From Escherichia virus TH41: a stretch of 64,000 nt of DNA. The notes under the pieces were generated by a model. That model was not told where the DNA came from. It ran no database searches and saw only the letters and a list, made by a program, of their open reading frames with translations. The stretch lies in the sequence record MT446412.1. One strand, 5' to 3'. This document shows, piece by piece, positions 1 to 64,000 of this stretch. A program made the position numbers and the translations under genes. Numbering within the stretch: position 1 is the stretch's first letter; the number at the start of each line of letters is the position of its first letter.

Positions 1-86
1 TGAGTATAAGAAAGCAAATTAGGACGGGCGACCTGGTTGGCCGCCGTTAATGTTGATTCGTGAATTAGTGCGTTAATCTTTTGCAT

Positions 87-1367
87 TTACGCCTCATAAA
101 TGATTGGCGGAAGTTTAACACCGAGCAGATAAGACATATTGCTCTGACCGGCCATTAAATCCATATTGGTTGCATCGATAATACGAGCTTCTTTATCGTC
201 TTTAGCAACGGTGTACGGGTTAGCTGAAAGTGCATAACGAACCATCAGAGAGATAGCCGGTTGCAAACTGTCAGGGTCCACAATGACCTTAAACGCGCCC
301 ACGTGTTCTTCATCATCTAAGTCCAGGCCTTCGGTATAAGGAGCATAGAAGATTGAGCCTACGACTTCATTTCCGCCATAATTTTCTTTAACGCCAACGG
401 TTACATAATCTAATGGACTGTTAACATCACAGAATACAGGAAGACCATTAATCAAATAACCGTATGCTGTTTCAGGAAGCCATTGTTCATCTTCAGGTTT
501 ATGCTTCAGCCAACCAGAACCGGCCAGCATAGCAGCAACACGGCTAGAGGCAACAACAAAGGTACCGGAATAAGATGTAGTTTTCTGAATCTCGGAGTTC
601 ATTTCGCAAACCAGTTCGTACAGTTTACGTGCGCCTTCTGGAGCTGCATCATATGTTAAATCGATGACGCCATTGTCAGAAACCCCAGTTACTTTATAAC
701 GCTTGGAAACGGTAATAAGAGACTGAAGAACATCTTTGTTAATTTCATCTGCCATAATAGTGGCAAGCAAGTCTTCCAGGAAAGCAGGAGCATTAAACCC
801 ATTTGCTTCCATATCCTGAGCAAGCTCAACAGTTAATGCAGTTTTCAATTTACGTGTTTTAACCGGAGCATTCCATTTGTTAACCTGGAATACGGCATTG
901 CTAATTTCAACATCACCGGCTTCAAATTTCTCGGTGTGCGCCGCATCAGGAACCAAACGAATGGTTAATGCAATAAGACCTTCTTGCAGAACATCGGATA
1001 ATACAGTTTCGGTAGTCGATGCAAACGGATTATCAACCAGAGCTTTATAAACGGTATTCTGAAATTTAATGTATCCGCCTTTAGCTACGGCCTGAGTTGG
1101 AGTTGTAAATTCCGGAATTGTTTCACGGTCTTTTGAACCAACTTCACCACCGTAAACGGCACCGGTTTGGAAACTGAATTCATTATCAGGAGTAAGATAT
1201 TTAACACCGTACAGAGCCGCAACTGGCTGGTTCGTACGTTGTTCAGCGATAATATCGCGGTAAATCAATTTGGTTGTAGCGCGGGTCAAAGCAACAAGAT
1301 TCGGGCGGCCCAATGAGTTGCTGGTAGTAGTAGTTGACTCGCGCAGTAATTTGTTAATCTTTGCCAT
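87..1367 (-). CDS. 24: Head vertex protein gp24
   Basis: 426-aa ORF; N-terminus MAKINKLLRESTTT... and C-terminal region closely resemble T4 gp24 as I recall it; gp23 paralogue; synteny next to 23. Confidence 0.85.
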   Translation of the reverse strand: MAKINKLLRESTTTTSNSLGRPNLVALTRATTKLIYRDIIAEQRTNQPVAALYGVKYLTPDNEFSFQTGAVYGGEVGSKDRETIPEFTTPTQAVAKGGYIKFQNTVYKALVDNPFASTTETVLSDVLQEGLIALTIRLVPDAAHTEKFEAGDVEISNAVFQVNKWNAPVKTRKLKTALTVELAQDMEANGFNAPAFLEDLLATIMADEINKDVLQSLITVSKRYKVTGVSDNGVIDLTYDAAPEGARKLYELVCEMNSEIQKTTSYSGTFVVASSRVAAMLAGSGWLKHKPEDEQWLPETAYGYLINGLPVFCDVNSPLDYVTVGVKENYGGNEVVGSIFYAPYTEGLDLDDEEHVGAFKVIVDPDSLQPAISLMVRYALSANPYTVAKDDKEARIIDATNMDLMAGQSNMSYLLGVKLPPIIYEA

Positions 1368-1393
1368 TTGCGCTTTCCTTTTGTGATATACTT

Positions 1394-1401
1394 TATTTAT
1401 A
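1394..1401 (-). promoter_or_regulatory. T4-type late promoter box TATAAATA upstream of gene 24
   Basis: Exact TATAAATA on minus strand about 27 bp upstream of the gene 24 start codon. Confidence 0.5.
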
Positions 1402-1407
1402 AAAGTT

Positions 1408-1437
1408 GTTTACAACCAGATTAAGATAAGACATAAT
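1408..1437 (+). promoter_or_regulatory. Early-type promoter (GTTTAC -35, cATAAT -10) for ORF 1479
   Basis: GTTTAC at 1408-1413, 18-bp spacer, CATAAT at 1432-1437, followed by conserved leader tccatactgagttaac also found before other plus-strand genes. Confidence 0.45.
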
Positions 1438-1478
1438 GATTCCATACTGAGTTAACAAACAAAACCCTGGGGTCCAAA

Positions 1479-1760
1479 ATGAACAAAGCAACTTTCCTTC
1501 TGAACACCTTTAAAAATCTGGAAATTGAAGTTATTGCATTGGTCAACAAATACCCGAATGGTGTTAATGGTAATGCTCTGAACAAACTAGTTAAAAAATA
1601 TGAAAACTTAGCATATGACACTGATTTCTGGTGGAATGGTAATTATTCTACTCACACTAAAGATAAAAATGGTAACTGGTTGAAACTTCAAGAAAACAAT
1701 GTTAACTTCAGAGACCTCATCAAGCGCCGGGTAGAAGTTCATTTAAATGGTATGGTATGA
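1479..1760 (+). CDS. Hypothetical small protein (93 aa) on opposite strand between late genes 24 and 23
   Basis: ATG start, own promoter-like sequence upstream and terminator downstream; no recognisable motif. Confidence 0.5.
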   Translation: MNKATFLLNTFKNLEIEVIALVNKYPNGVNGNALNKLVKKYENLAYDTDFWWNGNYSTHTKDKNGNWLKLQENNVNFRDLIKRRVEVHLNGMV

Positions 1761-1770
1761 AAACAAGAAA

Positions 1771-1792
1771 GGGACCTCAAGGGTCCCTTTTT
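1771..1792. terminator. Bidirectional rho-independent terminator
   Basis: gggacc-tcaag-ggtccc hairpin flanked by A-run upstream and T-run downstream; sits after ORF 1479 (plus) and after gene 23 (minus). Confidence 0.6.
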
Positions 1793-1810
1793 ATTTAACT
1801 TAATCTAGGA

Positions 1811-3370
1811 TTAAATTCCTTTAACATATACGCGGCGGAAGTAACCGTTCAAGCCGAGGCTATTAACGATGTCCGGCATACCATTCTGAATGCGCTTGGT
1901 CGGAGCCTGAGCAGCAGGGTCAGCAAACGGGTTGATACCGATACCGTAACGGGTTTTGAAGCCCATAACCGGCTGGAAGTTTTTCGGGTCAGAGCCACGC
2001 AGCGGGGTCAGTGCAACATATGGTGCGTAGTAGATACCAGCATCCATTTCGTTAGCGCCTTTGTAACCGATGGTGAAGTAATCTGCACGAGCATACTGGT
2101 CGATATAGACACGGTATTTGCCACCCAGAACACCAGCGAACACAGCTTTAGTGGTGTCAACGTTGAAACCTTTACCCAGACCCTGAGCAGCATAACTTAC
2201 AGAAGTATCAACAGCAGCCAGTACGTTAACTACGTTACGGGAAGCGATGATGAAGTTACCTGCACCACGACCGGTCTGACGAGCGATTTCAGCGGCTTCT
2301 TTATCAATCTGGAACAGTAAAGCTTTGAAGCTTTCACCAGCCCAACGAGCACCACGGATATCAATCGGGTCCTGGAAGTCAAACACACCAGCTTTAGCGC
2401 CAACGGTGTTGGTCATACCAGATTTACCAACCTGTGCGGAGTAGTTAATCCAATCGATAACTTCGCGGTTGATTTCCAGCATAATTTCGGTAGCCAGAAT
2501 ACCACTCAATTCGGCATCAGCATCCATACCGTGAACAGCGCGCAGGTCCTGTGCCAGTTCGATGGAGTAGCTTGCTTTCAGCTGACGGGATTTAGCTTCG
2601 ATAACTTGTTTGTCGATGCGGAAGCCCATTTCGTTCCACGGGTTATCAGAGGAACCGTTAAAACCTTCTTGCAGTTCGGCGATGGAGGTAGCCATACCTT
2701 CAGCCAGTTCAGCCAGCTGACCAGCTTCAACCAGAGCGGTAACAGCAGCGTCAAGTTTAGCAGCGTCAGTAGCAGCAGCATCAACAGTTACAGCTTCAAC
2801 AGCCTGGAAGTGTGCAGAACCAGTTGCTTCGAAGAAGTGAGAATAAATTTTACCAACTTCCAGAACTTTGCTTGCAGCCAGTGCTTCAAAAGTCTGAGCA
2901 GCGCCCTGACCAGAGAACATAGCGTTCGGAGCATACATCGGGTGGAAAGCTTCTTTAGCACCAGCAGCGACAGGGTCTTTACCGTAAACTGCACGCAGGG
3001 CAAATACCTGGCCAGTCGGGTTGTTCAGAGGCTGTACGCCACAAATATCAAACGCAATCAGATGCGGGATAGCACGACGAACCATACCCATAACTGCCGG
3101 CCCAATCTGAGTTACTGCACCAGAGGTCTGGCCAGCGGCGATATTGGTAGCATCATAACCATGGTCACCACCGATTTCAGCTTCGGTCAGGAAAGAACCA
3201 AATGCTTCGGAGATTTTTTCATCACGGTATTCAGGAGCGGTCAGGATATCTTGTTCCTGGTTTTCAAAGATTTTAGCGATGATAGCTTGTTTAGAAGCAC
3301 CAACGATTTCAGGAAGAGCTTCGTTTTCCAGCAGAGCGGACCATTTTTGAACTAATGCATTCTTTTTCAT
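1811..3370 (-). CDS. 23: Major capsid protein gp23
   Basis: 519-aa ORF; long stretches identical to T4 gp23 as recalled (e.g. GSFLTEAEIGGDHGY, AELSGILATEIMLEINREV, C-terminal YFRRVYVKGI). Confidence 0.95.
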   Translation of the reverse strand: MKKNALVQKWSALLENEALPEIVGASKQAIIAKIFENQEQDILTAPEYRDEKISEAFGSFLTEAEIGGDHGYDATNIAAGQTSGAVTQIGPAVMGMVRRAIPHLIAFDICGVQPLNNPTGQVFALRAVYGKDPVAAGAKEAFHPMYAPNAMFSGQGAAQTFEALAASKVLEVGKIYSHFFEATGSAHFQAVEAVTVDAAATDAAKLDAAVTALVEAGQLAELAEGMATSIAELQEGFNGSSDNPWNEMGFRIDKQVIEAKSRQLKASYSIELAQDLRAVHGMDADAELSGILATEIMLEINREVIDWINYSAQVGKSGMTNTVGAKAGVFDFQDPIDIRGARWAGESFKALLFQIDKEAAEIARQTGRGAGNFIIASRNVVNVLAAVDTSVSYAAQGLGKGFNVDTTKAVFAGVLGGKYRVYIDQYARADYFTIGYKGANEMDAGIYYAPYVALTPLRGSDPKNFQPVMGFKTRYGIGINPFADPAAQAPTKRIQNGMPDIVNSLGLNGYFRRVYVKGI

Positions 3371-3391
3371 GTGTTGTATAACCTTATTAAA

Positions 3392-4210
3392 TTAAGAAAT
3401 TCGTGATGCTGCGAGAGCAGACAAGTCCGCGAAGGACAGGGTAGGCTTGGCGCCTTTTTCTTCAACTGCTTCTGAAATGTAATTCAGTGCCGCAGCATCG
3501 TCTACATTTTTATTTATAGCGGCTTCGGTGATTGGTTTGTTGGTGGGTTCTACCTGACCTTTAACCATTTCAACGATAGCGCCAATTTTGGTACCGAATG
3601 CATCAGAGTATTCCATGCCTTCTACCAGAGAACCAACTTTTTCTTTTTGGGATTCAGTCAGGTCTTTAGTTGCTTCAGTCAACGCAACTTCACGTTGGAC
3701 ATAATTGATATAAGCATCACGCTTAGAAACTTCTTCGAACAGGCTAGCGGTTTCTTCTTTCTGTTCAGCCAGTTCTTCCTGCATTTCTGCGACAACATCG
3801 ACAGATTCTTCCGGAACAACAACGTTGTGCTCAACGAACAGTTCTTTCATGCCGGTGAACATGGATTCGAACAGGTCAGCTTTAATGCCACGGTCGACAG
3901 CCAGTTTATTTTCAGCAAGCCATTCTTTAGCAACGTGGTCCAGGAATTTAGCTGCAGATTCTTTCAGTTTTTTCTCTGCTTTTTCGTCGGATTCTTCTTT
4001 ATTCTTTTCGACTTCTTCTTCAGCTTTTTCAGCGATGGCGTGAATGTGAGATTCTGCCAGTTTGATGGCGTGTTGCTTGACGGTAGCTTCGAATACAGTG
4101 CCGAAGGTAGCTTTCGCTTCCGGGGACAAATTAACTGATTCGAAAATACTATCGAGAGCAACGGAAGCATCGATATTCTGAGCTTCAGAAATGAGTTGTT
4201 CTTTAAGCAT
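3392..4210 (-). CDS. 22: Prohead core scaffold protein gp22
   Basis: 272-aa acidic, Glu/Lys-rich ORF; N-terminus MLKEQLISEAQNIDASVALDSIFESVN resembles T4 gp22; synteny. Confidence 0.85.
   Translation of the reverse strand: MLKEQLISEAQNIDASVALDSIFESVNLSPEAKATFGTVFEATVKQHAIKLAESHIHAIAEKAEEEVEKNKEESDEKAEKKLKESAAKFLDHVAKEWLAENKLAVDRGIKADLFESMFTGMKELFVEHNVVVPEESVDVVAEMQEELAEQKEETASLFEEVSKRDAYINYVQREVALTEATKDLTESQKEKVGSLVEGMEYSDAFGTKIGAIVEMVKGQVEPTNKPITEAAINKNVDDAAALNYISEAVEEKGAKPTLSFADLSALAASRIS
3511..3518 (-). promoter_or_regulatory. Late promoter box TATAAATA upstream of gene 23 (inside 3' end of gene 22)
   Basis: Exact TATAAATA on minus strand about 140 bp upstream of the gene 23 ATG. Confidence 0.4.
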
Positions 4211-4239
4211 TTTGTAGTCCTGTTGTTAAGATATACATT

Positions 4240-4247
4240 TATTTATA
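4240..4247 (-). promoter_or_regulatory. Late promoter box TATAAATA upstream of gene 22
   Basis: Exact TATAAATA on minus strand 30 bp upstream of the gene 22 ATG. Confidence 0.5.
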
Positions 4248-4881
4248 ACGTCTTTAAAGCCTCTGCGAGAGCCATAAAGGCGTCATCGGCACTGGTATCG
4301 GCAACAGCCGTTTGTGATTCTGTAATCTGCTTTGGTTTGACCCAAGCGTCCGGAGCACTTGGCCCCCATACTGCGTCTACTCCAACCGTCAATTTAAAAC
4401 CTTCATTAACGATGCTATAACCTTTTGCTGATTTAGTCAGGGAACCGAGTCCACGACTAGATACGCCAGGAATCCAACCTGCTCTTATATTCGCAGCAAG
4501 TTTATCACCTGGACCATGGTCGCCTTCGATAATACGCGCGCGGCCATATACATCATTCCCTTTCCACCACATTTCCTCGATAATAATTGCTGCCTGCATA
4601 GGGTCAACGTTTGCGCGAGGTGGATGGTTTAATTCTCCAAGAGACTGCTTGGTTTCAACCTGTTCGGCGATATAGTCCGCAACGGCTTTTTCCAAAATAT
4701 GTTTAGGATAAAGTCGTTTATTACGGTTAACAACTTCAGCTTGTAGGAAAATACCTTCAATATAAAGTCCTGGCTTTAAACCGCTGCTGGAACCATCATG
4801 AGATTCCAACATCGGTACACCATCTTTAATTTCGCCCGGTTGACCCCAGTGTTCGATTAGTAACTCTGGTTTCTGTTCCAT
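4243..4881 (-). CDS. 21: Prohead protease gp21
   Basis: 212-aa ORF, same length as T4 gp21 as recalled; synteny between 68 and 22; 1-nt overlap with gene 68 stop. Confidence 0.85.
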   Translation of the reverse strand: MEQKPELLIEHWGQPGEIKDGVPMLESHDGSSSGLKPGLYIEGIFLQAEVVNRNKRLYPKHILEKAVADYIAEQVETKQSLGELNHPPRANVDPMQAAIIIEEMWWKGNDVYGRARIIEGDHGPGDKLAANIRAGWIPGVSSRGLGSLTKSAKGYSIVNEGFKLTVGVDAVWGPSAPDAWVKPKQITESQTAVADTSADDAFMALAEALKTL

Positions 4882-5309
4882 TAATCAAGTCCGAATGCTT
4901 TACGCTTAGCTCGAGCTTTTTTGCGCTTGCGCTCTGCTCTGATTTGCGTAGATGGGTTTGCTCTTTTCGTTTTAGTAGCCAGACGGGCAATTTGACGACG
5001 TTTAGCTTTAGAAAGACCAGTTGTTTGGAAAGCATTACGCTTACGAGTAGCTAGGTCTTTTGTGCGGGTTAACTCACCGCGAGACGATACATGTTTAACG
5101 ATAAATTCGTTAAGCTGAACACCTTCATTCAGAGCGCCGATAACCGTTGCTTTTTCGTATTCACCGGCTGCAAACATGTTTTCTACAATAATATTTATAT
5201 CGTCTTTTTCTAAGGCTTCAGATAATGAATCAAATTGTCCCTGAGCTTCTTCGGAAACACTTTCGATGTTTTCAAGAGTTAATTCGTAATCATCAGGGAT
5301 AATAAACAT
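4881..5309 (-). CDS. 68: Prohead core protein gp68
   Basis: 142-aa ORF with basic Lys/Arg-rich C-terminus; position between 67 and 21. Confidence 0.7.
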
Positions 5310-5560
5310 TATTCATCGTCCTCATCATCGTCGTCGCCTTCGTCAGCGTCATCAGATTCTTTTTTGTCTTTCTTTTCTGCTTTACCGTCGTCCTTGTCTT
5401 CATCTTCTTTAGGCTCTTCGCCTTCAATCATGATGGAACGTGCAATTTCAATCTTACGTTCTTCAATCAAACTACCGCATACTGGGCCAATGTTTTCAGC
5501 AAAATATTTGCGAACGGCTACGAGGTCGTTTGATTTAATGGCTTCAAATAAATCATCCAT
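5309..5560 (-). CDS. 67: Prohead core protein gp67
   Basis: 83-aa ORF with strongly acidic C-terminal tail ([11 protein letters not shown]); position between 20 and 68. Confidence 0.7.
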
Positions 5561-7134
5561 TAGAAATCCTCTTCTTCTTCTTCAGGGTTTTGGAAACGAG
5601 CCTCTTTGGACTCCAATTCAATTTGCTTAGCTTCTTGATTAATTTCTTCATCAGACATCTGGAGGAAATCCTTCATCGCCGTTTGATGCGAAATATATTT
5701 ACCGATAAACGGTTCAGCCATCGTTAGCATATTGATTCTGCGTTCCATGATTTCTGCATCTTTCATTTCGGTGAAATAGCTATCACGGTTGAACGTAACT
5801 TTAATATTATTTAGTTCCTTTTCCCATTCCTCTTCTGAAATAATTTTTTTCAGGATAAGGTTGGTTTTAAGCGGGTCGAGGAAAACTTCTTCAAATTTAT
5901 TCTGTAGCTGTCGAATCCATTTAGAGAAATTCAATTCATCGCGAGTAATTGTCGCGCCCGCATCAAACATAACGCCACTGTTTTGGTCATTAGGGATACG
6001 AGATAATGGAATTCGGAGAGCCTGATATAGGTTGTTCTTAAACCAGCGAACATCGTCCATATCCGACATGCCTTGTGCACCCGGGAGTGTATCAACTTCG
6101 GTGACTGCTTTACCATCACGACGTTGCAACCAATAGTCTTCTGTCATTGACATGTTGTGCTGTTGGTTTTTGATTTTACCCGTAGTTGCATCATATACGA
6201 CACGGTTTTTCATCGTGTTCATAATATGTTGCATGTGTGCTGCTGCTTTACGAGACGGCATATTCCCGGTATCGATATAAAAGACTCGGCGGTCTGGGGC
6301 ACGAGTTATACGATAAATGACTAAAGCATCTTCTAATAGTTTTAATTGGTTTGCAGGTTTAATTGCTCGTTGCAAGTATCCGATGATATTCTTGCCACAG
6401 CAATCAAGTAATCCAGAATGCGCATATACAATCGCCGCACGAGGAATTTTTATTTTAGTACCTGCTTCATATATACGACCATCGGCACAATAACTTTCAT
6501 GACCAGTATCGTATACAAAATATTCTCTGTAACCGTCGACAATTTTTGTACCGTTTTCCATGCGTGTAACGATTTCACGGATGAACTGGATTTGTCTTGG
6601 GTCAAGGCGACGAAGTTCTTGAACACCATCTTTAAGTTTTGATGGGTTGATAATTTTGTGGAAGAAAATTCGAGAATCCACATACCAACGTTTAAAATGG
6701 TCAGAACCTTTACGCTCGAAATTAAGGAGGTTATTGACTTCCAAAAATTCTTCGAGGATTCGGTCTTTAATTTTCTGACTAAATTCGGTAGCATCAAGGT
6801 TAAGAGCTACAACATCTTTACCGTCTTCAAAAACGATAGCATCAGACACAATTTCTTGCACTGCGTTATCAACTTCATAATTATTTAGTAAGTTGCGGTA
6901 GGTGTCAATTAATTCCCTGGTATTTTTTACTTCAGGTTCATTGCTCCCGAACATCTGTTGCATCAATGCATTATACGGGACGTTTTGTTCTTGTGACTCA
7001 ATTTCACGAGCCCCATCATCAAACTTCGGCCCGGTCATTGACTCTAAATTATTTTTTTCTTGTTGCTTATATTCTTGTTCATCTTCTTTAGCCCAAGGCT
7101 TAAGAAAATTTAGTATTGTGTTAAAACCTGCCAT
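5560..7134 (-). CDS. 20: Portal vertex protein gp20
   Basis: 524-aa ORF, same length as T4 gp20 as recalled; synteny. Confidence 0.9.
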
Positions 7135-7157
7135 TAGAGTCTCCGAAGTTTGGGAAA

Positions 7158-7190
7158 TGAGGCCGAAGCCTCATAATAACTTTATTTATA
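7158..7190 (-). promoter_or_regulatory. Hairpin plus late promoter box TATAAATA upstream of gene 20
   Basis: tgaggc-cgaa-gcctca hairpin (7158-7173) and exact TATAAATA on minus strand (7183-7190). Confidence 0.45.
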
Positions 7191-7191
7191 C

Positions 7192-7683
7192 TTATTCCCA
7201 CCAGTCAATTGCGAACGTTGCTTCGAACGTTTCAATTTCGTTATTACTGTCCCAATCCATCTGGACTTCCCCAACGTTGGTTGGCCACATGCCGGTAATA
7301 ACAACTTCTTTCGTAACAGTTTTGCCATCACGATGGAACTGGCGGACAGTAGCAGTTTTCTTATAATCAGCAGGAGCTGCACCGGTAATTTCGTTAGTCA
7401 TACCGTGACACAGATTTTGCCAATCAACAATTGCTTGACGAACTTTATGAGCATCGTCGTTATAAATCGTAATAGTCCAGTCATCAAATGTACGGTCACC
7501 CGCTACGTTGATTTTACGGTTCATGTAACCGACCGGAACTTTTTCTACAATGCCTGCTGGCATCGGGGCTGCTTTACAATGGAAAGCAAAGTTTTTACCC
7601 AGGAATGGGATTTCGACTTCGAACAGGTTAGGGCGAGCAAAGTCGCCGGATTCGAAAGCGCGTGTGATATCGGTCAACTCCAT
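7192..7683 (-). CDS. 19: Tail tube protein gp19
   Basis: Start placed at internal ATG (MELTDITRAFESGDFARPNLFEVEI...), giving 163 aa like T4 gp19; the longer track ORF start at 7734 lies inside the late promoter box. Confidence 0.85.
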   Translation of the reverse strand: MELTDITRAFESGDFARPNLFEVEIPFLGKNFAFHCKAAPMPAGIVEKVPVGYMNRKINVAGDRTFDDWTITIYNDDAHKVRQAIVDWQNLCHGMTNEITGAAPADYKKTATVRQFHRDGKTVTKEVVITGMWPTNVGEVQMDWDSNNEIETFEATFAIDWWE

Positions 7684-7735
7684 TAAGGAATCCTCTTTAT
7701 AGACACAGGTCGCGCGAACGCGTCCCTGATGCATG

Positions 7736-7743
7736 TATTTATA
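7736..7743 (-). promoter_or_regulatory. Late promoter box TATAAATA upstream of gene 19
   Basis: Exact TATAAATA on minus strand about 53 bp upstream of the preferred gene 19 ATG. Confidence 0.5.
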
Positions 7744-7822
7744 CTAGGTAATATGATTCATCATCTCAAGATAATGGCTTCCCAGAATCAACCACAGGAG
7801 TCCGTAGAACCGATTATGCTTT

Positions 7823-7830
7823 TATTTATA
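7823..7830 (-). promoter_or_regulatory. Second late promoter box TATAAATA in the 18-19 intergenic region
   Basis: Exact TATAAATA on minus strand. Confidence 0.35.
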
Positions 7831-7883
7831 ACACTGTATAATGGTTCTACGGTTTCTAACTGATTAATTCTAAGCGATGATAA

Positions 7884-9863
7884 TTATTGTGGTCCAATCA
7901 GCTCATCGAAATTAGCACCGGTGCTTGTTGCTACGAAATTAAGCGTGATGTAGTTGATGCTGCGCGCAGGTTTGAAATAAATGCTAGCAACAAACTCATT
8001 TCGGTCTATGACCGACGGGGTGTTGTTAGTAGTATCACAAACCACACGACCTTCATAAATGCCACCGAGCGCACGAATACCATCCAAGTATTGAGAAGTT
8101 TCCATACGGAATGATGCACGAGTGAAGTTATCGTTAAGCTCAAACAGTTTATATTTGGATGCGTCACCGATATTTTTCTTCAGCATATTCGTAAGACGGC
8201 GAACGTTGATATGGTCCATCGGAGATGGAACTTTAGTTGCAGTCTTATCACCATACAGAACAAAACCATCACCACCTGCGAAACCAACAACCGGGTTGAT
8301 AGCTTCCTGATACATGCGGTCACGTTGGGTCTGACGTGGTTCAACAGCCAATTTCAGAACGTTCAGAATCTGGCCACGGTTATAACCTGCCGGAGACATC
8401 CAAGGCTGAGAAACATCATCAGTACGAGCACACAGTCCAGCCATGTCAGCTGCCAGAGGAACCCAACGGTTAACGTCGTTATATTTATCATACTGATATT
8501 TATAGTTGCCATCAATCGCTGCATAAGTCGTGCTGATATTCATATTATCAGTATCAAATGCACCAGCACCTGTACGCCAGTCAATCAGGTTATCCACTGC
8601 ACGGGTCAGAGGAACGTTAACCAACAGACCTTTCGGCGGGGAAATGAATGCCAAGCAATCCTGACGTTCGTCAGCAATAGAAACCACGTGCTTCTGAACA
8701 GTGGAAGCGGTCGCATCACCTTCACCAGCACAAGCACCAGCGATAAGCAGGTTGATATGCAGAGCTTCACGGTCAGCGAACAGGTCCCAACCTTGCATCA
8801 AATCACCAGCGGTAATCTTATCGTTTGCAGAAATACCACCAGACAGATTGATGATACCACTGAAGCCTACAGGCCAGTTGCGAGATGTTGCATAGATGTA
8901 GTTGGAAGTACCTTTTGCAAAGTAGTCATCCAGGTAAATGTTATTACCATAAACATCTTTTTCGCCCTGCTTAGTAGACAAAACAACGTTTTCGACGATT
9001 GCACCATCGCGGCGAACGATAATTGCATATTGGTTTTCGGTCTGAGGACCATAGTTAAACACTGCACGAGCTATAGAAGCGCGGGAACCACCACCGGGGA
9101 AAATATCCAGATTTGCAGTTGCGCCTTTTTCAAATTCAGCTTTGGATACGATTTCAACTTCAAGAGTCGAACCAATTTCACCAGGATAAAGAGCAACAAC
9201 ACCCGGCATTGCATATTTTGCCAATGATGCCTGGAATTCCAGAGAAGTAATTGCTTCTTCACTGTTTTCTGCTTCAGTCAACAGAATGCCAGAATCGGTA
9301 ACAATTTTCCCGACAGTGATGGTACCAGATACACCGGAAGAAGTGGTCGTAACTTCTGCAGTCCATGCACTGCCCAAATTAGGATACTGATTAATAGTTT
9401 TAGCAAATGCAATAATCTTATTGGTAGGAATAAAGATTGCCAGAATTTTACCATCAACATCGACCTTGGTCACACGGCCAGCCGGTTCAACAACAGTCTG
9501 GTTGTGTTTAACTTGAATAACATCACCGACAGCATAGTTTGTACCAGCAGTTACGATGGTAGTTTCAATATTGCCAGCAATAGGGGATGCGTTTTTAGCT
9601 TCGTCACGGTTAACAACACGTACAGTACGGAGGTCGTTACCATATTGCAGGAAGTTCATCCCACTCATAAAGTAATCTGCTGTTTCATTATTCGGACCAC
9701 CAAACAAATCAACAAGTTCAACTTCGTTTGTAATCTGAGTTACCTGGAAAGCTGGGCCCCACTGGAATTTACCAACCAGCGCCGCACGACCCGTCGCGTT
9801 ACGAACAACAGTGCTTTGGACCGTTGTTTCTTTGAGCTCAATGCCCGGAGATAATAAAGCCAT
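7884..9863 (-). CDS. 18: Contractile tail sheath protein gp18
   Basis: 659-aa ORF, same length as T4 gp18 as recalled; N-terminus MALLSPGIELKETTVQS; synteny. Confidence 0.9.
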   Translation of the reverse strand: MALLSPGIELKETTVQSTVVRNATGRAALVGKFQWGPAFQVTQITNEVELVDLFGGPNNETADYFMSGMNFLQYGNDLRTVRVVNRDEAKNASPIAGNIETTIVTAGTNYAVGDVIQVKHNQTVVEPAGRVTKVDVDGKILAIFIPTNKIIAFAKTINQYPNLGSAWTAEVTTTSSGVSGTITVGKIVTDSGILLTEAENSEEAITSLEFQASLAKYAMPGVVALYPGEIGSTLEVEIVSKAEFEKGATANLDIFPGGGSRASIARAVFNYGPQTENQYAIIVRRDGAIVENVVLSTKQGEKDVYGNNIYLDDYFAKGTSNYIYATSRNWPVGFSGIINLSGGISANDKITAGDLMQGWDLFADREALHINLLIAGACAGEGDATASTVQKHVVSIADERQDCLAFISPPKGLLVNVPLTRAVDNLIDWRTGAGAFDTDNMNISTTYAAIDGNYKYQYDKYNDVNRWVPLAADMAGLCARTDDVSQPWMSPAGYNRGQILNVLKLAVEPRQTQRDRMYQEAINPVVGFAGGDGFVLYGDKTATKVPSPMDHINVRRLTNMLKKNIGDASKYKLFELNDNFTRASFRMETSQYLDGIRALGGIYEGRVVCDTTNNTPSVIDRNEFVASIYFKPARSINYITLNFVATSTGANFDELIGPQ

Positions 9864-9892
9864 TTTGAGTCCTCTAATAGTTTGCTTTACTT

Positions 9893-12199
<2,307 letters not shown>

Positions 12200-12203
<4 letters not shown>

Positions 12204-13075
12204 AATGGTACCCTATTTTTTCGCGGTGCTGGTGGTGTTGGGTCAACCGGTACAGGAATATCCTGCGAGTAGGTTTGAACAGATTCACCTTGCCAGTCTT
12301 CTTGGTCGACGTCTCGTGGAACGGCTTCCGAGTCAACAGATTCGAAATTACCTTCCGGTGCAAGCTCTCTGGAATTCGCAAAGAAGTCAAGATAGATAGT
12401 ACGGATTTCCCCGGCTACTTCCTTGACCGGTGGATATAACCAACCGTTGACTTCGAACATAATGGACCATTCGAGTCTACGACGAGTCATTGCATCACCT
12501 TCAATTTGCTCATCCATAGCAATGGACTGGAGCACGATTCTTATATCACGTTCGAACGTAATTTCATTCGTATAAAGTTCAGTGATGGTTGTATTAAAAT
12601 GTGGCTGGAAGTAAGGCATGATTTGTTCGATAATCTGGAACATATCATCTTGATGCCTTGTATATATTCCAAGCTCGAAAATCATTTTGACCGGTACAGG
12701 AGAATATTGTGATATCTGCTTGCGAGGGTCGTTATTAGCAAATCGCGCCTGTGTGTGATTCTGGAGAGCCGTTTTATATTGCCCGTTATACATCAAGTCA
12801 ACCATATGCAGGTTCATACGGGGCAATACGGTCTCGATTTTAGCCTTCTGAGCAGCACGTTCTTGTGGTGACATGTCAGGAGTCGGTGTATTCTGAATAG
12901 CGGTCCATTTTCCAAGCTGCATCATGAATTTTTCTTTTGAAGCATAAGAAATAGGGACCTTAATATATTTAAGTCCAGTGTCTTCTCTGGTTCTGGCCAC
13001 TTGTACATGGGAAAATAAATCGCCCATTAAAACGATATAGCGACGCAGAGACGAATTATAAAAATGCCCAAACAA
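12200..13075 (-). CDS. 15: Tail sheath stabilizer / tail completion protein gp15
   Basis: N-terminus (M)[20 protein letters not shown] resembles T4 gp15; first codon is TTG preceded by GGAGG at 5-nt spacing. Confidence 0.8.
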
Positions 13076-13118
13076 AGTAACCTCCAGGCGCCCAATTCGG
13101 GCGCATTAATAAATGTAT

Positions 13119-13904
13119 TTATTCATCAAAGAAACTATCGTCAAAGCTATCCTGTTTTGCCTTCGGAGGAGCCTCAAGTCCACGGCCATTCTGCACAAAA
13201 TATGGTTTAACATATTCAGCTGCTTCTGCGTTAATCTCATCAGATTCTGCATAAGGGATATCGCTGATATCTGTAAGGCCATCGATATTGTGGATTGGTT
13301 GTAAATCGAGCTCGCTGAATTCTGAAATATTAATACCTTCATTCCGTTGCAATTCAGGTTTAAGTTCTTCCCCGGAGTAAATGTATTTGCTCGCGGTGAT
13401 TTTACGAATGGCGTTTTGACCTACCTGATAGAATGGGTCGTAAGGTTGCACCCATGTAATTTCGAACAGGCTGTTATCAAGAGGGAAATAAATCAAATCC
13501 CCTGCAATAGGTTCGGTTCCGTTGCATTGATGTTTAAACAGATTAGGGTTAATCGATATTGTGATTTCGTCGTTCACAGTCATACCGAATTTACTAAAGA
13601 TAGAACCATCACCCTGATAAGCGTCAAACGTATCCAGATAACCTGCAAATTTCCATGCTTTATCAAATTTACTCTGGAGGTCTTCACCGAATAACAAATC
13701 CGGTTTAACGAATTGTCTTGGGATATAATAGAGAGACATTCCGCGCATCTGAATACTTTCGGCAACAATAGCATCAGCTAAAGTCTGGGTATTTTCATGA
13801 TGCATAAAGTTTACATAAGGGTTCAATATCTCTGTAGCATTAGTATTGTCATACCCGGTCCCGTCTTCGAGCCGGGCGAATAATCTTGAGTCATAAGTAG
13901 CCAT
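13119..13904 (-). CDS. 14: Neck protein gp14
   Basis: 261-aa ORF; synteny between 13 and 15. Confidence 0.8.
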
Positions 13905-14842
13905 TAGCCCACCAATATAGGAGTCGGTGCATCCAGCAGGTCAAGTTCTTCGCGAAGACGTTCTTTTTCCATACGAGCTTCTTCGATTAAACGAACACCA
14001 TCAACTGTGACGCCACCTGGCATCATCATTCCCTGGTGTTTAGCCAATACGTTGCCGTTAACTTCCTTAACGAGCGCCGTGGCATAGTCTTTCACCCAAC
14101 GGTTGTTGTATGCACCATCTTGAAGTCCAAGGTCCTCGCCAGCTCTCATACCGCTTATTCTGCGCGCTGGGTTATCCCACTGTGCACCAGCATTCCACGG
14201 ATTATCACAATCTGCCGAAGCAAAACCATAGCCAGCTGTATTGCCTACCATTGAATCCACACCGTTATATGATTTGGTATAAACTTCAATTACAATCACA
14301 TCTCCCTGACGGAAGTTGCCCATAATTTTAAGTTGTTCAGTATCGTCATTATACCAGTAATCTGGCAGCGGAACCATCAGGTCTTGCATCATTGAACGGT
14401 ATTGCATAAGCTGTGTAAAATAACCAAGGTCTGCACCAAAAGCATTTGGGCCAAAGCTGTTACATGAGCTACCCATTCCACCGTTAATACCAGCCAGCCC
14501 CAGAACGAAATCTGTGAACCACGGATATGTAGCTTGACCATCCATCGAAGTTAATGAACCGACATTAGTACGAATAATCTGCGTTACTGCAAAAATATTA
14601 CGTCCTTTTAAATCGAAAACGCCATCGCGGAATTTCTGCTGTGAAACTTCATCATGGCCAATATAAAAAGCCTGATAACCTTTGTTATAACCATTATAGT
14701 GATATTCGCCATATAATTCTAATGCGCGCTGGATGCAATCATAAACCTGTTCGGTCGTAACTTCGATATTCGTGATTGGAGCACCAAGACGACGAAGGAT
14801 TGCATCTTTTAATTGTTTCGGGTTGTATGATTCAGTTGCCAT
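13904..14842 (-). CDS. 13: Neck protein gp13
   Basis: 312-aa ORF; synteny between wac and 14. Confidence 0.8.
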
Positions 14843-14860
14843 ATGTTTTCCTCTTTACTG

Positions 14861-14868
14861 TATTTATA
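14861..14868 (-). promoter_or_regulatory. Late promoter box TATAAATA upstream of gene 13
   Basis: Exact TATAAATA on minus strand 19 bp upstream of the gene 13 ATG; GAGGAA SD in between. Confidence 0.5.
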
Positions 14869-14874
14869 CGAAAA

Positions 14875-14892
14875 AAGGGCCGAAGCCCTTTT
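14875..14892 (-). terminator. Rho-independent terminator after wac
   Basis: aagggc-cgaa-gccctt hairpin immediately after the wac stop, followed by T-run on the minus strand. Confidence 0.6.
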
Positions 14893-14893
14893 A

Positions 14894-16525
14894 TTATGGT
14901 GCTGGATTTAATGTCACGAATGTTGACAAAAGAACCCATGCATTATCAACTAGAACATACGGGAGACCATCGGCCACAGGAGCGACAGGAGGCCTTTTGG
15001 CGAGCTCTGTTTCTAAGGCTGATACTTTACCTTCTAAAGTAGTTATCTTCTCCTCGGCCTCATCCAGGCGACCAGGGAGCGGAGTTACTGTACCTTCAAG
15101 GGTTGTCACACGAGTGGTTAATGGTGCAATTTTTGCAGTATCAAGTTTAATTGCATCAATCTCGGTTTCAGCATCGATAATTTCAGCCCAGGTTCCTTGC
15201 TTGCGACCATATAACTTATTGTCCAATGGTGCATCGTTCAGCTTGGACGCCATCAGCATATCCAAGTTAATTACAACCGGAAGAACACCACGTTCAGCCA
15301 CAGTAGCACCGTTAGGGTTTGTACCATTCATCTGGCTAGTTAAAGTCAAAATAGAACCTTTCATTCCAGTGCTATTTGTACCAATTTCAGCTTGTACATC
15401 CTGGAGACCTGATGCAGTTTCGTTAGCCAGCGTAGTGGTTGCATTCAACTTATACGTGATAGTGTTTGGCTCTGGAGATTGCTCTGTACCGATTCTCTGA
15501 GAAAGCCATGCAGTGGTACCACGCAAACCGGAACTTGAATCCTGGCCAACAACAACCTGTAATCCATTGACATCCGCTCGTAAAGCACTGATTCGGCCAT
15601 TAATTGTCAATGGCTCCAGCGCTGTTCCAATATCGGTTTCAACCTTCGCGAGTCTTGGTCTGATATTCGCAATATCTGTTTCATTGACTGAAACACGCCC
15701 ACCAAGATTTTCAACGCGGGTTGTAATTGCAATCCCTGTACCAAAACCAATAGCTTCTTGAATGTTGGCAATATCTTCGTCAATTTCGACTGCTTTATTA
15801 TCAAGAGTATTCAGTCGAACAAATACAGCCGGTTTACCTATTGCTAAAGTAGACTCACCTAATTCTTCGCGAATTTTAATTACTTTTACGTTAAGAGAAC
15901 CGACATCAGAATCATGGTAATTGTCCTCAAGAGTCTTAATACGAACTCCATGAGCAACAATAGCCGAACTGTTATCGATGATGCGGCGTTTCATGCCTTT
16001 TGATGGATTGCCAATAACCTGAAGACCATTTATATCTTGGTCAACATACTGGCCTAATTCATTTTTAATCCATACAAGGTCATTACGAACTGTGCGATAA
16101 TATGAATCGGTTAACGGGTCATAAGCGCCAACATCTTCTTTTAACGTTTTAAGGCCTTCGGATGTTTCGCTTGACAGTAATTCGGTATTAAATTGACGTT
16201 CATCAAGGTCAAGAATATCCGTACGGTTTTTTTCAATTTGTTTAACAACTTCTGTGTTAGTTGTTATATCCAAAGCTTCCTGGATATTATTGACGTTATC
16301 AATAATTTCGTTGATTTTTTCTTTAGATGTATTTGAGTTGTCGTCGAGTGTATCTACGTTTATTTGAACGCCGACCGCAGCGGCGTTCAAATTACCATCA
16401 TGACCATATTTGGTACTGGCCGCAGTCATACAATCGCCGTTTTGTATCCAACGAATTCTCTGTTGACCTTCGTCTGGAATACCGATGCTATACGGCAGTT
16501 CTTTGAGACTGAGTTTATTAATCAT
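14894..16525 (-). CDS. wac: Fibritin (whisker antigen control)
   Basis: Start placed at internal ATG (MINKLSLKELPYSIGIPDEGQQRIRWIQNG, T4 fibritin-like N-terminus); C-terminal foldon-like YVLVDNAWVLLSTFV; 543 aa. Confidence 0.8.
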   Translation of the reverse strand: MINKLSLKELPYSIGIPDEGQQRIRWIQNGDCMTAASTKYGHDGNLNAAAVGVQINVDTLDDNSNTSKEKINEIIDNVNNIQEALDITTNTEVVKQIEKNRTDILDLDERQFNTELLSSETSEGLKTLKEDVGAYDPLTDSYYRTVRNDLVWIKNELGQYVDQDINGLQVIGNPSKGMKRRIIDNSSAIVAHGVRIKTLEDNYHDSDVGSLNVKVIKIREELGESTLAIGKPAVFVRLNTLDNKAVEIDEDIANIQEAIGFGTGIAITTRVENLGGRVSVNETDIANIRPRLAKVETDIGTALEPLTINGRISALRADVNGLQVVVGQDSSSGLRGTTAWLSQRIGTEQSPEPNTITYKLNATTTLANETASGLQDVQAEIGTNSTGMKGSILTLTSQMNGTNPNGATVAERGVLPVVINLDMLMASKLNDAPLDNKLYGRKQGTWAEIIDAETEIDAIKLDTAKIAPLTTRVTTLEGTVTPLPGRLDEAEEKITTLEGKVSALETELAKRPPVAPVADGLPYVLVDNAWVLLSTFVTLNPAP

Positions 16526-16533
16526 TTTGGTCC

Positions 16534-18084
16534 TTAGTAATGAATTTTGATAATATAGTTTAAAGACATATTCCATGGGCGAGTTTCATAACCAATAAGA
16601 CCTTCGCGGTTTAATGTACCTAAAGCATCTCTGCCGCCACCGAGTTCAAATCCATCGTTAGTAAAATATGAAGCGTTATCCCAGTCTGCATATTTTCTTG
16701 TGCCCAGATAACCCTGATAAACTGATGCACCAAATGGAGCTTCGTTGCGTTGGTATTCACCCCAACCACCCGCGTGTTTATGATATGACATTTGCTGAGC
16801 TTGTACACCACCGACCCATGAACCATCACAACCAACACCCAAACGGTCTTTGCCATAACCATCTTGACCGCGGTTATTCAGAATATGTCCACCGGTACCA
16901 GCACCACGAACAAACAAACCACGCATATCAGGAATACCGACGTTGGTCCAATCGCCACCGAAACGAGTTCCAACAGTATTTCGATAGTCAGGGAATTGGT
17001 CACCATTAACGGTGCCACCATGACACATAATCCAACCAGGAGGAGCACTATCACCTGCAAACATCATCACGGTTCCGACAGGAACACGTTCAGAAGCATA
17101 ACGCTGTGTGGAAAGTAATTGGCCACCCATGTGAGCTGTATTGGAATCAAAATTGCCGGTGGAAATATAATCTAAAGAAAGACTTCCATTAATTCGTTGA
17201 CCGCCGCGAGTGTTGATTACATCAGCGTTCCAAGCCAGCGCCCCGGCCCCGTCACCCCCGGGAGCAACTCCTGCCTGAGTAGTTAATCTAACAACACCGC
17301 GAATATCGGTTGTAGCACCACGACCATTAAGAGTTGCTCCGGTTACCGCAACACCATCAGCACTGTTATTAATCTCTGACTGAGTACCAAGACGAATAAT
17401 CCCCGCGCGGTCTTGTGCTGCTGTACGAGCATTTAAACCAGCCGGAGAAATTGCTACACCATCACCCAAAGTTCCTGCTTGTACTTCAGCATTTGTAGCA
17501 ATTCGTACTAAACCGGAAACAGTTTGTGTGGCAGTTGAATAAGTCGGAAGAGCTGCAGTTGCCTTACCAATTGCCAGAGCAACTTTCAATGGAGACATAG
17601 CTGTTGTGTCGTCTGTACCAGCTAAAGCCGCATCCTCGGTACTAATACGAAGAACACCCAAATTATTTTCGGTACCGACACGAACAGTAAAAACATCATC
17701 AATTGTTGCTTTTAATGAAGATGGAACAATAGCCGCATCGGTTACTGTTCCGGCAATTGCTTCAGCATTGGTTGCATAACGGGTAATACCTACATAAGTT
17801 TCTGTGGCTTGCGTAGGGATGTCTAAACGAGCTTTTAAGGTCGCTGGAGTAACTGCAGAGTCTGGACTAATACCATCAATAACTTCTTGTGTGGTGGCTA
17901 GTCTGATGAGTCCTGCAGTCGTTTCGGAAGAGGCTGGGATATATCCATCTAACGCAATTTTATTAAGAGACCCTAAAGCCTCTTGTACGTTGGTAACAGT
18001 CGACGGGAAGGCTGTCCCCGTCGGGTCGAACGTTTTATATTCGGATTTATCGCTAATGTGTTTTAGCGTGTTAGTCGTTGTCAT
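16534..18084 (-). CDS. 12: Short tail fibre protein gp12
   Basis: 516-aa ORF; synteny between 11 and wac. Confidence 0.8.
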   Translation of the reverse strand: MTTTNTLKHISDKSEYKTFDPTGTAFPSTVTNVQEALGSLNKIALDGYIPASSETTAGLIRLATTQEVIDGISPDSAVTPATLKARLDIPTQATETYVGITRYATNAEAIAGTVTDAAIVPSSLKATIDDVFTVRVGTENNLGVLRISTEDAALAGTDDTTAMSPLKVALAIGKATAALPTYSTATQTVSGLVRIATNAEVQAGTLGDGVAISPAGLNARTAAQDRAGIIRLGTQSEINNSADGVAVTGATLNGRGATTDIRGVVRLTTQAGVAPGGDGAGALAWNADVINTRGGQRINGSLSLDYISTGNFDSNTAHMGGQLLSTQRYASERVPVGTVMMFAGDSAPPGWIMCHGGTVNGDQFPDYRNTVGTRFGGDWTNVGIPDMRGLFVRGAGTGGHILNNRGQDGYGKDRLGVGCDGSWVGGVQAQQMSYHKHAGGWGEYQRNEAPFGASVYQGYLGTRKYADWDNASYFTNDGFELGGGRDALGTLNREGLIGYETRPWNMSLNYIIKIHY

Positions 18085-18749
18085 TACGATACTCGCTTAT
18101 AATGGTAAAGTGAAATTGCGCCATTTGCTGTGCCACCTGATAATGTCTGGGTTGAAGTTCCAAGATATTCCCATGAACCATAACCACCGCGCGGTTGCTG
18201 TGTAATAGTCTGGCTAAGCGTACAACCATATTGAGTGAAAGGTACAAAATTATGGTTTTGGTAGTCGTTATATGTAATATTTAATATAGACTGGTCCACA
18301 CTATCAATTGCAGAGCTTGACACAATTAAACTATCAGCAACAGCCGTCAGCAAAGCATCGTTAACCTTGGAAGCAACCAATACAGCTGAATCCCCGACAA
18401 TAACCTCAACCGGAATACCAAAAATGAAAAACAAAACAGTATCACCGACCCCTGCACCAGAAATAGACCCGGTGAATTTAATTTTATCCGACTGGCTAAT
18501 TGCCGCGGGAGAAAGGTTATTCGTATTAGTAATTACACTGCCAACCGGAAGCTCATATCGAAACGCAATATCATCTATTGCGCTCTGAACTGTTGGATAA
18601 AAAATACCCTCAGTTGTTTGTGTTGCGGATGGGCCGCCGATTGCTCGTTGACCCATGACAGCCGTAATATTTTTTGATGTATTTTGAAATTCTAAGTGAC
18701 TAGCAAGGCGGGAAATTACTCCAGCCTTTTTATTCGTTAATGTTTTCAT
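18084..18749 (-). CDS. 11: Baseplate wedge protein gp11
   Basis: 221-aa ORF; synteny. Confidence 0.8.
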   Translation of the reverse strand: MKTLTNKKAGVISRLASHLEFQNTSKNITAVMGQRAIGGPSATQTTEGIFYPTVQSAIDDIAFRYELPVGSVITNTNNLSPAAISQSDKIKFTGSISGAGVGDTVLFFIFGIPVEVIVGDSAVLVASKVNDALLTAVADSLIVSSSAIDSVDQSILNITYNDYQNHNFVPFTQYGCTLSQTITQQPRGGYGSWEYLGTSTQTLSGGTANGAISLYHYKRVS

Positions 18750-20560
18750 TAAGCAATCCTTACCCAGCGATGAGCAATCAAATATGGAGGCATTGTATAA
18801 ACCGGTTGAGCTTGAGGGTCTTGCGCCTGATTAATGGTGGCTTTATCTTCTCTGTATTTGGTATAAGCTGGACCTTGTGCATCCGGGTCTACCTGACAAC
18901 CGCCAACAACAATCGGACCATTATCATCAACAACCAAAACTTTCTCGTCGGTTTCAAGTTTAGGTACGTTTATATCTTTAATATGAACTTCAACACTACC
19001 ACCTGTGCCACCCGCCGTCGCTTGTGGGTTACCACCAGAATCCAGGTCATTATTGTTTGTATGGAAGTTTGAGGCAGGGTCATCAGACCAGGCAACGATT
19101 ACACGTTCTTTCAAACGTTTCCATGAACCGAATCCCATATAAGTAACCGGGTTATTCGGGTTAACCGTATTTTCGTAAATTGTACCAACCGGATAGAATA
19201 ATTCAAAGATAGCACCAACAGAAGATGGAACAACTTCCTGAAGACCGACTGGTTCAACGTTTGGTGCAAACGGATTATCAAAATCTGTAATACGTACACG
19301 ACCAGTTAGGCTCAATGTATTTCCCTGAGAAACATAAAGAGTGTCAGTCTCATCACGGATTTCATCCATGGTCATAGTTGTGCCGATATCGTTATTGTAC
19401 CAAATGACCGACAGAATATCACCGTCTTCAAATTCACGATAAATGCTAATACCTTCGATGCGGTTGTCATCATCAAATTGCAGCAAATAATCCTGGGTCG
19501 ATTCAGACCAGCTACCACCATTTGCACTACATTCTGCAGCAGTAGAACCTTGTGCGCCTTCGCAATAAAATACTGGAGTTCCTGCAGTCCCGGCTTGGTG
19601 TTGTAAAATACTGTTAATGAATACCTGACATGCGTTTGGGTTAATTGGACTACCCGGAGAAATACCAAGTTCTTCAATTGTAAAGGTGTGTTTGGTTGTC
19701 AAATCCGTAACAATCAAAGAACCATTAATTGTTGTTTCTTTGGTCCTGTCTTGACTACGAACAAGTATATCACGACGATTATACGAACTACGCCATTGAG
19801 CAATACCATCATTAAATGTTCGGATGATAACAGTATCACCTTCAGCGCATGGCATTTTCAAACGGATACTTTTGCCGTCAAGCGCAACAATTTCACCAGG
19901 GTTTGCACCAGGGGAACCAAATTCAGCATTCACCGGGTCGAAAATATCATCTTTACCATAAAACAGGTCGTTACCACGATGTTTGACTTCTAAGTTCGAT
20001 ACGCTATACGGAATAGCACCAAACACATTGATAAAGTCAGTTTGTCCTTCGGTAGCAATAAACTGTTGGGATGCAACTGTAGCAACGTCGTTATTTGAAA
20101 TTTTATCGACTTGTTTATTATCGATATATTCCCAACGACCTGGTGAACAATATACAAGTTCAAGGTCAGCTAAGTTGCGTTTAATTTCTACTGGATTTGG
20201 TGAGCCTTTAATCGTATCCCCGACTGCAGGAACAATTGTCACCGGGTTGATTTGCCAAGTAGCAAACACGTCACGCAAGCGAATTACATAATTGTATTCT
20301 TGAGTTGTTCCTTTCGGGAGGACGACTCGAACTGCACCGGCTGATGTATCGATGGTATAGCTTCGACCCATAACAGCAGACAACTCGGTGCCTTCTTGTG
20401 TAGTCCAAGTTTTCCATGCACCAGCCGCATGAGGATTTTCACCGTCACCCAGCTGATAATAAAGGTCGTCAAAGTTATTGTTTATTTTTTGACCGCCGAG
20501 ACGAAGGTAATCACCAGTACCATCATCAACCATATTGCCAATTTTTAAATTCTGTTTCAT
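18749..20560 (-). CDS. 10: Baseplate wedge protein gp10
   Basis: 603-aa ORF; synteny. Confidence 0.8.
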   Translation of the reverse strand: MKQNLKIGNMVDDGTGDYLRLGGQKINNNFDDLYYQLGDGENPHAAGAWKTWTTQEGTELSAVMGRSYTIDTSAGAVRVVLPKGTTQEYNYVIRLRDVFATWQINPVTIVPAVGDTIKGSPNPVEIKRNLADLELVYCSPGRWEYIDNKQVDKISNNDVATVASQQFIATEGQTDFINVFGAIPYSVSNLEVKHRGNDLFYGKDDIFDPVNAEFGSPGANPGEIVALDGKSIRLKMPCAEGDTVIIRTFNDGIAQWRSSYNRRDILVRSQDRTKETTINGSLIVTDLTTKHTFTIEELGISPGSPINPNACQVFINSILQHQAGTAGTPVFYCEGAQGSTAAECSANGGSWSESTQDYLLQFDDDNRIEGISIYREFEDGDILSVIWYNNDIGTTMTMDEIRDETDTLYVSQGNTLSLTGRVRITDFDNPFAPNVEPVGLQEVVPSSVGAIFELFYPVGTIYENTVNPNNPVTYMGFGSWKRLKERVIVAWSDDPASNFHTNNNDLDSGGNPQATAGGTGGSVEVHIKDINVPKLETDEKVLVVDDNGPIVVGGCQVDPDAQGPAYTKYREDKATINQAQDPQAQPVYTMPPYLIAHRWVRIA

Positions 20561-21429
20561 TATACCGGTACTCCGATTGTTTGGGCGGAAATTACTTTAA
20601 TAGCGAGCTTCATGGCAGTGGGTGAGCTTATAGCCGCCTGAATGATATCCTGGTTATCAATTCTAAAATCGATGGCATATATCTCATCTTCTTCATTAGT
20701 TTGTCCACGTCTGATTACAGCGTATTCTGTGCTATATACCTTGCGGTCCTTAAGGTCGATGTAAAGTAATATTTCTGATGCTTTGTATTTAGTTTCGTCT
20801 GTTGAAATAGCCGTCAGCATCAATTTGATAGTTTTATAATCTGCACGGAAAGCAAGTGGAATATCACGAACAACCGAGCTCATATTGTATGTTTTGTCGA
20901 GCAATACAGATTGGTTGCCAAACATACTTTCAATTTTGTAGTCCCATGTCCCTACGCCGTTAGCATCGTCAATACACCACAATGTAATTTTTGTATAAGG
21001 CTGAGTAAATTTCATTTTGTTCGTTGCAGCAGTCAGGAATGAATCCGTGCCTTGTAGTTCAACTTCCAGAGGCAACGAGGTGGATAATGAACCATTGGAG
21101 TTAATAAAGATAACACCTTCGCCTGCTTTACCTTTTGCAATTCTTGCAGTGATAACACCTTCGGCAGTATTGACATCCCGCATAGAACCGAGAGCAACAG
21201 TTGAGTTCCATTCAATGATATTTGTGGCTTTTTGATAGTAGCCGGTCGCATGAAGTACCTGGGAGTTTTCTCCATTATTCACAGAGTACAGACGCTGGTC
21301 GCCGAATGTATTATACAAACTGTCTAAATCCACGTTCAGTTTACGACCGCCTTCATATAGAATATCACCGGTGCTGGCGTTACCAATCTCGCCGATGTCT
21401 ACTAATAATTTTGGGGTTTGATTAATCAT
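20560..21429 (-). CDS. 9: Baseplate wedge protein gp9 (long tail fibre socket)
   Basis: 289-aa ORF; synteny. Confidence 0.8.
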   Translation of the reverse strand: MINQTPKLLVDIGEIGNASTGDILYEGGRKLNVDLDSLYNTFGDQRLYSVNNGENSQVLHATGYYQKATNIIEWNSTVALGSMRDVNTAEGVITARIAKGKAGEGVIFINSNGSLSTSLPLEVELQGTDSFLTAATNKMKFTQPYTKITLWCIDDANGVGTWDYKIESMFGNQSVLLDKTYNMSSVVRDIPLAFRADYKTIKLMLTAISTDETKYKASEILLYIDLKDRKVYSTEYAVIRRGQTNEEDEIYAIDFRIDNQDIIQAAISSPTAMKLAIKVISAQTIGVPV

Positions 21430-21456
21430 AGGTAAGCCTCGTTATTGATATAGCTA

Positions 21457-21464
21457 TATTTATA
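21457..21464 (-). promoter_or_regulatory. Late promoter box TATAAATA upstream of gene 9
   Basis: Exact TATAAATA on minus strand about 28 bp upstream of the gene 9 ATG. Confidence 0.5.
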
Positions 21465-21474
21465 GAATAAAAAA

Positions 21475-21490
21475 GGGACCCGAAGGTCCC
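21475..21490 (-). terminator. Rho-independent terminator after gene 8
   Basis: gggacc-cgaa-ggtccc hairpin followed by T-run on the minus strand, immediately after the gene 8 stop. Confidence 0.6.
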
Positions 21491-21493
21491 TTG

Positions 21494-22498
21494 CTAGAAT
21501 TCAAAAATAATGTTAACTTCTTCTGTCTGGTCCATTGCACGAATAATCGGTGGGCGGTTTTCCATATAAATCATTTCCCCGGAATGACGGTCCAAATCAA
21601 TTGCATCGTAGTATTCTTTGATTGCTTTGATATTTGGGTCATTAGGATGTACTTTAACTTCAAGTGGGTTGGATATAATCGACAGCTGGCGGAAGCCTTT
21701 GTTCCCCGGGAGACTGAACTCTGGGAAATAAATGGAATCCATAAATGCTTTAAATCTGATTGTATATCCTTTGATTCTGTATATTAAACCGAAATCATCT
21801 TGTTGCCAGCTGATATTGTCTTTGTAGCCCCAACGTGATGGGTCTTCTTCGATTTCTTCAGGCCATGGAACAACAATATATTCGTTAGTACAACGGTTGA
21901 TGGATACATCAGGTGGAATCTCATACAAATATTCCCAGAGATAACCATCGCCCATATCGACTCGTCCTTCTGTATCACCAGTCCCAGCTGGAGCTCTCGT
22001 CGAGTTATATTCTGCAGTCCATTTACCACCGAGTTTTAAACACTCTTCTTTATTGATAATAGAATAAATGGAGCAAGTCCCAACATCAGGAACGTCTACA
22101 CAACGATAAACCATCCAACCTTTACCAACATCAGTTCGGTTATACGGAGCACTGTTAGCTACAACAATTTCCCCTACCTGGAAGTTAAGCGGATTGGGAT
22201 ATCTGATATCGCCCCAGTCTTTACGTGGGACAACACAATCAAGCATTGACTTATAAACTTTGACTGCACCCATCATATTTGTCCAAGTATCTTCAACACC
22301 TTGCGCTGTGTCAACCGGATAAGGAGGGGCGAACCCCGGGTCATTCTCATTCGAAGCCCAGGGTTCAGCGCGACCGAATGTTACATACATCGTATTCTGG
22401 TCGGGCTCGTTACCAATCATTTTATAAAAGTTATACATTTTTTCAGTTCGAAATTTCGAGGTAATTATCGAACGATAAACTACAGATGAATTATTCAT
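21494..22498 (-). CDS. 8: Baseplate wedge protein gp8
   Basis: 334-aa ORF, same length as T4 gp8 as recalled; synteny. Confidence 0.85.
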   Translation of the reverse strand: MNNSSVVYRSIITSKFRTEKMYNFYKMIGNEPDQNTMYVTFGRAEPWASNENDPGFAPPYPVDTAQGVEDTWTNMMGAVKVYKSMLDCVVPRKDWGDIRYPNPLNFQVGEIVVANSAPYNRTDVGKGWMVYRCVDVPDVGTCSIYSIINKEECLKLGGKWTAEYNSTRAPAGTGDTEGRVDMGDGYLWEYLYEIPPDVSINRCTNEYIVVPWPEEIEEDPSRWGYKDNISWQQDDFGLIYRIKGYTIRFKAFMDSIYFPEFSLPGNKGFRQLSIISNPLEVKVHPNDPNIKAIKEYYDAIDLDRHSGEMIYMENRPPIIRAMDQTEEVNIIFEF

Positions 22499-25400
22499 TT
22501 ACCTTTACCTGTGTTGGGTCTTTCGTGTCGCGTGGATTACCAATATCATCCTTAAGACGTTGATTAACCAAATTGCGCCAGTTAGCAAAAGTCACGGCGG
22601 ACTGGTCAAACAATGGACTGTATTTTTTACGACGTTCAGACGGGAGAGTCCCATGAAAATCTGAAAAATCGTTTTCGGCATCATAATCTGCCGGTAATGG
22701 GAACGGTAAACCTGCGTTAGGAGCAATATTATATACTGCTTCACCTGTAACAGGGTTATGCTCAATGTTTCCATCAGCTCCAATAACTGCAATACGGTCA
22801 CACCATTCTGACGGAATACCCGACGACCAACGATAGTTGTTCAGTTTATTGATAATGGTTTCTGTATGTTTTAATGACAGACCAGCATTAACAAACATTG
22901 TCAATAATGTAATTCCAACAAATCCAAATCCAACCGGATGAACAAATCGCAATACGTCATTACGATAACGAGATGTAGGGAGACTTGATTTAATGGTCAT
23001 TACATAGTAAGAACGATTTCGGTTGATATAATCGATGTTATTGCTAAGTAATTCTTTCCCGCGAACACCCTGAACAATCATGCCTTCAAAGGAAGTCCTT
23101 TCGGATTTAATTTCTTGCCCAACAATAAAGCGACCAAGCAAGTTATGAATCGTGATACGCCATCTCAATTTACCCTGTTTGTAGTCACGCTCCATATAGG
23201 TAACGTTACTGCGGCCAGTTGGTGTGTAAATTGTTTGTCCAACAATATCTTCGCTGATATTATCAGATTCGACGATTATGTCATACTCGGTTCCGTTCTT
23301 GGATTCAATATCGATTTCAACGTCTTCATTATATAACAATTTGAATAAAAACTTATAGGATGCTTCAGTCCCCTTGGTTGCCCAAAAATCAGACTGTCTT
23401 GCTTCAAAGAAACGAACTACTTCGTCACGCTTGGTCTTTGACAAATATATATTTCTTTTGTACATTTCACTCCAAAGGTATTCCCATGCATCTTCCTCGC
23501 GTGGGTACTGGTTGCGAATCAAGTTCAAAAGGTTGTTATAATATGTGCCAGAGCCATCACTGATAAACTGCAAATAATATTCACAGAATTTTTCGAAGTT
23601 GCTATCCTGGAGCAAATAACTATCCGGAACCATCTTTGTTAAAAGAGGACGCAAGTCCGGGTCTTTCTCTTGTTCATCATTATCCGGGGTCCATGGAATA
23701 TCATGTTCCTGGTTCTGTAATTCTGCAGTGAACATAACTTCTTTCGGTTTCCAGATTAATCTAACTTCATCACGCATACGATAGTCAAATTCAAAATAAC
23801 CAATAAGCTCACCAGTATTTTTATGTAACATAATACCCGAGGCATATTTTTTAAAGCCATTGAATTCGATGTTAGGAGAAGTAACTTTTACTTGACCTTT
23901 ATTCCAGTATTCGTGTACAATACGTTCAGGGGATGAACCACCAAAGGTATCGATAATCTTTTGATACAGCATGTCATTATATACAACCAGAGCTCTGTCT
24001 GATGTGGTAATCCAACAACGAGTATCATCACGGCGAGACCAGTTAAAGAACGGTTCAGCGTAATATGACATACGTCCAGGTTTAAACTCTTCCCAACCTG
24101 AATCTTTATTCGACCTAAAACTCATCATCAAATAATGCTTGTCATGTATCCATTGTTCATCATACACATATTTGACTGCTTCGTTAACTTCTTCAGGATA
24201 CTTAGCGGGGAGTTCGGTATCTGGCTCAATGGAATAACGGAAGTTACTTGAACTGATAAAAAGTTCAATTCCATCAGTTGACATGCTTGTGTAACCATGT
24301 TCAATACGGCGACGTTCATCCTCTGTATTACCAAAAACTCGTGTCCATGTATCGGTATCGGTATTTAATTTATAAACGCCCTTTGATAATGAATCGACAA
24401 CGTTTTCAGGCTTAGTCGGGTCTTGGCGTTCTTCCTTTACTTCACCCGTGATTAATGCAAACACTTCACCGTCAATTGAATCCATCTTGTAACAAACAGC
24501 TTTTGGGTTGCCGCTTATTGTGCTATATCCAGCTTCAAATAATTTTTCACCGAATGTTGGAGAGTTAGGGTCATTATCAATTGGAGCATCAGAGGATTTA
24601 GCTTTGTATACACGGTCGCGGCCAGCAACGTAAATCATGGAATCGGTCGTAGTAATTGCTTCGGCAATTGTTGAGATATATGCCGGGAGTCTTGCGTATG
24701 TGCCAAATATTTCAATATCAAATCCGAGATTGATATCCGAACCAATTTTTGCAAATGTTATATCCTGGGAACTGAATCGAACATCATCAGCAGACCATCT
24801 TATGTCACTTGATTTGCGACCGTAAAAAATTCGGTCATACCCGAGTACGTAAGTTGTCGTATCTGATTGATAATAAATTGTGCGCGATACCGGGTTACCG
24901 ATACGGTCATTAAACAATTTTACATAATACCAGTTCTGCCCTTTATCATTGGAGACTTTGACAGTTGTCTGGAATCGTTCAAACAAATACAGTACACCAC
25001 CGAGTTCAGCAATCATCGTACGATTAACATCGTTACACACTGGCTGAATACTGCCCTGAATTTCGTGATATTGGTCTTCTTTTAATACATAGTTTGAAAT
25101 TGAAGACAAATGAGAATAAGCAGGAGTAAAGCTAAAATCTTCGGACATCAACGATGCCATAATTGCATCATTATTAAAGTTGATATAGGCCTGGTTATTG
25201 TTTGTGAATTTTTCTTCGATGAATTTATTTGTTAATGTAAACTCACGCATGTGTTCAAATGTGTATGCGTTAGTTGCAAAGGTTTCAAATTCTTCGGTAT
25301 AAACCCAATCAGATTGTTCAAAACCCATTGCTGCAACAGCAACACGCATTTTGTAAAATGATACTGGACGAATAAAATCTTGTTCGAACCATTCATTGTC

Positions 25401-25589
25401 TGGAGTATAACCTAAATTCCTCCATAACAGATTTTCTTCTGGAATAGCAACACCATTTTCTTTTGTCGGAGCAATCTCAACAAAATAATAAAAGTTGGCG
25501 CCAACATTATCCCATTTTATGCTAACCTGGTTAGCAGATAGTTTATCAATCCGTAAGCTGGTTACATAAGGGGCTTTAACACTCATCAT
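22491..25589 (-). CDS. 7: Baseplate wedge protein gp7
   Basis: Start placed at internal ATG (MMSVKAPYV..) preceded by AAGGA, giving 1032 aa like T4 gp7; the upstream in-frame track extension runs through a hairpin. Confidence 0.85.
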   Translation of the reverse strand: MMSVKAPYVTSLRIDKLSANQVSIKWDNVGANFYYFVEIAPTKENGVAIPEENLLWRNLGYTPDNEWFEQDFIRPVSFYKMRVAVAAMGFEQSDWVYTEEFETFATNAYTFEHMREFTLTNKFIEEKFTNNNQAYINFNNDAIMASLMSEDFSFTPAYSHLSSISNYVLKEDQYHEIQGSIQPVCNDVNRTMIAELGGVLYLFERFQTTVKVSNDKGQNWYYVKLFNDRIGNPVSRTIYYQSDTTTYVLGYDRIFYGRKSSDIRWSADDVRFSSQDITFAKIGSDINLGFDIEIFGTYARLPAYISTIAEAITTTDSMIYVAGRDRVYKAKSSDAPIDNDPNSPTFGEKLFEAGYSTISGNPKAVCYKMDSIDGEVFALITGEVKEERQDPTKPENVVDSLSKGVYKLNTDTDTWTRVFGNTEDERRRIEHGYTSMSTDGIELFISSSNFRYSIEPDTELPAKYPEEVNEAVKYVYDEQWIHDKHYLMMSFRSNKDSGWEEFKPGRMSYYAEPFFNWSRRDDTRCWITTSDRALVVYNDMLYQKIIDTFGGSSPERIVHEYWNKGQVKVTSPNIEFNGFKKYASGIMLHKNTGELIGYFEFDYRMRDEVRLIWKPKEVMFTAELQNQEHDIPWTPDNDEQEKDPDLRPLLTKMVPDSYLLQDSNFEKFCEYYLQFISDGSGTYYNNLLNLIRNQYPREEDAWEYLWSEMYKRNIYLSKTKRDEVVRFFEARQSDFWATKGTEASYKFLFKLLYNEDVEIDIESKNGTEYDIIVESDNISEDIVGQTIYTPTGRSNVTYMERDYKQGKLRWRITIHNLLGRFIVGQEIKSERTSFEGMIVQGVRGKELLSNNIDYINRNRSYYVMTIKSSLPTSRYRNDVLRFVHPVGFGFVGITLLTMFVNAGLSLKHTETIINKLNNYRWSSGIPSEWCDRIAVIGADGNIEHNPVTGEAVYNIAPNAGLPFPLPADYDAENDFSDFHGTLPSERRKKYSPLFDQSAVTFANWRNLVNQRLKDDIGNPRDTKDPTQVKVNE

Positions 25590-25617
25590 GGTTTCCTTAA
25601 AAAGCCTCCGAAGAGGC

Positions 25618-27564
25618 TTATAGTGTAATTGGTTCAAGGTCAATCTTTGTATATTGCGGACGAAGGTCATTCTCAAATACAATCAGTGAACCATCTTGCG
25701 TGTATATATTATCTTGGTTAGGACTTGCATAAAGTTCGATTGATTGAACTTCAAAGCGCTCGGAGGTTAATCCAATCGCGGCGATATCCCAAAAAATATA
25801 ATCAGAGTAATAGTCAATTTCGCCAATTGCGTAATAAACTGTTTGGTCAGCCGGAGCTTCCATTTTATTAAAGTCATCTTGTAGGTAAGGCTGGATGTTT
25901 ACGTTTTCAATAACATCGCCTGGACGGAATGGACCAATTACCATTTTACCATCACCACGAGAATCTTTATCAGTTGCAACAATGCGAACGTTATAGGCTT
26001 CACCTGTGGTCGGAACAAATTCAAATTCACTTGATTCGACTGAACGGTTGCCATACTGGTTATAGTATTTAATGCCGGATTCTGGAGTCTTAAAGAAGTT
26101 CAGGACTTCACGCACCATCGAAATGGTTGCAGATGAACCAAGAATACTATGGTCAGTATTATCCACATACGTAAGCATTTTTGACTTAGCAAAACTTCTG
26201 TTAAAGATTTCAACTTCATCGATATAATAACGGTCAATCTGATTAATGATTTGTGCTTGCAACCATTGTTCAGATTCTTGTAATTTGTTCAGCGCATAAG
26301 ATACTTTGATATTATGTTTAAGGAACAAATAATCCGGAGAAATTACCGATGGTGTAATTGTTGATACGTTGAACTCACTAAGGTAGTTCTGGATGTCCTC
26401 ACGCTGCACTGCAGTGAGATACAAGCCCGATTTAGGCTTAACTGATATAAACGCATACCCAGGCTTATTTGCGTCTGTAAACGTCTGTACGGCTTGCACG
26501 ATTGAACCAAATCTTTCAGATACGAAGGTATCATAATCTGTTCCGGTGACAGCACGCATCTGCGCTTCACGTTTAACAACAGCCAGTTCACGGATACGTT
26601 CGATATCTTCTGGGTCACCCCCGCCATCGGCACCGACATAATCAGGGTCGTCATTGTAGTTTTCAGTAATTTTATCCACTGTGATATATGACAAAGTATC
26701 GGCATAACTGAAATCAACAGCACCGTTTGCATCTGCCCCTGAGGTACGAAGATATTCAATAACAATTGTCGAATCTTGCACCGGTTTGAGACCACCAATA
26801 TAGTTGGCTTCCATAACGCCGCCGGCTACAGATTTGGTGGATTCACCTTCACCGAAGAAAAATTCAGTATAGCCATCGATTGTTTCACGCATATAAAATA
26901 TGGTGGAAGTCGAACCAGCATGGACCATTGATTTGTTCGTCCAGTCAACCCACTCAACACCGTTCACATATAACTTAACTTCTTTGCGGTCGATATCCGG
27001 GTCGCGAATAAGAATAGGTTGTTTCGGGTCATATAAAAGTTCTGTACGAATAATACGGCCCTGGGCTAGAGATACAATCGGAAGGTATTGGTTGTTAATA
27101 TCTTTAACTGCAATAACGTTTTCCGTGGTAACAAAAACATAAGGGTCAGCTGATGTATCACGAGCATATGCCAGGAATTTAGTTCCTCGTGGGATTTCAA
27201 TATTCGATGGTTGCAGAGCATGAGAACATGTCAACATAACCGAAGTCTTTGCGGCCGAACGTGAAGATGGAAGATATCCATTATCCTGTGCTGCCTGAAC
27301 AACCGAAGACCTTAAGTTTGCAGTTCCGATAAATGATTCATAAACTGCTGTATTAGCAAACTGCTGCATATAAAGTGTATTATACGCAAGCATGTCAATC
27401 AGGATATTCATTCGCGAACCTACGAAATCATAATCCTTAAATTCATCCTGGCTTGATAACCAGTCGATGATATTCTTTTTAATTTCTTCAAACGTAGCTC
27501 CCACAAATACTTTTGGGATAGCGTTAACGGTTCTTGTTAATTGGTAATTCGTAGGAGTAGCCAT
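25618..27564 (-). CDS. 6: Baseplate wedge protein gp6
   Basis: 648-aa ORF; synteny between 5.4 and 7. Confidence 0.85.
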   Translation of the reverse strand: MATPTNYQLTRTVNAIPKVFVGATFEEIKKNIIDWLSSQDEFKDYDFVGSRMNILIDMLAYNTLYMQQFANTAVYESFIGTANLRSSVVQAAQDNGYLPSSRSAAKTSVMLTCSHALQPSNIEIPRGTKFLAYARDTSADPYVFVTTENVIAVKDINNQYLPIVSLAQGRIIRTELLYDPKQPILIRDPDIDRKEVKLYVNGVEWVDWTNKSMVHAGSTSTIFYMRETIDGYTEFFFGEGESTKSVAGGVMEANYIGGLKPVQDSTIVIEYLRTSGADANGAVDFSYADTLSYITVDKITENYNDDPDYVGADGGGDPEDIERIRELAVVKREAQMRAVTGTDYDTFVSERFGSIVQAVQTFTDANKPGYAFISVKPKSGLYLTAVQREDIQNYLSEFNVSTITPSVISPDYLFLKHNIKVSYALNKLQESEQWLQAQIINQIDRYYIDEVEIFNRSFAKSKMLTYVDNTDHSILGSSATISMVREVLNFFKTPESGIKYYNQYGNRSVESSEFEFVPTTGEAYNVRIVATDKDSRGDGKMVIGPFRPGDVIENVNIQPYLQDDFNKMEAPADQTVYYAIGEIDYYSDYIFWDIAAIGLTSERFEVQSIELYASPNQDNIYTQDGSLIVFENDLRPQYTKIDLEPITL

Positions 27565-27572
27565 TTTATTTC

Positions 27573-27866
27573 CTATTTTATAAAGACTTTTGATGAGGCT
27601 TGAGCCACAGTATCACCACATGAAATCGGGTCTGCCATTTGAACAGCTTTCTTACCGGTAACAAATACTTTTGATGTGCGCGGTTGTGTTACTCCACCGT
27701 GAGTTTCATATGGTTTTTTAATTTCGGTATGCTCGGTAATAGGGTCTCCGGCAACTAACACCGGAATTCCCCCGGTGAATACTTTACCTTGAGTTGCATT
27801 AATTACAGTCGGTGGCCATGCTTCGTGGCCTGCTGTAACACATTGATTGAAACTTAATCCAGCCAT
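27573..27866 (-). CDS. 5.4: PAAR-type baseplate spike tip protein gp5.4
   Basis: 97-aa ORF, same length as T4 gp5.4 as recalled; position between 5.1 and 6. Confidence 0.75.
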
Positions 27867-28387
27867 TAATCCCTCGCGTATACGTATGAACGCAATTTAT
27901 CTGCCCATCTTGACCAGTTACCAACGATAGTTTTTGTGTAAACTTTTGTCATTGTCTTTCTTACTGGAGCAGGAGGTGGGTCGGTCTCATTACCTGCACG
28001 GCTATTACTGCCGCCAGAGCTCCCTGTGTCTCCACCAGAGCTCTCTTCTTGAAAGTCATAGGTTAGGGTTACCGTGTATGAAAAGACCTTCTGGAGGCTC
28101 GCTGGGGCCCTCCAGAGATACAATTGAGTACTCTTATCGGTAGGAAGGTCTTCCCATGAACCGGCAGTTTTGAATTCATCATTAAGCCGATATTTAAGTG
28201 CATCATCTGCGAATCCGAACACGGATTCATAAACACCATAAAGATGATTACCCTCAACATTAACGCCAGGGGTGGCCTCATATTCAGTTATATTTATTTC
28301 GACTAATGTTTCGTTTGTTTCTAATTGAGCTGTAAACGTAACATCGATTGAGGCTCCTTCCATGGAGTCTCCTAGGTCAGTGCTCAT
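27866..28387 (-). CDS. 5.1: gp5.1-like protein (start uncertain)
   Basis: ORF between gene 5 and 5.4; start ambiguous (ATG candidates at 28387 and 28423, track start 28447 is TTG); Gly/Ser-rich C-terminal region. Confidence 0.5.
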
Positions 28388-28397
28388 TGGAAGTATA

Positions 28398-30140
28398 TTA
28401 GCCAATGTCAATCCTCGAACCATCAATAGTATATTGACCAGATGCAATAGAACTCATTGTTGACATTGTTTCGGACCAATTGCCAGCCACGGTCATATCA
28501 ACGTTTCCATTAACGGACCATTTGACATTACCATTTACCGTATAATCATGGTTACCTTCGACAAGAGTTTTTGCGTCACCTTTAACAGTTATTTCAGCAT
28601 TACCTTCGACCAGAATACTTACATTACCTTTGACGATAATTGTACCGTCACCTTCGATAGTTTTGGTTTCATTCCCACGAATATGAATGCTTTCGTTTCC
28701 ATCGGTCTGACGACGAACGTTAGCCATATTATAATAGGTTTCATCACCACCAACGTTGACTTTATTATTACCACCAACGTAAGTACTCGAATCGCCCTGG
28801 GTCATATAATAACCATCAGCTACTGTCTTCGAAGTCTTACGACCATCTGGTGCAACTTCCTCATAGGAACCGGTTGGATGAATCAGTCGATAACGTTCTT
28901 GTCCAGGGGTATTATCGAATTCCTGAATATGACCGCCTTCAGTTTGCATTGTCTGCACGTAAGGATATTCGCCCTTGTAACTTGATTCTGGCTCTTTAAA
29001 TAGAATCCTTGTATCTTCTGGGGTCCACGGGTCGGCTGGGTCAGAATTTGCAGGGGCTGCAAAGGTTTGAATCATCCTATATGAACGCCCTTTAAATGAC
29101 CTTTCTTTAGGGGCCATAATACCATATGATTCCATATTACCGGTAAGGATAATCATTGATACCCTTGATGCACGTCCTTTAGTTTGGTTAAACCATACTG
29201 AATTACGAGCTTCCTCAAATGCCTTTTTATAATCACCTACTAACATTGCGCTAAGCATACCACGGAATTTAGCCAATCCACCCAATCCCATTTGGAAAGC
29301 CATGTTTTCAAGAGCCATTTGTCTCGAACGGTTTTCTTTATTGTAAACTGGACCCACAACACTATGCCGGCCTATATCGTTTTGGACTTTTTTAAGGTCT
29401 TCTTGGAATAATTTAGAGGCCTCGTCCATTGATATTGCACCAGGGTTGCCTTTAACTTCACGGCCTATTTGATTAGATAATATTTTGTTTATTTGATTCA
29501 TATCTCTAATAGGTTGTGGCGTAATTAAGTGTCCTATACCTATAGTAGGATAACCTTCGGTGTCCCAATATACTTTCAAACGAAGACCTTCATCACGGTG
29601 AAGCATATTTTCAATTGTGAAATTAGGATTATCATCTGGCTTAACTTGACTCAAATCAAGGCCATCGGGGTTAATACCAAGGTCAAGGTTTGCATCCTGA
29701 ATTACGTTCGAAGTTGCATCGTAACCGACCTCACCGCCTCGGTTGAGCGCAGCAGCATCATTACCTACATAAAGTGGATATTGTCCTGTGGGGTCAGAGA
29801 AGCCTTCGTTGGGATTTGCTTTTTGTCTTGAGGCTGAACCATACGTACCAATAACAAGTCCGTTGAGTTTCCACTTGTCTAAAAAGTGACCATATACCTG
29901 AGTCCCTGGCACCATACCAGTCATTGCAGTTTGAATACCAGAAACTGATGCAGATGATGTTGGCATCAGTACAGACATCCATGGCAGGTCTTCAGTTCTG
30001 ATACCTTTTACAGGTCCTTGCGATTTCTCATATGGATGCATACCCCATACACGGACACGGACTCGACCTTGTTGAAGTGGGTCCATTCGGTCTTCGACAA
30101 CACCGACGAACCAACTTACATTATCTGACATATTAATCAT
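28398..30140 (-). CDS. 5: Baseplate hub / cell-puncturing protein with tail lysozyme domain gp5
   Basis: 580-aa ORF; lysozyme-like motif KVYWDTEGYPTIGIGHLI; C-terminal repeated beta-strand region (VEGN/VKGD repeats). Confidence 0.9.
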   Translation of the reverse strand: MINMSDNVSWFVGVVEDRMDPLQQGRVRVRVWGMHPYEKSQGPVKGIRTEDLPWMSVLMPTSSASVSGIQTAMTGMVPGTQVYGHFLDKWKLNGLVIGTYGSASRQKANPNEGFSDPTGQYPLYVGNDAAALNRGGEVGYDATSNVIQDANLDLGINPDGLDLSQVKPDDNPNFTIENMLHRDEGLRLKVYWDTEGYPTIGIGHLITPQPIRDMNQINKILSNQIGREVKGNPGAISMDEASKLFQEDLKKVQNDIGRHSVVGPVYNKENRSRQMALENMAFQMGLGGLAKFRGMLSAMLVGDYKKAFEEARNSVWFNQTKGRASRVSMIILTGNMESYGIMAPKERSFKGRSYRMIQTFAAPANSDPADPWTPEDTRILFKEPESSYKGEYPYVQTMQTEGGHIQEFDNTPGQERYRLIHPTGSYEEVAPDGRKTSKTVADGYYMTQGDSSTYVGGNNKVNVGGDETYYNMANVRRQTDGNESIHIRGNETKTIEGDGTIIVKGNVSILVEGNAEITVKGDAKTLVEGNHDYTVNGNVKWSVNGNVDMTVAGNWSETMSTMSSIASGQYTIDGSRIDIG

Positions 30141-30739
30141 AATGACTTCTCCATCTCACGGATTAATGCCGAAATAAATGATTCGATATCATTAGGGTCG
30201 ATTATCTTTATTTCTCGTTTATATTCATTTTTGCGAATAGCGTCTTCATAGATATCTACTGCAGCTAATGGACCTTCATATTGTGGGTACAATTTATTCT
30301 TATCACCTTTATCATACCAGGTGTACGGATTATCAGGATAAGAAACAAGATTCCAGAATTTTTCACCATCTTCATTTACATGATAAAGAACCTGATTACC
30401 ACCTATATTCGAATAGCGTTGAATTGATGCCTGATACGATGATTCTTGTGAACATATCCAACCATAATAAGGGTCATAGATATTATTAAGCATAAGGAGA
30501 ACCCAATAGAGTTGCGTGTTTCCATAGAGCTGGTATGCAAGTTCTTCAGGTCTCGGAGCTCCGGCGATGTAATGCGTTTTCGGTGTATAATTAACCGCAA
30601 CCTTATCAAAATAGGCACGATAGTTTCTGAAGATGTCAGTCATCGGGATGCTTAAGACGTCTTCTTTCGTTAATGATGCCGAGTTTTTTCTGATTGTTTT
30701 AGCATCATAATCAATTGGGTTAAAAAATGAAAAAAGCAT
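30137..30739 (-). CDS. 53: Baseplate wedge protein gp53
   Basis: Start placed at internal ATG (MLFSFFNPIDYDAK) with GGAGG SD; track start at 30769 is TTG. Confidence 0.75.
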   Translation of the reverse strand: MLFSFFNPIDYDAKTIRKNSASLTKEDVLSIPMTDIFRNYRAYFDKVAVNYTPKTHYIAGAPRPEELAYQLYGNTQLYWVLLMLNNIYDPYYGWICSQESSYQASIQRYSNIGGNQVLYHVNEDGEKFWNLVSYPDNPYTWYDKGDKNKLYPQYEGPLAAVDIYEDAIRKNEYKREIKIIDPNDIESFISALIREMEKSL

Positions 30740-30748
30740 AAAGCCTCC

Positions 30749-30759
30749 ATTTATAAATA
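30749..30759. promoter_or_regulatory. Overlapping divergent late promoter boxes for genes 53 and 4
   Basis: Plus strand TATAAATA at 30752-30759 (29 bp upstream of gene 4); minus strand TATAAATg at 30749-30756 followed by GGAGG and the gene 53 ATG. Confidence 0.45.
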
Positions 30760-30787
30760 AGTATATCAATATTTATTAGGAGGCTAT

Positions 30788-31237
30788 ATGGCATACTCCG
30801 GGAAATTTAAGCCCACCAATATAGAAAAATATAAGGGCGACTGGAAGAAAATACAATACCGGTCAAGTTGGGAGGCTTGGCTGATGAGATGGCTCGACAA
30901 CCATCCGAACGTTGTTCAATGGGGTTCTGAGACTGTGATTATTCCATACTTCTGCAACGCGGAAGGGAAAAAGCGCAGATATTATATGGATTTCTGGGTT
31001 AAGTTCGATACGGGGCAACAGTTCTTTTTCGAAGTTAAACCATTAAAAGAAACAAGACCCCCAACCAAACCGGCCAATAATACCACTGCGAGTAAAAAGA
31101 GATTTATTAATGAGATGTACACCTGGAGCGTTAACTCTGACAAATGGAAAGCTGCGCAAGCTACCGCGGATAAGATGGGTATAACGTTCAGGATAATCAC
31201 TGAAAACTCACTGAAAAAATTAGGATGGAAAGGATGA
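30788..31237 (+). CDS. 4: Head completion protein gp4
   Basis: 149-aa ORF; synteny (divergent from 53, followed by 2, 3, 1 as in T4). Confidence 0.8.
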
Positions 31238-32058
31238 GTATTTTTACATTTATCAATGAATCTGCAGATAAACCAGGTCCGAAACCCAGTAAATCAGAAC
31301 AACAATGGGTTGAAATAGGGGTTGAATTTTATACAGCAAAAGAAAAGGGAATGACCTCGAAGAAGTTTGCTGAAGAGAAAGGAATCAACTATTCGACCTT
31401 TACCAAAAGCATGTCGAGATATCATTCGAGAATTCAGACTGCTTATAAAGTATCCAAGCTCAAAAAGAAACCCGCCGGTAAACTTACGAAGGCTGAACGT
31501 CAGCTGATAATGGTGAATAGCTTTAGAAAGAGCATAAGAGATAAGATTGCTAACGAAGGCGCTGCAAGCAACACCAAATCTGCCAGATGGTTCGCTGAGA
31601 CAATTAAGAAATCAGTTCGTGGTCACGTAACGGCTAAACCTCAACCGGGTAAGATTTATGCTTATATCTATGATGCAAAGCATAAGGATACTCTTCCGTA
31701 TTGGGACAAATATCCGTTAATCATTTATCTTGGGCTAGGTAAGCACAATTTGATGTATGGTTTGAACTTGCACTATATTCCACCGAAGGCACGTCAAGAG
31801 TTCCTTGAGGAACTTCTTAAGCAATATGCTAATACTCCTACGATTACGAACAAGACTCATCTGAAGATTGATTGGTCAAAGGTGAAGGGATTTAAAGGGG
31901 CTGACCAGATGATTAAAGCATATATACCTGGCAATATAAAAGGTACTATTACTGAAATCAAGCCCAGCGACTGGGCAAACGTTGTTATGCTTCCGTTGCA
32001 ACAATTTATGTCGAAAGGCAAAAGATTCTCTTCCCAGAAAGTATGGAGAAATTCATAA
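31225..32058 (+). CDS. 2: DNA end protector protein gp2
   Basis: 277-aa basic ORF; synteny. Confidence 0.8.
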
Positions 32059-32143
32059 TCTATTATCGGTCAGTGTTATTGGTAAGGACAAAAGGTCTAG
32101 AACCATTATAACACTGATTGTTTTAAAGCAAACAAGGTGCACT

Positions 32144-32743
32144 ATGTCAGGTTTATATAATCAAACTAACACGACTAACTTTATATTAGAGGTGAGCGAT
32201 TCAAACCTCACACAGACCTTTAAACTCAACGTTCAAGACGTTACCCTCCCAGGAGTTCACATTCCTGTGACGGATGTTCCTGGCGGAACACAAGGTATAA
32301 ATCGCTCCAGTCTTCCTGGTAGTACAATAGAATTCGACCCGCTGATTGTTAACTTTCTGTGTGACAAAGACCTAAGAGCGTGGCTTGACATCTATAAATG
32401 GATGCTCTCGCTCAACAACTACATCACACACGAATCAAAAGCATGGCATCCGAAGGGTCGTCCCGAAGCGGTCACGCTTCATATCTTAGATAATAACAAG
32501 GACAAAATTGTCATGTCAATCCATTACTATGGTGCATGGCCGTCCGACCTGTCAGAGATTCAGTATTCATATAAAGAAGATTCTGACCCGGCTATCAATG
32601 CAACAGCAACTTTTAACTTTAAGTCTTTTGCTGTAGAAATTGATGGTATAATAATAGAAGGTAGACCACAGATTGATAGTAATGCAGCAATGCAACAGGA
32701 AATCAGGTCTAAGTCAATGCATCCATCTATGAGAAACGTATGA
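32144..32743 (+). CDS. 3: Tail completion / sheath stabilizer protein gp3 (by synteny)
   Basis: ORF between 2 and 1; start placed at ATG MSGLYNQ.. with AAGGTG SD. Confidence 0.6.
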   Translation: MSGLYNQTNTTNFILEVSDSNLTQTFKLNVQDVTLPGVHIPVTDVPGGTQGINRSSLPGSTIEFDPLIVNFLCDKDLRAWLDIYKWMLSLNNYITHESKAWHPKGRPEAVTLHILDNNKDKIVMSIHYYGAWPSDLSEIQYSYKEDSDPAINATATFNFKSFAVEIDGIIIEGRPQIDSNAAMQQEIRSKSMHPSMRNV

Positions 32744-33416
32744 AATTAATTGCGATTGTGGGTAAAAAACGCAGTGGTAAAGATACGACTGCTGATTATG
32801 TTATTAGTCAAAATGGAACAAAGTGGCAGCTTGCAGGTCCGATTAAAGAAGCGCTTTATAACGCGTGGATTCGTCAAGACCTGCCACACAATTTGACCCT
32901 GGAAAATTTTGATGGACAAGGTTACGACCGTGAAAAAACCTTAATAATGAACAACACCGAAGCTTATATTCTTCTGGTTGATGCTCTTGAATGGTTGAAA
33001 CAACAATACAATCTTGACCTTCCGAATCCGGATATGGTTCGTAAAATTATTGAATTTCACACACTAAATAATGTTGAGCCCTGGACAGTTAGACGTTTCA
33101 TGCAGACCCTTGGAACTGACATTGTTTGTACAGAGTTCGACAGCATGTTTTGGATTAAAACTTTTGCCTGCGACTATCTTGACAACCTCTATTCTGGATA
33201 TAAATATTACGTTGTCCCAGATGTTCGCCAAAAGAACGAACTTGATTCGCTTCGGGCGATGGGTGCTACAATAATCTTTGTAGAACGCGATGAAGCAAAT
33301 CATTCTACTGATACACACATTACGGAAGCTGGACTTCCACCACTAGCTAGTGACATTGTTATTAAAAACGATGGCACACTCGAAGAACTTTTTGATAAAA
33401 TTAATAAGGTAATATA

Positions 33417-33417
<1 letters not shown>
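32740..33417 (+). CDS. 1: Deoxynucleoside monophosphate kinase gp1
   Basis: P-loop IAIVGKKRSGKDT at N-terminus; synteny. Confidence 0.85.
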
Positions 33418-34107
<690 letters not shown>

Positions 34108-34108
<1 letters not shown>

Positions 34109-34138
34109 TGTACAAATGAGTGTAGGTGCAGTATTATG
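34108..34138 (+). promoter_or_regulatory. Early promoter / stem-loop cassette
   Basis: GTGTAC -35-like, TATTAT -10-like, inverted repeat gtgtagg...cctacac flanking the -10. Confidence 0.4.
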
Positions 34139-34168
34139 CTCCTACACCAACGAACAAACGGAGTTAAA

Positions 34169-34501
34169 ATGAACATCAAAACTTATAACGAGTTTTTAGC
34201 CGAATCCGCCATCAATGAGACCAAATCAATTGATGATAGTGAAGGCTCTCTGAAATTTGGTTTAACCAAAAACGCAGATGGTGTTTTCTTTCAGATTGGT
34301 AATGAACGTTTTCAAACGTCCAAATATTCCAAAGCTGCAGTTGAAGCTGTCCTAAAATCTGGTGGCAAGTGGAAAGGCAAAGAAGGTACTAAAGAAATTG
34401 GTATCGCTGTTGACGGTGGTATGGCTTATTTTAAAATTGGCGATGAACAATTTATTATGTCTGCTCGCGGACGTAAAGAACTGGCAAAACTTTATAAATA
34501 A
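34169..34501 (+). CDS. Internal-protein-like protein with capsid-targeting-sequence N-terminus
   Basis: Starts MNIKTYNEFLAES, matching T4 internal protein capsid targeting sequence with L-x-E cleavage motif; GGAG SD. Confidence 0.6.
   Translation: MNIKTYNEFLAESAINETKSIDDSEGSLKFGLTKNADGVFFQIGNERFQTSKYSKAAVEAVLKSGGKWKGKEGTKEIGIAVDGGMAYFKIGDEQFIMSARGRKELAKLYK
34493..34500 (+). promoter_or_regulatory. Late promoter box TATAAATA upstream of ip-like gene 34510
   Basis: Exact TATAAATA on plus strand overlapping the stop of the upstream gene. Confidence 0.45.
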
Positions 34502-34509
34502 GGTTTCTT

Positions 34510-34782
34510 ATGAAAACTTTCAATGAATTTTTCAACGAGTCACAACTGAATGAAGAAGTAAAAATTAGTAAAGCAGTCAAATCTATGATTGACAATATCA
34601 ATCACCTGTATAGCATTGACTTGACTGACCATATAACAATTGGTAACAAACGCAACTTTTTCGCGTTTGACATTTCAGAACTTGACCAGAACCAAATTAA
34701 TAACATTGAGCGTTTTGCCAATGACAAGGGTCTCCGTCATGAGACAGCTGGTTATAAAAAATATGCAATTTATCTAAAATAG
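34510..34782 (+). CDS. Internal-protein-like protein with CTS N-terminus
   Basis: Starts MKTFNEFFNES; late promoter box immediately upstream. Confidence 0.6.
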   Translation: MKTFNEFFNESQLNEEVKISKAVKSMIDNINHLYSIDLTDHITIGNKRNFFAFDISELDQNQINNIERFANDKGLRHETAGYKKYAIYLK

Positions 34783-34790
34783 GATTTCAA

Positions 34791-35090
34791 ATGCAAACTT
34801 TTCATGAATTTTTGGTAGAAAACAATTACCTGGCAGAAGCAAAAACCTGGCCTCTGGGTCTTCAGAAGAAAAACACCTACAAATGGGTTGACTTCAAAGG
34901 TAAAGGCGACGCTGAAGACTTTGACCAGCTGCGTAAAAATGGTTATACCTTCCTTGACTCTAACTATAACAAAATTACCTCTTTTAGTCAGAAGTCAAGC
35001 ATTGCCTTCATTGAAACTGGTAAGAACTCTCCTAAAGATATCACTGACGACTTCACCGCTTATGGTGTAATTCGTGGTTCAAAAATGTAA
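34791..35090 (+). CDS. Internal-protein-like protein with CTS N-terminus
   Basis: Starts MQTFHEFLVEN; paralogous to 48952-49215 (shared ...AEDF...RKNGY...IAF...DDI...F..YG.I.G.K). Confidence 0.6.
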   Translation: MQTFHEFLVENNYLAEAKTWPLGLQKKNTYKWVDFKGKGDAEDFDQLRKNGYTFLDSNYNKITSFSQKSSIAFIETGKNSPKDITDDFTAYGVIRGSKM

Positions 35091-35119
35091 TGTACACGAT
35101 GGGATAGTTGCAGTATAAT
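35091..35119 (+). promoter_or_regulatory. Early promoter / stem-loop cassette
   Basis: TGTACA -35-like, 17-bp spacer, TATAAT; gggat...atccc inverted repeat flanking -10; conserved leader atcccatcaactactggag. Confidence 0.45.
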
Positions 35120-35145
35120 TATCCCATCAACTACTGGAGCTACTA

Positions 35146-35424
35146 ATGAAAACTTATCAAGAATTTATTAACGAATCAATTAGTCACCCGGATATGCTGG
35201 AAGACCTGAAAGGACATCTGATGGTTAAGGCCAAACCGGTTGATGGTGGCGCATTTGAGTTGTTTCTTGTTAAAGGCGAAAACGGTCCTGATAACAAGAA
35301 AGTTTCAGCAATGATGTTGACTAAAGGTTACAAAGTCAGTTCTTCCTGGAATGCTCCATTCACTTACGCGGTAAGCCCTCGTGAACTGAAAAAAGTTAAA
35401 GCTGGACAATATACAAAAATTTAG
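35146..35424 (+). CDS. Internal-protein-like protein with CTS N-terminus
   Basis: Starts MKTYQEFINES. Confidence 0.65.
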   Translation: MKTYQEFINESISHPDMLEDLKGHLMVKAKPVDGGAFELFLVKGENGPDNKKVSAMMLTKGYKVSSSWNAPFTYAVSPRELKKVKAGQYTKI

Positions 35425-35478
35425 TGTACGTGATGGGATAACTGTAGTATGATTATCTCATCAACTACTGGAGACCAC

Positions 35479-35733
35479 ATGAAAACTTATCAAGAATTTA
35501 TTACTGAATCTGCAAATGCAAAAGTTGAGTTTGCTTATGTTGGTTCGCCGCGTGGCAGTTTTTCCAATGAGGAATTCCGTCGTTCACTGGACAATTTCAT
35601 GCAGTTAAGTGCTGAAGTATCGCATGATGGTCGTTATGACATCGTTACTATTAGCGGTTCTGAAGACCTTATCAAAAAGTGGCACAAGCAGAAAGATGTT
35701 GAGATGCGTTACTATCGTATCCCTAAAAAATAA
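35479..35733 (+). CDS. Internal-protein-like protein with CTS N-terminus
   Basis: Start placed at internal ATG giving MKTYQEFITES; promoter cassette upstream. Confidence 0.65.
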   Translation: MKTYQEFITESANAKVEFAYVGSPRGSFSNEEFRRSLDNFMQLSAEVSHDGRYDIVTISGSEDLIKKWHKQKDVEMRYYRIPKK

Positions 35734-35790
35734 GTGTACTTTTAAATGGGATAGTGTATGATTATCCCATCAACTACTGAGGAGAATAAA

Positions 35791-35976
35791 ATGAAACGTT
35801 GCGAATTAATTAGAAATGTTACTGCCCTTGTTGCTGTTACCACTTTTGGTTTTAGCATGTTTGCTGGCTTTATGTTGAATATGCTTTCAACTTCTGAGAA
35901 TATAATCTCTTTAGTAGTTGCATTTTTAATTGGTTCAATCTCTTTCGTTATGGATAAAATCTCTAAAGGTGAGTAA
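35791..35976 (+). CDS. Small hydrophobic (likely membrane) protein, 61 aa
   Basis: Two hydrophobic segments; GAGGAG SD; promoter cassette upstream. Confidence 0.5.
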   Translation: MKRCELIRNVTALVAVTTFGFSMFAGFMLNMLSTSENIISLVVAFLIGSISFVMDKISKGE

Positions 35977-35977
35977 A

Positions 35978-36367
35978 ATGTATAAAGTGTATGCGGATTA
36001 TCAGGCAAATCCATCTGAAAAACCAGATTGTCAAATTGGGTGGGCGCATGACACCCTGCTTGAAGCGGTAGACGAAGCTCAAAAATTAGGGTATAGTTAT
36101 GTAGATATTGTTCAACCAAATGGAACAGTTATTACACTTGAAGAATTCAAGAATATCAAAACAAACTTTTTGCTTTTTGCAGGTGATAGCTATTATCCTC
36201 GTGGCGGTTATGCTGACTTAATCGCAAAGGCTGCGACTGAAGATGAACTGCGTGATATCATTAAAGAAAACGAGAAGAAGCCTTGTTATGGTTCCAACCG
36301 TTTTGACTGGTGGCAGATTGTTAATGCCAATACGCATACTATTGTTGATGAAGGAACATGCGAATGA
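35978..36367 (+). CDS. Hypothetical protein (129 aa)
   Basis: ATG immediately after upstream stop; no recognisable motif. Confidence 0.5.
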   Translation: MYKVYADYQANPSEKPDCQIGWAHDTLLEAVDEAQKLGYSYVDIVQPNGTVITLEEFKNIKTNFLLFAGDSYYPRGGYADLIAKAATEDELRDIIKENEKKPCYGSNRFDWWQIVNANTHTIVDEGTCE

Positions 36368-36840
36368 ATATCAAATTTGGTCAGACCATCCCTAAAGGTT
36401 ATGTGATTGAAATTGAAACCTGGGAAAATGATGGTGACAACTATAAAACCCAAACGGTATTTGGCGTAGAAGAACAAGAAATCCAGCAGTACAAATATAT
36501 CCTGGAACTTTTCCATGGTTCGCATTGCAACAACCGCAACAAATGTGGTAATTCAGAATGGGATGTGGTTAAACACTTGGTTATCGCCCACATTGCATCT
36601 GGCGTAAAATCTGGCCAGTTGACTTATGAATTTTTGGATAAAGTTCTTGGTATCCAAGACTTAGAAGCCTTGCTGAATGATGATGAAGAAGCATACTATT
36701 TGAATGAAGCCCTTACTGAGCTCCTTGGTATGGCTTGCGAATATGATGGCGATTTCATGCGTGTAATTTCTTATGTTAAGCTATATATAATCGAAGAAGA
36801 AATCCGAATCCCATCTGTTAAAGGGCTTGATATGCTTTAA
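36364..36840 (+). CDS. Hypothetical protein (158 aa)
   Basis: ATGA overlap with upstream gene; GAAGGA SD; no recognisable motif. Confidence 0.5.
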   Translation: MNIKFGQTIPKGYVIEIETWENDGDNYKTQTVFGVEEQEIQQYKYILELFHGSHCNNRNKCGNSEWDVVKHLVIAHIASGVKSGQLTYEFLDKVLGIQDLEALLNDDEEAYYLNEALTELLGMACEYDGDFMRVISYVKLYIIEEEIRIPSVKGLDML

Positions 36841-36961
36841 CAAAAACGCGTTATTATTAATAAGTACCCTCTATTACCAAAGGTTCTTCCCTCAAAGAAC
36901 CTTTCATAATAGCATGTGCTATTAATCAAACTTACTTTACTTAATTTTACTTGAGGTGCTT

Positions 36962-37231
36962 ATGTTAGTATTAAAATTAGCTTTTTACGACCCTAAAACA
37001 AAGACAACCACTACCAAACGTTGCTCTATTTCGTATGAGTGTCAATTTGGTGAAATTCAGCATCCAACAGGCGAAACCTTTATGTCAATTGGTTGTTCAA
37101 CATTCAATAAAGTCAAATTAATCCCGTTGGTTAATACGGCGGCTTATCTGGTTGCTCCAGAAGAAATGACTTATCATACAATTCAGCATATGGTTAAAGA
37201 TGATAATGCTCCTGCTGGATTTGTAATTTAA
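36962..37231 (+). CDS. Hypothetical protein (89 aa)
   Basis: ORF ending 5 bp before the tRNA pair; start ATG preceded by GAGG. Confidence 0.4.
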   Translation: MLVLKLAFYDPKTKTTTTKRCSISYECQFGEIQHPTGETFMSIGCSTFNKVKLIPLVNTAAYLVAPEEMTYHTIQHMVKDDNAPAGFVI

Positions 37232-37236
37232 TTTTA

Positions 37237-37312
37237 GGCCCTGTAGCTCAATTGGTTAGAGCATCCGGCTCATAACTGGCAGGTTTCCGGTTCAAGTCCG
37301 GATGGGGCCACC
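37237..37312 (+). tRNA. tRNA with CAT anticodon (Met or Ile2-type)
   Basis: Hand-folded cloverleaf: 7-bp acceptor stem (two G-U pairs), D-arm GCTC/GAGC, anticodon loop CTCATAA, T-loop TTCAAGT, discriminator A. Confidence 0.75.
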
Positions 37313-37389
37313 CGGGGTGTAGCTCAATTGTATAGAGCAACGGTCTTCTAAACCGTAGGTTGTGGGTTAGAATCCCACCACCCCGACCA
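37313..37389 (+). tRNA. tRNA-Arg (anticodon TCT)
   Basis: Hand-folded cloverleaf: perfect 7-bp acceptor stem, anticodon stem ACGGT/ACCGT with loop CTTCTAA, T-arm GTGGG-TTAGAAT-CCCAC, encoded CCA. Confidence 0.85.
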
Positions 37390-37404
37390 ATTACTGAGGA
37401 TATT

Positions 37405-37644
37405 ATGGTTATTAGTGAATCATATGCAGTTATGGATATAACCAGCAACGAGCTGGTTTATAGCTTTGATGAGTTTGACGAAAATGATAAACAAGTCCCA
37501 TGGTTTGCATTAACTGCTCCACCTGAACATAATAAATATCTAAGTTTCCCGACTCGCAGACTAGCAACAAATTTTATGGAATTCAATGACCTTGATTCCA
37601 ATTATAAGGTTGTTAAAGTCAAATTAGCTATTACAATTGAATGA
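37405..37644 (+). CDS. Hypothetical protein (79 aa) just downstream of the tRNAs
   Basis: ATG after GAGGA SD at the 3' end of tRNA-Arg; acidic protein. Confidence 0.45.
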   Translation: MVISESYAVMDITSNELVYSFDEFDENDKQVPWFALTAPPEHNKYLSFPTRRLATNFMEFNDLDSNYKVVKVKLAITIE

Positions 37645-37649
37645 GAAGC

Positions 37650-37830
37650 CGGGTCGCTACCGGTAAGTCGTCGGGGCCTGTTCCCTGGGGTATTGTTCCT
37701 CCCACAGTTTTCTGTGTTCTGGTTCTTTACTATCACATCAGGCACGGCGCACCCTTTTACGGAGTTTTTCCAGAGCGGGCGGTGCGCCCGGTAGTATGAG
37801 AAATCCGAGCGGATGGTGCATCCGGTACTA
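37650..37830 (+). ncRNA. Candidate structured small RNA downstream of the tRNA pair
   Basis: About 180 bp with no plausible ORF, locally GC-rich, with stems GGCGCACC/GGTGCGCC (37746-37788) and CGGATG-gtg-CATCCG (37810-37824); resembles the placement of stable RNA species next to T4 tRNA genes. Confidence 0.3.
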
Positions 37831-37835
37831 TGGAA

Positions 37836-37843
37836 TATAAATA
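37836..37843 (+). promoter_or_regulatory. Late promoter box TATAAATA upstream of ORF 37875
   Basis: Exact TATAAATA on plus strand 32 bp upstream of the ATG. Confidence 0.45.
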
Positions 37844-37874
37844 TTAACAACAACCCTAATAATGGAAAAACAAA

Positions 37875-38258
37875 ATGCTTACATATGCAGAATTTTTAAA
37901 TCGCAATACCATCACCGAATCCGTACTGACTGAAGCTGGCAAATTTTCTTTAGTGGCTCCAGAAAAAGCCGGCGTTTCAATTGGTGACCGTGTTATGTTC
38001 AAGAAACCAGTTAATGGCGTTTCTTGGGGTATCGTAACTGGGTTTGGTATCAAAGCTAAAGATGTTAAAAACGCCGCCGCGCCAGGTGCTAAACTAGCCG
38101 GTTCCAAAGTTTCAACTTATATGGTTCGTCCTAAACAGTCTCCAGGTAATGGTGCCGCTGACTGGGTTGGTGCTCCAATCGAAATCGCTCGTGATAAATT
38201 CTTGAACATCACTGACCGTGCCAACGAACGCGCTGCAATGGCATTCGCTCGCGGATAA
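37875..38258 (+). CDS. Candidate internal protein with divergent CTS-like N-terminus
   Basis: Starts MLTYAEFLNRNTITES (..TY.EF.. plus I-T-E cleavage-type motif); late promoter box upstream; terminator downstream. Confidence 0.45.
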   Translation: MLTYAEFLNRNTITESVLTEAGKFSLVAPEKAGVSIGDRVMFKKPVNGVSWGIVTGFGIKAKDVKNAAAPGAKLAGSKVSTYMVRPKQSPGNGAADWVGAPIEIARDKFLNITDRANERAAMAFARG

Positions 38259-38295
38259 GAACACTTGCCTTGCAGGTGGAACCCCGACAAGGTAT

Positions 38296-38325
38296 AGCCC
38301 CTTCCGAAAGGTTGGGGCTTTTTTA
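38296..38325 (+). terminator. Rho-independent terminator
   Basis: gcccc...ggggc stem with GAAA-containing loop followed by TTTTTT. Confidence 0.6.
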
Positions 38326-38347
38326 TAAATCAACTAAAGAGAAACGT

Positions 38348-38902
38348 ATGAAACTGTTAAAATATTTGAGTTGGATTCTGTTAGTTCCGCTGGATTTTAT
38401 CTCCATGATTCTGGCCGTTATCCTGGCTCCATTTGTAGTTCCGTTCCATAATAAAAAGACTGGTAAACTTCCGTTCGGGTTTGATTGGATGATGACTTAT
38501 GATAATCCGATTGATGGTGACCGTGGTCATATCAAACGTTGGTCAAAAATCCGAAAATGGCCATTAGGTGTTTACTTCCAACGAGTAGCCTGGCTCTGGC
38601 GAAACAAAGCATACAATTTTGCTTACCACAAGCTCGGTCGTGATTGCAATTCAGAATTCCATTATAAAGGTAATCCTGATGTTGAATCTGGTTCCCCAGA
38701 TAAAGCTCATCATGGATGGCTCTTTATGTGGACGGACAATGCCTGGGGTGTTTTTGCTTCTGTTCCTTATCTTAAGGTCGGTGGAATCACCTTTTATCTG
38801 CGTGTTTATTGTGGCTGGAAGCTCAAGAGCCTTCTGTCCCGACCCATCCCTAAGGCTATGCTCGCCTTTCATATAAATCCGTTCCGCTTTTATAAGAACT
38901 AA
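38348..38902 (+). CDS. Membrane-anchored protein (184 aa)
   Basis: N-terminal hydrophobic segment LSWILLVPLDFISMILAVILAPFVV; start placed at ATG with AAAGAGAAA leader. Confidence 0.5.
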   Translation: MKLLKYLSWILLVPLDFISMILAVILAPFVVPFHNKKTGKLPFGFDWMMTYDNPIDGDRGHIKRWSKIRKWPLGVYFQRVAWLWRNKAYNFAYHKLGRDCNSEFHYKGNPDVESGSPDKAHHGWLFMWTDNAWGVFASVPYLKVGGITFYLRVYCGWKLKSLLSRPIPKAMLAFHINPFRFYKN

Positions 38903-38903
38903 C

Positions 38904-38925
38904 AGCCCGCATTGCGGGCTTTTTT
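38904..38925 (+). terminator. Rho-independent terminator
   Basis: agcccgc-att-gcgggct hairpin followed by TTTTTT. Confidence 0.65.
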
Positions 38926-38962
38926 ATACCCCGAATAAATTTGAAATTTTCTTCAAAAAGTA

Positions 38963-38992
38963 GTGTACATCCAAATTGTCTGGGTGCATAAT
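38963..38992 (+). promoter_or_regulatory. Early promoter cassette (GTGTAC -35-like / CATAAT -10)
   Basis: GTGTAC, 18-bp spacer, CATAAT, then conserved leader gattccatactgagttacac. Confidence 0.4.
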
Positions 38993-39043
38993 GATTCCAT
39001 ACTGAGTTACACACTGAATCAAACAAAACTTTGGAGAAATAAA

Positions 39044-39469
39044 ATGAACTTTCTGACCCTGACCTCTGCATTCTCTGTTACCCGCATCACTAACAAAATG
39101 GTTGCTGACGAAGTATGTGAAATCTGCATTCGTGAAGATGCACTTATCCATCTGACTTCAACCCAGATTGTTGCCATTGCCAAGTCCCTTAATTCTGAAC
39201 TGAAGGTAAACACCAAACAGTCAAAAGAATCTATCATTGAATTAATCCAAGCTGAAATGATTGAATTCCCAATTGAAGAAGTTAAAGAAGAAAAAATCCA
39301 GTCCAAATCTGGTAACGCTCGTGACATTTGCTTCCAGGCATTTGCAGAAATTGATATGAATGATAATGCAGCTCGTCGCGCTCTGATTGATGTTCTGGTT
39401 ACCACCCATGATATCAAAAAGACTGTTGTTCAGTCATATGCATCCAACTTCCGCAAAGCTCAAAAATAA
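39044..39469 (+). CDS. Hypothetical protein, paralogue A (141 aa)
   Basis: C-terminal region ...NAARRALIDVLV...VVQSYASNFRK shared with the 39553 ORF. Confidence 0.55.
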   Translation: MNFLTLTSAFSVTRITNKMVADEVCEICIREDALIHLTSTQIVAIAKSLNSELKVNTKQSKESIIELIQAEMIEFPIEEVKEEKIQSKSGNARDICFQAFAEIDMNDNAARRALIDVLVTTHDIKKTVVQSYASNFRKAQK

Positions 39470-39481
39470 TTGAGAAAAGTG

Positions 39482-39510
39482 TTTTACTTCCAGATGGGAT
39501 AGTGTATAAT
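39482..39510 (+). promoter_or_regulatory. Early promoter / stem-loop cassette
   Basis: TTTTAC -35-like, 17-bp spacer, TATAAT; gggatag...tatccca inverted repeat flanking -10. Confidence 0.45.
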
Positions 39511-39552
39511 TATCCCATACTGAGTTACCAAATAAACAAACGGGAAAATAAA

Positions 39553-39996
39553 ATGAAAACTTCAAAACTGGTTAAGTATGTTAAACTGGCATTAAACAAC
39601 TCTTCTGAAGCTGAAGCACAATCCGCAGCACGTATGTTCTTCAAACGTCTGACAGCTGAAGGTATTTCATTTAACCCGGCAGTATTTGGTATCACTCGTG
39701 GCGAAGCTGCTAAACTGGCAACTCTGGCAGGTAAAATTTTTAAAGGTCTGAATGATGGACAGGTTAAACCAGAAGTTAAACCTACTCCTAAAGCTGAACC
39801 AAAAGCTGAACGTAAGGCACCTAAACGCTCCGGTATGAGCAACAAAGATTTATGCTATGATATGTTCAAAACTGTTAATATGTCTAATGGTGCTGCTCGC
39901 AGAGCTGTTATTGATATGATTGTGCGTGAGTTTGGATTCAACAAAGCATCAGTTCAGTCTTATGCTTCCAACTTCCGCAAAGAATTTGAAATTTAA
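39553..39996 (+). CDS. Hypothetical protein, paralogue B (147 aa)
   Basis: C-terminal region ...NGAARRAVIDMIV...SVQSYASNFRK shared with the 39044 ORF; Lys/Pro-rich linker. Confidence 0.55.
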   Translation: MKTSKLVKYVKLALNNSSEAEAQSAARMFFKRLTAEGISFNPAVFGITRGEAAKLATLAGKIFKGLNDGQVKPEVKPTPKAEPKAERKAPKRSGMSNKDLCYDMFKTVNMSNGAARRAVIDMIVREFGFNKASVQSYASNFRKEFEI

Positions 39997-40002
39997 TTAA
40001 AA

Positions 40003-40036
40003 AGGGGGTATACAAGCCCCCTGCTTTAAGGCATAA
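40003..40036 (+). promoter_or_regulatory. Stem-loop plus early promoter-like element
   Basis: ggggg-tatacaag-ccccc hairpin followed by CATAAT and the tccatactgagttacac leader. Confidence 0.35.
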
Positions 40037-40078
40037 TGATTCCATACTGAGTTACACAATAAAACACTGGAGAATAAA

Positions 40079-40384
40079 ATGAAATTCATCATCAACCTGG
40101 CGCTTGTTGACTTTGATAAAACTGGTAATTTCGCATCTGCTGAAAATATGATTCGTAACACCAAGTTCAAAGTGCAAGTCCAACAGGCGGTAGCAAAAGA
40201 GTTCTTTACTGATAAATTAACTAACGTTGTTAATCACCTGAATGTGCAAGTTAAATTCACTCGTGAAGCGGAAACTACTGTTGCATTTGATTTTGACTGC
40301 CAATACCATGATGAATATGTTCGCCGCATCCTGGATATTGTGTCTGATGAACTTTATTATGGTGTGCAGGAAAACAAAATCTAA
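40079..40384 (+). CDS. Hypothetical protein (101 aa)
   Basis: ORF with GGAG SD; no recognisable motif. Confidence 0.5.
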   Translation: MKFIINLALVDFDKTGNFASAENMIRNTKFKVQVQQAVAKEFFTDKLTNVVNHLNVQVKFTREAETTVAFDFDCQYHDEYVRRILDIVSDELYYGVQENKI

Positions 40385-40456
40385 ATTAGTGCTTTAATGG
40401 GAACATGATAGTATGTTCCCTGGATAATAAAACTTTAACCATCTGAAGGAAATACC

Positions 40457-41050
40457 ATGAATACTTTAAAGAAACTTGTTGAATTCATCCGCTCCAAACT
40501 GGGTACTGCAATGGCACAAAACCTGTCTATTGAAGACCAGTATACTAAAGCTGCTTCTACCCTGATTGATAAGATTACTGAGCTCCAGACTGCCCATGTT
40601 AAGTCTGTTAATGAAGAAAAACGCATTCGCGAGTTAGCGAATGAAAAAGACCAGCTCGCTTCTTCTAAAGAACGCGAAATTCGTAAACTGATTGCTGATG
40701 GCGCAGATGTCCAGGTCCATGCTAAACTGGGTCTCCTTTATCGTCGCACTGCTAAACAACTTCGTAAGAAGGCAGATGATTATGTTGAAATGCGTAATGA
40801 AATTAAATTGAAAGTTAAAGAGCTGGATGATTCTCGTCAGGAACTAGCTGTTAAACTGGAATATATCCGCGAAACCCGTAAGGTGTCTGCGCTGGGTATT
40901 GCAACCGCAGATGATGTTGTTGAAATCGCTGCATTGACTAAGATTGATATTGAAGACACTCTGATGCGTGTTGAAACCTTCAAAGGTCCACAGGTTGGTG
41001 TGGATACCACATCCGCTGACATTGAAGAATATATCAATTCACTTAAGTAA
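40457..41050 (+). CDS. Hypothetical coiled-coil protein (197 aa)
   Basis: Heptad-like charged helical sequence throughout. Confidence 0.5.
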
Positions 41051-41057
41051 GATAAAA

Positions 41058-41074
41058 AGGGGGCTTTGCCCCCT
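41058..41074. other. GC stem-loop (agggggc-ttt-gccccct)
   Basis: Perfect 7-bp stem; T-run present only on the minus-strand side. Confidence 0.4.
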
Positions 41075-41094
41075 AATTGGGAGAGGAGAATATT

Positions 41095-41649
41095 ATGAGC
41101 TTATATACTGACCTTCTATCAAATGTAGACTGGTTTGGTGGTAGTGGTCTTGCCACTGAAACTAACACAGTTCTTTATAGAATCCGCGGTGACCTAGGTT
41201 ATTCCAATGATTTCTTAAGAAGAACAACAAGTCGCGGCGATACTACAAAATTGCCTTTTATTTTTGCTTTAGCTGAAGACCTTTCTTTTGCAGATGCCTT
41301 GGAAATTATTGATGTAAATCTGGGTATTCAACGAGTGGAATTCGGCGGGCTGAGTTATTCCGTGTATGCATTAAACGACCCAAGCGATTATAAACAACTT
41401 ATTGATGCGGATGATTATGACCATTTGGTATGTTATTTGATGTTGGAAAATGGTGACCACTTTGGAATGGTTGACCGCCGCCCAACTTATACTGATATTA
41501 AAAATTATGATAAAGATGAGCTTCTTGATTTGGCGGCTGAGTACACATTAGAGAGTCGTAAACGGAAACGTAAGCTTAATCGTTTTATTGCTGAATGTCG
41601 TGAATATGCTAAAGGGGTTCAAAATGCGAACGTTATATCTGCCAAGTAA
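41095..41649 (+). CDS. Hypothetical protein (184 aa) with C-terminal FIAECR motif
   Basis: GGAGAGGAG SD; C-terminal ...KLNRFIAECREYAKG shared with 41970 and 46317 ORFs. Confidence 0.5.
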   Translation: MSLYTDLLSNVDWFGGSGLATETNTVLYRIRGDLGYSNDFLRRTTSRGDTTKLPFIFALAEDLSFADALEIIDVNLGIQRVEFGGLSYSVYALNDPSDYKQLIDADDYDHLVCYLMLENGDHFGMVDRRPTYTDIKNYDKDELLDLAAEYTLESRKRKRKLNRFIAECREYAKGVQNANVISAK

Positions 41650-41983
41650 ACCAGAAAAATTTGTATACGCAGACAAGATTGATAAAGACCTTATGCCTCC
41701 ATTTGGAGCTTTGTCCATGTGCATCGTTGGGGTTATAATGATGGTGCTTTGTGGGGATATGAATATCATTAGTGTTGGAGTCGCCTGGTCACTAATAATT
41801 GCAGCACCTTTTATTACAGTCCTGAGCATGATATTGATAAATGTGTGGCATCAAAATCATATGAATAAAGGATATCGTGGGCGAGTTAAAGAGTGGGAAC
41901 AAAAATGCGTTTCCCTGCAAGAAGAGCACAAAATTAAATGTGCCGAAGAATTTATTAAGGAGGTTCGTAATGGAACGGCCTAG
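41624..41983 (+). CDS. Membrane protein (119 aa)
   Basis: Two hydrophobic segments; start placed at internal ATG MRTLYLPSK. Confidence 0.45.
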   Translation: MRTLYLPSKPEKFVYADKIDKDLMPPFGALSMCIVGVIMMVLCGDMNIISVGVAWSLIIAAPFITVLSMILINVWHQNHMNKGYRGRVKEWEQKCVSLQEEHKIKCAEEFIKEVRNGTA

Positions 41984-42323
41984 TCTTGCATCACATGTTT
42001 ATCAATTGGCTGAATATGATATTGGTGCCAATTTATTATTAGGGATTGTCACCGCCATGCTTGGTGGTTTGGTTGGTCTGGTAATGACCACGGTTATGGC
42101 TGCAATCGAGGGAGTCATGCCCATTGAGATGGGTTTCTTTATGATAATCGCTCCGGCTGTTGTGTCTTATTTTATCCCTGTTGTGTATGATATCTGTCAC
42201 ACAAATGCAGTGAATGCTCCTAGTCGGAAGAGATATGGTTCAGCAATGGCTGAGTATAATAAGTTCCTGAACAAAACAAAACGTAATGAACTTGAAACCT
42301 TTATTAAGGAATGTAAATCATGA
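41970..42323 (+). CDS. Membrane protein (117 aa) with C-terminal FIKECK motif
   Basis: Hydrophobic segments; C-terminus ...KRNELETFIKECKS. Confidence 0.5.
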   Translation: MERPSLASHVYQLAEYDIGANLLLGIVTAMLGGLVGLVMTTVMAAIEGVMPIEMGFFMIIAPAVVSYFIPVVYDICHTNAVNAPSRKRYGSAMAEYNKFLNKTKRNELETFIKECKS

Positions 42324-42610
42324 ATAAAATTGAAATTGCTATCCCCAAGTATTATGATGAGAAATCTGCAGAAAAAGCTATCTATTCTCTTCTAAATAAG
42401 ACCTCTGAAATTGAAAAACACTGTGAAGAAATCGCAGATGAATATGGTATCGAATTCAGCACTGGTGATTACGGCACCGGCCGTACATATCACCCAGTCG
42501 GTTATGAATGTTCCGAATGGTTCGCTCACCATATTGAAAACAACGGCGGACAAGTTGAAAACGGCATTGTTACTGTTGGTGCCTGGGTTTCCTCTTCTGA
42601 GGTGTGCTAA
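42320..42610 (+). CDS. Small protein, W-x-SS-x-x-C family member 1 (96 aa)
   Basis: C-terminus ...VGAWVSSSEVC; ATGA overlap with upstream gene. Confidence 0.55.
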   Translation: MNKIEIAIPKYYDEKSAEKAIYSLLNKTSEIEKHCEEIADEYGIEFSTGDYGTGRTYHPVGYECSEWFAHHIENNGGQVENGIVTVGAWVSSSEVC

Positions 42611-42611
42611 T

Positions 42612-42893
42612 ATGATGAATGATTACCGTAAAAATAAAGAACTGGCTAACGCAGTAAATGACATCCATAAAGCTATTCGTCGTGCTGAGGAAATTGCAAA
42701 CAAATATGAGACTCATTTTAATATATACCCTGCTCGCGGTATGGGCGGTGACTATTATTCTCCTGGCGCCCTGAAAGCTGACCTTGCTCATTGGGAAGAA
42801 CATGGTCATCCTGAATGGGCTATTGTTAATACTCATGACTATACAACTGACCTGGAAAAAGGCGGTTGGGTGTCCTCCTCTTCTGAATGTTAA
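42612..42893 (+). CDS. Small protein, W-x-SS-x-x-C family member 2 (93 aa)
   Basis: Start placed at ATG directly after previous stop; C-terminus ...GGWVSSSSEC. Confidence 0.55.
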   Translation: MMNDYRKNKELANAVNDIHKAIRRAEEIANKYETHFNIYPARGMGGDYYSPGALKADLAHWEEHGHPEWAIVNTHDYTTDLEKGGWVSSSSEC

Positions 42894-42902
42894 GGAACTA
42901 TT

Positions 42903-43100
42903 ATGTCTCGTGAACTAGATTGTGCAATCCGTACTGCCGCGGCAGCTATTGAAAACGTTATCCAGATTTGTAAAGAAGAGCGTGAAGAAGCTGATATCTA
43001 TATCGATGGTGTTCGTGACCTAGAACGACATATCACGCTTTATAATGGTTGTATTACTATTAGTGGTACCTCTTGGGTGTCCTCCTCTTACGAATGCTAA
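42903..43100 (+). CDS. Small protein, W-x-SS-x-x-C family member 3 (65 aa)
   Basis: C-terminus ...GTSWVSSSYEC; AAGGAA SD. Confidence 0.55.
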   Translation: MSRELDCAIRTAAAAIENVIQICKEEREEADIYIDGVRDLERHITLYNGCITISGTSWVSSSYEC

Positions 43101-43109
43101 GGAAATAAA

Positions 43110-43328
43110 ATGACTGCTAAAACTGTTAAAGAAATTGAAGACCAAATCCGTGCACTAATCTGTGAAGGTGAACAACTGGCCGATAAAACCGGCGAACACT
43201 TCCGTAGCGGTGGCGAAGAATATATTCCAGCTTCTAGTCCGGAATATAACGATTATGAATGGGTTCGTGACGAATATTGTATTCCAGAAGGTGAAGGTTT
43301 CTGGTTTAACTCCTCTATGTCTTGCTAA
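43110..43328 (+). CDS. Small protein, W-x-SS-x-x-C family member 4 (72 aa)
   Basis: C-terminus ...GFWFNSSMSC; AAGGAA SD. Confidence 0.5.
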   Translation: MTAKTVKEIEDQIRALICEGEQLADKTGEHFRSGGEEYIPASSPEYNDYEWVRDEYCIPEGEGFWFNSSMSC

Positions 43329-43337
43329 GGTGATAAA

Positions 43338-43571
43338 ATGACTACTGCTGTTGAACATGCTGAATTAGAAAAAGCTGCCCTTGAACTGGCTGCACTGTAT
43401 AAGAAAGTAAAAGATATGGCTTTTGCTCAAGATTTCGGTGTTGAGCTTGATGATTATGACGGCGAAGTCCGTCTTGAAGACTGGTTGAACAGTTCTTGTT
43501 ATGGTGAAGAAGCTGGTCGTACCTTCGTTGCTCGTGCCGATGGTAAAATCTGGTACCCAAGTTCATGTTAA
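43338..43571 (+). CDS. Small protein, W-x-SS-x-x-C family member 5 (77 aa)
   Basis: C-terminus ...KIWYPSSC; AAGGTG SD. Confidence 0.5.
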   Translation: MTTAVEHAELEKAALELAALYKKVKDMAFAQDFGVELDDYDGEVRLEDWLNSSCYGEEAGRTFVARADGKIWYPSSC

Positions 43572-43792
43572 AATTGAAAAAACGATACATTCGTAAAATA
43601 AATGGTCTTCGCGATTATGCCAAAGGTTGGCCATTAAATCTTATTATGGCTGATAGACATCCACGTTACAATACCGAGTTGACTTATTACAAAAAGTATG
43701 ATTCGTATTGTCGGTCTAAAGCGGGTCGTTTAGATGGTTCCTATGAAGAATATTTCGGTAAAAAACCTACTCGCATTTCGTTAGGAAAATAA
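43565..43792 (+). CDS. Hypothetical basic protein (75 aa)
   Basis: ORF overlapping the upstream stop; Lys/Arg/Tyr-rich. Confidence 0.4.
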   Translation: MLKLKKRYIRKINGLRDYAKGWPLNLIMADRHPRYNTELTYYKKYDSYCRSKAGRLDGSYEEYFGKKPTRISLGK

Positions 43793-43823
43793 TTTAATCA
43801 CAAGGATGTGATAGGAGGACTTT

Positions 43824-44153
43824 GTGCATAAAGATTCAGTATTCAAATATCTTTTGAAAACAGATAAAGAATTCTATATGAATGGGCAAGCTTTCTTGTT
43901 CGTTCGCGGTAAACGTGAGATGTTTTACAAATGCGACCTCTCAATGCATCATCATATGTATCATACCCACGGTGAGTTTATACTGGGGTTCTCTGGTGAC
44001 GAAACCAGACATATAGCTATGTACTACGACCATTTTAAGCTCAATGATTGCGGTGACAACGCTCTGGTCTGGAATCCATCTTGGCGTCGTTGGGATAAGG
44101 TAGACAACGATAAATTATTTTTAGAATATTGTAGAAGCAGTATACAAGTCTAA
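43824..44153 (+). CDS. Hypothetical His-rich protein (109 aa), apparent GTG start
   Basis: ATAGGAGGA SD 4 nt before GTG; HHHMYHTH motif. Confidence 0.4.
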   Translation: MHKDSVFKYLLKTDKEFYMNGQAFLFVRGKREMFYKCDLSMHHHMYHTHGEFILGFSGDETRHIAMYYDHFKLNDCGDNALVWNPSWRRWDKVDNDKLFLEYCRSSIQV

Positions 44154-44217
44154 AAAACTGTGTTACTATACTCCTATCAACTGATGACAATCACGTTATC
44201 AGAACAGGAGAATAAAA

Positions 44218-44418
44218 ATGTCTATCGCAAACGAATTAATCAAAGTTCTGAACGAAGCCAAAGTCAACCAACTGGAGGTTAATCTCCAGGAAGTTTCTGA
44301 TGGCATTAAAGTAACCATCAGTGGTGATTACGCAGGCGTCACAGAACGTGTTTGTGATTCTCTGGAAGAAGTAGTTTCCTGCATTAAAAGAGATATTTAC
44401 GCATACGGTATTATTTGA
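44218..44418 (+). CDS. Hypothetical protein (66 aa)
   Basis: AGGAG SD; promoter-like cassette upstream. Confidence 0.5.
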   Translation: MSIANELIKVLNEAKVNQLEVNLQEVSDGIKVTISGDYAGVTERVCDSLEEVVSCIKRDIYAYGII

Positions 44419-44428
44419 GGAAAATATT

Positions 44429-44596
44429 ATGTATAATGTTCTTATTGTTTTTGTCACTCACCCGCAAGGTGGAGTAAGACAGAATACTTCTCAAGTGGTT
44501 CAATTTTCTTCACTAGAGGCCGCCAATCTTGCTGCCTCACGAATTGAAGCGAAAAAATCTGAACTAGGTAAATATGAAGTAACTCGTCTTTATTAA
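44429..44596 (+). CDS. Hypothetical small protein (55 aa, below ORF-track cutoff)
   Basis: ATG after GAGGAAAA SD; fills an otherwise empty gap between genes. Confidence 0.35.
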   Translation: MYNVLIVFVTHPQGGVRQNTSQVVQFSSLEAANLAASRIEAKKSELGKYEVTRLY

Positions 44597-44611
44597 TCTG
44601 AGGAAAATATT

Positions 44612-45571
44612 ATGATGTTAGTTATTGGTTCTCGTGCATTGCATAACGCTGGTCTGATTGAAAGTCAGAAAATTGAAAATTCTGATTGGGACTTTATCGC
44701 TGACCAAGGTTCTTGGAACCACTTTAAAGCACGTATGTTCGGTGCTCATGTTCCTGTGGATAACCCTAACGTCCAAGCTTTTAAATGTATGTACAATGGC
44801 AAAGAAACCTATTTTGAAGCTTATATTGTCCGTGCCCTGACCAACGTACGAGAAATTACTGGTGAGCTTCAAGACGAAGATTTCACCTCAAGTTATCGTC
44901 TCCTGAAATATGCTGAAAATCATATTAAAAAAGATCGTCTTACAGGTTTTTACTGGGCAACTCCTGATATTTGTCTGGCAATTAAATTATCTCATCGTTA
45001 CCTGAAGAACAATCCATTCTTCCTGAAGACCATGAGTCATATTAATTACCTTCGCAATAAGGGTGTTGTTCTTAATGATGAACTGCAGAAAATCATGTTG
45101 CAGCGTCAGGCAGAAACACTGTCATACAGCCACCCTAAACTAGACGTGGGCAAGAAAACTTTCTTTAATGATACAATCTATACCCTTGACCATGACTCCA
45201 TCCACGAGGCTGTGGCGCTTGCTGATAAGCCTGCATATAAGTTCTATATGAAGGATGATTCAGAAGTCATGACCTCACGTGAAAAATTTGAAGCACTCCC
45301 TGATGTTATTAAACTGGCAGGGGTTTATGAAGAAGCATGTGTGCTTGCTCTGGAGCGTTCGCAGGTTCCAAATGAGTTCAATATCTCTCCATCCGTGAGC
45401 TTCCATATTGCGCTGGAAAAAGTCTGCACCTCCATTACTTCTGGATGGTTCCGTGAGTATGCCTGGGAACATTACCAGGAAGTGGTTAATATGTATAACA
45501 CTCTGGGGCGCGAAGACTATGTTAAACGCTTCAAGGCTAACCAACATTTAATTCGTCCTTTCACAAAATAA
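44612..45571 (+). CDS. Pol-beta-type nucleotidyltransferase-like protein (319 aa)
   Basis: N-terminal VIGSRALHNAG...ENSDWDFI resembles the GS-x(n)-SD-h-D-h nucleotidyltransferase motif. Confidence 0.45.
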   Translation: MMLVIGSRALHNAGLIESQKIENSDWDFIADQGSWNHFKARMFGAHVPVDNPNVQAFKCMYNGKETYFEAYIVRALTNVREITGELQDEDFTSSYRLLKYAENHIKKDRLTGFYWATPDICLAIKLSHRYLKNNPFFLKTMSHINYLRNKGVVLNDELQKIMLQRQAETLSYSHPKLDVGKKTFFNDTIYTLDHDSIHEAVALADKPAYKFYMKDDSEVMTSREKFEALPDVIKLAGVYEEACVLALERSQVPNEFNISPSVSFHIALEKVCTSITSGWFREYAWEHYQEVVNMYNTLGREDYVKRFKANQHLIRPFTK

Positions 45572-45573
45572 GT

Positions 45574-45610
45574 GTGTACATCCAAGTGGGACCATGACAC
45601 AATGGTCCCA
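45574..45610 (+). promoter_or_regulatory. Early promoter cassette with 10-bp perfect palindrome
   Basis: GTGTAC followed by gtgggaccat-gacaca-atggtcccac. Confidence 0.35.
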
Positions 45611-45630
45611 CAATCAATGAGGAAAATATT

Positions 45631-46317
45631 ATGAACAGTCCAAAAACTTTTAATTCTCAAGCTCGTGCAGTAGGCGGTTTCGCTGGTAAAATTTCTAATG
45701 ATAAAATCAAAAACGAAACTATGTTCTTCAACAGCTCATTGGCTTTCGCTTTTGACAATGGCGGTCCTATTACTCGCAGCTTTATCATGAACCTGCCGGA
45801 TGATTGGAACACTGACCAGGTTGTATTTGATTCTCGGGTTCATATGTTGATGCCTGGTTGGTATCCTGCTATCCCTGGGTATCACCATGATGATGTGCCA
45901 CGCCCGGATATTCCGGTTGGTCAACACTTTATTACTGCAGGGCAACCTGATTATGATAATCCTCGTTACCATTCTGAACATATTCTTGGTCTTGTTAACG
46001 CCGATGTGTGTCCTACTTATTTTGCAACCGGAACTGCGCAATTTAGTCAGATTCCTGAAGGCGAACTTATCTATCGCCAGTGGCATAAAGAAGTTCTGGA
46101 AAAAATTGAGTCCAATGAATTAACCAAGTGGGATGCTCCTGACCGCACGTTGCTCCAGTTTGATTGGCAGACATGGCATACAGGTTCTCGCGCAGTAAGT
46201 AATGGTTGGCGCTGGTTTGGTCGTGTGTCTCGTAATACCGACCGTGTTAAAAAGATTACAAATGAAATCCGCGTTAATGCTCAAGTATATCTGGAATTCC
46301 CTATGGAGGGCTGGTAA
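45631..46317 (+). CDS. Hypothetical protein (228 aa)
   Basis: GAGGAAAA SD; His/Asp-rich central region (GYHHDDVPRPD); no confident domain call. Confidence 0.5.
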   Translation: MNSPKTFNSQARAVGGFAGKISNDKIKNETMFFNSSLAFAFDNGGPITRSFIMNLPDDWNTDQVVFDSRVHMLMPGWYPAIPGYHHDDVPRPDIPVGQHFITAGQPDYDNPRYHSEHILGLVNADVCPTYFATGTAQFSQIPEGELIYRQWHKEVLEKIESNELTKWDAPDRTLLQFDWQTWHTGSRAVSNGWRWFGRVSRNTDRVKKITNEIRVNAQVYLEFPMEGW

Positions 46318-46904
46318 TGGCCCTTTATGAACCCGGTTGTATGGGTGTTGATGTAAACTTCATCCGCCGGGCAGAAAATGCAGGTATAATTGTATCAAGA
46401 GATGAATTTATGATTACCAAAAAATATTGGGCGAACCTTGATGATGGTGATGAAGGAATCAAGGTGGAAAATGTTGATTGGTCGCGATGCAATCGTCATG
46501 TGAAAGAGCTTTTAATTAAGGAATATAAAATGGGATACATCATTAACGGACATCAACCAGAACCACTCAAAGAACAGACACCCGACCCATTAATTTCTTA
46601 TAGCAAGAAATATGGATTTCGTACCTGGAGTGATGAATTTGATAAGTTAATTTGTTCCAGGTTTTATGCCTGGTCTGGAATCTTATTTTTACCATTCCTG
46701 TGGTTTTTCCTGACAGGTAAAAATGAAGCACCTGTAGCTGTAATGGGCGCGTGCTTTTCTACTGCTCTTGCTGGACTTATTGCATCATTTTTATGGACTA
46801 TGGTTATTGAAGTACCTTTTCGTATTTCTAAAGTTAAAAAGGTATATGACGATATCACTAAGAAAAATACATTGAACTCTTTTATTGAGGAATGCCGTAA
46901 ATGA
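46317..46904 (+). CDS. Membrane protein (195 aa) with C-terminal FIEECRK motif
   Basis: Hydrophobic segments in C-terminal half; C-terminus ...KKNTLNSFIEECRK. Confidence 0.5.
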   Translation: MALYEPGCMGVDVNFIRRAENAGIIVSRDEFMITKKYWANLDDGDEGIKVENVDWSRCNRHVKELLIKEYKMGYIINGHQPEPLKEQTPDPLISYSKKYGFRTWSDEFDKLICSRFYAWSGILFLPFLWFFLTGKNEAPVAVMGACFSTALAGLIASFLWTMVIEVPFRISKVKKVYDDITKKNTLNSFIEECRK

Positions 46905-47137
46905 GTATTGCAATTTATATTAAATCCGAGTCATGTGATTCTTATCTGTATTCCTATGACACTGGAACATCAGAAGAGAAAATAAAAGAAGATTTAGAAA
47001 CTGACTTGGATATGTTCCGACCAATTTCCGATTACATGATTCAAGTTTCTGATAGTGAAAGCCCTTCATTGGAAAATAGACTTGAATTTTTAATGAGCGA
47101 TATTTTTAACCAATCATGGAAACGAGACGATGAGTAG
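46901..47137 (+). CDS. Hypothetical acidic protein (78 aa)
   Basis: ATGA overlap with upstream gene. Confidence 0.45.
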   Translation: MSIAIYIKSESCDSYLYSYDTGTSEEKIKEDLETDLDMFRPISDYMIQVSDSESPSLENRLEFLMSDIFNQSWKRDDE

Positions 47138-47588
47138 GAAAAACAAGGTGAAAGAATTATCTGCTGGCATTATTTTCATGACTGAAGATAAAGAGTTATT
47201 CATGGGTCGTGTGACCGGTTCTCGTAAACCAGGTATGCCTGCACACAAATGGGACATCCCTAAGGGTCATGTTGAAGCTGGTGAATCCCCGATTGAAGCG
47301 GCTATTCGTGAAACCGAAGAAGAAACTGGGTTTACCCAATACGACCCGGCATTCTTAAAAGACCTCGGTGAGTTCCGTTATTCAGATAATAAAAACCTTC
47401 ACCTGTTTTTGTATACGGTTCCTGTCGAGCATGAACAATTCAGGCACAGTAAATGCTCTGCCTATCATACCTTCCCGGATGGCAGTTCGGTCCCAGAGTT
47501 CGATGCATTTGCTCTGATTAAACCGAGTCAATGGCAGTACGTGATGGGTAAATCGATGTACAAGGTAATGACTCAAATTTTCGGATAA
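47130..47588 (+). CDS. nudE: Nudix hydrolase NudE (e.1)
   Basis: Nudix box GHVEAGESPIEAAIRETEEETG; position immediately upstream of lysozyme e. Confidence 0.85.
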   Translation: MSRKNKVKELSAGIIFMTEDKELFMGRVTGSRKPGMPAHKWDIPKGHVEAGESPIEAAIRETEEETGFTQYDPAFLKDLGEFRYSDNKNLHLFLYTVPVEHEQFRHSKCSAYHTFPDGSSVPEFDAFALIKPSQWQYVMGKSMYKVMTQIFG

Positions 47589-47591
47589 TAA

Positions 47592-47613
47592 ATACCCCTA
47601 TATAAGGGGGTAT
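47592..47613 (+). promoter_or_regulatory. Hairpin sequestering the lysozyme e ribosome-binding site, with late-promoter-like box in 5' arm
   Basis: ATACCCC-tatataag-GGGGTAT hairpin ending 1 nt before the e ATG; aATAAATA (7/8 of TATAAATA) at 47587-47594 overlapping the 5' arm. Confidence 0.5.
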
Positions 47614-47614
47614 T

Positions 47615-48103
47615 ATGAATATATTCGAAATGTTACGCATAGATGAAGGTTGTAAGTTGGATTTGTATAAAGATACAGAAGGCTTTTGGACCATCGGTAT
47701 CGGGCAACTGATAACTAAGAACCCATCGAAAGATGTAGCTCGCGCTGAGCTCGACAAGCTTATGGGTCGTGTTTGTAATGGTCGCATAACCCAGCACGAA
47801 GCTGAAACATTGTTTAATCGTTCGGTCGAAAAAGCTAAAGCCGGAATCTTGAGACACCCTGTCTTAAAACCTGTTTATGATGTACTGGATGAAGTTCGTC
47901 GTTGTGCGCTCATTAATATGGTATTCCAGATGGGTGTTGCTGGTGTTGCTGGTTTTCCTAAGGGTATGCGATTGTTGAAGGCTAAATCATGGGAAGCCGC
48001 CGCTAAGGAACTGGCCGACTCGAGATGGTATAAAGTCCAGACTCCGAACCGGGCTAAACGAGTTATCGAAACTTTCCGCACCGGAACTTTTGACGCATAT
48101 TAG
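47615..48103 (+). CDS. e: Endolysin (T4 lysozyme e homologue)
   Basis: 162 aa; [12 protein letters not shown]...DTEG..TIGIG...[12 protein letters not shown]...[17 protein letters not shown] closely matches T4 lysozyme. Confidence 0.95.
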
Positions 48104-48131
48104 TGTACATCTCCAAATGGTAGGGTTATAA
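48103..48131 (+). promoter_or_regulatory. Early promoter cassette upstream of denV
   Basis: GTGTAC, spacer, TATAAT flanked by taggg...cccta inverted repeat; leader tatcaactacggag. Confidence 0.4.
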
Positions 48132-48158
48132 TGGCCCTATCAACTACGGAGAACAAAC

Positions 48159-48575
48159 ATGACTCGCATTAATTTAACTCTGGTATCTGAACTTGCTGAC
48201 CAACATCTTATGGCTGAATATCGTGAGCTTCCTCGCGTGTTTGGTGCAGTTCGCAAACATATACAAAATGGTAAAAAGGTTTCTGACTTTAAAATTCCAT
48301 CATCTTTTCTTTTAGGAACTGGTCATGTCACCTTCTTTTATGATAAACTTTTGTTCCTTAAAAACCGTCATCAAGAACTTATTGCGGAATGTTTAAAGCG
48401 AGGGTTTAACATAAAAGATATTTCTACCCAAGATTTAAATGATATTCCTGATGAATGGAAGAATGATTATCAACCATCAATCTGGTCAATTGAAATCAGT
48501 CAAGCCAGACTGAATGAGAAAATTTCTCAAAAGCCTACCTGGTACAAATACTATGGGAAAGCTGTGTACGCTTAA
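48159..48575 (+). CDS. denV: Endonuclease V (pyrimidine dimer DNA glycosylase)
   Basis: 138 aa; N-terminus [31 protein letters not shown] matches T4 endo V. Confidence 0.9.
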
Positions 48576-48593
48576 CTAAAAAGGTTGTATAAT
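48564..48593 (+). promoter_or_regulatory. Early promoter (GTGTAC -35-like, TGTATAAT extended -10)
   Basis: 18-bp spacer; overlaps the denV 3' end. Confidence 0.4.
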
Positions 48594-48623
48594 GATTTTA
48601 TCAACCAAACAATGGAATATAAA

Positions 48624-48938
48624 ATGAAAACTTATCAAGAATTTATTACTGAATCTACCCAAAAACGTGTTGAAGGCGGTTATGTCTGGATTGAACAGTT
48701 AACCCCACCAAGTGAAACAAGCACAGGTTCATGGAAAATTACTGTTGATGGTCCTGGCGGCAAACGCAAGACTATTAAAGAAATTAAAGGCTATTATGAT
48801 GAAGCTAAATCATGGGCGGGTAGTCATGTAATGCAGATTAAAATTGCAAATCCGGATAACGTTCATGCAGCAAAAGCATTCCGTCGTATTGGTAATAAAC
48901 TTTATGATGCGTTTTTGCGCGATTTCCCTAAAGCTTAA
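48624..48938 (+). CDS. Internal-protein-like protein with CTS N-terminus
   Basis: Start placed at internal ATG giving MKTYQEFITES. Confidence 0.65.
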   Translation: MKTYQEFITESTQKRVEGGYVWIEQLTPPSETSTGSWKITVDGPGGKRKTIKEIKGYYDEAKSWAGSHVMQIKIANPDNVHAAKAFRRIGNKLYDAFLRDFPKA

Positions 48939-48951
48939 TTAAAGAGACATT

Positions 48952-49215
48952 ATGAAAACGTATCAAGAATTTATTACTGAATCTGCCAAAGCTCCTGCTG
49001 GTTCCTTTAAAGTCCGCGCCTTCGCTGGCGATGCTGAAGACTTTGGCACCATGAAGCGCAATGGTTATTCTTTCTTTGGTGGCGATGGTAAAGAAATTGT
49101 CACATATGCAAAACGTCGCGAAATCGCATTCGTGGTTGCTGGTAAGAAAGTTGATGCTGACGATATTGAATGGGACTTTGAGACCTTTGGTATTGTTTCT
49201 GGCGGTAAAGCATAA
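48952..49215 (+). CDS. Internal-protein-like protein with CTS N-terminus
   Basis: Starts MKTYQEFITES; paralogue of 34791-35090. Confidence 0.65.
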   Translation: MKTYQEFITESAKAPAGSFKVRAFAGDAEDFGTMKRNGYSFFGGDGKEIVTYAKRREIAFVVAGKKVDADDIEWDFETFGIVSGGKA

Positions 49216-49217
49216 CT

Positions 49218-49246
49218 GTTTACTTTATGATGGGATAGTGTATAAT
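49218..49246 (+). promoter_or_regulatory. Early promoter / stem-loop cassette
   Basis: GTTTAC, 17-bp spacer, TATAAT; gggatag...tatccca inverted repeat; conserved leader. Confidence 0.45.
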
Positions 49247-49274
49247 TATCCCATCAACTACTGAGGAGAATAAA

Positions 49275-49472
49275 ATGTTAACTTATAAAGAATTTATGAA
49301 AGAAGTTAAAAAACTTAAAAAGACTTCTGGCGATGTTAAAATTGAAATCCATGGTCAAAACGTAAATGTGGTAGCGGATGGCCAGGCATTAGTTCTTTAT
49401 AGTGATAAAGACCAAGAATTTCGTGAAGCACAAAAGAAAAAATTTACCGTATGGCTTAAAAAAGCTGTTTAA
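49275..49472 (+). CDS. Internal-protein-like protein with divergent CTS
   Basis: Starts MLTYKEFMKEV; 65 aa. Confidence 0.5.
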   Translation: MLTYKEFMKEVKKLKKTSGDVKIEIHGQNVNVVADGQALVLYSDKDQEFREAQKKKFTVWLKKAV

Positions 49473-49480
49473 GGACCAAT

Positions 49481-49780
49481 ATGAAAACGTATCAAGAATT
49501 TATCACAGAAGCCAAAGCTCCTAAAGCATTTCAAATCGGAGTCCAGGGCAATTTAGACCAACAATATGTTGATGCTATTGTCGCAAGCCTCGGTAAACAA
49601 GGTGTACAAGTGGATTTGGTTGATTTTACTAAAGGTAATACTTTTAATATTGTCGCATCTAAAGGTTCTTTAGCTAAAGTTAAAAAGGCCTTTGGCGTAG
49701 CACAAGCATATGAAATTGACCATTCTGAATTAGAAAATAAAGGTCGCCAGAACACAATTAAAGGCTCTGGTTCTTTTTAA
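49481..49780 (+). CDS. Internal-protein-like protein with CTS N-terminus
   Basis: Starts MKTYQEFITEA. Confidence 0.65.
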   Translation: MKTYQEFITEAKAPKAFQIGVQGNLDQQYVDAIVASLGKQGVQVDLVDFTKGNTFNIVASKGSLAKVKKAFGVAQAYEIDHSELENKGRQNTIKGSGSF

Positions 49781-49941
49781 TAAAGGCAAACCGACCCTCT
49801 CCTCATGAACTTCGTGTCCTCTGAGTGATGGACCTTTCCCTACCTGTAATAAGGTCGAGCCCGAGTGCGGTAAGGGGTTTACATTCGGATACATGGACGA
49901 ATTAATGTGCCAAGGAATGGCCCCACAACTAAGAGACAACT

Positions 49942-50469
49942 ATGAAATTTTTAACTCCCATTTATCTAACTTTAATGCACGCCTTCGCTGAACGCGCCAT
50001 TGAACGCTTAGATTCAGACCAATACACCTGGTATGAACCCGCTTCAAGAATGCAAGAGTTTGGTACCCTTAGACTTGACGGTGGAAGACAAACAGGTAAA
50101 ACAAGTGCCATTGCGCAGTTCGCGGCGGATTGGGTTTCTAAAGGTAATGATGTGATTGTTATGTCGAGTTCTTCGCATCGCTCACGAGAAATCTGTAATA
50201 TAATAAAGCGGGTGTCTAAGGCACAACCACATCTTAATGTTGAACGACCTGGATTCGTTGTCTATGATACTGTACGCAGTTTCCTTGATGAAGATAATTT
50301 TCATAAGTACCGTGGATTGCGTTTTACGCGTCTTTTAATCATTATTGAAGAACCTATTCGCCTCCCTGCAATGGATAAGTTCTATGAAGCTTATCAGGTA
50401 ATGATGAATAAATTTATGTGTCAAGGTGATAAGCCTTTGCCACTGTTCTTTGTGATAGGAATGCAATGA
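49942..50469 (+). CDS. Small P-loop NTPase-like protein (175 aa)
   Basis: Walker A GGRQTGKTS and Walker B-like LLIIIEEP. Confidence 0.5.
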   Translation: MKFLTPIYLTLMHAFAERAIERLDSDQYTWYEPASRMQEFGTLRLDGGRQTGKTSAIAQFAADWVSKGNDVIVMSSSSHRSREICNIIKRVSKAQPHLNVERPGFVVYDTVRSFLDEDNFHKYRGLRFTRLLIIIEEPIRLPAMDKFYEAYQVMMNKFMCQGDKPLPLFFVIGMQ

Positions 50470-50765
50470 TGACCCATGAAGAGCTTTTTGACCAAATCTA
50501 TTTTATTCCAAAAGTTAGGTCTGAAGATTTCGTAAAGAATTTTGAAATCTTTAATAAAGCAAATTTCTTTGAGTATGTGTTTTTGTCTGGACCTTTTATT
50601 GGGTCCAGATTTCGTTGCACTGCTCCGAGTATTCGCTTGATGAAGTTGGTTCCTTACTTTACTCTGGAATTTATTTCTGGACCGTGTAAGGGTATTATCA
50701 CTCGTAGCCTCCTGACCTATGACCAGGATGTGCGATTAATTAGTGACTGGAAAAAATATGTCTAA
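50466..50765 (+). CDS. Hypothetical protein (99 aa)
   Basis: ATGA overlap with upstream gene. Confidence 0.45.
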   Translation: MMTHEELFDQIYFIPKVRSEDFVKNFEIFNKANFFEYVFLSGPFIGSRFRCTAPSIRLMKLVPYFTLEFISGPCKGIITRSLLTYDQDVRLISDWKKYV

Positions 50766-50972
50766 ATTGACAATTGAAGGCTCTGATGAAGCTCTGAAAA
50801 GATTTGTTGAATGGTTTAATGGACCAGGTGAACAAGACTTTCTGGAAGTCTGGGATGGCGGTCGGTGGAATGGTAAAGAAATGATTTACCCGACTACCTA
50901 TATCTCCGTGCAAGGTTGGACTGAAGGCCTTCGTTTGGTAGAATATGATATCGCAACTGGCGAGGAAGTGAA

Positions 50973-50976
<4 letters not shown>
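50758..50976 (+). CDS. Hypothetical protein (72 aa)
   Basis: Start placed at internal ATG MSKLTIEG; track start is GTG. Confidence 0.4.
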
Positions 50977-51555
<579 letters not shown>

Positions 51556-51556
<1 letters not shown>

Positions 51557-51590
51557 TGTACAAGCAGATTGAAATGAGTTATGATTATCC
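51556..51590 (+). promoter_or_regulatory. Early promoter cassette upstream of regB
   Basis: GTGTAC then tgattatcccatcaaacaaaaggag leader. Confidence 0.35.
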
Positions 51591-51612
51591 CATCAAACAA
51601 AAGGAGATAATC

Positions 51613-52071
51613 ATGACTACTATCGATTCAAGTGTTTACATTCGCCGCAATAAACTTCGTCGCATTTTTGAAACGGAGTTCCTCAAAATTAATAATGCTA
51701 TCAACAAGGCTTGTAAAGAAGCAGGCCTTGAGGCATTCTTCATTAAGTACAGTCCACATCTGTTGGACCGTGCAATCCAACGTGAAATTGATGAACAATA
51801 TGTTTTTGACTTGTTTGGAAAAATCACACCACATGTAAAAGAAATCGTTGAATTCTTGGAGATGAAACCGCTCCCGGAAGTTGAAGCACAAATTGACCCG
51901 AATATGAACTACCGTCCACTTCGTCTGGAAATTACAGACAAGAACCTGTGGTTAGGAATGACAGTTAACCCAGCTCTTCCTGGGAAGTCTCCGACCATGT
52001 GTTGTCGTATGGCGTTTGTTAACTCTAATCGTCTGGAAGGAAAAATTAGCACAAAAGTGATTTATATCTAA
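51613..52071 (+). CDS. regB: RegB endoribonuclease
   Basis: 152 aa; VYIRRNKLRR.FE.EF..IN...HLLDRAIQREIDE.YVF.LF...RPLRLEITD.NLWLG matches T4 RegB as recalled. Confidence 0.85.
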   Translation: MTTIDSSVYIRRNKLRRIFETEFLKINNAINKACKEAGLEAFFIKYSPHLLDRAIQREIDEQYVFDLFGKITPHVKEIVEFLEMKPLPEVEAQIDPNMNYRPLRLEITDKNLWLGMTVNPALPGKSPTMCCRMAFVNSNRLEGKISTKVIYI

Positions 52072-52081
52072 TGGGGAATTC

Positions 52082-52624
52082 ATGAAAAAAGTAATCGCCA
52101 CCTTACTATTGACAGTTAGTATGTCTGCCCATAGCGTAGAGCCTACTTTCAGTAATGAACAAATGGAAAACCTCCAATATGCTTATGCGTTTGGAGAACA
52201 GTTCCAGAAAAATGGTAAGTACAAAGAAAATCCGCACCAACATAATGGTTTGGGATATATCATGGCTGGTTTAACCTGGCAGGAGAGTTCTGCTGGGATT
52301 AATACTGGATTAAATAAAGATAAGCATCATGCATATGGTATATTCCAAAATTATCTTCCAACCGTGCGCGAACGTGTGAAACAGGTTGGGTGGACAATGA
52401 CAGATAAAGAAATAATCAAGATGATAAGCAAGAGAGAGAACAGTGCACGCTGGGCTTACATTGAGCTTTCATACTGGTTGAATATTCATAAGGGGGATAT
52501 AAGGAAAACACTATCATCATATAACGCAGGATGGAATGTGAAAGCTGGTAATACGTATGCTTCACAGGTCCTAGAAAAAGCTAACTACTTAAAATCACGA
52601 GGCCTATTAAAAACGGTGGATTAA
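52082..52624 (+). CDS. Secreted lytic-transglycosylase-like protein (180 aa)
   Basis: Signal-peptide-like N-terminus MKKVIATLLLTVSMSAHS; SLT-family-like motifs WQESS, AYGIFQ, SYNAGWN. Confidence 0.55.
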   Translation: MKKVIATLLLTVSMSAHSVEPTFSNEQMENLQYAYAFGEQFQKNGKYKENPHQHNGLGYIMAGLTWQESSAGINTGLNKDKHHAYGIFQNYLPTVRERVKQVGWTMTDKEIIKMISKRENSARWAYIELSYWLNIHKGDIRKTLSSYNAGWNVKAGNTYASQVLEKANYLKSRGLLKTVD

Positions 52625-52626
52625 AA

Positions 52627-52986
52627 ATGGTAAGAGTTATAACTTTAGCCATAGGGTTAGTATTCAGCATGGGAGGAATAGCTTCAGTACAGAGCGACGA
52701 CAACAACAGCATCATAGAATATGCAACGAGGACGGCTAAAGATTATTGCGCCGCAAGCAATGTGGATTGTATAATCCAGTTCAGCGCCAAGCTCACCGCG
52801 GCATATAAAGATGGTCAAAATGATGTTGAACATACACTTTTGAAAAAGAATGTATTATCCAACAAATATGAAAAGAAATTATTTGAAATGGATTGCATTC
52901 TGTCAAGTGCAAAATATAAGGCGGCCTGCACCAGTATGGTTGACAGGTTAGTGGATTCATATAATAGAGGATTGAACTCTAAATGA
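52627..52986 (+). CDS. Secreted / periplasmic hypothetical protein (119 aa)
   Basis: Signal-peptide-like N-terminus; four Cys in mature part. Confidence 0.45.
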   Translation: MVRVITLAIGLVFSMGGIASVQSDDNNSIIEYATRTAKDYCAASNVDCIIQFSAKLTAAYKDGQNDVEHTLLKKNVLSNKYEKKLFEMDCILSSAKYKAACTSMVDRLVDSYNRGLNSK

Positions 52987-53462
52987 TTACCCAGTATATT
53001 AAGGGCGATATCGTCGCCCTCTTTCTTCAAGGCAATATTATTGCACATGGTTGTAACTGCTTTCACACAATGGGTTCTGGTGTAGCTGGACAGTTGGCGA
53101 AGGCTTATCCAAAAGTTTTAGAAATAGATAAAACCACTACTGAATATGGTTCTCGTGATAAATTAGGCGATATGTCTATTGTTTTTAAACATAAGCCGAC
53201 AGGTTTTGGCATGTGCTATAACTTGTATACACAATACGAGCCAGGCCCTAATCTTGATTATGGCGCTTTAGTAAATTGTATGATAGAATTAAATCTACAA
53301 GCAGAAACCCTTTTGTTTAAACCGGTAATTTATATTCCACGTATTGGTTGTGGTATTGCAGGTGGAGATTGGGAAAAGGTTTCTAAATTAATCGACATGT
53401 TTACTCCTGATATTGATTTAATAGTGGTGGATTATGAAAGCACATTACCCACATCCGTTTGA
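52983..53462 (+). CDS. Macro-domain-like protein (159 aa)
   Basis: GDIVALFLQGNIIAHGCNCFHTMGSGVAGQL and IPRIGCGIAGGDW resemble the two conserved macro-domain glycine-rich motifs. Confidence 0.5.
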   Translation: MITQYIKGDIVALFLQGNIIAHGCNCFHTMGSGVAGQLAKAYPKVLEIDKTTTEYGSRDKLGDMSIVFKHKPTGFGMCYNLYTQYEPGPNLDYGALVNCMIELNLQAETLLFKPVIYIPRIGCGIAGGDWEKVSKLIDMFTPDIDLIVVDYESTLPTSV

Positions 53463-53646
53463 CCCTAAAAACAAAGCGGAAATTATTCGACGCTGGACCG
53501 AAACTCGAGTAACCAAATGTCCTATAAAAAGTCAACACAACACTGATAAATGGTATATCGGTGAATATGTTGAATATACTTTTATAGATAAAAATAAACG
53601 TAAACAGCACGTAGAAGAATATTGCCTAAAGGTACAATGGTTATGA
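53434..53646 (+). CDS. Hypothetical protein (70 aa)
   Basis: ORF overlapping the 3' end of the upstream gene; weakly supported. Confidence 0.35.
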   Translation: MKAHYPHPFDPKNKAEIIRRWTETRVTKCPIKSQHNTDKWYIGEYVEYTFIDKNKRKQHVEEYCLKVQWL

Positions 53647-53849
53647 GCCAAGCCCGAATTCTTAAAACGGCCAAATGTGAAAAATGTGAATGGCCGGTAA
53701 TCGCAGCTTTGTGCAACGATGAAATGAATTGCGAATACGATTACTGGTGGTACTGTTCTAATAAAGGATGTTCTAATCATAAGGGTGAAGGTTTTCATTC
53801 TGGTTATTGCGAACATCCTAAATTTGTGCGATATGGGGAACCGAAATGA
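53643..53849 (+). CDS. Cys-rich putative zinc-binding small protein (68 aa)
   Basis: CEKCEW...C..E.NC...C..KGC...C arrangement of eight Cys; ATGA overlap. Confidence 0.45.
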   Translation: MSQARILKTAKCEKCEWPVIAALCNDEMNCEYDYWWYCSNKGCSNHKGEGFHSGYCEHPKFVRYGEPK

Positions 53850-54031
53850 GTTTAAGCATTAGTCAGAAAAGTAGATTATTTGAGCTTATCCATGAGCTTT
53901 TGGATGAGCATACAGAAGCAAACGCCTTTTATGATGAATACGGCCCAATAGATGCCGAACATCAGGAAGAATTTGCCAATCGATTTGATGCGAAAGAAAA
54001 CGAATTAATAGCTTATGTGAATACGCTTTAA
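53846..54031 (+). CDS. Hypothetical acidic protein (61 aa)
   Basis: ATGA overlap with upstream gene. Confidence 0.4.
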   Translation: MSLSISQKSRLFELIHELLDEHTEANAFYDEYGPIDAEHQEEFANRFDAKENELIAYVNTL

Positions 54032-54040
54032 GAAGGTGAT

Positions 54041-54613
54041 ATGGCGAGTTTAATTTATCATTACGCAGCAATGAATGCAGGCAAAACAGCTTCATTGCTG
54101 ACTGCAGCTTATTCCTATAAAGAGCGTGGAATGAGTGTGCTTTTGCTAAAACCTGTTATTGATAATCGGGACTCGGAAGGCGAAATTAAATCACGCATCG
54201 GTATTAGCCAGGAAGCAAACCTGGTAACGGCCGACATGAACCTGTTTGAATTCTATAAATGGGCCGAGTCTCAAAAGGATATCCATTGTGTCCTGGTCGA
54301 TGAAGCTCAATTTTTGTTACCAGAGCAAATTGACCAGTTAGCTCAAGTGGTTGATAATTACAATATCCCCGTTATGTGTTACGGGTTAAGAACAGATTTT
54401 CGGGGTCAATTATTTCCCGGTTCGGCCAGACTTCTGGCTATTTCGGATAAACTGGTTGAATTAAAGGGCGTCTGTCATTGCGGCCGGAAAGCAACCATGA
54501 CCGCTCGAGTAATCGACGGTGCTGCTGTAAAGGACGGCGAGCAAGTATTGGTCGGTGGGAATGAATCGTACGTATCTTTGTGCAGAAAACATTGGCTCGA
54601 ATTAACAAGCTGA
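54041..54613 (+). CDS. tk: Thymidine kinase
   Basis: P-loop AAMNAGKT, VDEAQF, C-terminal zinc-ribbon Cys pairs (CHCGRKAT...C). Confidence 0.9.
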   Translation: MASLIYHYAAMNAGKTASLLTAAYSYKERGMSVLLLKPVIDNRDSEGEIKSRIGISQEANLVTADMNLFEFYKWAESQKDIHCVLVDEAQFLLPEQIDQLAQVVDNYNIPVMCYGLRTDFRGQLFPGSARLLAISDKLVELKGVCHCGRKATMTARVIDGAAVKDGEQVLVGGNESYVSLCRKHWLELTS

Positions 54614-54620
54614 GGTTCGC

Positions 54621-54896
54621 ATGGTATACAAGGTTTGGACGTATATCTCTATTTTGATATTCCTGGTTTTGGTTTTTGTTCCTATGCAACAGGACCAGGA
54701 AAGGTATGAGCGCGAAGTCGAAATCGTTGCAAGTACCTATCACTCGTTCAACAAAGAGTGCCCCAATAAAAACGGAATAAGCCTGCAACAAGCATACTAT
54801 TTGTCAACGGTCACCAGTCCAAAACAACGGGTCTGGGTTGAACGTAATTTTGCAGGTTTATTTTCAGAGTACTGCTTTAATTTTAAACGTCTATAA
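54621..54896 (+). CDS. Membrane-anchored hypothetical protein (91 aa; rI.1 position)
   Basis: N-terminal hydrophobic segment; between tk and rI. Confidence 0.5.
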   Translation: MVYKVWTYISILIFLVLVFVPMQQDQERYEREVEIVASTYHSFNKECPNKNGISLQQAYYLSTVTSPKQRVWVERNFAGLFSEYCFNFKRL

Positions 54897-54899
54897 ATA
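54892..54899 (+). promoter_or_regulatory. Late promoter box TATAAATA upstream of rI
   Basis: Exact TATAAATA on plus strand about 70 bp upstream of the rI ATG. Confidence 0.45.
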
Positions 54900-54968
54900 C
54901 AGTTACTAACTAGTATTCCGCTATGTTAAGGCTGCAAAGCGTAATCATGACCAACAATAGGAGTCCTT

Positions 54969-55262
54969 ATGGACCTTATTCGAGGACTTTCATTAAGTCT
55001 AATAATCCTGGGCTGTTTAGGTCCAAATCTGTCCTCTGCAACAGATGGGAAGTTTACCCAATATGCAGATAGTGCGATGAAGATTTATTCGCAATTCAAA
55101 GAACCAAGCGTGCACCAATCCGAACAGTTCTGGGCGTTTATCAAGACTGAATGGAACAACAAAAGCCAATGCGAAACTGAAATTACCTGCAAAAGCGATG
55201 GTAAAGCTGCGGCGAGAGAGTACGCTAAATTAATGAAGGTAAAATTGGAAGATGAAATTTGA
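54969..55262 (+). CDS. rI: Lysis inhibition regulator RI (antiholin)
   Basis: 97 aa, signal-anchor N-terminus; SEQFWAFIKTEW...C...C....A.EYAKLMKVKLEDE resembles T4 RI. Confidence 0.8.
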   Translation: MDLIRGLSLSLIILGCLGPNLSSATDGKFTQYADSAMKIYSQFKEPSVHQSEQFWAFIKTEWNNKSQCETEITCKSDGKAAAREYAKLMKVKLEDEI

Positions 55263-55635
55263 TGATTTCGTAACGGGTCGTGGGTCTGAGGTGGATTCAT
55301 ATATTGGGTGGTTGTTAGTCTCTTTGGCTTATTTTAAGTCCGCCCATCTTGAAACCAAAAGTTACGCCCGCCATAAAGCTTATGATTTCTACTTCACAGA
55401 AATCCAAGGTCCACTCGACCAGTTCAGTGAGCAATGGTTAGGTTACAGCGGGAAACAATACAAAGCTGCATTACCGTCCGCCTCGGACTTGCCGAAAGAT
55501 ACAATTTTGTTTTTAGATGAAATGATTAAAAGCTCGGAAAGAGTCTATAAAGTTGTACCCAAGGCTATTCAATCGACTCTGGACGATATCGTTGGAGTTT
55601 TCTTTCAGACTAAGTATCTGTTAACATTAGAGTAA
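55252..55635 (+). CDS. Hypothetical protein (127 aa)
   Basis: ORF overlapping the rI 3' end; followed by terminator. Confidence 0.45.
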   Translation: MKFDDFVTGRGSEVDSYIGWLLVSLAYFKSAHLETKSYARHKAYDFYFTEIQGPLDQFSEQWLGYSGKQYKAALPSASDLPKDTILFLDEMIKSSERVYKVVPKAIQSTLDDIVGVFFQTKYLLTLE

Positions 55636-55640
55636 TTCAA

Positions 55641-55668
55641 AAGGTCTGCCTTCGGGTGGACCTTTTTT
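55641..55668 (+). terminator. Rho-independent terminator
   Basis: aaggtc...gacctt hairpin followed by TTTTTT. Confidence 0.6.
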
Positions 55669-55678
55669 CATTTAGGGG

Positions 55679-55720
55679 TTTACATCACCATAAAAAGGGT
55701 GTACTATTATCCCATCAACT
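55679..55720 (+). promoter_or_regulatory. Early promoter cassette
   Basis: GTTTAC and GTGTAC elements followed by tattatcccatcaactactgaggag leader. Confidence 0.4.
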
Positions 55721-55735
55721 ACTGAGGAGAACACA

Positions 55736-55939
55736 ATGAGAATTAAAAATATCAAGATTGATGCAGTTAATACTGGTGATGAGGTTGTTATCTATCTTAA
55801 TGATTATGCAATCTTTATGGACAGTGCCACTGATGAAGAAGTGGTTGAACTCTTACAGAAAGCTCCATTTGAACTGTGTGAAGAAGATGCTACCCATCTT
55901 TCATCAGCAATTTTCTCATTATCATATGTGGTGGAATAA
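55736..55939 (+). CDS. Hypothetical protein (67 aa)
   Basis: GAGGAG SD. Confidence 0.45.
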   Translation: MRIKNIKIDAVNTGDEVVIYLNDYAIFMDSATDEEVVELLQKAPFELCEEDATHLSSAIFSLSYVVE

Positions 55940-56175
55940 TGAAACTTACAAATACCATGGTTTCATTGGAATATGAAACCAATAATCATATTCTTGAAAT
56001 TAAGATATTTGATGATGGAAGCATATTTGCTGATTACCGCGGATATAGAATCCGCCTGGAAAAGGATGAGCTCAAGGAACCATGGCTCCTTAAAGACACC
56101 TTAAAGGGCTGTGGGTGTAAACTGAAGACTACTCAAGTCCAAGAATTAATTTCTACCATCAAAAAATACTGGTGA
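55939..56175 (+). CDS. Hypothetical protein (78 aa)
   Basis: ATGA overlap with upstream gene. Confidence 0.45.
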   Translation: MKLTNTMVSLEYETNNHILEIKIFDDGSIFADYRGYRIRLEKDELKEPWLLKDTLKGCGCKLKTTQVQELISTIKKYW

Positions 56176-56179
56176 TATT

Positions 56180-56362
56180 ATGTTAACTACTGAACAGATT
56201 GAACAAATCCTTAAACTCGCATGGCATATTGAAAATGCTGCTAATGACCTGGCTGTTGAATATTGTGAAGGTTATTCATATTCTGGAATAGAGCAGTGCA
56301 AGCGTGATTTGGCTAACTCTAAAGCAGCATTGGTTGGGTATCTGAATGAGTTGAAAGAATAA
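56180..56362 (+). CDS. Hypothetical protein (60 aa)
   Basis: Short ORF tightly packed between neighbours. Confidence 0.4.
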   Translation: MLTTEQIEQILKLAWHIENAANDLAVEYCEGYSYSGIEQCKRDLANSKAALVGYLNELKE

Positions 56363-56619
56363 TGGCTGTTGGATTTGCAAAAGATGGTGCTGAACAGTTA
56401 GAGATGGAAGCGGTTGTCCAGGCCGCTATCACCCATGCGAGAGCACAAGTTGCAGTTGAAAGGGAGTCTGCTGAATTCTGTTTTGACTGCGACGAAAAAA
56501 TTCCTGAAGCGCGGAGACAAGCGATTAAAGGCGTGATATATTGTGTTGGTTGTCAATCAATGCATGATGAAATTTTTAAACGTGAGCCAAGAAACTGTTG
56601 GCATAGGAGCATGAGATGA
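56362..56619 (+). CDS. TraR/DksA-type C4 zinc-finger protein (85 aa)
   Basis: CFDC-x17-CVGC with IPEARRQA between the Cys pairs. Confidence 0.55.
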   Translation: MAVGFAKDGAEQLEMEAVVQAAITHARAQVAVERESAEFCFDCDEKIPEARRQAIKGVIYCVGCQSMHDEIFKREPRNCWHRSMR

Positions 56620-56710
56620 TTTACTATCTTGAACCTTGGGCTTGGTTAACAATGGCTGTAGGGCCTGTTTTAATTGGTTTATTCTTTTCATGGTTAGCGA
56701 GGAAACTGTA

Positions 56711-56926
56711 ATGTTATATGACCCAAGTGGTAATTCTGAAAATGGTGTGATTGTTCTGGAGCCTGAGCATCCAGTTGGTGACGTATACCGCCCAGTTGAA
56801 GTGTGCGAATGTAATTTTGTTAAAGGTAATACTGGTGGGATTTCCATTGAGCAAGATGATGATGTTATTTACCTGGATGCAAGCCAAGTAGAAGCGCTTT
56901 ATAGTATTTTAAAACATAACCGTTGA
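56711..56926 (+). CDS. Hypothetical protein (71 aa)
   Basis: Start placed at internal ATG MLYDPSG; a 31-codon hydrophobic mini-ORF (56617-56712) precedes it. Confidence 0.4.
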   Translation: MLYDPSGNSENGVIVLEPEHPVGDVYRPVEVCECNFVKGNTGGISIEQDDDVIYLDASQVEALYSILKHNR

Positions 56927-56936
56927 GGAACAGAAA

Positions 56937-57497
56937 ATGATTATTGAAACAACTGAATTGTTTGGCGAACTGACCGCTGAAGTAGTTAATAACGCAATTG
57001 AGCTTTGTCAAGAAGACGATAAAATCGTACTAACTATCCAAGATATCAAACCACTTTACGATTTAAAGGTTTTGGACAGACACGATTATCTTAATGGTCG
57101 TGCTAGTGCTTCTGTTGATATCAATGATGATATGTATGCCTATATCTATAAAAATGAAAACGGGTTTAATCTGGAAAATGGTATTGAATGTCTGAGCATC
57201 AGCGATTCTGATAAATTCTTTGATTGTATTTTCAAACTCTTCCAGGAAGAATGCAAGCCGGAAGTTGAATGGAAAGTCCCGGGCCAGGATGCGGTGATTC
57301 GTTCTAGTGAAACCTTTGAGGGTGACGAAGAAGAACTGAATTATGATACCGAATTAACCGTGTATCAACATCAGGGTCGTGATTTGCTATCCTTGACCCA
57401 GACCCACGACGGTTTTAATGAAGTGGTATTTACTAAAGACGAGCTAAAAGTTTTAGTCTCTTATCTGAACTCTGTTATCCCAACTATGAACTCTTAA
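56937..57497 (+). CDS. Hypothetical acidic protein (186 aa)
   Basis: ORF with AGGAA SD. Confidence 0.5.
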   Translation: MIIETTELFGELTAEVVNNAIELCQEDDKIVLTIQDIKPLYDLKVLDRHDYLNGRASASVDINDDMYAYIYKNENGFNLENGIECLSISDSDKFFDCIFKLFQEECKPEVEWKVPGQDAVIRSSETFEGDEEELNYDTELTVYQHQGRDLLSLTQTHDGFNEVVFTKDELKVLVSYLNSVIPTMNS

Positions 57498-57507
57498 GGA
57501 AAATATT

Positions 57508-57960
57508 ATGATTATCAATGCAAACTCTTGGCACGCTCGCTTCCATGACCGTTTTTATGACCGTCATTCTCGTCCACACTCATTGTGTGCTTACTTTTGG
57601 AAAATGGTTTGGGCTTGTTTTGTTTGTGCCATTTTTATCGGTAGTATGGTTTTTGGATTAACTGTCGCTGGGGCTGGTGTATTAGAGCATTTCTTTGTAT
57701 TAAGTACCCCGGTTGGTTTAGGTTTAGGGTTTATTTTAGGACTAGCTACACTGGCTCTTATTCTGGCGGTAGCATTTGGTTTAATGTATGGTCTAATGAA
57801 TTTATGGTCCTGGTATGATTTACGTAAAGAAGAAAAGGAATGGCAACGTATTCTAGCCAAACGTGAAGGAAAGGAAACTAAAGAAAACATCGTTATTCAA
57901 TACATTAAAGCTCGTAAATCTAAGATGTGTCCTGTAATCCACTTCGAGGACAAAAAATGA
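57508..57960 (+). CDS. Membrane protein (150 aa)
   Basis: Three hydrophobic segments, basic C-terminal tail. Confidence 0.5.
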   Translation: MIINANSWHARFHDRFYDRHSRPHSLCAYFWKMVWACFVCAIFIGSMVFGLTVAGAGVLEHFFVLSTPVGLGLGFILGLATLALILAVAFGLMYGLMNLWSWYDLRKEEKEWQRILAKREGKETKENIVIQYIKARKSKMCPVIHFEDKK

Positions 57961-58967
57961 GAACAGTTATGAAAGGCTACTTCGGTAGCCACCTTTATGG
58001 AACAAGTACTCCTGAATCTGATGTTGATTTTAAAGAAATCTTTGTTCCTCATCCGCGAGATATCCTGCTCGGAACCGCGATGAACCATACCAACCTGAAC
58101 ACGAATAATACGGCTACCAAAAATACAAAAGATGATGTTGACCATGAACTTTATAGTCTGAAATATTTCTTTAAACTGGCGGCCGAAGGCGAAACCGTTG
58201 CTCTGGACATGATTCACACGCCGGCTGACCTGGTTGTCAAATCCGATTTACCAGATGTATGGAAGTTTATCCAGGATAACCGTTCACGGTTCTATACAAC
58301 TAACATGAAAGCCTATTTGGGGTATGTCCGTAAGCAAGCTTCCAAATATGGTGTTAAAGGTTCACGATTGGCCGCTCTACGTGGTGCACTGACAATCATT
58401 AACCAGATTCCTGAACAGTGGGTCGACTATCAAGAAGATGGTTCGACTAAGCAACGTCGAACTAAGGTAGAAGATATCAAACACCGGCTTCCAGAGAATG
58501 AATTCTGCGAATGGGTATTTCATAACCACGAGAAAACAGGTCCTCAAACGTTCTATACTGTTCTTGGACGTAAGTACCAAACAACGTTATCAATTACAGA
58601 GCTCAAGCAATCTCTGAATAAACTCGATGCCGAATATGGTGAACGTGCTCGTAAGGCAGAAGCCAATGAAGGTATTGACTGGAAAGCTCTGAGCCATGCT
58701 TATCGTGCTGGATACCAGTTGAAGGAAATCTATCAAACTGGTGACCTGGTTTATCCGCTCAAAAACGCTTCTATTATTAAAGCAATCAAAGCTGGCGATA
58801 TGCCTTTCAAAGTAGTCCAAGGCCTGTTGGAAAATACTGTCGATGAAGTCGAAGTCCTGGCTATCCAGGCCCATAAGAACGGTATGCCTGAGAAGGTAGA
58901 CATGAAGTTCTGGGACAAGTTCGTTGAAGAGGTATACCTTGACAACCACAATTCCTATTATCGTTAA
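57957..58967 (+). CDS. Pol-beta-type nucleotidyltransferase-like protein (336 aa)
   Basis: Start placed at ATG overlapping upstream stop; N-terminal YFGSHLYGTSTPESDVDF matches the GS-x(n)-SD-h-D-h nucleotidyltransferase motif. Confidence 0.55.
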   Translation: MRTVMKGYFGSHLYGTSTPESDVDFKEIFVPHPRDILLGTAMNHTNLNTNNTATKNTKDDVDHELYSLKYFFKLAAEGETVALDMIHTPADLVVKSDLPDVWKFIQDNRSRFYTTNMKAYLGYVRKQASKYGVKGSRLAALRGALTIINQIPEQWVDYQEDGSTKQRRTKVEDIKHRLPENEFCEWVFHNHEKTGPQTFYTVLGRKYQTTLSITELKQSLNKLDAEYGERARKAEANEGIDWKALSHAYRAGYQLKEIYQTGDLVYPLKNASIIKAIKAGDMPFKVVQGLLENTVDEVEVLAIQAHKNGMPEKVDMKFWDKFVEEVYLDNHNSYYR

Positions 58968-58974
58968 ATTCTAA

Positions 58975-58997
58975 GGAACCCTTCGGGGTCCTTTTTT
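58975..58997 (+). terminator. Rho-independent terminator
   Basis: ggaaccc-ttcg-gggtcc hairpin followed by TTTTTT. Confidence 0.6.
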
Positions 58998-59010
58998 ATT
59001 TTAAAAAGTA

Positions 59011-59040
59011 GTGTACAACCAGATGGTCATGAGGCATAAT
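59011..59040 (+). promoter_or_regulatory. Early promoter cassette (GTGTAC / CATAAT)
   Basis: GTGTAC, 18-bp spacer, CATAAT, conserved leader gattccatactgagttaaca. Confidence 0.4.
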
Positions 59041-59081
59041 GATTCCATACTGAGTTAACAAATAAACAAACGGAGAATAAA

Positions 59082-59288
59082 ATGTTAGAATTAATCAAAG
59101 CTGCTGGTGAAAAAGGTCTGATGGTTAACACTCGTGACCCAGAACAACGTCAAGCATTTGGTGAGTTAAAAGCCAAAGGTCTGGTTAAAGCATCCCTTGG
59201 TATTGGTAATGCTTTGCGTGTGACTTTGACCCCTGCAGGTAAAGCAATGTTCTTCCCTAAACCATTACCAAAACGTCGTCGCAAGTGA
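59082..59288 (+). CDS. Hypothetical basic protein (68 aa)
   Basis: GGAG SD; C-terminal KRRRK. Confidence 0.45.
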   Translation: MLELIKAAGEKGLMVNTRDPEQRQAFGELKAKGLVKASLGIGNALRVTLTPAGKAMFFPKPLPKRRRK

Positions 59289-59294
59289 GGAATT

Positions 59295-59597
59295 ATGAAA
59301 AAGTATGAACTTGACATGATTGAGGCATGTCTGAAATCTGCTGACCATTTTAAGTTGAAAATGCACAAGTTAAGAGGAATGGTCAAAACTTCAGAAGAGA
59401 AGAAGCGATATGCTCTGAAGGAGAAATGTAAAGCTCTTATCATGATGGATAAGCTGCAAATGGTCGCCGCAGAAGCTCACAGGACACGTAAGGCTGAGGC
59501 CCTTGGTGTTTATATGGCAGAGCAGCTTCATCGTGCCCAGCAAGCCGTTAAGAGCGTCTGGTTCAGCGGTGAAAATACTGAAAGAACTTTTAATTAA
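59295..59597 (+). CDS. Hypothetical protein (100 aa)
   Basis: GAGGAA SD. Confidence 0.45.
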   Translation: MKKYELDMIEACLKSADHFKLKMHKLRGMVKTSEEKKRYALKEKCKALIMMDKLQMVAAEAHRTRKAEALGVYMAEQLHRAQQAVKSVWFSGENTERTFN

Positions 59598-59599
59598 AT

Positions 59600-59629
59600 G
59601 TGTACATAGTATGGGGATAGACGTATAAT
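59600..59629 (+). promoter_or_regulatory. Early promoter cassette (GTGTAC / TATAAT)
   Basis: GTGTAC, 18-bp spacer, TATAAT, leader ttcccatactgagttacc. Confidence 0.4.
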
Positions 59630-59665
59630 GTTCCCATACTGAGTTACCAAATACTGGAGAATAAA

Positions 59666-60190
59666 ATGGAAGCCAAATCAATCTTTAATCTGATTAATTA
59701 CAATAATGGTAATTTTAAATCAGAAGCACAAAGTAAGTTCTTTAATGATGTTGCTTGTGCAGGCGAGATTACAGTATCAGGTGGTCAGACTTATAAAAAC
59801 GCCTGGAACTGGATTGTGACTGTTGATTCAGTTGGTATTGTTGATGTGTATAAAAACACCAACAAAAACCGCTCTTTGTTCTGGTCAAGAGAGACTAATG
59901 CAGAATATCAAGCGGCAAGAGCAAAGAAAAATATGCCTACTGAATCTGATGTACAAAACATCAAATCAGATATCCAATATTATGATGGTCTGATTGCTGA
60001 ACAACAAGCAGTGCTTGATAAGTTCAATGAAATCAAAGCATGTAAAGAGATTCCTGAATTCATGCGGGAATCAGTTAATGAACAATACAATCTCACTTCA
60101 GAGCGTATTGAAACCTATACCAAACAAAGAGCAGAGCGCCAGGTACTCCTTCAGAAGTTTGAAGAGCGTTTAAAGACGGTTCTCGCATAA
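59666..60190 (+). CDS. Hypothetical protein (174 aa)
   Basis: GGAG SD. Confidence 0.5.
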   Translation: MEAKSIFNLINYNNGNFKSEAQSKFFNDVACAGEITVSGGQTYKNAWNWIVTVDSVGIVDVYKNTNKNRSLFWSRETNAEYQAARAKKNMPTESDVQNIKSDIQYYDGLIAEQQAVLDKFNEIKACKEIPEFMRESVNEQYNLTSERIETYTKQRAERQVLLQKFEERLKTVLA

Positions 60191-60253
60191 ACGCTTTATA
60201 CCAAGGATGGTATAATGGTTCTGACCTTTGATTAATCTATTGAGGAAATTATT

Positions 60254-61105
60254 ATGTCACAAGCAATTAATGAAATTCGTTCTGAAGTTAAAAACGCTGT
60301 TAAATTCACAGGACGTATTCCAAGCACTAAAGATGTGGTTTTAAATGTTCTGTATATGATGTGGAATAAGTTCAATGTTTGTACTAATTCTGCTGAATTC
60401 ACTAAAATCTTTGAAAAGACCAAAGGCCTTCTTACATTAGAAGACCGAGTCATGAAATCTCTTCATCGTTCGGGTATGTTGTCTCGCGCTAATGCCAAAA
60501 TTATTCTTAAAAAATATAACAAAGGTTACGACCTTTATGGTCGTGCGATTAGCACCATGACGTTTGATGAAGTGGTTAAAGACCTTTGGAAGAACCAACG
60601 CCGTTTGCTGGCGCTTGGTGCGCGTCTTGCGAGTGGTCAAGATAAACAAATGACCTTTAAAACCAATAATTCTTTAGATTATAAACTATTTAATGTTATT
60701 AAAGGTCAAAATGAAGGTGAATACAGTATTTCTTCTTTTAGTGGATGTCAATACGAAAACTGGAAATTCCATCTTCGTTTGGCGTTGTCTGTACTGGAAT
60801 GTCATGGTGTTCTTACCTTTTATGATGTTCAAACTGGAGGCGTCCAGCGTATTAAATTATGTCAAATTAAAGACCAAGTTGAAGTCGAGAGTCCTTCAGA
60901 ACAAGCTCCTAAAATGGAACCTGTTCCAGTGCGAAGCAATGAAAAATATTCAGAGCAAATTGAGCTTTTCACTAAACAGATTGAAGAACTTAACATCACC
61001 ATCCAGCAACAAGATGATGAAATTTTCCGCCTGACAGGATTGAACAGTGCAGCGAAAGCTGAACGTCAGAAACTGATGAACGTTATTGAATTACTTAAGG
61101 ATTAA
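60254..61105 (+). CDS. Hypothetical protein (283 aa)
   Basis: GAGGAA SD; extended -10-like TGGTATAAT upstream. Confidence 0.5.
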   Translation: MSQAINEIRSEVKNAVKFTGRIPSTKDVVLNVLYMMWNKFNVCTNSAEFTKIFEKTKGLLTLEDRVMKSLHRSGMLSRANAKIILKKYNKGYDLYGRAISTMTFDEVVKDLWKNQRRLLALGARLASGQDKQMTFKTNNSLDYKLFNVIKGQNEGEYSISSFSGCQYENWKFHLRLALSVLECHGVLTFYDVQTGGVQRIKLCQIKDQVEVESPSEQAPKMEPVPVRSNEKYSEQIELFTKQIEELNITIQQQDDEIFRLTGLNSAAKAERQKLMNVIELLKD

Positions 61106-61189
61106 TAATGGAATGGCTTGCTGTTCTTGGTTATGTAATTGCCGCCACAGGTATTCTGTGGCTTATATTCTCAAATATTGTAGGTTAAT

Positions 61190-61405
61190 ATGGAAATCGT
61201 AGGTTTTATTCTCCTTTACTTTGTGCTAGGATTCATGACGACCATTATCATTCATAAATCGGGTGATTGGAATCCAATCGAAATTGAATCAAGCTATGAC
61301 GCAGTATTCATTACACTAGTATGGCCTCTGCTTTGGTTTGTTTGGGCAATTATGATGGTGTTTTGGCCTATTGCTAAATTCTATGAAAAATTATTTGGAC
61401 TATGA
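61190..61405 (+). CDS. Small membrane protein (71 aa)
   Basis: Two hydrophobic segments. Confidence 0.45.
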   Translation: MEIVGFILLYFVLGFMTTIIIHKSGDWNPIEIESSYDAVFITLVWPLLWFVWAIMMVFWPIAKFYEKLFGL

Positions 61406-61406
61406 T

Positions 61407-62288
61407 ATGAAAATTAAAACACGTAAAGAATATTCTCGATTTGAACAGCGTGAAGGACGTGCAACCCGTCTTATCGCGATGAATTCTCTGGTTAACTTTG
61501 GCAAAATTAAATCAGGTTCTGCCACCCAGGGTTATGGCCAACGTATTGTAAGAATTAACTCTCTGAATGATTACTGCCGCCGCCCGGCGTTTTTGTTTGG
61601 TGCTACGGTTCGTAAGAGCATCAAGGAACTCCTGGCAGCTGGACTTCGTATTCGTAAAGCTCCGGTTAACATCAAGAACTATAATTTCAATTCCAGTAAC
61701 TTGATTATCAATATCAAGAATGATGGCGTGCAGATTAAGTTCAAGCCAACCACCAAGGGCGATGTTGCTCTTTGTGATACCTTTAAAGAGGTTATGGGTA
61801 TTGCACTGTTTTATATGCGTTATGCCGTTGAAGCATACACGTTTGAAGAAGATACAAATTATATCCATCAAACAGAAAAATTCCTTAAAACTATAGTCAT
61901 TGATATTAAATTAACTAAAGAATATCTTTTGTCTTATGCTCCTTATCAAGAGAAAAAGGAACCAGAAATGGCGGAACGTATCCCTACTGCATCATATGGT
62001 CCAGCATTTGCGGGTCAGTTTAAATCTTATGACCAGGCTAAAATTTCGCCACTGGACGTTAAAAACATGTACAAATGGAAAGTCCAACCATCCAGCTCTC
62101 TTGAAATCTTTAACCCACCAATGAAGCCTATTGAGAGCTATCATGCTGATGCTATCCAGGAATCAGTTAACCGCTTAAATGGTCTGATTGAAGATGAGAA
62201 AAAGGGTATCCAGGATGTCCTGAATCGCATCAAGAACATGGAAACGCAACGCAATAAATTGCAAGCTGCAATCAAAGCATTAAAATAA
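61407..62288 (+). CDS. Hypothetical protein (293 aa)
   Basis: Start placed at internal ATG MKIKTRKEY directly after upstream stop. Confidence 0.5.
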   Translation: MKIKTRKEYSRFEQREGRATRLIAMNSLVNFGKIKSGSATQGYGQRIVRINSLNDYCRRPAFLFGATVRKSIKELLAAGLRIRKAPVNIKNYNFNSSNLIINIKNDGVQIKFKPTTKGDVALCDTFKEVMGIALFYMRYAVEAYTFEEDTNYIHQTEKFLKTIVIDIKLTKEYLLSYAPYQEKKEPEMAERIPTASYGPAFAGQFKSYDQAKISPLDVKNMYKWKVQPSSSLEIFNPPMKPIESYHADAIQESVNRLNGLIEDEKKGIQDVLNRIKNMETQRNKLQAAIKALK

Positions 62289-62289
62289 T

Positions 62290-62319
62290 GTTTACTTCCA
62301 AGGATGGAGGGAGTATAAT
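62290..62319 (+). promoter_or_regulatory. Early promoter (GTTTAC -35, TATAAT -10)
   Basis: GTTTAC, 18-bp spacer, TATAAT; GAGGAG SD before the next gene. Confidence 0.5.
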
Positions 62320-62346
62320 GAATTCCTACTTTATGAGGAGAACACT

Positions 62347-63336
62347 ATGACACGTAACGAATATATCCAGGCCTTTAACGCAACTATCGACACAAAAGTA
62401 AAACCATTAATAGGCGAATTGGCTATCCTTTTAATTATCAATTATTGGTTAAATCAGATTGACTCGACGATTGTTGCATCTGGGCGCTTCAAGAAAGACA
62501 TTGCAACTATTGCGAGTCGTGCTGGTAACGATGATATCAAGAAAACTTTTAAAAGTTCCCGAGTCCTGGCATACCTGGTTAATAAAGACCTTCTTAATAA
62601 GTTTGGTGTTGAATCCAGGCGTGGTAAAGGTACAATTGGATATCATTGGTTTGGCGATGTTGAAAAATACTATCTTGATAAACAAGGCTATACTGCTTCT
62701 GAATTCGCAAATTGTTGGGCTCGTGAATTCAGAGATAACAAAATGTCTATCATCAAATCAGCGACAAAAATGATGGATGGTGATTACCGCACTATCTGCC
62801 ATTTGGCAGAGCACATGATAAATGTTAAAGAGTCTGGCGAAAACCAGGTAATTATTACAGTTAAGTATGAATTCTTTACGCCAGTGGCTACTCCAGAAAA
62901 TGTCAAAAAGTATCTTGATGCTGCGAGCGCGCTTACTTCACAGCTGCAGTGCGCCCTTAACTATATGCGCACTGTTGAAAAAATTAAAGTAGACCCTATC
63001 ACCAGTACTCATGGTTGGAAAGGTTGGAAAATTGTGGCGACATTGCGTGAAGTTAAATGTGCAAAACAACCAACTGTTGCAGAAATTTATAAAAAGAAAA
63101 GTGAGGAAATTATGAATGCACCACAAGAAACCACCCTTGAAGACCTGATTGATAATCTGAATAATGAGCCAGTGGAACAAAAAGCGCCTGAAATTGTTGC
63201 TCTGGAAATGGCGTATAATAAAGCTCTTGCTGTTAATAAAAAGGCAACTGAAGACTATACCAAAGCCAAGCGACTTTGGGAAGAATCAACTAATCGTCTG
63301 GATAAACTGGAACAGGCTCTGGAGCTGCTGAAATGA
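62347..63336 (+). CDS. Hypothetical protein (329 aa)
   Basis: ORF with GAGGAG SD; helical C-terminus. Confidence 0.5.
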   Translation: MTRNEYIQAFNATIDTKVKPLIGELAILLIINYWLNQIDSTIVASGRFKKDIATIASRAGNDDIKKTFKSSRVLAYLVNKDLLNKFGVESRRGKGTIGYHWFGDVEKYYLDKQGYTASEFANCWAREFRDNKMSIIKSATKMMDGDYRTICHLAEHMINVKESGENQVIITVKYEFFTPVATPENVKKYLDAASALTSQLQCALNYMRTVEKIKVDPITSTHGWKGWKIVATLREVKCAKQPTVAEIYKKKSEEIMNAPQETTLEDLIDNLNNEPVEQKAPEIVALEMAYNKALAVNKKATEDYTKAKRLWEESTNRLDKLEQALELLK

Positions 63337-63650
63337 AACAACGTTTAGCTGAAGATATTGCTTCAGCATCTAATACAGGTTTATTGGAATTTATTAAAGA
63401 AGCCGACCTTGCTGAAGTTGAACTGAATGGTAAGATTCATGGCTGTGATGATTATAGCCAAGATATTCCTGATTGGAATGCTATTATTAAAATTGTCGAA
63501 CGTCGTGAAAAAGCTTCTAAGAACGTTCCGAACTGTCCTATGTGTGGAACCGAACAGGTCCAGTTGGTTCAATGGCGGCATAATCCGCTTCAATATAAAT
63601 GCAGACATTGTAAACACCGATTTGAGCGAGAAGAAAATGGCAAAGCGTAA
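63333..63650 (+). CDS. Zinc-ribbon protein (105 aa)
   Basis: CPMC-x19-CRHC. Confidence 0.5.
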
Positions 63651-63879
63651 AGAATATGTTGAGACCGCTGAAAGAGTGGTCCGTGAATTAACTCTGGCTT
63701 ATTATAAAGAACACGGTAAACTTCCGGATAGTTATTCAGTATTGAAATCTGCTTTAACTCGTTCATATAATAATATGCGTTCAGAAGTTTATGGTATTAT
63801 GGTCAAACATAAAGAACAAACCGGTCAATACCCCGATTATACTGAGACCTTCAAACAAGTATTAGGAATTAAGGAATAA
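63637..63879 (+). CDS. Hypothetical protein (80 aa)
   Basis: Start placed at internal ATG MAKRKEY overlapping upstream gene end. Confidence 0.4.
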
Positions 63880-63880
63880 T

Positions 63881-64000
63881 ATGTTTAAAGTATATGGTTA
63901 CGATTCATCTATCCATCGCTGTGTTTTCTGTGATAATGCAAAACGTTTACTTGACGTTAAAAAACAACCTTACGAATTCATTAACGTTATGCCTGAAAAA
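63881..64000 (+). CDS. nrdC: Glutaredoxin/thioredoxin NrdC (5' part, truncated by window end)
   Basis: MFKVYGYDSSIHRCVFCDNAKRLL closely resembles the T4 NrdC N-terminus, including the C-x-x-C active site. Confidence 0.75.
   Translation, partial: MFKVYGYDSSIHRCVFCDNAKRLLDVKKQPYEFINVMPEK

Follow-up and report, generated by a model that had tools for sequence, protein, structure and literature searches.

We consider it rather likely that the product of the open reading frame (ORF) at positions 37875-38258 (+ strand) of the DNA analysed here is an internal head protein (Ip) of T4-like Gaprivervirus phages that had escaped annotation, and that it is packaged, processed by the prohead protease gp21 and injected. 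The sequence offers good support for the view that this is a further late, packaged protein with a capsid-targeting N-terminus (CTS) and that it would be cut further in than position 10. Its packaging, cleavage and injection are predicted from the motifs described below, and a role against host defences is suggested by analogy with related proteins. Among the points against an Ip, the glutamate usually found at residue 10 is missing, the gene is located outside the ip clusters, and it carries the label 'hypothetical' in phage VR20. The literature on Gaprivervirus and VR20 virion proteomics yielded no virion proteome for any phage that carries the gene.

The cassette in the rnaC slot

The window, by which we mean the whole 64,000-nt stretch of DNA that was analysed, belongs to a T4-like coliphage of the genus Gaprivervirus. 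By megablast, its segment 37000-39000 was 100.0% identical over the full length to Escherichia phage UPEC01. A distant-mode search with 37400-38340 gave 99.9% identity to UPEC01 with a one-base indel, and the same stretch was 91% identical to vB_EcoM_VR20. The order on the + strand is 3, 1, 57A, 57B, the ipI-type cluster, trna.4, trna.3, tRNA-Met, tRNA-Arg and then a small ORF, 3′ of which are the rnaD homologue, ORF 37875-38258 and accessory genes without known function. The candidate ORF is about 2.1 kb downstream of the last ORF of the ipI cluster, after tRNA-Met, tRNA-Arg and rnaD, and is outside both classical ip clusters (ipI; ipII/ipIII). Location in one of these clusters is a habit of the family and not a requirement for Ip membership. 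An Rfam scan at the locus found two tRNAs and nothing further. The homologue of rnaD, the T4 stable 'species 2' RNA, was placed at 37641-37753 (+ strand) by a distant blastn match, the T4 annotation and alignments. Between tRNA-Arg and this homologue is a 79-aa ORF (37405-37644) that is annotated in relatives and has no family match; the likeness of its internal YSFDEF to a CTS core is probably accidental.

The 3′ end of the rnaD homologue (...GGCGCACC) forms the left junction of a 507-nt cassette (37754-38259) that comprises a leader, a late promoter box and the ORF. This cassette fills the exact slot of rnaC in T4 and in Gaprivervirus P479, the limits of which are the 3′ end of the rnaD homologue and a shared terminator (37641-38325; compare L003 2140-2520 and L006 1195-1560). 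Since P479 has a T4-like rnaC between the same flanks, and since phage P896 has the ORF without the next gene (DUF7338), the cassette is an independent accessory module. Within one genus, rnaC and an ip-like gene are alternative occupants of the slot. The next gene itself (38348-38902) matches DUF7338 (Pfam E = 4e-63) and is called 'holin' or 'amidase-6 domain' in some records; as phages P896 and TH54 lack it, this gene forms a further, independent accessory cassette.

The 3′ flank shared with these phages (38260-38325, + strand) contains a hairpin at 38266-38294, a terminator hairpin at 38296-38319 and six U residues at 38320-38325. The latter hairpin with its U6 has a minimum free energy of -27.3 kcal/mol (z = -2.7); its stem is interrupted, and for this reason a simple terminator scan did not pick it up. 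The same terminator (38296-38325) is common to T4, P479 and phages without the ORF, where it is 3′ of rnaC, and several records annotate it as 'terminator'. It thus belongs to the operon of tRNAs and stable RNAs and not to ORF 37875-38258 alone. The preliminary description had noted a terminator downstream of the ORF; the terminator is there, but it is not the ORF's own.

The coding sequence (37875-38258, + strand; start MLTYAEFLNRNTITES) specifies 127 aa plus a stop codon, giving a precursor of 13.5 kDa, and corresponds to VR20_145, a 'hypothetical protein'. Among eight phage copies 39 nucleotides vary, 38 of them at the third codon position, and the sole amino-acid change is a conservative one, V17I. 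ORF 37875-38258 is therefore a real gene under strong purifying selection. Two antisense ORFs (37856-38107 and 38112-38333) were ruled out, as the variation tracks the codon phase of the + frame. The gene is carried by 15 GenBank phages with a protein identity of at least 99% in all, and the VR20 protein is identical to the candidate. Ten records have an annotation at this position, which is 'hypothetical' in every one; the annotators of VR20 named other ip genes but left VR20_145 'hypothetical'. The gene is missing from the close relatives P479, CJ20 and RZ.

The variable sites are unevenly distributed along the gene. Codons 1-16 have no substitution in the eight copies, and the 110 nt upstream differ from the window by 0-3 positions per copy (together 37765-37922). 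Codons 17-128, the stop counted, hold all 39 variable sites (38 third-position; P about 0.003 for the coding part). The invariance of codons 1-16 and of the 110 nt before them points to either constraint at the nucleotide level or recent conversion of this 5′ end.

A T4-type late promoter box, TATAAATA (-13 to -6), matches exactly at 37836-37843 (+ strand), and a transcript would start near 37849. The preliminary description had put the box 32 bp upstream, which is right within one base, as we counted 31 nt between the box and the ATG. The window holds 17 exact TATAAATA boxes versus 5.0 +/- 2.3 in shuffled sequences; because about five are thus expected by chance, a single box taken alone is weak evidence. 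The box at 37836-37843 is in non-coding DNA directly 5′ of the ORF and is invariant in the eight phage copies. In addition, ATAAATA is present at -35 to -41 from the ATG in all three distant homologue loci (L007, L008 and L009), with a shuffle frequency of 0.02-0.11 per locus. Late promoters of the T4 family commonly have A or T at -13 (PMC2988020, PMC1524935). By its box, the ORF looks like a T4 late gene. A weak Shine-Dalgarno-like GGAAA (37863-37867, + strand) may serve as ribosome-binding site 7 nt before the ATG.

The leader of the cassette (37754-37835, + strand) is GC-rich and non-coding and was found only in phages that carry the ORF. Just 5′ of the late box it contains a 16-nt motif, CCAGAGCGGGCGGTGC (37770-37785), which recurs 34 nt later as TCCGAGCGGATGGTGC (37804-37819); the same motif is found in L009, at about 2904-2920, where it precedes the distant homologue and its late box. 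Folding of the leader region (37640-37875) was not exceptional (z = -0.8), and a simple sigma-70 scan found promoter-like sites to be no commoner than in shuffles. Among the CTS genes, an exact late box stands immediately 5′ of 34510 and 37875 only. Early-type sigma-70 promoters, and not TATAAATA, precede most other CTS ORFs of the window as well as T4 ipI (L010). In several cases (35086-35145, 35419-35478, 48564-48623 and 49215-49274, and upstream of T4 ipI in L010) the promoter overlaps an inverted repeat, GATGGGATA...TATCCCATC.

The capsid-targeting N-terminus and its diverged relatives

The first eight residues of the protein, MLTYAEFL (37875-37898, + strand), contain the CTS core, in which Y4 and F7 are the residues reported to be critical for targeting. 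In work of Mullaney & Black (1996), as summarised in PMC9026906, targeting rests mainly on residues 4 and 7 and a D10 mutant still enters the head, whereas residues 8 and 10 determine processing. In the candidate, Y4 and F7 are retained, L8 is present, and R10 takes the place of the usual Glu. When 1693 possible starts were considered (ORFs of at least 40 aa, six frames), the motif M-x-[TS]-[YF]-x-E-F was found at nine ORF starts in the window versus 0.05 expected. On this basis the TY.EF core that the preliminary description had seen at the start of the ORF is no chance match, and MLTYAEF reads as a genuine capsid-targeting core. All nine starts are on the + strand and eight of them are in the two ip clusters (34510-35733 and 48624-49780). 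The preliminary description had counted the candidate as a tenth packaged protein, and the number holds: there are nine other CTS ORFs, including 34169 (MNIKTYNEFLAE), in clusters spanning 34169-35733 and 48624-49780. ORF 34169 has a three-residue N-terminal extension, MNI-KTYNEFLAE. The paralogue at 49275 also begins with MLTY (MLTYKEFMKE), and in several CTS paralogues of the window E10 is followed 5-9 residues later by another [LIM]-x-E site.

Diverged relatives of the protein are few. When 1.84 billion representatives were searched exhaustively with HMMER, three matched; profile searches of a set of 5.8 billion proteins added one more lineage and then, in the third profile search, no new member. 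IMG/VR and metagenome contigs, when scanned, yielded identical copies only. The three diverged relatives show 38-41% identity to the candidate across the alignment and are all on T4-like metagenome contigs. They are P0005 (134 aa; MLTYNEFLEE KSGNNLTE|AIVKGKGKP), P0003 (202 aa; MYTFKEFLVE SELDLITE|AKK) and P0004 (125 aa; MKSFKEFMLSE|KVIKGKGKP). Each has a CTS-like start and a terminator at the gene, and in L007 and L009 the homologue is 3′ of tRNA genes, as in the window. An [LI]-T-E-A site is conserved in P0005 and P0003. As judged from the alignments, the CTS core has been retained, as has an [LI]-T-E-A about 18-20 residues in, whereas the body of the protein has strongly diverged; of two cleavage sites, the candidate's lineage has lost only the first. 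A fragment that is 88% identical, P0002, has no change in residues 1-21 versus seven in residues 22-53 (Fisher p = 0.03), although such conservation statistics are thin because the family has only four lineages. Downstream in the window, two neighbouring paralogous ORFs (39044-39469 and 39553-39996) both end in VQSYASNFRK and have no Pfam match. On a distant metagenome contig, a homologue of the latter (L008 1121-1564) is directly 3′ of the gene for P0004, and the linkage of this type of ORF with the candidate's family is therefore conserved.

These relatives bear on the possibility that the protein is not packaged. Its N-terminus could be a relic of recombination among ip genes, whose CTS-coding 5′ ends would act as a shared homology box, and the product could be a late cytoplasmic protein. 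The loss of Glu10 and the location outside the ip clusters would suit such an origin, and the near invariance of codons 1-16 and of the upstream 110 nt could reflect recent gene conversion and not selection on the protein. A relic would be expected to decay, however, and the CTS core is kept in all four lineages in spite of their divergence, with F/Y4, E6 and F7 invariant. The N-terminal architecture also matches that of the functional propeptide of T4 IPI. We therefore regard a relic as unlikely, although it is the alternative that fares best, and favor a functional targeting signal.

The predicted propeptide, its candidate cleavage sites and the predicted mature protein

If the core targets the protein to the head, the remainder of the predicted propeptide would be residues 9-20 (NRNTITE|SVLTE|; 37899-37934, + strand), and the sequence reads MLTYAEFLNRNTITE|SVLTE|AGKF. 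It has two candidate gp21 sites, ITE15 (37911-37919) and LTE20 (37926-37934), and [LIVM]-x-E occurs nowhere else in the protein. The preliminary description had pointed to an I-T-E site further in, which is present at residues 13-15, but did not mention the second site, L-T-E|A, at residues 18-21. Residues 8-10 of the candidate are L-N-R and do not form the gp21 site [L/I]-x-E. Since T4 IPI also lacks a site there, [L/I]-x-E at 8-10 defines the IPII/IPIII subtype and not the Ip class as a whole. At the level of sequence, the candidate does have a gp21-type site that closes a propeptide of 10-19 or so residues, and natural propeptides are 10-19 residues long (PMC9026906).

The preliminary description had also called the propeptide atypical and longer. 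This does not stand, because T4 IPI is built alike, with a propeptide of 19 residues and without Glu10. Its translation reads MKTFKEFTSTTTPVSTITE|ATLTSEV... and starts with MKTFKEF. The solved IPI* chain (2JUB) comprises residues 20-95, and IPI is therefore cut at ITE19|A. The same tripeptides occur at the mapped gp21 sites of Alt, ITE-6 and LTE-619 (PMC5694885), and the maturation site of gp23, LTE65|A66, is conserved in VR20. VR20 has a gp21 that is 88% identical to that of T4, and it also encodes gp22, gp67 and gp68. Between the two candidate sites, LTE20|A21 is more likely than ITE15|S to be the final cut, since [LI]-T-E-A is conserved in P0005 and P0003, equals gp23 E65|A66, and marks the end of the low-confidence segment in the structural model.

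We considered it improbable, more so than the relic, that the protein is packaged yet unprocessed. In this case the tag would stay on without Glu10, as in the IPIII D10 mutant, and ITE and LTE would be unused. Arg at position 10 and the mapping of the processing determinants to residues 8 and 10 (PMC9026906) are consistent with this idea, and some head proteins of giant phages work unprocessed (PMC5694885). On the other hand, two perfect gp21-type sites, the only ones in the protein, are found within the next 10 residues. P0005 and P0003 keep [LI]TEA, and T4 IPI is cut at ITE19 even though it has no Glu10. Processing within residues 15-20 is thus the reading that we prefer.

After a cut at LTE20|A21, the predicted mature protein would be A21-G127 (37935-38255, + strand), with 107 aa, 11.1 kDa and a pI of about 10.3. 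A structural model, built from five sequences and of moderate confidence (pLDDT 70.6), shows an SH3-like small β-barrel followed by a C-terminal helix, and its low-confidence, disordered segment is residues 1-21, which end at the LTE|A site. Scans of the candidate protein against Pfam, PHROGs and NCBIfam gave no match; the Pfam, PHROG and NCBIfam searches found no similarity to any known anti-defence protein. A sequence-profile search of the PDB returned nothing below E = 0.6, and Foldseek searches of PDB and BFVD gave a significant match only to the VR20 entry of the protein itself. The mature domain was judged not to be homologous to T4 IPI (BLASTP E = 0.53; hhalign aligned the N-terminal region only, at 51% probability). 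Like other Ips, the candidate is small and basic, and it is a dispensable protein that varies among close relatives.

It is very improbable that the protein is instead a minor scaffold or core component for head assembly that is degraded or expelled and not injected, because, although gp67, gp68 and gp22 are core proteins also cut by gp21 (PMC5694885) and the candidate is basic and apparently expressed late, P479, CJ20 and RZ have rnaC instead of the gene, so that it is dispensable for assembly, and its mature region has no internal gp21-type site, as expected if the protein is to persist in the head.

A model for the protein and its comparison with known systems

We propose the following model for an injected Ip. 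Late transcription of the gene would be driven by the TATAAATA box, and transcripts that read through from the tRNA/rnaD operon would probably contribute as well. The MLTYAEF core would dock the precursor on the gp22 scaffolding core while the prohead assembles. With Arg and not Glu at position 10, gp21 would make no cut there; it would remove a propeptide of 15-20 residues at ITE15|S and/or LTE20|A, as in T4 IPI at ITE19|A. A basic SH3-like β-barrel of roughly 11 kDa would be released, stay with the packaged DNA and be injected with it. By analogy with T4 Ip1-3, its most likely role would be to neutralise a host defence at DNA entry.

The candidate would be a rare addition to a well-known class. 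It implies no new mechanism and otherwise confirms known biology. Within these bounds, ip genes can sit beyond the two classical clusters, and motif searches that demand Glu10 will miss propeptides of the IPI type. The protein is also very rare, with four lineages among billions of proteins. Given the results for Ip1-3 (PMC12373910), each new CTS-bearing protein is a candidate anti-defence effector. A bolder reading, to which we assign only a slim chance, is that the locus is a third, unrecognised ip locus at which the ip cassette and rnaC are exact alternatives. If so, rnaC could be a host-specific counter-defence and the SH3-like protein a new class of injected inhibitor, with a possible target such as a Type IV/GmrSD-like nuclease beyond the coverage of Ip1-3. 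This hinges on whether the occupants of the slot are interchangeable accessory modules, rnaC being a 50-year-old orphan stable RNA.

Among known systems, T4 IPI (Ip1; IPI*, 2JUB) is the one that the candidate resembles in its N-terminal plan. Both have M-x-T-[YF]-x-E-F, no Glu10, a Thr/Ser-rich linker and [IL]-T-E|A at 19-20, and both are small, basic, non-essential and encoded in the accessory region 57B-ipI-tRNA-e. The predicted fold of the candidate is unlike that of IPI*. SH3-like small β-barrels as in KOW, Tudor, PWWP and BAH domains are generic and specify no function, and the candidate has no sequence-family match among them. The IPII/IPIII type of T4, with the CTS MKTYQEFI-x-E and a 10-residue propeptide, and the nine other CTS ORFs of the window share with the candidate the CTS core, the presumed route via the gp22 core and cleavage by gp21, which for the candidate is a prediction. 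They are cut at Glu10, however, whereas the candidate cannot be, and its mature domain is unrelated to theirs. T4 Alt and gp23 have cleavage tripeptides identical to those of the candidate but are otherwise unrelated to it. Recent work showed that T4 Ip1, Ip2 and Ip3 are all injected and inhibit distinct GmrSD-type restriction enzymes (PMC12373910), and it is with these proteins that we would group the product of ORF 37875-38258.

Follow-up and report, generated by a model that had tools for sequence, protein, structure and literature searches.

Two adjacent genes of a T4-like phage share a C-terminal block, differ in their N-terminal halves and each lie behind a copy of the same promoter/leader cassette. 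How did this arrangement arise, and what does the shared block do? A sequence-only reading of the locus had proposed that recombination between the cassettes duplicated a gene, and that the N-terminal halves of the copies then diverged. The sequence observation proved real, whereas most of the evolutionary account built on it is wrong. The overall reading that we favour, and hold to be rather probable, is of a modular early gene pair with an old shared domain of helix-turn-helix (HTH)-like type, a nucleic-acid target and an intervening ORFan whose insertion or deletion is bounded by cassettes. Throughout, the window denotes the whole stretch of 64,000 nucleotides that was analysed.

The locus and its two genes

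The 1.2 kb around the gene pair is 100% identical to Escherichia phage UPEC01 and 93-99% identical to 33 further records, all examined ones of which belong to the genus Gaprivervirus. The window belongs to this genus of T4-like E. coli phages (Straboviridae), whose members include VR7, SP18 and CJ20. The genes of the locus are as follows.

37237-37389: tRNA-Met and tRNA-Arg genes, 5' of the pair, which lies on the plus strand
38345-38902: upstream gene, encoding a full-length DUF7338 / phrog_2143 protein (E = 4e-63)
39044-39469, plus strand: ORF1, the class A paralogue, 141 aa, phrog_9997, pI 5.7
39553-39996, plus strand: ORF2, the class B paralogue, 147 aa, phrog_18416, pI 10.0, net charge +13
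40079-40384: next gene 3' of ORF2, phrog_7474

Further 3' lies a gene for a 197-aa protein that is annotated as T4 e.6 in relatives, and gene content between the tRNA genes and e.6 differs among these relatives. In genomes of the T4 type, its equivalent is the variable tRNA-to-e region. Several listed ORFs at 37360-37853 overlap the two tRNA genes or the adjoining stretch and look spurious. The gene at 38345-38902 is labelled 'holin' in UPEC01, which looks like a misannotation: its product is a DUF7338 protein, and the true t holin gene adjoins asiA in VR7 and T4. In phage EAWsc9 the same gene is named an 'amidase-6 domain' protein.

Both ORFs are present at the positions that the sequence-only reading had given, and they are true paralogues across their C-terminal domain. 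Pairwise BLASTP aligns 73 C-terminal residues at 42% identity (E = 2e-17); the shared block proper measures about 50-58 aa, and the last 58 residues taken alone are 47% identical (E about 1e-14, or about 2e-14 when the whole window was searched by tblastn). Between the N-terminal halves no significant similarity was seen (E = 1.6), and tblastn found no third copy of the C-terminal block in the 64-kb window. The ATG starts at 39044 and 39553 follow Shine-Dalgarno sequences (GGAG and GGGA) and agree with the N-termini of all homologues, whereas the listed versions that begin further 5', at GTG, extend into the promoters.

That the similarity arose by chance, or that the ORFs are not genes, has next to no probability. 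The ORFs are small and have no Pfam match (Pfam and NCBIfam searches with the whole proteins returned sub-threshold noise only), and nothing more speaks for such a view. Against it stand the pairwise E-value, full-length HMM matches of ORF1 to phrog_9997 (residues 1-141, E = 1.5e-71) and of ORF2 to phrog_18416 (residues 1-147, E = 9.3e-93), orthologues kept across genera and confident structure models. Through the C-domain, each protein also matches the PHROG of the other and a third family of 71-aa proteins, phrog_17275. PHROGs holds the three as separate families, all without function or annotation, and has no record of the shared domain, the class structure or the conserved pairing.

Promoter cassettes and the intervening ORFan

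The claim that each ORF has its own promoter/leader cassette on its 5' side was confirmed by overrepresentation of the cassette core and by an alignment that covered eight copies. The core CCATACTGAGTTAC has nine matches with at most two mismatches in the window, where 0.4 are expected. Full cassettes number six (cores at 1442, 38997, 39515, 40042, 59045 and 59634) and are laid out as a -35 element (GTGTAC/GTTTAC), a 17-nt spacer, a -10 element (C/TATAAT), the invariant CCATACTGAGTTA, an A/C-rich stretch and GGAG...ATG. Three of them belong to the locus.

38904-38920, plus strand: terminator-like hairpin AGCCCGCATTGCGGGCT followed by a T-run, 3' of the DUF7338 gene; the stem-loop of cassette 1
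38963-39043, plus strand: cassette 1, promoter and leader, with -35 GTGTAC (38963-38968), -10 CATAAT (38987-38992), core CCATACTGAGTTA (38997-39009) and Shine-Dalgarno GGAG (39033-39036)
39483-39552, plus strand: cassette 2, with -35 TTTACT (39483-39488), -10 TATAAT (39505-39510), core (39515-39527) and Shine-Dalgarno GGGA (39542-39545)
40003-40078, plus strand: cassette 3, 5' of the gene at 40079-40384, with -10 CATAAT (40032-40037) and core (40042-40054)
40003-40022: hairpin of cassette 3, whose loop carries the -35 TATACA (40009-40014)

A promoter scan reads cassettes 1 to 3 as TGTACA-17-CATAAT, TTTACT-16-TATAAT and TATACA-17-CATAAT. The terminator scan found no hairpin in cassette 2, 5' of ORF2, and called that of cassette 3 on the minus strand; its plus-strand reading rests on the palindromic sequence.

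Promoter-early stem-loops (PeSLs) of T4-type phages are repeated intergenic units in hyperplastic regions; AT-rich DNA and a promoter of sigma-70 type, in many cases with a stem-loop, lead up to the Shine-Dalgarno sequence and ATG of an ORFan (Arbiol et al. 2010, PMC2839356; Comeau et al. 2014, PMC4122927). Reporter assays and PCR have addressed their promoter and terminator activity and the formation of mini-circles (PMC2839356). Judged by layout, the cassettes described here match this known type. They combine an AT-rich stretch, sigma-70-like -35 and -10 elements with a 17-nt spacer, a Shine-Dalgarno sequence and the ATG of a small ORFan; a stem-loop accompanies two of the three copies, once 5' of the -35 and once with the -35 in its loop; and an insertion or deletion between close relatives has its breakpoints inside cassettes. 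They differ in that the -35 is of the T4 type (GTGTAC/GTTTAC), whereas the PeSLs of RB49 and phi1 have TTGACA, in that cassette 2 is without a stem-loop, and in that conservation is highest in the transcribed leader, CCATACTGAGTTA(A/C)CAAA. Neither article mentions SP18, VR7 or JS98, and the present locus adds the Gaprivervirus group to the phages with cassette shuffling of the PeSL type and supplies a recombinant junction at base level.

Expression from the cassettes is very probably early; host sigma-70 RNA polymerase would transcribe both genes as soon as infection begins. GGAG is the Shine-Dalgarno sequence of most cassettes (e.g. 39033-39036 and 40063-40066) and also the cleavage motif of the T4 endoribonuclease RegB, an inactivator of early mRNAs.

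The leader, (C/T)CATACTGAGTTA(A/C)CAAA...GGAG, hardly varies among its copies in this phage, and the same holds for Morganella phage MP1, of another genus, and the T4-like metagenomic contig L015, although the proteins behind it in MP1 and L015 are only about 45-62% identical. Copies lie in the window at 38993-39043, 39511-39552, 40038-40078, 1438-1475, 59041-59080 and 59630-59662, in MP1 (L013) at 1326, 1836, 2199, 3009 and 3361, and in L015 upstream of 2879 and 3408. Such constancy in front of diverged proteins suggests selection on the leader itself, which may act, for example, on promoter escape, mRNA stability or translation. Rfam searches of the cassettes gave sub-threshold matches only, on the terminator hairpin, and the leaders had no match. 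Since the leaders are predicted to be unstructured, with less RNA structure than shuffled sequences, no riboregulator is proposed.

What these cassettes do at the locus can be read from an unrelated 98-aa ORFan, with a cassette of its own, that lies between A and B in 16 of the 34 Gaprivervirus records, always at that one site. The carriers include CJ20, VR25, TH22, PSD2001 and VR7, whose ORF2 is truncated; the window is without it. In CJ20 one cassette precedes the ORFan and another precedes ORF2; cassette 2 of the window begins like the first and ends like the second, with the crossover inside CCCATACTGAGTTA[A/C]CAAATAAA. Cassette 2 is a recombinant junction between direct repeats, and the comparison shows an ORFan gained or lost between A and B by homologous recombination between cassette cores. 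The sequence-only reading had been right that cassettes recombine here, as the ORFan attests, but the further step, from recombination to duplication of the paralogues, found no such counterpart: the cassettes account for the gain or loss of the intervening gene, not for the paralogue duplication. Nor did a comparison with the loci of relatives, which the sequence-only reading had suggested as a check, reveal variation in paralogue copy number. What varies is the intervening ORFan and, in VR7, the length of ORF2.

In VR7, ORF2 (L005 2210-2416) is cut off after residue 62, ahead of the C-domain. The deletion also removes phrog_7474, e.6 and other genes up to e.4, and its breakpoint lies inside ORF2, not in a cassette. 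Because VR7 is viable in this state, the C-domain of B is dispensable, and A and B would be accessory rather than essential.

Origin and age of the pair

If the pair arose by recent duplication, its N-terminal halves should be diverged copies of one another, as had been proposed. Structure prediction (AlphaFold2) instead gave the following modules.

39044-39268, plus strand: N-terminal module of ORF1 (aa 1-75), three short strands and a helix-extension-helix
39314-39466, plus strand: shared three-helix domain of ORF1 (aa 91-141), with the invariant VQSY within the terminal VVQSYASNFRK
39553-39738, plus strand: N-terminal helical module of ORF2 (aa 1-62), with the motif LALNNSSEGEA..AARMFF; weakly DUF2786-like
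39739-39837, plus strand: disordered basic linker of ORF2 (aa 63-95), rich in K/P/A/E
39838-39993, plus strand: shared three-helix domain of ORF2 (aa 96-147), pLDDT about 95-98

The helix-extension-helix of ORF1 occupies aa 39-74 (motif QxVxxAKSxNxxxxVNxK), with a helix at 39-49, an extended segment and a second helix at 61-74, and in the model a short linker joins the module to the three-helix bundle. The module has no Pfam match, Rho_N, SAP and HeH having been considered, and the Foldseek search with ORF1 gave a weak match to the SAP-containing structure 1zbu (E = 4.5). The GenBank record of EAWsc9 calls the ORF1 orthologue a rho-N domain protein, a label that Pfam did not reproduce here. 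For ORF2, the match to DUF2786 scores 14.4 bits (E = 0.037), below the Pfam gathering threshold of 23.9 bits; similar sub-threshold matches occur in five of eight class B members (best E 0.02). A likeness of the ORF2 N-terminus to T7 Gp2 (E = 0.39) was treated as chance. The ORF2 linker is 8 aa longer in the close relative EAWsc9 (L003 2109-2576), which gives a protein of 155 aa as against 147 aa. The orthologue carries the label 'H15 domain' (linker histone) there, for which the low-complexity, lysine-rich linker is probably responsible. In the ORF2 model itself, the helical module covers residues 1-60 and the disordered linker 61-95.

The two N-terminal halves are therefore different modules, of different predicted topology and without detectable similarity, rather than diverged copies. 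On these models, the fusion of one domain to different modules would fit better than divergence after duplication.

Each class, moreover, has its own orthologues well beyond the genus. The following gene orders were found.

Gaprivervirus: A-[±98-aa ORFan]-B
T4-like metagenomic contig L015: DUF7338-A-B
Morganella phage MP1 (Gualtarvirus): B-gp118-A, order reversed
Erwinia phage RF1: A-[167-aa protein]-B
Contigs L016-18 of ~45.7 kb, with Terminase_6/Phage_portal_3 genes and not T4-like: A-[44 aa]-B
Acinetobacter phage ZZ1: A only

From lineage to lineage, A and B enclose another unrelated gene, and the slot therefore appears to be a recurrent insertion site: in RF1 (L004 3174-3677) the 167-aa protein has an HNH-like motif, judged by eye; in the 45.7-kb contigs the slot contains a 44-aa ORF (L016 4534-4668); and in MP1 it contains gp118 (L013 1873-2142). 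The class orthologues of MP1, RF1 and ZZ1 are 45-56% identical to the window proteins over their full length. Charge separates the classes in each of the five pairs measured: the class A protein is acidic or neutral, with a pI of 5.2-6.6, whereas that of class B is strongly basic, with a pI of 9.8-10.0 and a net charge of +11 to +13.

Within the window, the shared block of ORF1 and ORF2 is 57% identical at the nucleotide level, and conserved residues have identical codons in 14 of 23 cases, compared with 10.2 expected from codon usage; synonymous sites are near saturation. In an unbootstrapped neighbour-joining tree of 48 columns the C-domains mostly group by class, although the ORF1 domain of the window falls with class C and not with the other class A domains.

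Together, this distribution shows A and B to be an old, co-inherited two-gene module, present in several different phage backbones. Recent tandem duplication by unequal recombination between cassettes, followed by rapid N-terminal divergence, is a natural first thought at a locus where highly similar direct repeats flank each gene, demonstrably recombine and border genes whose C-terminal blocks are paralogous. We nevertheless regard it as very unlikely. It leaves unexplained why the N-terminal halves differ in topology, why each class has full-length orthologues in distant phages, why backbones that are not T4-like carry both A and B, why the gene order is reversed in MP1 and why codon identity in a block of such low nucleotide identity is near the codon-usage expectation. 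With class orthologues in distant phages and codons at this level, the duplication or fusion must be old, and it is therefore not attributable to the present cassettes. As an account of the extant cassettes, recent duplication is largely refuted; the A/B split is older than they could explain, as the orthologous pairs in MP1, RF1 and the non-T4 contigs make plain.

Neighbouring 'paralogues behind repeated promoters' need not, then, be recent duplicates. The locus offers a well-resolved but quite ordinary instance of modular evolution in phages, and current understanding is not overturned by it.

The shared domain and its possible targets

The domain that the two proteins share defines a small and hitherto unannotated family with an invariant C...F...VQSY. 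An index-free HMM search among 1.84 billion representatives gave 15 matches at E <= 0.001, one of them spurious; a word-indexed search with a two-sequence alignment of the C-domain gave no matches, probably because the query is too short for the word index. P0032, a 2548-aa RTX/Ig-repeat protein, was rejected as a member, its score being an artefact of eight weak repeats summed. In the aligned members the domain spans about 50 aa, with C, F and VQSY invariant and M, S and R near-invariant. The consensus is CYxxFxxIDMxDxxARRxxIDxLVxxxGFxKxVVQSYASN[FY]RK, and the last helix carries the motif VQSY(A)SN[FY]RK. Three or four architectures occur: class A (ORF1-like), class B (ORF2-like), class C (P0021 and P0024) and stand-alone domains (P0030 and VR7ORF277c). 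P0029 has the look of a class A gene that lost an internal segment, and the distant protein P0033 has two degenerate domain copies in tandem.

AlphaFold2 predicts the C-domain as a three-helix bundle with helix-turn-helix geometry, with helices at 97-105, 113-127 and 131-145 in ORF2 (mean pLDDT 84) and at 92-101, 108-122 and 126-140 in ORF1 (mean pLDDT 83). It has no Pfam match, and across 22 members no Pfam HTH or homeodomain family was found at E <= 10. The best match of the family profile among all PDB sequences is the homeodomain 2da3, with a marginal E-value of 0.011; the alignment spans helix 2-turn-helix 3 (GLKKRVVQVWFQ versus GfkKrvVQSYAS). A post hoc hhalign comparison with the homeodomain gave a probability of 88% but adds little, because the target sequence was in part a reconstruction. 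Foldseek with the ORF1 model against the PDB returned nothing below E = 1, and a BFVD structure search recovered family members only. The likeness is closest to homeodomain-like three-helix HTH domains (for example the ZFHX3 homeodomain 2da3, engrailed 1du0 and the Oct-1 POU homeodomain 1pog), with the BEN domain 4x0g and RecX repeats as further comparable folds. Unlike homeodomains, the VQSY domain does not retain the recognition-helix residues W48, F49, Q50 and R52, has no Pfam homeodomain or HTH match and, in isolation, shows no more than mild basicity, with pI values mostly of 8-10 and a few of 5-6. On the models, the domain is probably a homeodomain-like HTH by fold; it is not placed in any curated HTH family, and the resemblance may be convergent, as is often the case with so small a fold.

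From helical periodicity, V, Y/A and F/Y of VVQSYASNFRK would face the core, while Q, S, S, N, R and K would lie together on a polar, strictly conserved face of helix 3, like that of an HTH recognition helix. In the reading that we favour, this face would contact a conserved nucleic-acid target, a protein target being less likely. Flexible linkers join the shared domain to the two unrelated N-terminal modules, and two different modules would thereby be brought to one common target. Nucleic-acid binding as the function of the domain, suggested by its sequence and predicted fold, comes a little short of an even chance. Recognition of the cassette leader itself was considered and rejected: RF1 and contigs L016-18 have the pair too, yet CCATACTGAGTTA is missing from their leaders, so that pair and leader show no correlation.

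A third copy of the domain lies outside the 64-kb window. This stand-alone copy of 71 aa (L011, VR7, 3001-3216; L019, UPEC01, 1501-1716) has its own terminator and cassette in Gapriverviruses and ends 2 nt before the start codon of motA, the gap making it probable that the copy is co-transcribed with this middle-transcription activator. It is not a homologue of T4 motA.1, which is a different protein of 49 aa, and tblastn of a phage collection found no T4 homologue of the family.

It is worth asking whether the domain serves as a protein-protein interaction module and not as a nucleic-acid binder, perhaps by docking on host RNA polymerase or sigma-70, or by hetero-oligomerisation of A with B or of A, B and the stand-alone copy. 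We consider this an unlikely but serious alternative to the nucleic-acid target. Several observations would suit it: A and B have been inherited together in all backbones but those of the Acinetobacter phages, their acidic/basic asymmetry is conserved, the stand-alone copy is probably expressed with motA, and the domain alone has little basic charge. An invariant surface motif in phages of Escherichia, Morganella, Erwinia and Acinetobacter would likewise fit a conserved host protein. A candidate likeness of the segment F.IDMN.D to sigma-70 region 4, as a mimic, was rejected: hhalign, run against an RpoD sequence, aligned nine columns (IDMN) at a probability of 1%.

Early host-takeover ORFans of T4 include proteins with sigma-like segments (Srd and Srh), and T4 possesses the AsiA/MotA system. 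The VQSY proteins resemble these as small proteins made from early promoters in hyperplastic regions, and one family member lies directly 5' of motA. In contrast to Srd and Srh, the VQSY domain gave no match to sigma-70 region 4 in sequence or profile, and T4 has no homologue of it.

A more speculative and rather improbable extension of the preferred nucleic-acid reading and its protein-binding alternative would treat A, B and the stand-alone copy as one system, in which a horizontally mobile pair of early genes brings an acidic and a basic partner to one conserved target through the shared VQSY domain. A and B would then hetero-oligomerise or bind side by side on, possibly, DNA of the host nucleoid, RNA polymerase or the conserved leader of the early cassettes, and the MotA-linked stand-alone domain would act as competitor or modulator, which would tie the system to the switch from early to middle transcription. 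The pairing of A with B and their charge asymmetry across unrelated backbones recommend the family as a candidate for a role in host takeover or regulation.

Follow-up and report, generated by a model that had tools for sequence, protein, structure and literature searches.

Genes downstream of e.6

The window, the whole 64 kb stretch of DNA analysed, comes from a Gaprivervirus, an SP18-like T4-type phage. A homologue of T4 e.6 (40457..41050, + strand; 197 aa, 75% identity to T4 e.6) encodes a coiled-coil protein that looks PspA/Vipp1-like, and three ORFs on the same strand, A (184 aa), B (117 aa), and C (195 aa), are the counterparts of T4 e.5, e.3, and e.2, respectively. A sequence-only reading of this DNA had proposed that these three share a C-terminal motif and that B and C are membrane proteins while A is soluble; their coordinates are confirmed, all three end as that reading quoted, and 19-residue hydropathy windows above KD 1.5 are present in B and C and entirely absent from A. 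The window counterparts of e.2-e.5 each belong clearly to a PHROG family of their own. The spacer between e.6 and e.5 contains a G+C-rich hairpin, GGGGGC-TTT-GCCCCC (41058..41074, + strand), identified from the sequence and by a scan, with no T-run after it on the coding strand.

Gene A (41095..41649, + strand) lies directly after e.6, the position of e.5 in T4. It matches phrog_8788 (E=5.7e-110) and, weakly, phrog_2607 (E=0.002), which we take to be probably the e.5 family. In hhalign comparisons the three e.5 groups are homologous to one another, with 92% probability over 160 columns for A against other e.5 groups (e5b vs e5c) and 95% probability for e5a vs e5b. Judged by its sequence, A is a divergent e.5 orthologue and not a novel body. 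It ends in ...KLNRFIAECREYAKGVQNANVISAK, and its tag, L-N-R-F-I-A-E-C-R (41575..41601, + strand), is followed by 15 further residues. The next gene (41624..41983, + strand), called e.4 in the SP18 annotation, encodes a 119 aa membrane protein (phrog_2604, E=3.5e-45) with hydrophobic windows from about residue 22 to 76 and a degenerate tag, A-E-E-F-I-K-E-V-R (41942-41968, + strand), which has Val in the place of Cys. The protein in the e.4 position of Serratia phage LC53 has the canonical end EYFIKECR.

Gene B (41970..42323, + strand; phrog_2330, E=4.2e-45) encodes a membrane protein in which windows above KD 1.5 lie between about residues 17 and 77 and are interpreted as two membrane segments, and its basic tail, predicted to be cytoplasmic, ends in ...ELETFIKECKS (tag L-E-T-F-I-K-E-C-K, 42291..42317, + strand). 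By tblastn, B matches Tequatrovirus sequences that directly precede e.2, along its whole length and with 24-28% identity; in T4 itself the tail of e.3 reads KEFVIDCRKIK. A soluble protein of 109 aa, JS98 gp124-like (43824..44153, + strand; phrog_9796), carries LFLEYCRSSIQV and has the C-terminus ...DKLFLEYCRSSIQV, with a weaker copy of the tag, FLEYCR (44118-44135, + strand); this tail is kept in seven IMG/VR loci. Gene C (46317..46904, + strand), the e.2 homologue (phrog_2203, E=4.3e-65), starts with a soluble part, and its basic tail closes with ...LNSFIEECRK (tag L-N-S-F-I-E-E-C-R-K, 46872..46901, + strand). Hydropathy gives C one stretch above KD 1.5, at about 137-168, and a second membrane helix (about 105-133) appears only in a low-confidence AlphaFold model (pLDDT 57). 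With low confidence, then, C may form a membrane hairpin of about 105-133 and 138-168, and in the same AF2 model the tail prolongs the second membrane helix. All relatives of C (31/31) have a precomputed PF26896 match; a search of C against a local Pfam copy that lacks the PF26896 model returned nothing relevant.

The T4 families concerned are already catalogued, e.2, e.3, e.4, and e.5 corresponding to PHROGs 2203, 2330, 2604, 8788, and probably 2607, with PF26896 for e.2. The PHROG and Pfam entries keep these families separate; phrog_2203 is labelled 'membrane protein' and the others are listed without a function. No description was found of a tail shared across the families, or of its restriction to genes downstream of e.6.

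A conserved protein-level motif at the C-termini

The three tails of A, B, and C are copies of one conserved protein-level C-terminal motif, with the consensus Φ(-3)-[E/N/D]-x-[F/W/Y](0)-[I/V](+1)-x-x-C(+4)-[R/K](+5). The motif lies 0-24 residues from the C-terminus, usually after a Lys-rich stretch, and its constrained positions (-3, 0, +1, and +4) share one face of an amphipathic α-helix. Across all six reading frames of the window, FI.EC[KR] appears exactly three times, in each case at the C-terminus of A, B, or C. When 102 proxy genes were each shuffled 5000 times, the number expected by chance was 0.004 anywhere and 0.0006 within the last 30 residues, and no shuffle reached three (0/5000); the motif thus exceeds a composition-matched background, a comparison on which the sequence-only reading had made its claim depend. 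The looser core [FWY][IVL]..C[RK] closes five window genes versus 0.08 expected. One of the five, thymidine kinase (54041-54613, YVSLCRKHW), is set aside as unrelated: its match falls within the Pfam TK domain, and T4 tk has the same sequence.

Arg in the tags is encoded by CGT, CGA, CGG, CGC, AGA, and AGG, and Cys by both TGT and TGC, while F, W, and Y replace one another and I alternates with V, so that it is the protein on which selection acts. A hydrophobic residue occurs at -3 in 93% of 115 distinct tails, though this position was absent from the search pattern. It is Leu in A, B, and C, and is replaced by Asp in ORF 43824-44153 and by Ala in e.4, neither of which has the hydrophobic -3. 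When +4 was left free in the search, Cys occupied it in 123/152 matches downstream of e.6 versus 0/24 upstream. The alignment of the e.5 family has only three nearly invariant columns, two of which hold the F and the C of the tag, and e.2 proteins all keep the final F-I-x-E-C-R-K although their membrane region varies.

The motif had been proposed as N-x-F-I-x-E-C-(K/R), of which N and E are not conserved across relatives. The E of the B and C tails is not general, and x-E in these two is partly the Shine-Dalgarno sequence of the overlapping downstream gene: AAGGAA (the K-E codons in the tag of B) doubles as that of the gene starting at 42320, and GAGGAA (the E-E codons in the tag of C) as that of the gene starting at 46901. 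The proposed set of bearers, A, B, and C, was correct as far as it went but too small. For the tag set, defined as [FWY]-[IVL]-x-x-C-[RK] within 30 residues of the C-terminus, the window contributes A (FIAECR), B (FIKECK), C (FIEECR), and also ORF 43824-44153 (FLEYCR). The e.4 protein, overlooked like ORF 43824-44153, departs at the Cys position (FIKEVR, within EEFIKEVR) and is therefore labelled a degenerate copy, which brings the bearers in the window to at least five.

Distribution of the tag and diversity of its bearers

In T4 the motif is found in e.5, e.3, and the e.2 read-through, with a degenerate form in e.4. In the part of T4 that was scanned, about 149 of 169 kb, it is C-terminal only in e.2, e.3, e.5, and the unrelated tk. 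Other T4-like genomes carry it as well, and it is present in 13 phages of 12 genera taken from GenBank; the tail persists in orthologues at only 15-35% identity. In these T4-type phages the motif-bearing accessory genes are co-oriented, often overlapping, and lie between e.6 and nudE/e, the bearers being e.5, e.3, e.2, degenerate e.4, and soluble or membrane extras that differ by genus. In an IMG/VR set of 42 loci anchored on e.6, tagged ORFs account for 138/833 of those on the same strand downstream of e.6 and 0/762 of those upstream, with four on the other strand; in metagenome loci the counts are 53/233 downstream versus 0/199 upstream. The tag set is further defined by a position downstream of an e.6 homologue, at most about 8 kb away and on its strand; in the window, where the e.6 stop is at 41050, the tags fall within 41575-46901 on that strand. 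An ORF that begins no more than about 60 nt after the e.6 stop encodes, in most loci, a tagged soluble e.5-like protein.

Some phages, for example those like avDM5, have a single tagged gene (e.5-like, after e.6), and therefore the tag does not serve solely to join tagged proteins to one another. Conversely, the Ackermannviridae phage ISTP3 and two distant metagenomic lineages have e.6-like genes but no strict tags, and the e.6-like gene is followed there by small membrane proteins of other kinds; the e.6 fold can therefore occur without the tag. The idea that D124 of e.6 covaries with the Arg of the tag, suggested by loci L048 and L050 (tag C-I), fails in Muldoonvirus VP8, which has Gly at e.6 position 124 yet C-R and C-K tags. 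A second family of small proteins nearby also has a conserved C-terminal Cys, in the form W-x-S-S-x-x-C.

The bodies that carry the tag are diverse, as the sequence-only reading had held in describing a conserved C-terminal module on different N-terminal parts. With the tail removed, the 138 tagged ORFs fall into 33 BLAST clusters; membrane segments, from one to several, are predicted in 71 of these ORFs and none in the other 67. In profile-profile comparisons of membrane with soluble families (hhalign), the best local alignment is the tail itself, over 8-23 columns. Among the membrane proteins, e.3 and e.4 align (93% probability) where the second membrane segment ends and in the tail, and PHROG cross-matches connect B with the e.2 family and e.4 with the B family. 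The stretch beyond the last membrane span carries an average net charge of +4.6. Since the tag of the membrane proteins lies on this basic segment, it should face the cytoplasm, the same compartment as that of the soluble bearers.

The e.6 protein and possible roles of the tag

Profile, Pfam, and fold searches place e.6 near PspA/Vipp1 in the ESCRT-III superfamily, to which it looks remotely linked. The e.6 profile against the PDB gives Vipp1/PspA as top matches (E=0.011), colinear over residues 1-140. PF04012 is matched by only one of 12 e.6 family members (E=1.6e-4), and the window e.6 protein itself has no match to this model. The AF2 model of e.6 has helices H3-20, H25-80, and H86-145, with a hairpin pLDDT of about 90; this is an amphipathic helix a0 followed by a long a1/a2-3 hairpin, the arrangement by which PspA/IM30/Vipp1 proteins are recognised. 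In Foldseek searches of the PDB the top nine matches are all Vipp1 (E from 7.6e-4), PspA 7abk gives TM 0.52, and 6zvs_A superposes with an rmsd of 2.9 Å over 123 columns. None of 46 significant e.6 representatives is a bona fide PspA or a protein of PspA size. The e.6 protein itself ends in a sequence that matches a relaxed tag in which Leu replaces Cys, Φ-x-x-Y-[ILM]-x-x-L-K, and this relaxed tag closes 33/38 e.6 ORFs versus 0/762 control ORFs. The translated e.6 contains no cysteine, and therefore the tag Cys cannot act through a disulfide with e.6.

Three known systems offer comparisons. Psp systems have been studied in the models E. coli, B. subtilis, and M. tuberculosis, and their partner proteins include PspB/PspC and, for LiaH, LiaI. 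Bacterial PspA is usually encoded in operons with accessory proteins with which it works (PMC7619361). The phage locus resembles these in having a PspA/Vipp1-like e.6 followed on the same strand by a soluble protein and small inner-membrane proteins whose tails are predicted to be cytoplasmic, but it is phage-encoded, a Cys-Arg tag on all partners is not a described Psp feature, and e.6 is far from PspA in sequence. Searches of e.2-e.5 against Pfam and NCBIfam showed no similarity to PspB, PspC, PspD, LiaI, or PspM, and e.4, B, and C, considered as PspB/PspC/LiaI-type family members, had no match in either collection; the likeness is confined to operon logic. In ESCRT-III, MIM helices dock into MIT domains, and the MIM1 consensus is (D/E)xxLxxRLxxL(K/R). 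The tag would likewise form a short C-terminal amphipathic helix that has its hydrophobics at i, i+3/4, and i+7 and is closed by a basic residue, and MIM-like spacing is a feature of both the e.6 C-terminus and tags of the form L-x-x-F-I-x-x-C-R-K. It differs in that its bodies are not ESCRT-III proteins and that, set against MIM1, an aromatic residue stands for the Arg and Cys for the Leu, and the window yielded no partner with an MIT domain or of the Vps4 type. In bacterial sorting signals (LPXTG, PEP-CTERM, and GlyGly-CTERM) the motif comes first, a membrane helix next, and a basic cluster last, and cleavage takes place outside the cell membrane. These signals too are short conserved C-terminal modules on many unrelated bodies, whereas the phage motif is preceded by both membrane segments and basic stretch, has a predicted cytoplasmic location, and is also found on proteins without a membrane segment.

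The reading of the tail as a shared interaction tag, already suggested from the sequence alone, is the best supported. The tag may plausibly, if tentatively, be seen as a docking helix for a common partner at the inner face of the membrane, with the product of e.6, the gene that always precedes the tagged genes, as the best candidate for that partner. The helix would bring otherwise unrelated proteins to this partner, the small membrane proteins serving as anchors or regulators and e.5 as a soluble adaptor, in an arrangement that would parallel the accessory membrane proteins working with PspA in bacterial psp operons. Since e.6 ends in a similar helix, the tags could mimic that helix on e.6, or could bind a third factor together with e.6. 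The genes could also be adjacent through tandem duplication only.

Such duplication, followed by N-terminal divergence or accretion, would make the tail a relic of paralogy with an intrinsic, partner-independent role, for example as an interfacial membrane-binding amphipathic helix, a homo-oligomerisation helix, or a folding or insertion determinant. The adjacent, co-oriented, and often overlapping genes fit this origin, as do the e.3/e.4 alignment, the PHROG cross-matches, and the homology among the three e.5 groups, and an amphipathic helix after a Lys-rich stretch is typical of interfacial helices. It is nevertheless a doubtful account: the soluble bodies have no detectable similarity to the membrane ones beyond the 8-23 columns of the tail, a membrane-targeting helix would be superfluous on membrane proteins, and an interfacial helix needs no invariant Cys-Arg, although Cys is strongly preferred at +4 downstream of e.6 and never found there upstream. 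That preference, which makes Cys the most discriminating single residue of the motif, could instead mark a chemically active site, with Cys-Arg as a redox or metal ligand (Zn, Fe-S) bridging tails, a site of covalent modification, or an ADP-ribosylated Arg. Arg or Lys follows the Cys throughout and would lower its pKa, the neighbouring small-protein family has its own conserved terminal Cys, and T4 encodes Arg-specific ADP-ribosyltransferases, Alt, ModA, and ModB, whose genes are annotated in the T4 record. However, Val, Ser, Ile, or Met stands for Cys in the e.4 family and some others while the rest of the motif is kept, which makes hydrophobic packing the simpler explanation; L048 and L050 have Ile in the place of Arg, each tail has one Cys and no second conserved ligand nearby, and Pfam and NCBIfam searches found no similarity to known metal-binding or modification motifs. 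An active site is accordingly unlikely.

A processing or turnover signal, either a C-terminal degron read by a protease of the host or the phage or a site like those of the T4 prohead protease (I-x-E) or of capsid targeting, is more improbable still. The motif is C-terminal and exposed, and FIAE of A resembles the end of the T4 capsid-targeting sequence, an N-terminal leader that ends ...QEFIAE, gp21 cleaving after [L/I]-x-E. Yet Glu is found at +3 in only 44/115 distinct tails, so I-x-E is not the conserved feature, and the tag, being C-terminal where the capsid-targeting sequence is N-terminal, was rejected as a member of the capsid-targeting or gp21 sites on these two grounds. Up to 24 variable residues follow the motif, unlike terminal degrons, and membrane proteins are unlikely capsid cargo. 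That the motif is a by-product at the nucleic-acid level (a conserved DNA or RNA element where genes end, such as the ribosome-binding site of the overlapping next gene or a recombination or regulatory cassette) or a coincidence is scarcely credible. A Shine-Dalgarno-like 4-mer does occur in the x-x codons of 61% of tags ending no more than two residues past C-R, falling to 4% when at least five residues follow, and the stop often overlaps the next start as ATGA. This origin is contradicted, however, by the many synonymous codons that encode the invariant F, I/V, C, and R, those for Arg coming from both codon families; conservation is equal in tags with 5-24 residues after the motif and no start codon close by, and chance is countered by the shuffles (0/5000) and by the 138 tagged ORFs downstream of e.6 against none upstream.

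If the tail is a docking tag for e.6, a broader and more speculative possibility is that T4-type phages carry an ESCRT-III-like PspA/Vipp1 membrane module of their own, with e.6 as its polymerising core and the tag as a MIM-like address label. The tag would then recruit fast-evolving soluble and inner-membrane adaptors (e.5, e.4, e.3, e.2, and genus-specific extras) to e.6. If true, such a module would stabilise or remodel the inner membrane of the host during infection, for instance around lysis timing, superinfection, or envelope stress, and would amount to a phage version of the host's 'phage shock' system in which partners are recognised through a motif of a new type.

The C-terminal tag and its distribution

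Genes A (41095-41649), B (41970-42323) and C (46317-46904), all on the + strand and at the positions of T4 e.5, e.3 and e.2, respectively, were proposed in the sequence-only reading to share the C-terminal motif N-x-F-I-x-E-C-(K/R), and the ORFs and tails are as quoted there. The pattern FI.EC[KR] occurs three times in the full six-frame translation of the window, each time at the C-terminus of A, B or C. Against a composition-matched background of 102 proxy genes, each shuffled 5000 times, the motif is significant: 0.004 occurrences are expected, and none of the 5000 shuffles reached three.

The surrounding 6 kb is 86-94% identical to T4-type phages of Gaprivervirus and Dhakavirus, and its best matches are SP18 and P896. 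The order annotated in SP18 is e.6, gp144, e.4, gp142, a block of small genes, e.2, gp128, nudE, and e. The PspA/Vipp1-like gene e.6, at 40457-41050 on the + strand, is the sole gene that always precedes the tagged set. On the same strand, e.4 (41624-41983; tail ...EEFIKEVRNGTA) was overlooked in the sequence-only reading, and a soluble ORF at 43824-44153 ends in ...LFLEYCRSSIQV. In T4, the genes of the e.2-e.8 block have carried hypothetical annotations ever since the genome was completed.

The shared C-terminal tail holds in a wider sample, but the N and E positions of the original motif are not conserved among 115 distinct tails. The tag is instead described by Φ-x-x-[FWY]-[IV]-x-x-C-[RK], with the aromatic residue as position 0. 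Position -3 is L, F, I, or V in 93% of tails and is followed by [E/N/D]-x; the aromatic residue is F in 107 (otherwise W or Y), the next residue is I in 87 (otherwise V), and the residue after Cys is R in 104 and K in 11. Since position -3 was absent from the search pattern, its conservation is independent support. Positions -3, 0, +1, and +4 share one helical face. When +4 was left free, Cys was found there in 123 of 152 downstream matches, versus none of 24 upstream.

The search of other T4-like genomes found the motif in T4 orthologues, in ten further GenBank phages, and in IMG/VR loci. In T4 the tag survives despite low identity: e.5 ends in ...EKFVKECREYVKAITIPSK and e.3 in ...KEFVIDCRKIK, while the e.4 tail is degenerate (...KFVKESR). 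The T4 reference e.2 (4501-4985 of the T4 locus, annotated as 102 aa) is interrupted by two in-frame stops; read through, it gives about 160 aa with the tail NNFITECRKLK, matching the intact 162-aa e.2 of other Tequatroviruses. In T2, nudE directly follows e.3 and e.2 is absent, so that e.2 is dispensable in laboratory strains. Annotated genes downstream of e.6 were also read in a Jiaodavirus-like Klebsiella phage and in members of Marfavirus, Winklervirus, Biquartavirus, Ishigurovirus, Karamvirus, Gualtarvirus, Pseudotevenvirus, Mosigvirus, and Dhakavirus; each has one to six strict copies, that is, with Cys and Arg or Lys (for example FIKYCRK, WIRSCRK, WVKGCRK, FVDYCRR, YIRHCRGE, FINDCRK, and, in the Pseudotevenvirus, FIHSCKK).

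T4 was scanned at 1-99 kb and 119-169 kb (1-50 kb by script; 49-99 kb and 119-169 kb by a degenerate DNA pattern read by eye), and in these regions the C-terminal motif is found only in e.2, e.3, e.5, and thymidine kinase. The thymidine kinase of the window (54041-54613; tail ...YVSLCRKHWLELTS, core match YVSLCRKHW), whose sequence here is the same in T4 tk, is treated as unrelated because the match falls inside the Pfam TK domain. ORF 40242-40397 (NFIMVCRK) lies out of frame within 40079-40384, the counterpart of annotated SP18gp146, and is treated as a chance match.

The tag is confined to genes that lie downstream of e.6. With e.6 as the anchor in 42 IMG/VR loci, the same-strand ORFs include 138 tagged among 833 downstream and none among 762 upstream; four tagged ORFs lie on the opposite strand. 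Two of these loci lack strict tags and have SFINYC-I and SFVEYC-I in the first two ORFs after e.6. The same pattern is seen in 22 metagenome loci (53 tagged ORFs downstream, none upstream). In most loci a tagged, soluble e.5-like ORF begins no more than about 60 nt from the e.6 stop, and in some lineages this is the only tagged gene.

Proteins carrying the tag and other genes of the cluster

With the tail removed, the 138 tagged proteins fall into 33 BLAST clusters; at least one membrane segment is predicted in 71 and none in 67. Hydrophobic windows are present in B and C and absent from A, in agreement with the original division into two membrane proteins and one soluble protein. Profile-profile comparison places gene A in one of three mutually homologous e.5 groups (about 160 columns, 92-95% probability), and the e.3-e.4 relation spans the end of the second membrane segment and the tail (93%). 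A membrane family and a soluble one align best over the tail alone (8-23 columns); the tag sits on unrelated bodies. Only three columns of the e.5 family are near-invariant, two of them the F and C of the tag, and in e.2 the membrane region diverges while the tail is invariant. The initial observation is confirmed and extended by these comparisons, and its interpretation as a conserved C-terminal module on different N-terminal bodies is supported as far as it is testable.

Beyond the last membrane span the net charge averages +4.6, which by the positive-inside rule would place the tag in the cytoplasm, the same compartment as in the soluble bearers. The e.5 body gave no informative match in Pfam or PDB, and the gene A family is shallow (27 relatives, all at least 70% identical). 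The AF2 model of C (pLDDT 57) was too poor for a fold search of its N-terminal domain.

A second C-terminal Cys motif, W-x-S-S-x-x-C, abuts the stop codon in five consecutive small soluble ORFs: 42320-42610, about 42621-42893, 42903-43100, 43110-43328, and 43338-43571 (WVSSSEVC, WVSSSSEC, WVSSSYEC, WFNSSMSC, and WYPSSC among the ORFs of 42320-43571). This family is present in 33 of the 42 e.6 loci with up to five copies each (109 ORFs downstream of e.6 versus 8 upstream), and its genes are interleaved with those bearing the Cys-Arg tag. Two conserved genes also lie within the cluster. A 319-aa DUF7277+DUF7275 protein (44612-45571) has a conserved near-C-terminal DY[IV]xRFK, a relaxed tag with Phe at +4, and a 228-aa protein (45631-46317, phrog_1843) has the C-terminus ...VYLEFPMEGW, identical in Marfavirus, Mosigvirus, and Dhakavirus. 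The 78-aa acidic protein at 46901-47137 (phrog_2900; tail ...SWKRDDE) is always located between the last tagged membrane gene and nudE, and is kept in Klebsiella phage Roth34 and in members of Winklervirus, Karamvirus, Gualtarvirus, Mosigvirus, Dhakavirus, and Muldoonvirus, with tails of the type SW[ENDK]... The intergenic spacers flanking e.6 contain G5C/GC5-type hairpins at 41058-41074 and 40003-40022 (AGGGGGC...GCCCCCT); no T-run follows either on the coding strand, and they may be RNA stability or processing elements.

The neighbouring gene e.6

The e.6 protein appears to be a remote relative of PspA/Vipp1, in the ESCRT-III superfamily. A profile of 12 e.6 sequences had Vipp1/PspA as its top PDB matches (E=0.011, colinear from residue 1), and one of the 12 members matched Pfam PspA_IM30 at 1.6e-4. 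In the AF2 model, for which 26 sequences were used, an N-terminal helix is joined by a long hairpin whose pLDDT is about 90. In a Foldseek search of PDB its best nine matches were all Vipp1, with CdvB2, an archaeal ESCRT-III protein, and PspA next; in a viral library it also matched an Snf7 protein of a giant virus and a phage protein that bears the annotation PspA/IM30. By sequence, e.6 forms a small, distinct family with 46 representative clusters out of 1.84 billion proteins, conserved across Straboviridae and with relatives in Ackermannviridae. Existing annotations are everywhere hypothetical or, spuriously, "host specificity protein." A relaxed tag, Φ-x-x-Y-[ILM]-x-x-L-K, is found in the C-terminal helix of 33 of 38 e.6 ORFs, versus none of 762 control ORFs, and this helix is retained family-wide, including in very distant members.

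A weakness of the proposed link between tag and e.6 is that the small membrane proteins encoded after e.6-like genes in Ackermannviridae and two distant metagenomic lineages lack the strict tag. Strict Cys-Arg tags are absent from L086, a divergent T4-like metagenome contig encoding the distant e.6-like protein P0123; here a NUDIX gene precedes the e.6-like gene, and genes for a Band_7 (SPFH) protein and an AAA ATPase lie a few kb upstream of it. Band-7 domains have been reported as PspA partners (PMC7619361).

Literature searches on T4 e.2-e.6 and on phage-encoded PspA found nothing relevant, no paper was found connecting e.6 with PspA/Vipp1, and a paper on PSP evolution mentions neither bacteriophages nor T4. 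Neither the motif nor its association with a PspA-like neighbour appears to have been described.

Candidate roles of the tag

An origin of the motif at the DNA level, or by chance, is highly improbable. In 36 aligned tag-coding stretches, Arg is encoded by CGT, CGA, CGG, CGC, AGA, and AGG, Cys by TGT and TGC, and Phe, Trp, and Tyr interchange, with synonymous codon variety at each conserved residue. Only the x-x positions are shaped by DNA, through the downstream Shine-Dalgarno sequence: a Shine-Dalgarno-like 4-mer is present in these codons in 61% of tags ending no more than two residues past C-R, versus 4% where at least five residues follow. B and C have an ATGA stop/start overlap with the next gene, and AAGGAA (B, 42309-42314) and GAGGAA (C, 46890-46895) double as its Shine-Dalgarno, which accounts for the K-E of B and the E-E of C. 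The x-x codons, serving as both tag and ribosome-binding site, are a small, clean case of overlapping constraints. The motif itself is a protein-level, C-terminal feature compatible with one face of an amphipathic helix.

In the favoured reading, the tag would be a cytoplasmic docking signal for a common partner, probably e.6. In bacterial operons PspA is accompanied by accessory proteins (PMC7619361), and e.6 with the tagged genes would parallel this arrangement. Some phages have only one tagged gene, which argues against a role solely in joining tagged proteins together. A possible covariation of e.6 D124 with the tag Arg was suggested by L048 and L050, two loci whose tag reads C-I, but Muldoonvirus VP8, with Gly at 124 and its tags intact, contradicts it. 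Rather than docking, the tail could have a role intrinsic to each protein and have been retained by paralogues, which we consider rather doubtful; that Cys-Arg forms a chemically active site is distinctly unlikely, and that the tail is a turnover signal is more unlikely still. A capsid-targeting sequence, with a gp21 site, was rejected, as the Glu is variable and the position in the protein does not fit.

One nine-residue motif, predicted to be a cytoplasmic helix, unites four or five genes of the e.2-e.8 block with dozens of genus-specific neighbours and links them to the conserved gene e.6 beside them, whose product has a PspA/Vipp1-like fold. Should the tag be a docking signal, it would provide a handle for finding the partner and a criterion by which further members could be recognised in any T4-type genome, and this may be the first ESCRT-III-like system of a phage to have an adaptor code of its own. 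If the tag is only a relic of paralogy, it would still explain how this hyperplastic region diversifies, by placing new bodies on a constant tail.

Follow-up and report, generated by a model that had tools for sequence, protein, structure and literature searches.

Five short genes lie back to back in the genome of a T4-like phage (Gaprivervirus/Dhakavirus), and all five products end in nearly the same residues. The question raised by this locus is what such an array encodes and what the shared C-terminus is for. A sequence-only reading of the window (the whole stretch of 64,000 nucleotides analyzed here) had described five tandem same-strand ORFs of 65–96 aa, spaced by 1–9 nt, each preceded by its own Shine-Dalgarno sequence (SD). 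Our coordinates agree with this description, and the five C-termini are identical to those it listed (Table 1). The intergenic gaps are 1, 9, 9 and 9 nt, an SD of the AAGGA or GAGGT type is found 7–9 nt 5′ of every ATG, and the ATG of ORF1 overlaps the stop codon of e.3 (ATGA). The true start of ORF2 is the ATG at 42612, and not the TTG at 42411 given in the mechanical ORF list. Names attached to these ORFs in one GenBank record ('malate synthase', 'transposase', 'GH13', 'Ig-like') were judged to be spurious. A promoter scan returned 28 candidates versus 23.9 in shuffled sequence, i.e. not above the shuffle level, and no late-promoter motif was found near the array.

Table 1. Features of the array and its surroundings (positions within the window)
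Feature	Coordinates	Strand	Description
e.3-like predicted membrane protein	41877..42323	+	Upstream flank; phrog_2330; SP18 and RB69 annotation
ORF1	42320..42610	+	96 aa, pI 4.6; C-terminus AWVSSSEVC; typical of the family, with an N-terminal helix, a GDYGTGRTYHP loop and the tail
ORF2	42612..42893	+	93 aa; C-terminus GWVSSSSEC; sole Cys is the terminal one
ORF3	42903..43100	+	65 aa; C-terminus SWVSSSYEC; body without detectable kinship to the other ORFs
ORF4	43110..43328	+	72 aa; C-terminus FWFNSSMSC
ORF5	43338..43571	+	77 aa; two-motif subtype: DWLNSSCYGE internal, IWYPSSC terminal
Second motif copy within ORF5	43482..43499	+	WLNSSC
Four small ORFs	43565..44596	+	75, 109, 66 and 55 aa; between array and enzyme; PHROGs 7065, 9796, 14244, 20278
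Partner enzyme	44612..45571	+	319 aa; N-terminal DUF7277 (Pol-beta-type nucleotidyltransferase), C-terminal DUF7275 (helical, highly conserved)
228-aa protein	45631..46317		No Pfam match
e.2-like membrane protein	46317..46904	+	Downstream flank; phrog_2203; SP18 and RB69 annotation

All five products end in W-x-x-S-S-x(0-2)-C-COOH. In six-frame translation the 64 kb contain six matches to W-x-x-S-S-x(0-3)-C, all six within the array and five of them followed at once by a stop codon. Block-wise shuffles of the same DNA gave a mean of 1.21 motifs and 0.08 motifs with a stop, with a maximum of 2. Moreover, each of the five genes is kept as an ORF in dozens of phages.

Relationships among the five proteins were analyzed with and without the tail. 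In profile HMM searches ORF1, ORF2, ORF4 and ORF5 matched phrog_899 (E-values of 1.3e−21, 8.9e−20, 2.1e−11 and 6.5e−9, respectively), and ORF3 matched phrog_4882 (E-value = 2.4e−36). Both PHROGs are labelled function unknown. The family that the sequence-only reading did not recognize is thus already catalogued, although without a function, and the profile searches led to no well-characterized family. After the tails had been trimmed, profile-profile comparison with hhalign linked ORF1 to ORF2 (96%, E-value = 3e−9) and to ORF4 (95.5%, E-value = 1.5e−8), and ORF2 to ORF4 (73%). ORF5 was marginal (22% and 4%), and ORF3 had no significant link to the other ORFs; its BLASTP alignment with ORF1 is confined to the last 18 aa. 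Judged by these comparisons, ORF1, ORF2 and ORF4 are homologous even without the tail, ORF5 is a marginal case, and ORF3 is tied to the rest by the tail alone. The description of the N-terminal regions as divergent is therefore correct only in part: the bodies of ORF1, ORF2 and ORF4 represent one conserved domain and not unrelated specificity domains. We read the five genes as members of one uncharacterized phage protein family that have diversified from one another.

Members of this family are small (about 50–125 aa in the collected loci), acidic (median pI 4.4) and stand-alone, and their bodies diverge to 20–30% identity. Typical members, such as ORF1, ORF2 and ORF4, begin with a long helix and contain a loop rich in Gly and Tyr, G-x-Y-G-x-G-x-T-Y-Y-P. 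An exhaustive HMMER search yielded 66 cluster representatives; three of these had been collected before, and of the other 63, 58 end in the motif. Fusions or longer homologs were sought in the same search, which yielded only stand-alone proteins of 71–121 aa and one spurious match to a 1929-aa coiled-coil protein. Assigning to the tail family every small stand-alone protein with W-x-x-S-[SN]-x(0-3)-C at the C-terminus or one residue off brings in all five ORFs of the window, the 58 exhaustive-search matches and 95 representatives from the loci described below. Sequence searches against Pfam, NCBIfam, PADLOC and PDB gave no match for the small proteins.

Across the 95 representatives (<70% identity) there is no variation at W, S(+3), S(+4) or the terminal C, and 44 of them have no Cys other than the terminal one. 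Within one array the C may stand at either +5 or +7 from W, so the constant element is W-x-x-S-S. The motif also recurs inside family members: W-x-S-S was found internally 21 times versus 0.56 expected (~40-fold), and W-x(1-2)-SS-x(0-2)-C 16 times versus 0.02 expected. Cys is included in 16 of about 25 internal copies, and a single protein can have as many as three copies of the motif. The double motif of ORF5, the internal copy of which had been missed in the sequence-only reading, is also present in orthologs from Karamvirus, Aeromonas phages and Phapecoctavirus. The motif behaves as a portable unit. In the AF2 model of ORF1 (pLDDT 92.2) the protein is a compact folded domain, for which no PDB relative was found. 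W89-V-S is placed in the last β-strand and S92–V95 in a short helix, with high confidence throughout; the tail is thus predicted to belong to the fold rather than to form a free peptide.

The sequence-only reading had further suggested a shared modification, docking or metal-binding function for the tail on variable bodies. Our data support such a tail, shared and under selection, on bodies that have diversified, and a candidate docking or modification partner is encoded about 1 kb downstream, namely, an enzyme of the nucleotidyltransferase (NTase) fold that is co-inherited with the tail family across unrelated phages. To assess this association we surveyed a sample of phage genomes from both sides, using 80 loci anchored on the enzyme and, as the small family has no run of seven or more conserved columns, 120 found by a degenerate DNA pattern for W-x-S-S-S-x-x-C-stop. 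The enzyme-anchored loci are viral contigs, with homologs down to 39% identity, from T4-like, ~150-kb and >350-kb phages. In 74 of the 80, one to five same-strand motif-ended ORFs lie upstream of the enzyme, with only two off-target motif ORFs elsewhere in these loci. Among the pattern-found loci, 32 have an ORF matching the family HMM, and the enzyme is downstream in all 16 of those in which the sequence extends 3 kb or more beyond the ORF. Three further plausible tail ORFs missed by the HMM are also accompanied by the enzyme (19/19 evaluable in total), so that none of the 19 evaluable tail ORFs occurs without it; the enzyme is absent from all 52 remaining non-family pattern matches. The association is asymmetric, in that the enzyme occurs without tail proteins, whereas the converse was never found in the sampled loci. 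No third conserved neighbor emerged in the loci surveyed: the tail family is present in 45 of 51 diverse loci and the next most common neighbor family in 13 of 51. The 228-aa protein, considered as a possible third component, is present in only 23 of the 80 loci and is left outside the core module. Array copy number, which the sequence-only reading had proposed to compare among related phages, varies between phages, with one to five tail ORFs per locus. The two-way genetic link is strong; the chemistry behind it we infer. Together, the small family and the downstream enzyme point to an unstudied two-part phage system.

Both Pfam domains of the enzyme score well above the gathering cut-off of 27 (DUF7277, 92.8 bits; DUF7275, 254.3 bits). 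Residues G6, S7, D25, D27 and E69 of the DUF7277 domain are invariant across 44 homologs and correspond to hG[GS], [DE]h[DE]h and, on the core sheet, a third carboxylate; these motifs and the NTase core fold place the enzyme in the Pol-beta nucleotidyltransferase superfamily. Based on the conserved residues and the predicted structure, it looks catalytically competent. The closest structures to the predicted fold are MenT1, ANT(2''), MenT3/4 and LnuA, which nucleotidylylate hydroxyls of small molecules or tRNA 3′ ends. Homologs are encoded in 731 of 50,697 deposited phage genomes, with hosts including Escherichia, Klebsiella, Acinetobacter, Pseudomonas and Aeromonas, and relatives in public data form >2,000 clusters at 90% identity. 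All sampled actinophage versions, as well as Vibrio phage versions, occur without tail proteins. Given these actinophage versions and the six of 80 enzyme loci that lack tail proteins, the enzyme must have some tail-independent activity, which counts against the tail-based mechanism proposed below. PADLOC models gave one insignificant match for the enzyme (E-value = 0.018). The enzyme corresponds to phrog_2141, which, like DUF7277, DUF7275, phrog_899 and phrog_4882, is a catalogue entry without function. In the searchable literature, searches by DUF, Pfam, PHROG and RB69 ORF names and by concept terms returned nothing relevant on either protein, on the tail motif or on its linkage to the enzyme.

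Both in the window and in RB69, the module occupies the site between e.3 and e.2. In T4, e.3 abuts e.2 with nothing in between, and the 40–76 kb region of T4, which includes both sites used by the modules of its relatives, contains neither the enzyme nor a tail ORF. Aeromonas phage 25 carries the module next to nrdD, and Phapecoctavirus, Otagovirus and Acinetobacter phages have it as well. The module thus moves as a unit. In many other phages the enzyme begins 19–90 nt after the last tail ORF; in the window it starts 1041 nt beyond the ORF5 stop codon. The four intervening ORFs do not match the family HMM and are lineage-specific fillers outside the family; the presence of four unrelated small genes between array and enzyme counts against the mechanism proposed below. 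Since the part of the genome that holds the module is accessory, variable and pre-late-expressed, and since the number of tail ORFs ranges from one to five between phages, the role of the module is probably host takeover or counter-defence.

Taken together, these observations suggest a two-component module in which the NTase-fold enzyme would recognize W-x-x-S-S...C, the sole element common to all copies, and nucleotidylylate a tail Ser of variable small acidic effectors. We infer that the two components interact physically and that Ser is the acceptor; the transferred group would be nucleotide-derived, either NMP or phospho-X from an NDP-X donor, and the divergent bodies would direct each copy to a different cellular target. 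We favor this reading tentatively, rating it as plausible rather than probable. A similar logic is found in CitX and MdcG, NTase-superfamily enzymes that join a nucleotide-derived prosthetic group by a phosphodiester to one Ser of CitD or MdcC, small (~100 aa) acidic carriers encoded in the same cluster. However, Pfam scans gave no match to these families, the fold is a different one and the acceptor Ser is placed differently; the analogy is one of logic only. ANT(2'')-Ia and LnuA differ in acting on small molecules, having no partner proteins and lacking DUF7275. Another known system to compare is the type VII toxin–antitoxin (TA) pair HepT/MntA, where a minimal NTase with GS...DxD is likewise encoded beside a small partner protein. 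This is the MNT-type precedent for modifying a hydroxyl residue of a partner: MntA polyadenylylates HepT, putting three AMPs on a Tyr (PMC7641770). Unlike HepT, the small proteins are not HEPN RNases (R-x4-6-H), and neither HEPN nor any other Pfam domain was matched in the five ORFs. The candidate acceptor is a Ser in the W-x-x-S-S...C end, there are one to five diversified partners instead of one, DUF7275 adds a large conserved domain to the enzyme, and the module resides in lytic phages and not in cellular TA loci.

Several observations count against Ser nucleotidylylation. According to the ORF1 model, the tail may be a structural part of the fold and not an accessible substrate peptide, and the invariance of the terminal Cys is left unexplained. 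In addition, MenT toxins, the closest structural relatives of the enzyme, act on tRNA and not on proteins (PMC10435456). In a TA-like alternative, a MenT-like NTase would modify RNA or tRNA, against host translation or for RNA repair, and the small acidic proteins would inhibit or regulate it by docking through their tails, as MenA1 blocks MenT1. MenT1, MenT3 and MenT4 are indeed the best structural matches, RNA ligase genes occur near distant homologs of the enzyme, and a median pI of 4.4 could allow the small proteins to mimic nucleic acid. Small genes lie 5′ of the NTase, as they do in MenAT1, in which the MenT fold is blocked by a short protein antitoxin (PMC10435456). However, up to five divergent paralogs per phage and two to three motif copies per protein are hard to reconcile with an inhibitor of one enzyme, and other phages have the enzyme without small proteins. 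The resemblance to MenT (AbiEii, DUF1814), which acts on tRNA acceptor ends, is also structural only: the enzyme falls outside that sequence family, Pfam scans at E ≤ 0.1 giving DUF7275 and DUF7277 and no DUF1814/AbiEii match. The small proteins occur in arrays and have no similarity to MenA1, and the family profile matched no PDB sequence, that of MenA1 included. We consider the TA-like explanation unlikely.

Alternatively, W-x-x-S-S...C might be an autonomous site, with the enzyme linked to it indirectly through a common pathway or regulon. It could bind a metal or cluster via the Cys residues of oligomers, act as a redox thiol, or form a ligand pocket together with the Gly/Tyr loop, for example in a nucleotide 'sponge'. 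Small phage proteins that sequester immune signaling nucleotides do exist (e.g. PMC10680739). The predicted placement of the tail within the fold is consistent with such a site, as is the invariance of a Cys that is often the only one; the long N-terminal helix could drive oligomerization, and the two-motif subtype of ORF5 could pair two Cys in one chain. Neither by sequence nor by fold was a match found to any solved member of the sponges Acb2, Tad1 and Tad2. We regard the autonomous-site explanation as having a rather small chance of being correct.

Ser-Ser...Cys with a C-terminal Cys also resembles the sites at which lanthionine and AviCys rings form in RiPPs. A cross-link of this type, with Ser nucleotidylylation followed by elimination to dehydroalanine and Cys addition, would lock the C-terminus in a lanthionine-like ring and would account for the invariance of both Ser and Cys and for the Cys in most internal copies. 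However, lanthipeptide and AviCys pathways require a dehydratase, a cyclase or an HFCD decarboxylase, none of which was detected by Pfam among ten neighboring proteins, and no NTase-fold enzyme is known to make a lanthionine-like cross-link. The Ser-to-Cys spacing is variable, and ORF1 is predicted to be a folded domain (pLDDT 92) and not a leader-core peptide. We consider the cross-link very improbable. Finally, the view that the five ORFs are unrelated or are not genes, their common ending being due to chance or composition, could draw on ORF3 and ORF5, whose bodies cannot be connected with the other ORFs after tail trimming, but it is refuted by the motif statistics (5 motifs with a stop versus 0.08 expected), the conservation of the ORFs in dozens of phages, the phrog_899 matches of ORF1, ORF2, ORF4 and ORF5 (1e−21 to 6e−9) and the 58 motif-ended representatives out of 63.

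Returning to Ser nucleotidylylation, a more far-reaching version would be a phage protein-tagging system, in which a dedicated NTase covalently attaches a nucleotide, an oligonucleotide or some other phospho-linked group to Ser-Ser within a portable W-x-x-S-S...C tag, carried by an expandable set of small acidic effectors with a new fold. Tagging would then be a post-translational 'arming' of host-takeover or counter-defence proteins, and the invariant Cys might serve in a further reaction, for instance cross-linking or a transfer that depends on the thiol. We consider this version possible but doubtful. If it is true that an enzyme tags the small proteins, they would represent a new phage post-translational modification system together with a new small-protein fold, and the 'arming' step would have no described equivalent in phages. 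If instead the small proteins regulate a MenT-like RNA-modifying enzyme, the module would represent a bacterial toxin family's counterpart carried by phages. Therapy collections include phages of this kind. Tagging, if true, would explain a block that recurs in T4-like genomes, in their hypervariable accessory regions.

Five tandem genes encoding 65-96 aa, 1-9 nt apart, each with its own SD and sharing a C-terminal tail, had been proposed in the sequence-only reading, and coordinates and shuffles bear this out. The intergenic gaps are, in order, 1, 9, 9 and 9 nt, and an AAGGA or GAGGT-type SD precedes every ATG (5/5); the longer, TTG-initiated ORF2 of the mechanical ORF list is an artefact, the true start being the ATG at 42612. 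Six-frame translation of the entire window yields six W-x-x-S-S-x(0-3)-C motifs, all within the array and five of them directly followed by a stop, against shuffle expectations of 1.21 motifs and 0.08 motifs with stop; ORF5 carries an extra internal copy, WLNSSC. The stops of ORF2, ORF3 and ORF4 are embedded in the SD of the next gene, a TG[CT] Cys codon plus TAA giving TG[CT]TAAGG[AT], and these stereotyped junctions fit tandem duplication of a unit that takes in the junction.

Coordinates of the array, its enzyme and related features (L-handles are loci fetched from other phages, each with its own numbering)
Feature	Sequence	Coordinates	Strand	Remarks
ORF1	window	42320-42610	+	96 aa
ORF2	window	42612-42893	+	93 aa
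ORF3	window	42903-43100	+	65 aa
ORF4	window	43110-43328	+	72 aa
ORF5	window	43338-43571	+	77 aa
Array junctions	window	42605-42614, 42888-42905, 43095-43112, 43323-43340		stereotyped Cys codon-stop-SD at ORF2-3, 3-4, 4-5
Enzyme	window	44612-45571		319 aa; Pfam DUF7277 (residues 2-101), DUF7275 (residues 120-305); phrog_2141
228-aa protein	window	45631-46317		phrog_1843
ORF right after short DUF7275 enzyme	L088, Streptomyces phage	4633-4968
ORF right after short DUF7275 enzyme	L089, Mycobacterium phage	4609-4944
ORF right after short DUF7275 enzyme	L093, Vibrio phage	4614-4979
RNA ligase gene	L088	2410-3069
RNA ligase gene	L090, roseophage DSS3_PM1	1566-2546
RNA ligase gene	L007, Aeromonas phage AS-szw	1-509
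Tail-gene remnant	L032, T4-like contig	4439-4573
Tk.1	L003, T4	2350-2550	-
ORF1 orthologue	L002, RB69	4001-4307
Array genes and one neighbour, PQ341120	L214, phage EAWsc9	2819-4062

To avoid circularity through the tail, orthologue alignments were trimmed of it before profile-profile comparison. ORF1 matched ORF2 (96%, E = 3e-9) and ORF4 (95.5%, E = 1.5e-8), and ORF2 matched ORF4 (73%), so that, judged by these profiles, the three copies have a real domain in common: a long helix ending in IADExGxxF, then G-x-Y-G-x-G-x-T-Y-Y-P. Matches of ORF5 to the others were marginal, and the ORF3 body gave no significant match to other array members; both are linked to the rest mainly via the tail and their constant presence in the same arrays. 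The divergence ascribed to all five N-terminal regions is correct only in part, as ORF1, ORF2 and ORF4 remain connected once the tail is removed. Nor is the family, then unrecognised, new to the catalogues: ORF1, ORF2, ORF4 and ORF5 fall into phrog_899 (E = 1e-21 to 6e-9) and ORF3 into phrog_4882, both labelled 'unknown function' in PHROGs, and the five proteins have no match in Pfam, NCBIfam or PADLOC. Small proteins and enzyme alike are catalogued (PHROGs, Pfam DUFs) as function-less entries. No paper was found on these DUFs, PHROG ids, RB69 ORF names or such a module, an absence that is no proof given thin coverage of the subscription literature. The record of phage EAWsc9 (GenBank PQ341120) names the array genes and one neighbour 'CAZy families GH13 protein', 'Ig-like domain-containing protein', 'malate synthase' and 'transposase', which none of the searches backs; its 'nucleotidyltransferase' for the 319-aa gene is the sole name agreeing with the evidence.

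The W-x-x-S-S...C element is a selected and portable element of the family. Among 195 distinct tail-ending ORFs from ~90 loci, reduced to 95 representatives at <70% identity, W, S(+3) and the terminal C never vary, whereas +4 is occupied by S in 88, by N in six and by T in one; W and C lie six residues apart in 71 and four in 18. Median pI is 4.36, and the terminal Cys is the sole Cys in 44/95. When 1.84 billion cluster representatives were searched exhaustively with HMMER, only 66 matched, all stand-alone proteins of 71-121 aa apart from one spurious match. The motif forms the end of 58 of the 63 newly retrieved proteins; two others run one residue past the Cys and two are truncated. Internal copies are also enriched (W-x-S-S, 21 observed vs 0.56 expected; W-x(1-2)-SS-x(0-2)-C, 16 vs 0.02), with up to three motifs per protein in some members. 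Proteins of the ORF5 subtype, whether from T4-like, Aeromonas or Phapecoctavirus phages, invariably combine D-W-x-S-S-x-C-Y-G-E with the terminal copy.

In related loci (RB69, Karamvirus, Aeromonas phages 25 and AS-szw, phiWec188) a ~300-aa protein always lies 3' of family members, also where the module adjoins nrdD, another genomic context (Aeromonas phage 25), and in the non-T4 Phapecoctavirus phiWec188. The protein collection contains 2061 homologues of this enzyme, which occurs in 731 phage records. G6, S7, D25, D27 and E69 are invariant in 44 diverse homologues and, at the sequence level, constitute an intact Pol-beta nucleotidyltransferase signature; many residues of the C-domain are likewise invariant. 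The AF2 model (pLDDT 92.1) has as closest structural relatives transferases of NMP onto hydroxyls of antibiotics or tRNA 3' ends. An HD phosphohydrolase identity proposed for the C-domain was unsupported on testing.

Tail family and enzyme are obligately coupled genetically. From the enzyme side, 80 viral-contig loci of ~11 kb were surveyed, anchored on enzyme homologues of 99% to 39% identity: 74 have one to five upstream same-strand ORFs ending in the motif (none in 6 loci, one in 12, two in 28, three in 12, four in 6, five in 16), with only two off-target motif ORFs. The last tail ORF lies a median of 377 nt (minimum 19 nt) from the enzyme match. BLAST clustering of neighbours in 51 diverse loci placed the tail family in 45 and the runner-up in 13; the tail family is the only enzyme neighbour kept beyond T4-like synteny. 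From the tail side, the degenerate DNA pattern W-x-S-S-S-x-x-C-TAA returned 120 loci, 32 with an ORF matching the family HMM. The enzyme is present in 16/16 of these having at least 3 kb downstream, and beside three more long tail ORFs missed by the HMM; it is in 0/52 of the remaining non-family pattern matches. Among the six enzyme loci lacking tail ORFs, one has nearly no upstream sequence and one a frameshifted remnant (...TIPWFESRYTSSC, L032), the gene being intact in the close relatives L033 and L036 (NEDGSVWYTSSC). No tail proteins accompany the short enzyme versions of Streptomyces, Mycobacterium and Vibrio phages; since the enzyme occurs without tail proteins, dependence is one-way, tail proteins needing the enzyme and not the reverse. 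The conserved ORFs directly 3' of these short enzymes encode 111-121 aa with similar C-terminal halves (e.g. ..YYNSWDSSNWDGELVEV..); Pfam gives no match for them, and they may represent an alternative partner family.

In Streptomyces phage Sham and roseophage DSS3_PM1 an RNA ligase gene precedes the enzyme by one to a few genes, and in Aeromonas phage AS-szw by about ten (~3 kb); these neighbours hint at a possible RNA-end function, in line with a MenT-like fold. The 228-aa protein 3' of the enzyme (no Pfam match) has the same position in RB69, AS-szw and phiWec188; found in 23/80 enzyme loci, it is an occasional companion, not core.

Taken together, we infer a nucleotidyltransferase with one or more cognate small protein partners, whose predicted fold has no solved relatives. 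The enzyme would recognise the W-x-x-S-S...C element, in which a Ser hydroxyl could accept a nucleotide-derived group. There is precedent in MntA, a minimal nucleotidyltransferase that polyadenylylates a Tyr of the neighbour-encoded HepT (PMC7641770), and thus acts on a hydroxyl residue of an adjacent-gene protein. Against this reading, the ORF1 model predicts a structured tail, and Cys invariance is left without explanation. MenT enzymes, moreover, have tRNA as substrate, and a short protein can block them (PMC10435456). Three alternatives were therefore kept. The small proteins may be antitoxin-like regulators of the enzyme, as the MenT case would allow, but diversified copies and several motifs per protein fit enzyme clients better than inhibitors, and we consider this unlikely. 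That the tail is an autonomous metal, thiol or ligand site, for which a structured element with an invariant Cys leaves room, has a rather slim chance, and a cross-link variant at the tail is very improbable.

The 4-kb region around the array shares 93-95% identity with Escherichia phage P896 and Shigella phage SP18 (Gaprivervirus) and 85-88% with JS98-type phages. In T4, e.3 adjoins e.2 directly, whereas the annotated order in SP18 and RB69 is e.3-array-e.2; the array, together with the genes after it, has therefore been inserted into an accessory region that is variable. T4 40-76 kb contains neither enzyme nor tail ORF. T4 Tk.1, without the W..SS..C tail, weakly resembles the family core over a local stretch (E = 2e-4 among ~500 ORFs; LSFEISSEYGDAETYY vs the F-x-l-x-l..YG.GgTYY segment). 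The RB69 ORF1 orthologue, annotated as two overlapping ORFs (RB69ORF139c and RB69ORF138c), needs two tblastn pieces for coverage, reflecting a frameshift (pseudogene) or else an erroneous sequence in that record.

The window has 17 copies of the T4 late-promoter motif TATAAATA (5 expected): 12 below 21.5 kb, all on the - strand (1394-21464), and five above 30.7 kb, all on the + strand (30752-54899), with none on the + strand within 37843-54892, the block containing the array. The array genes are probably coupled translationally to e.3 and to small ORFs downstream: the start codon of ORF1 and the stop codon of e.3 share bases (ATGA), as do the ORF5 stop and the ATG of a basic 75-aa ORF (43565). 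The module region varies between close relatives. Lack of a late-promoter motif, translational coupling and regional variability are consistent with the array genes being accessory, pre-late and of a host-takeover or counter-defence type.
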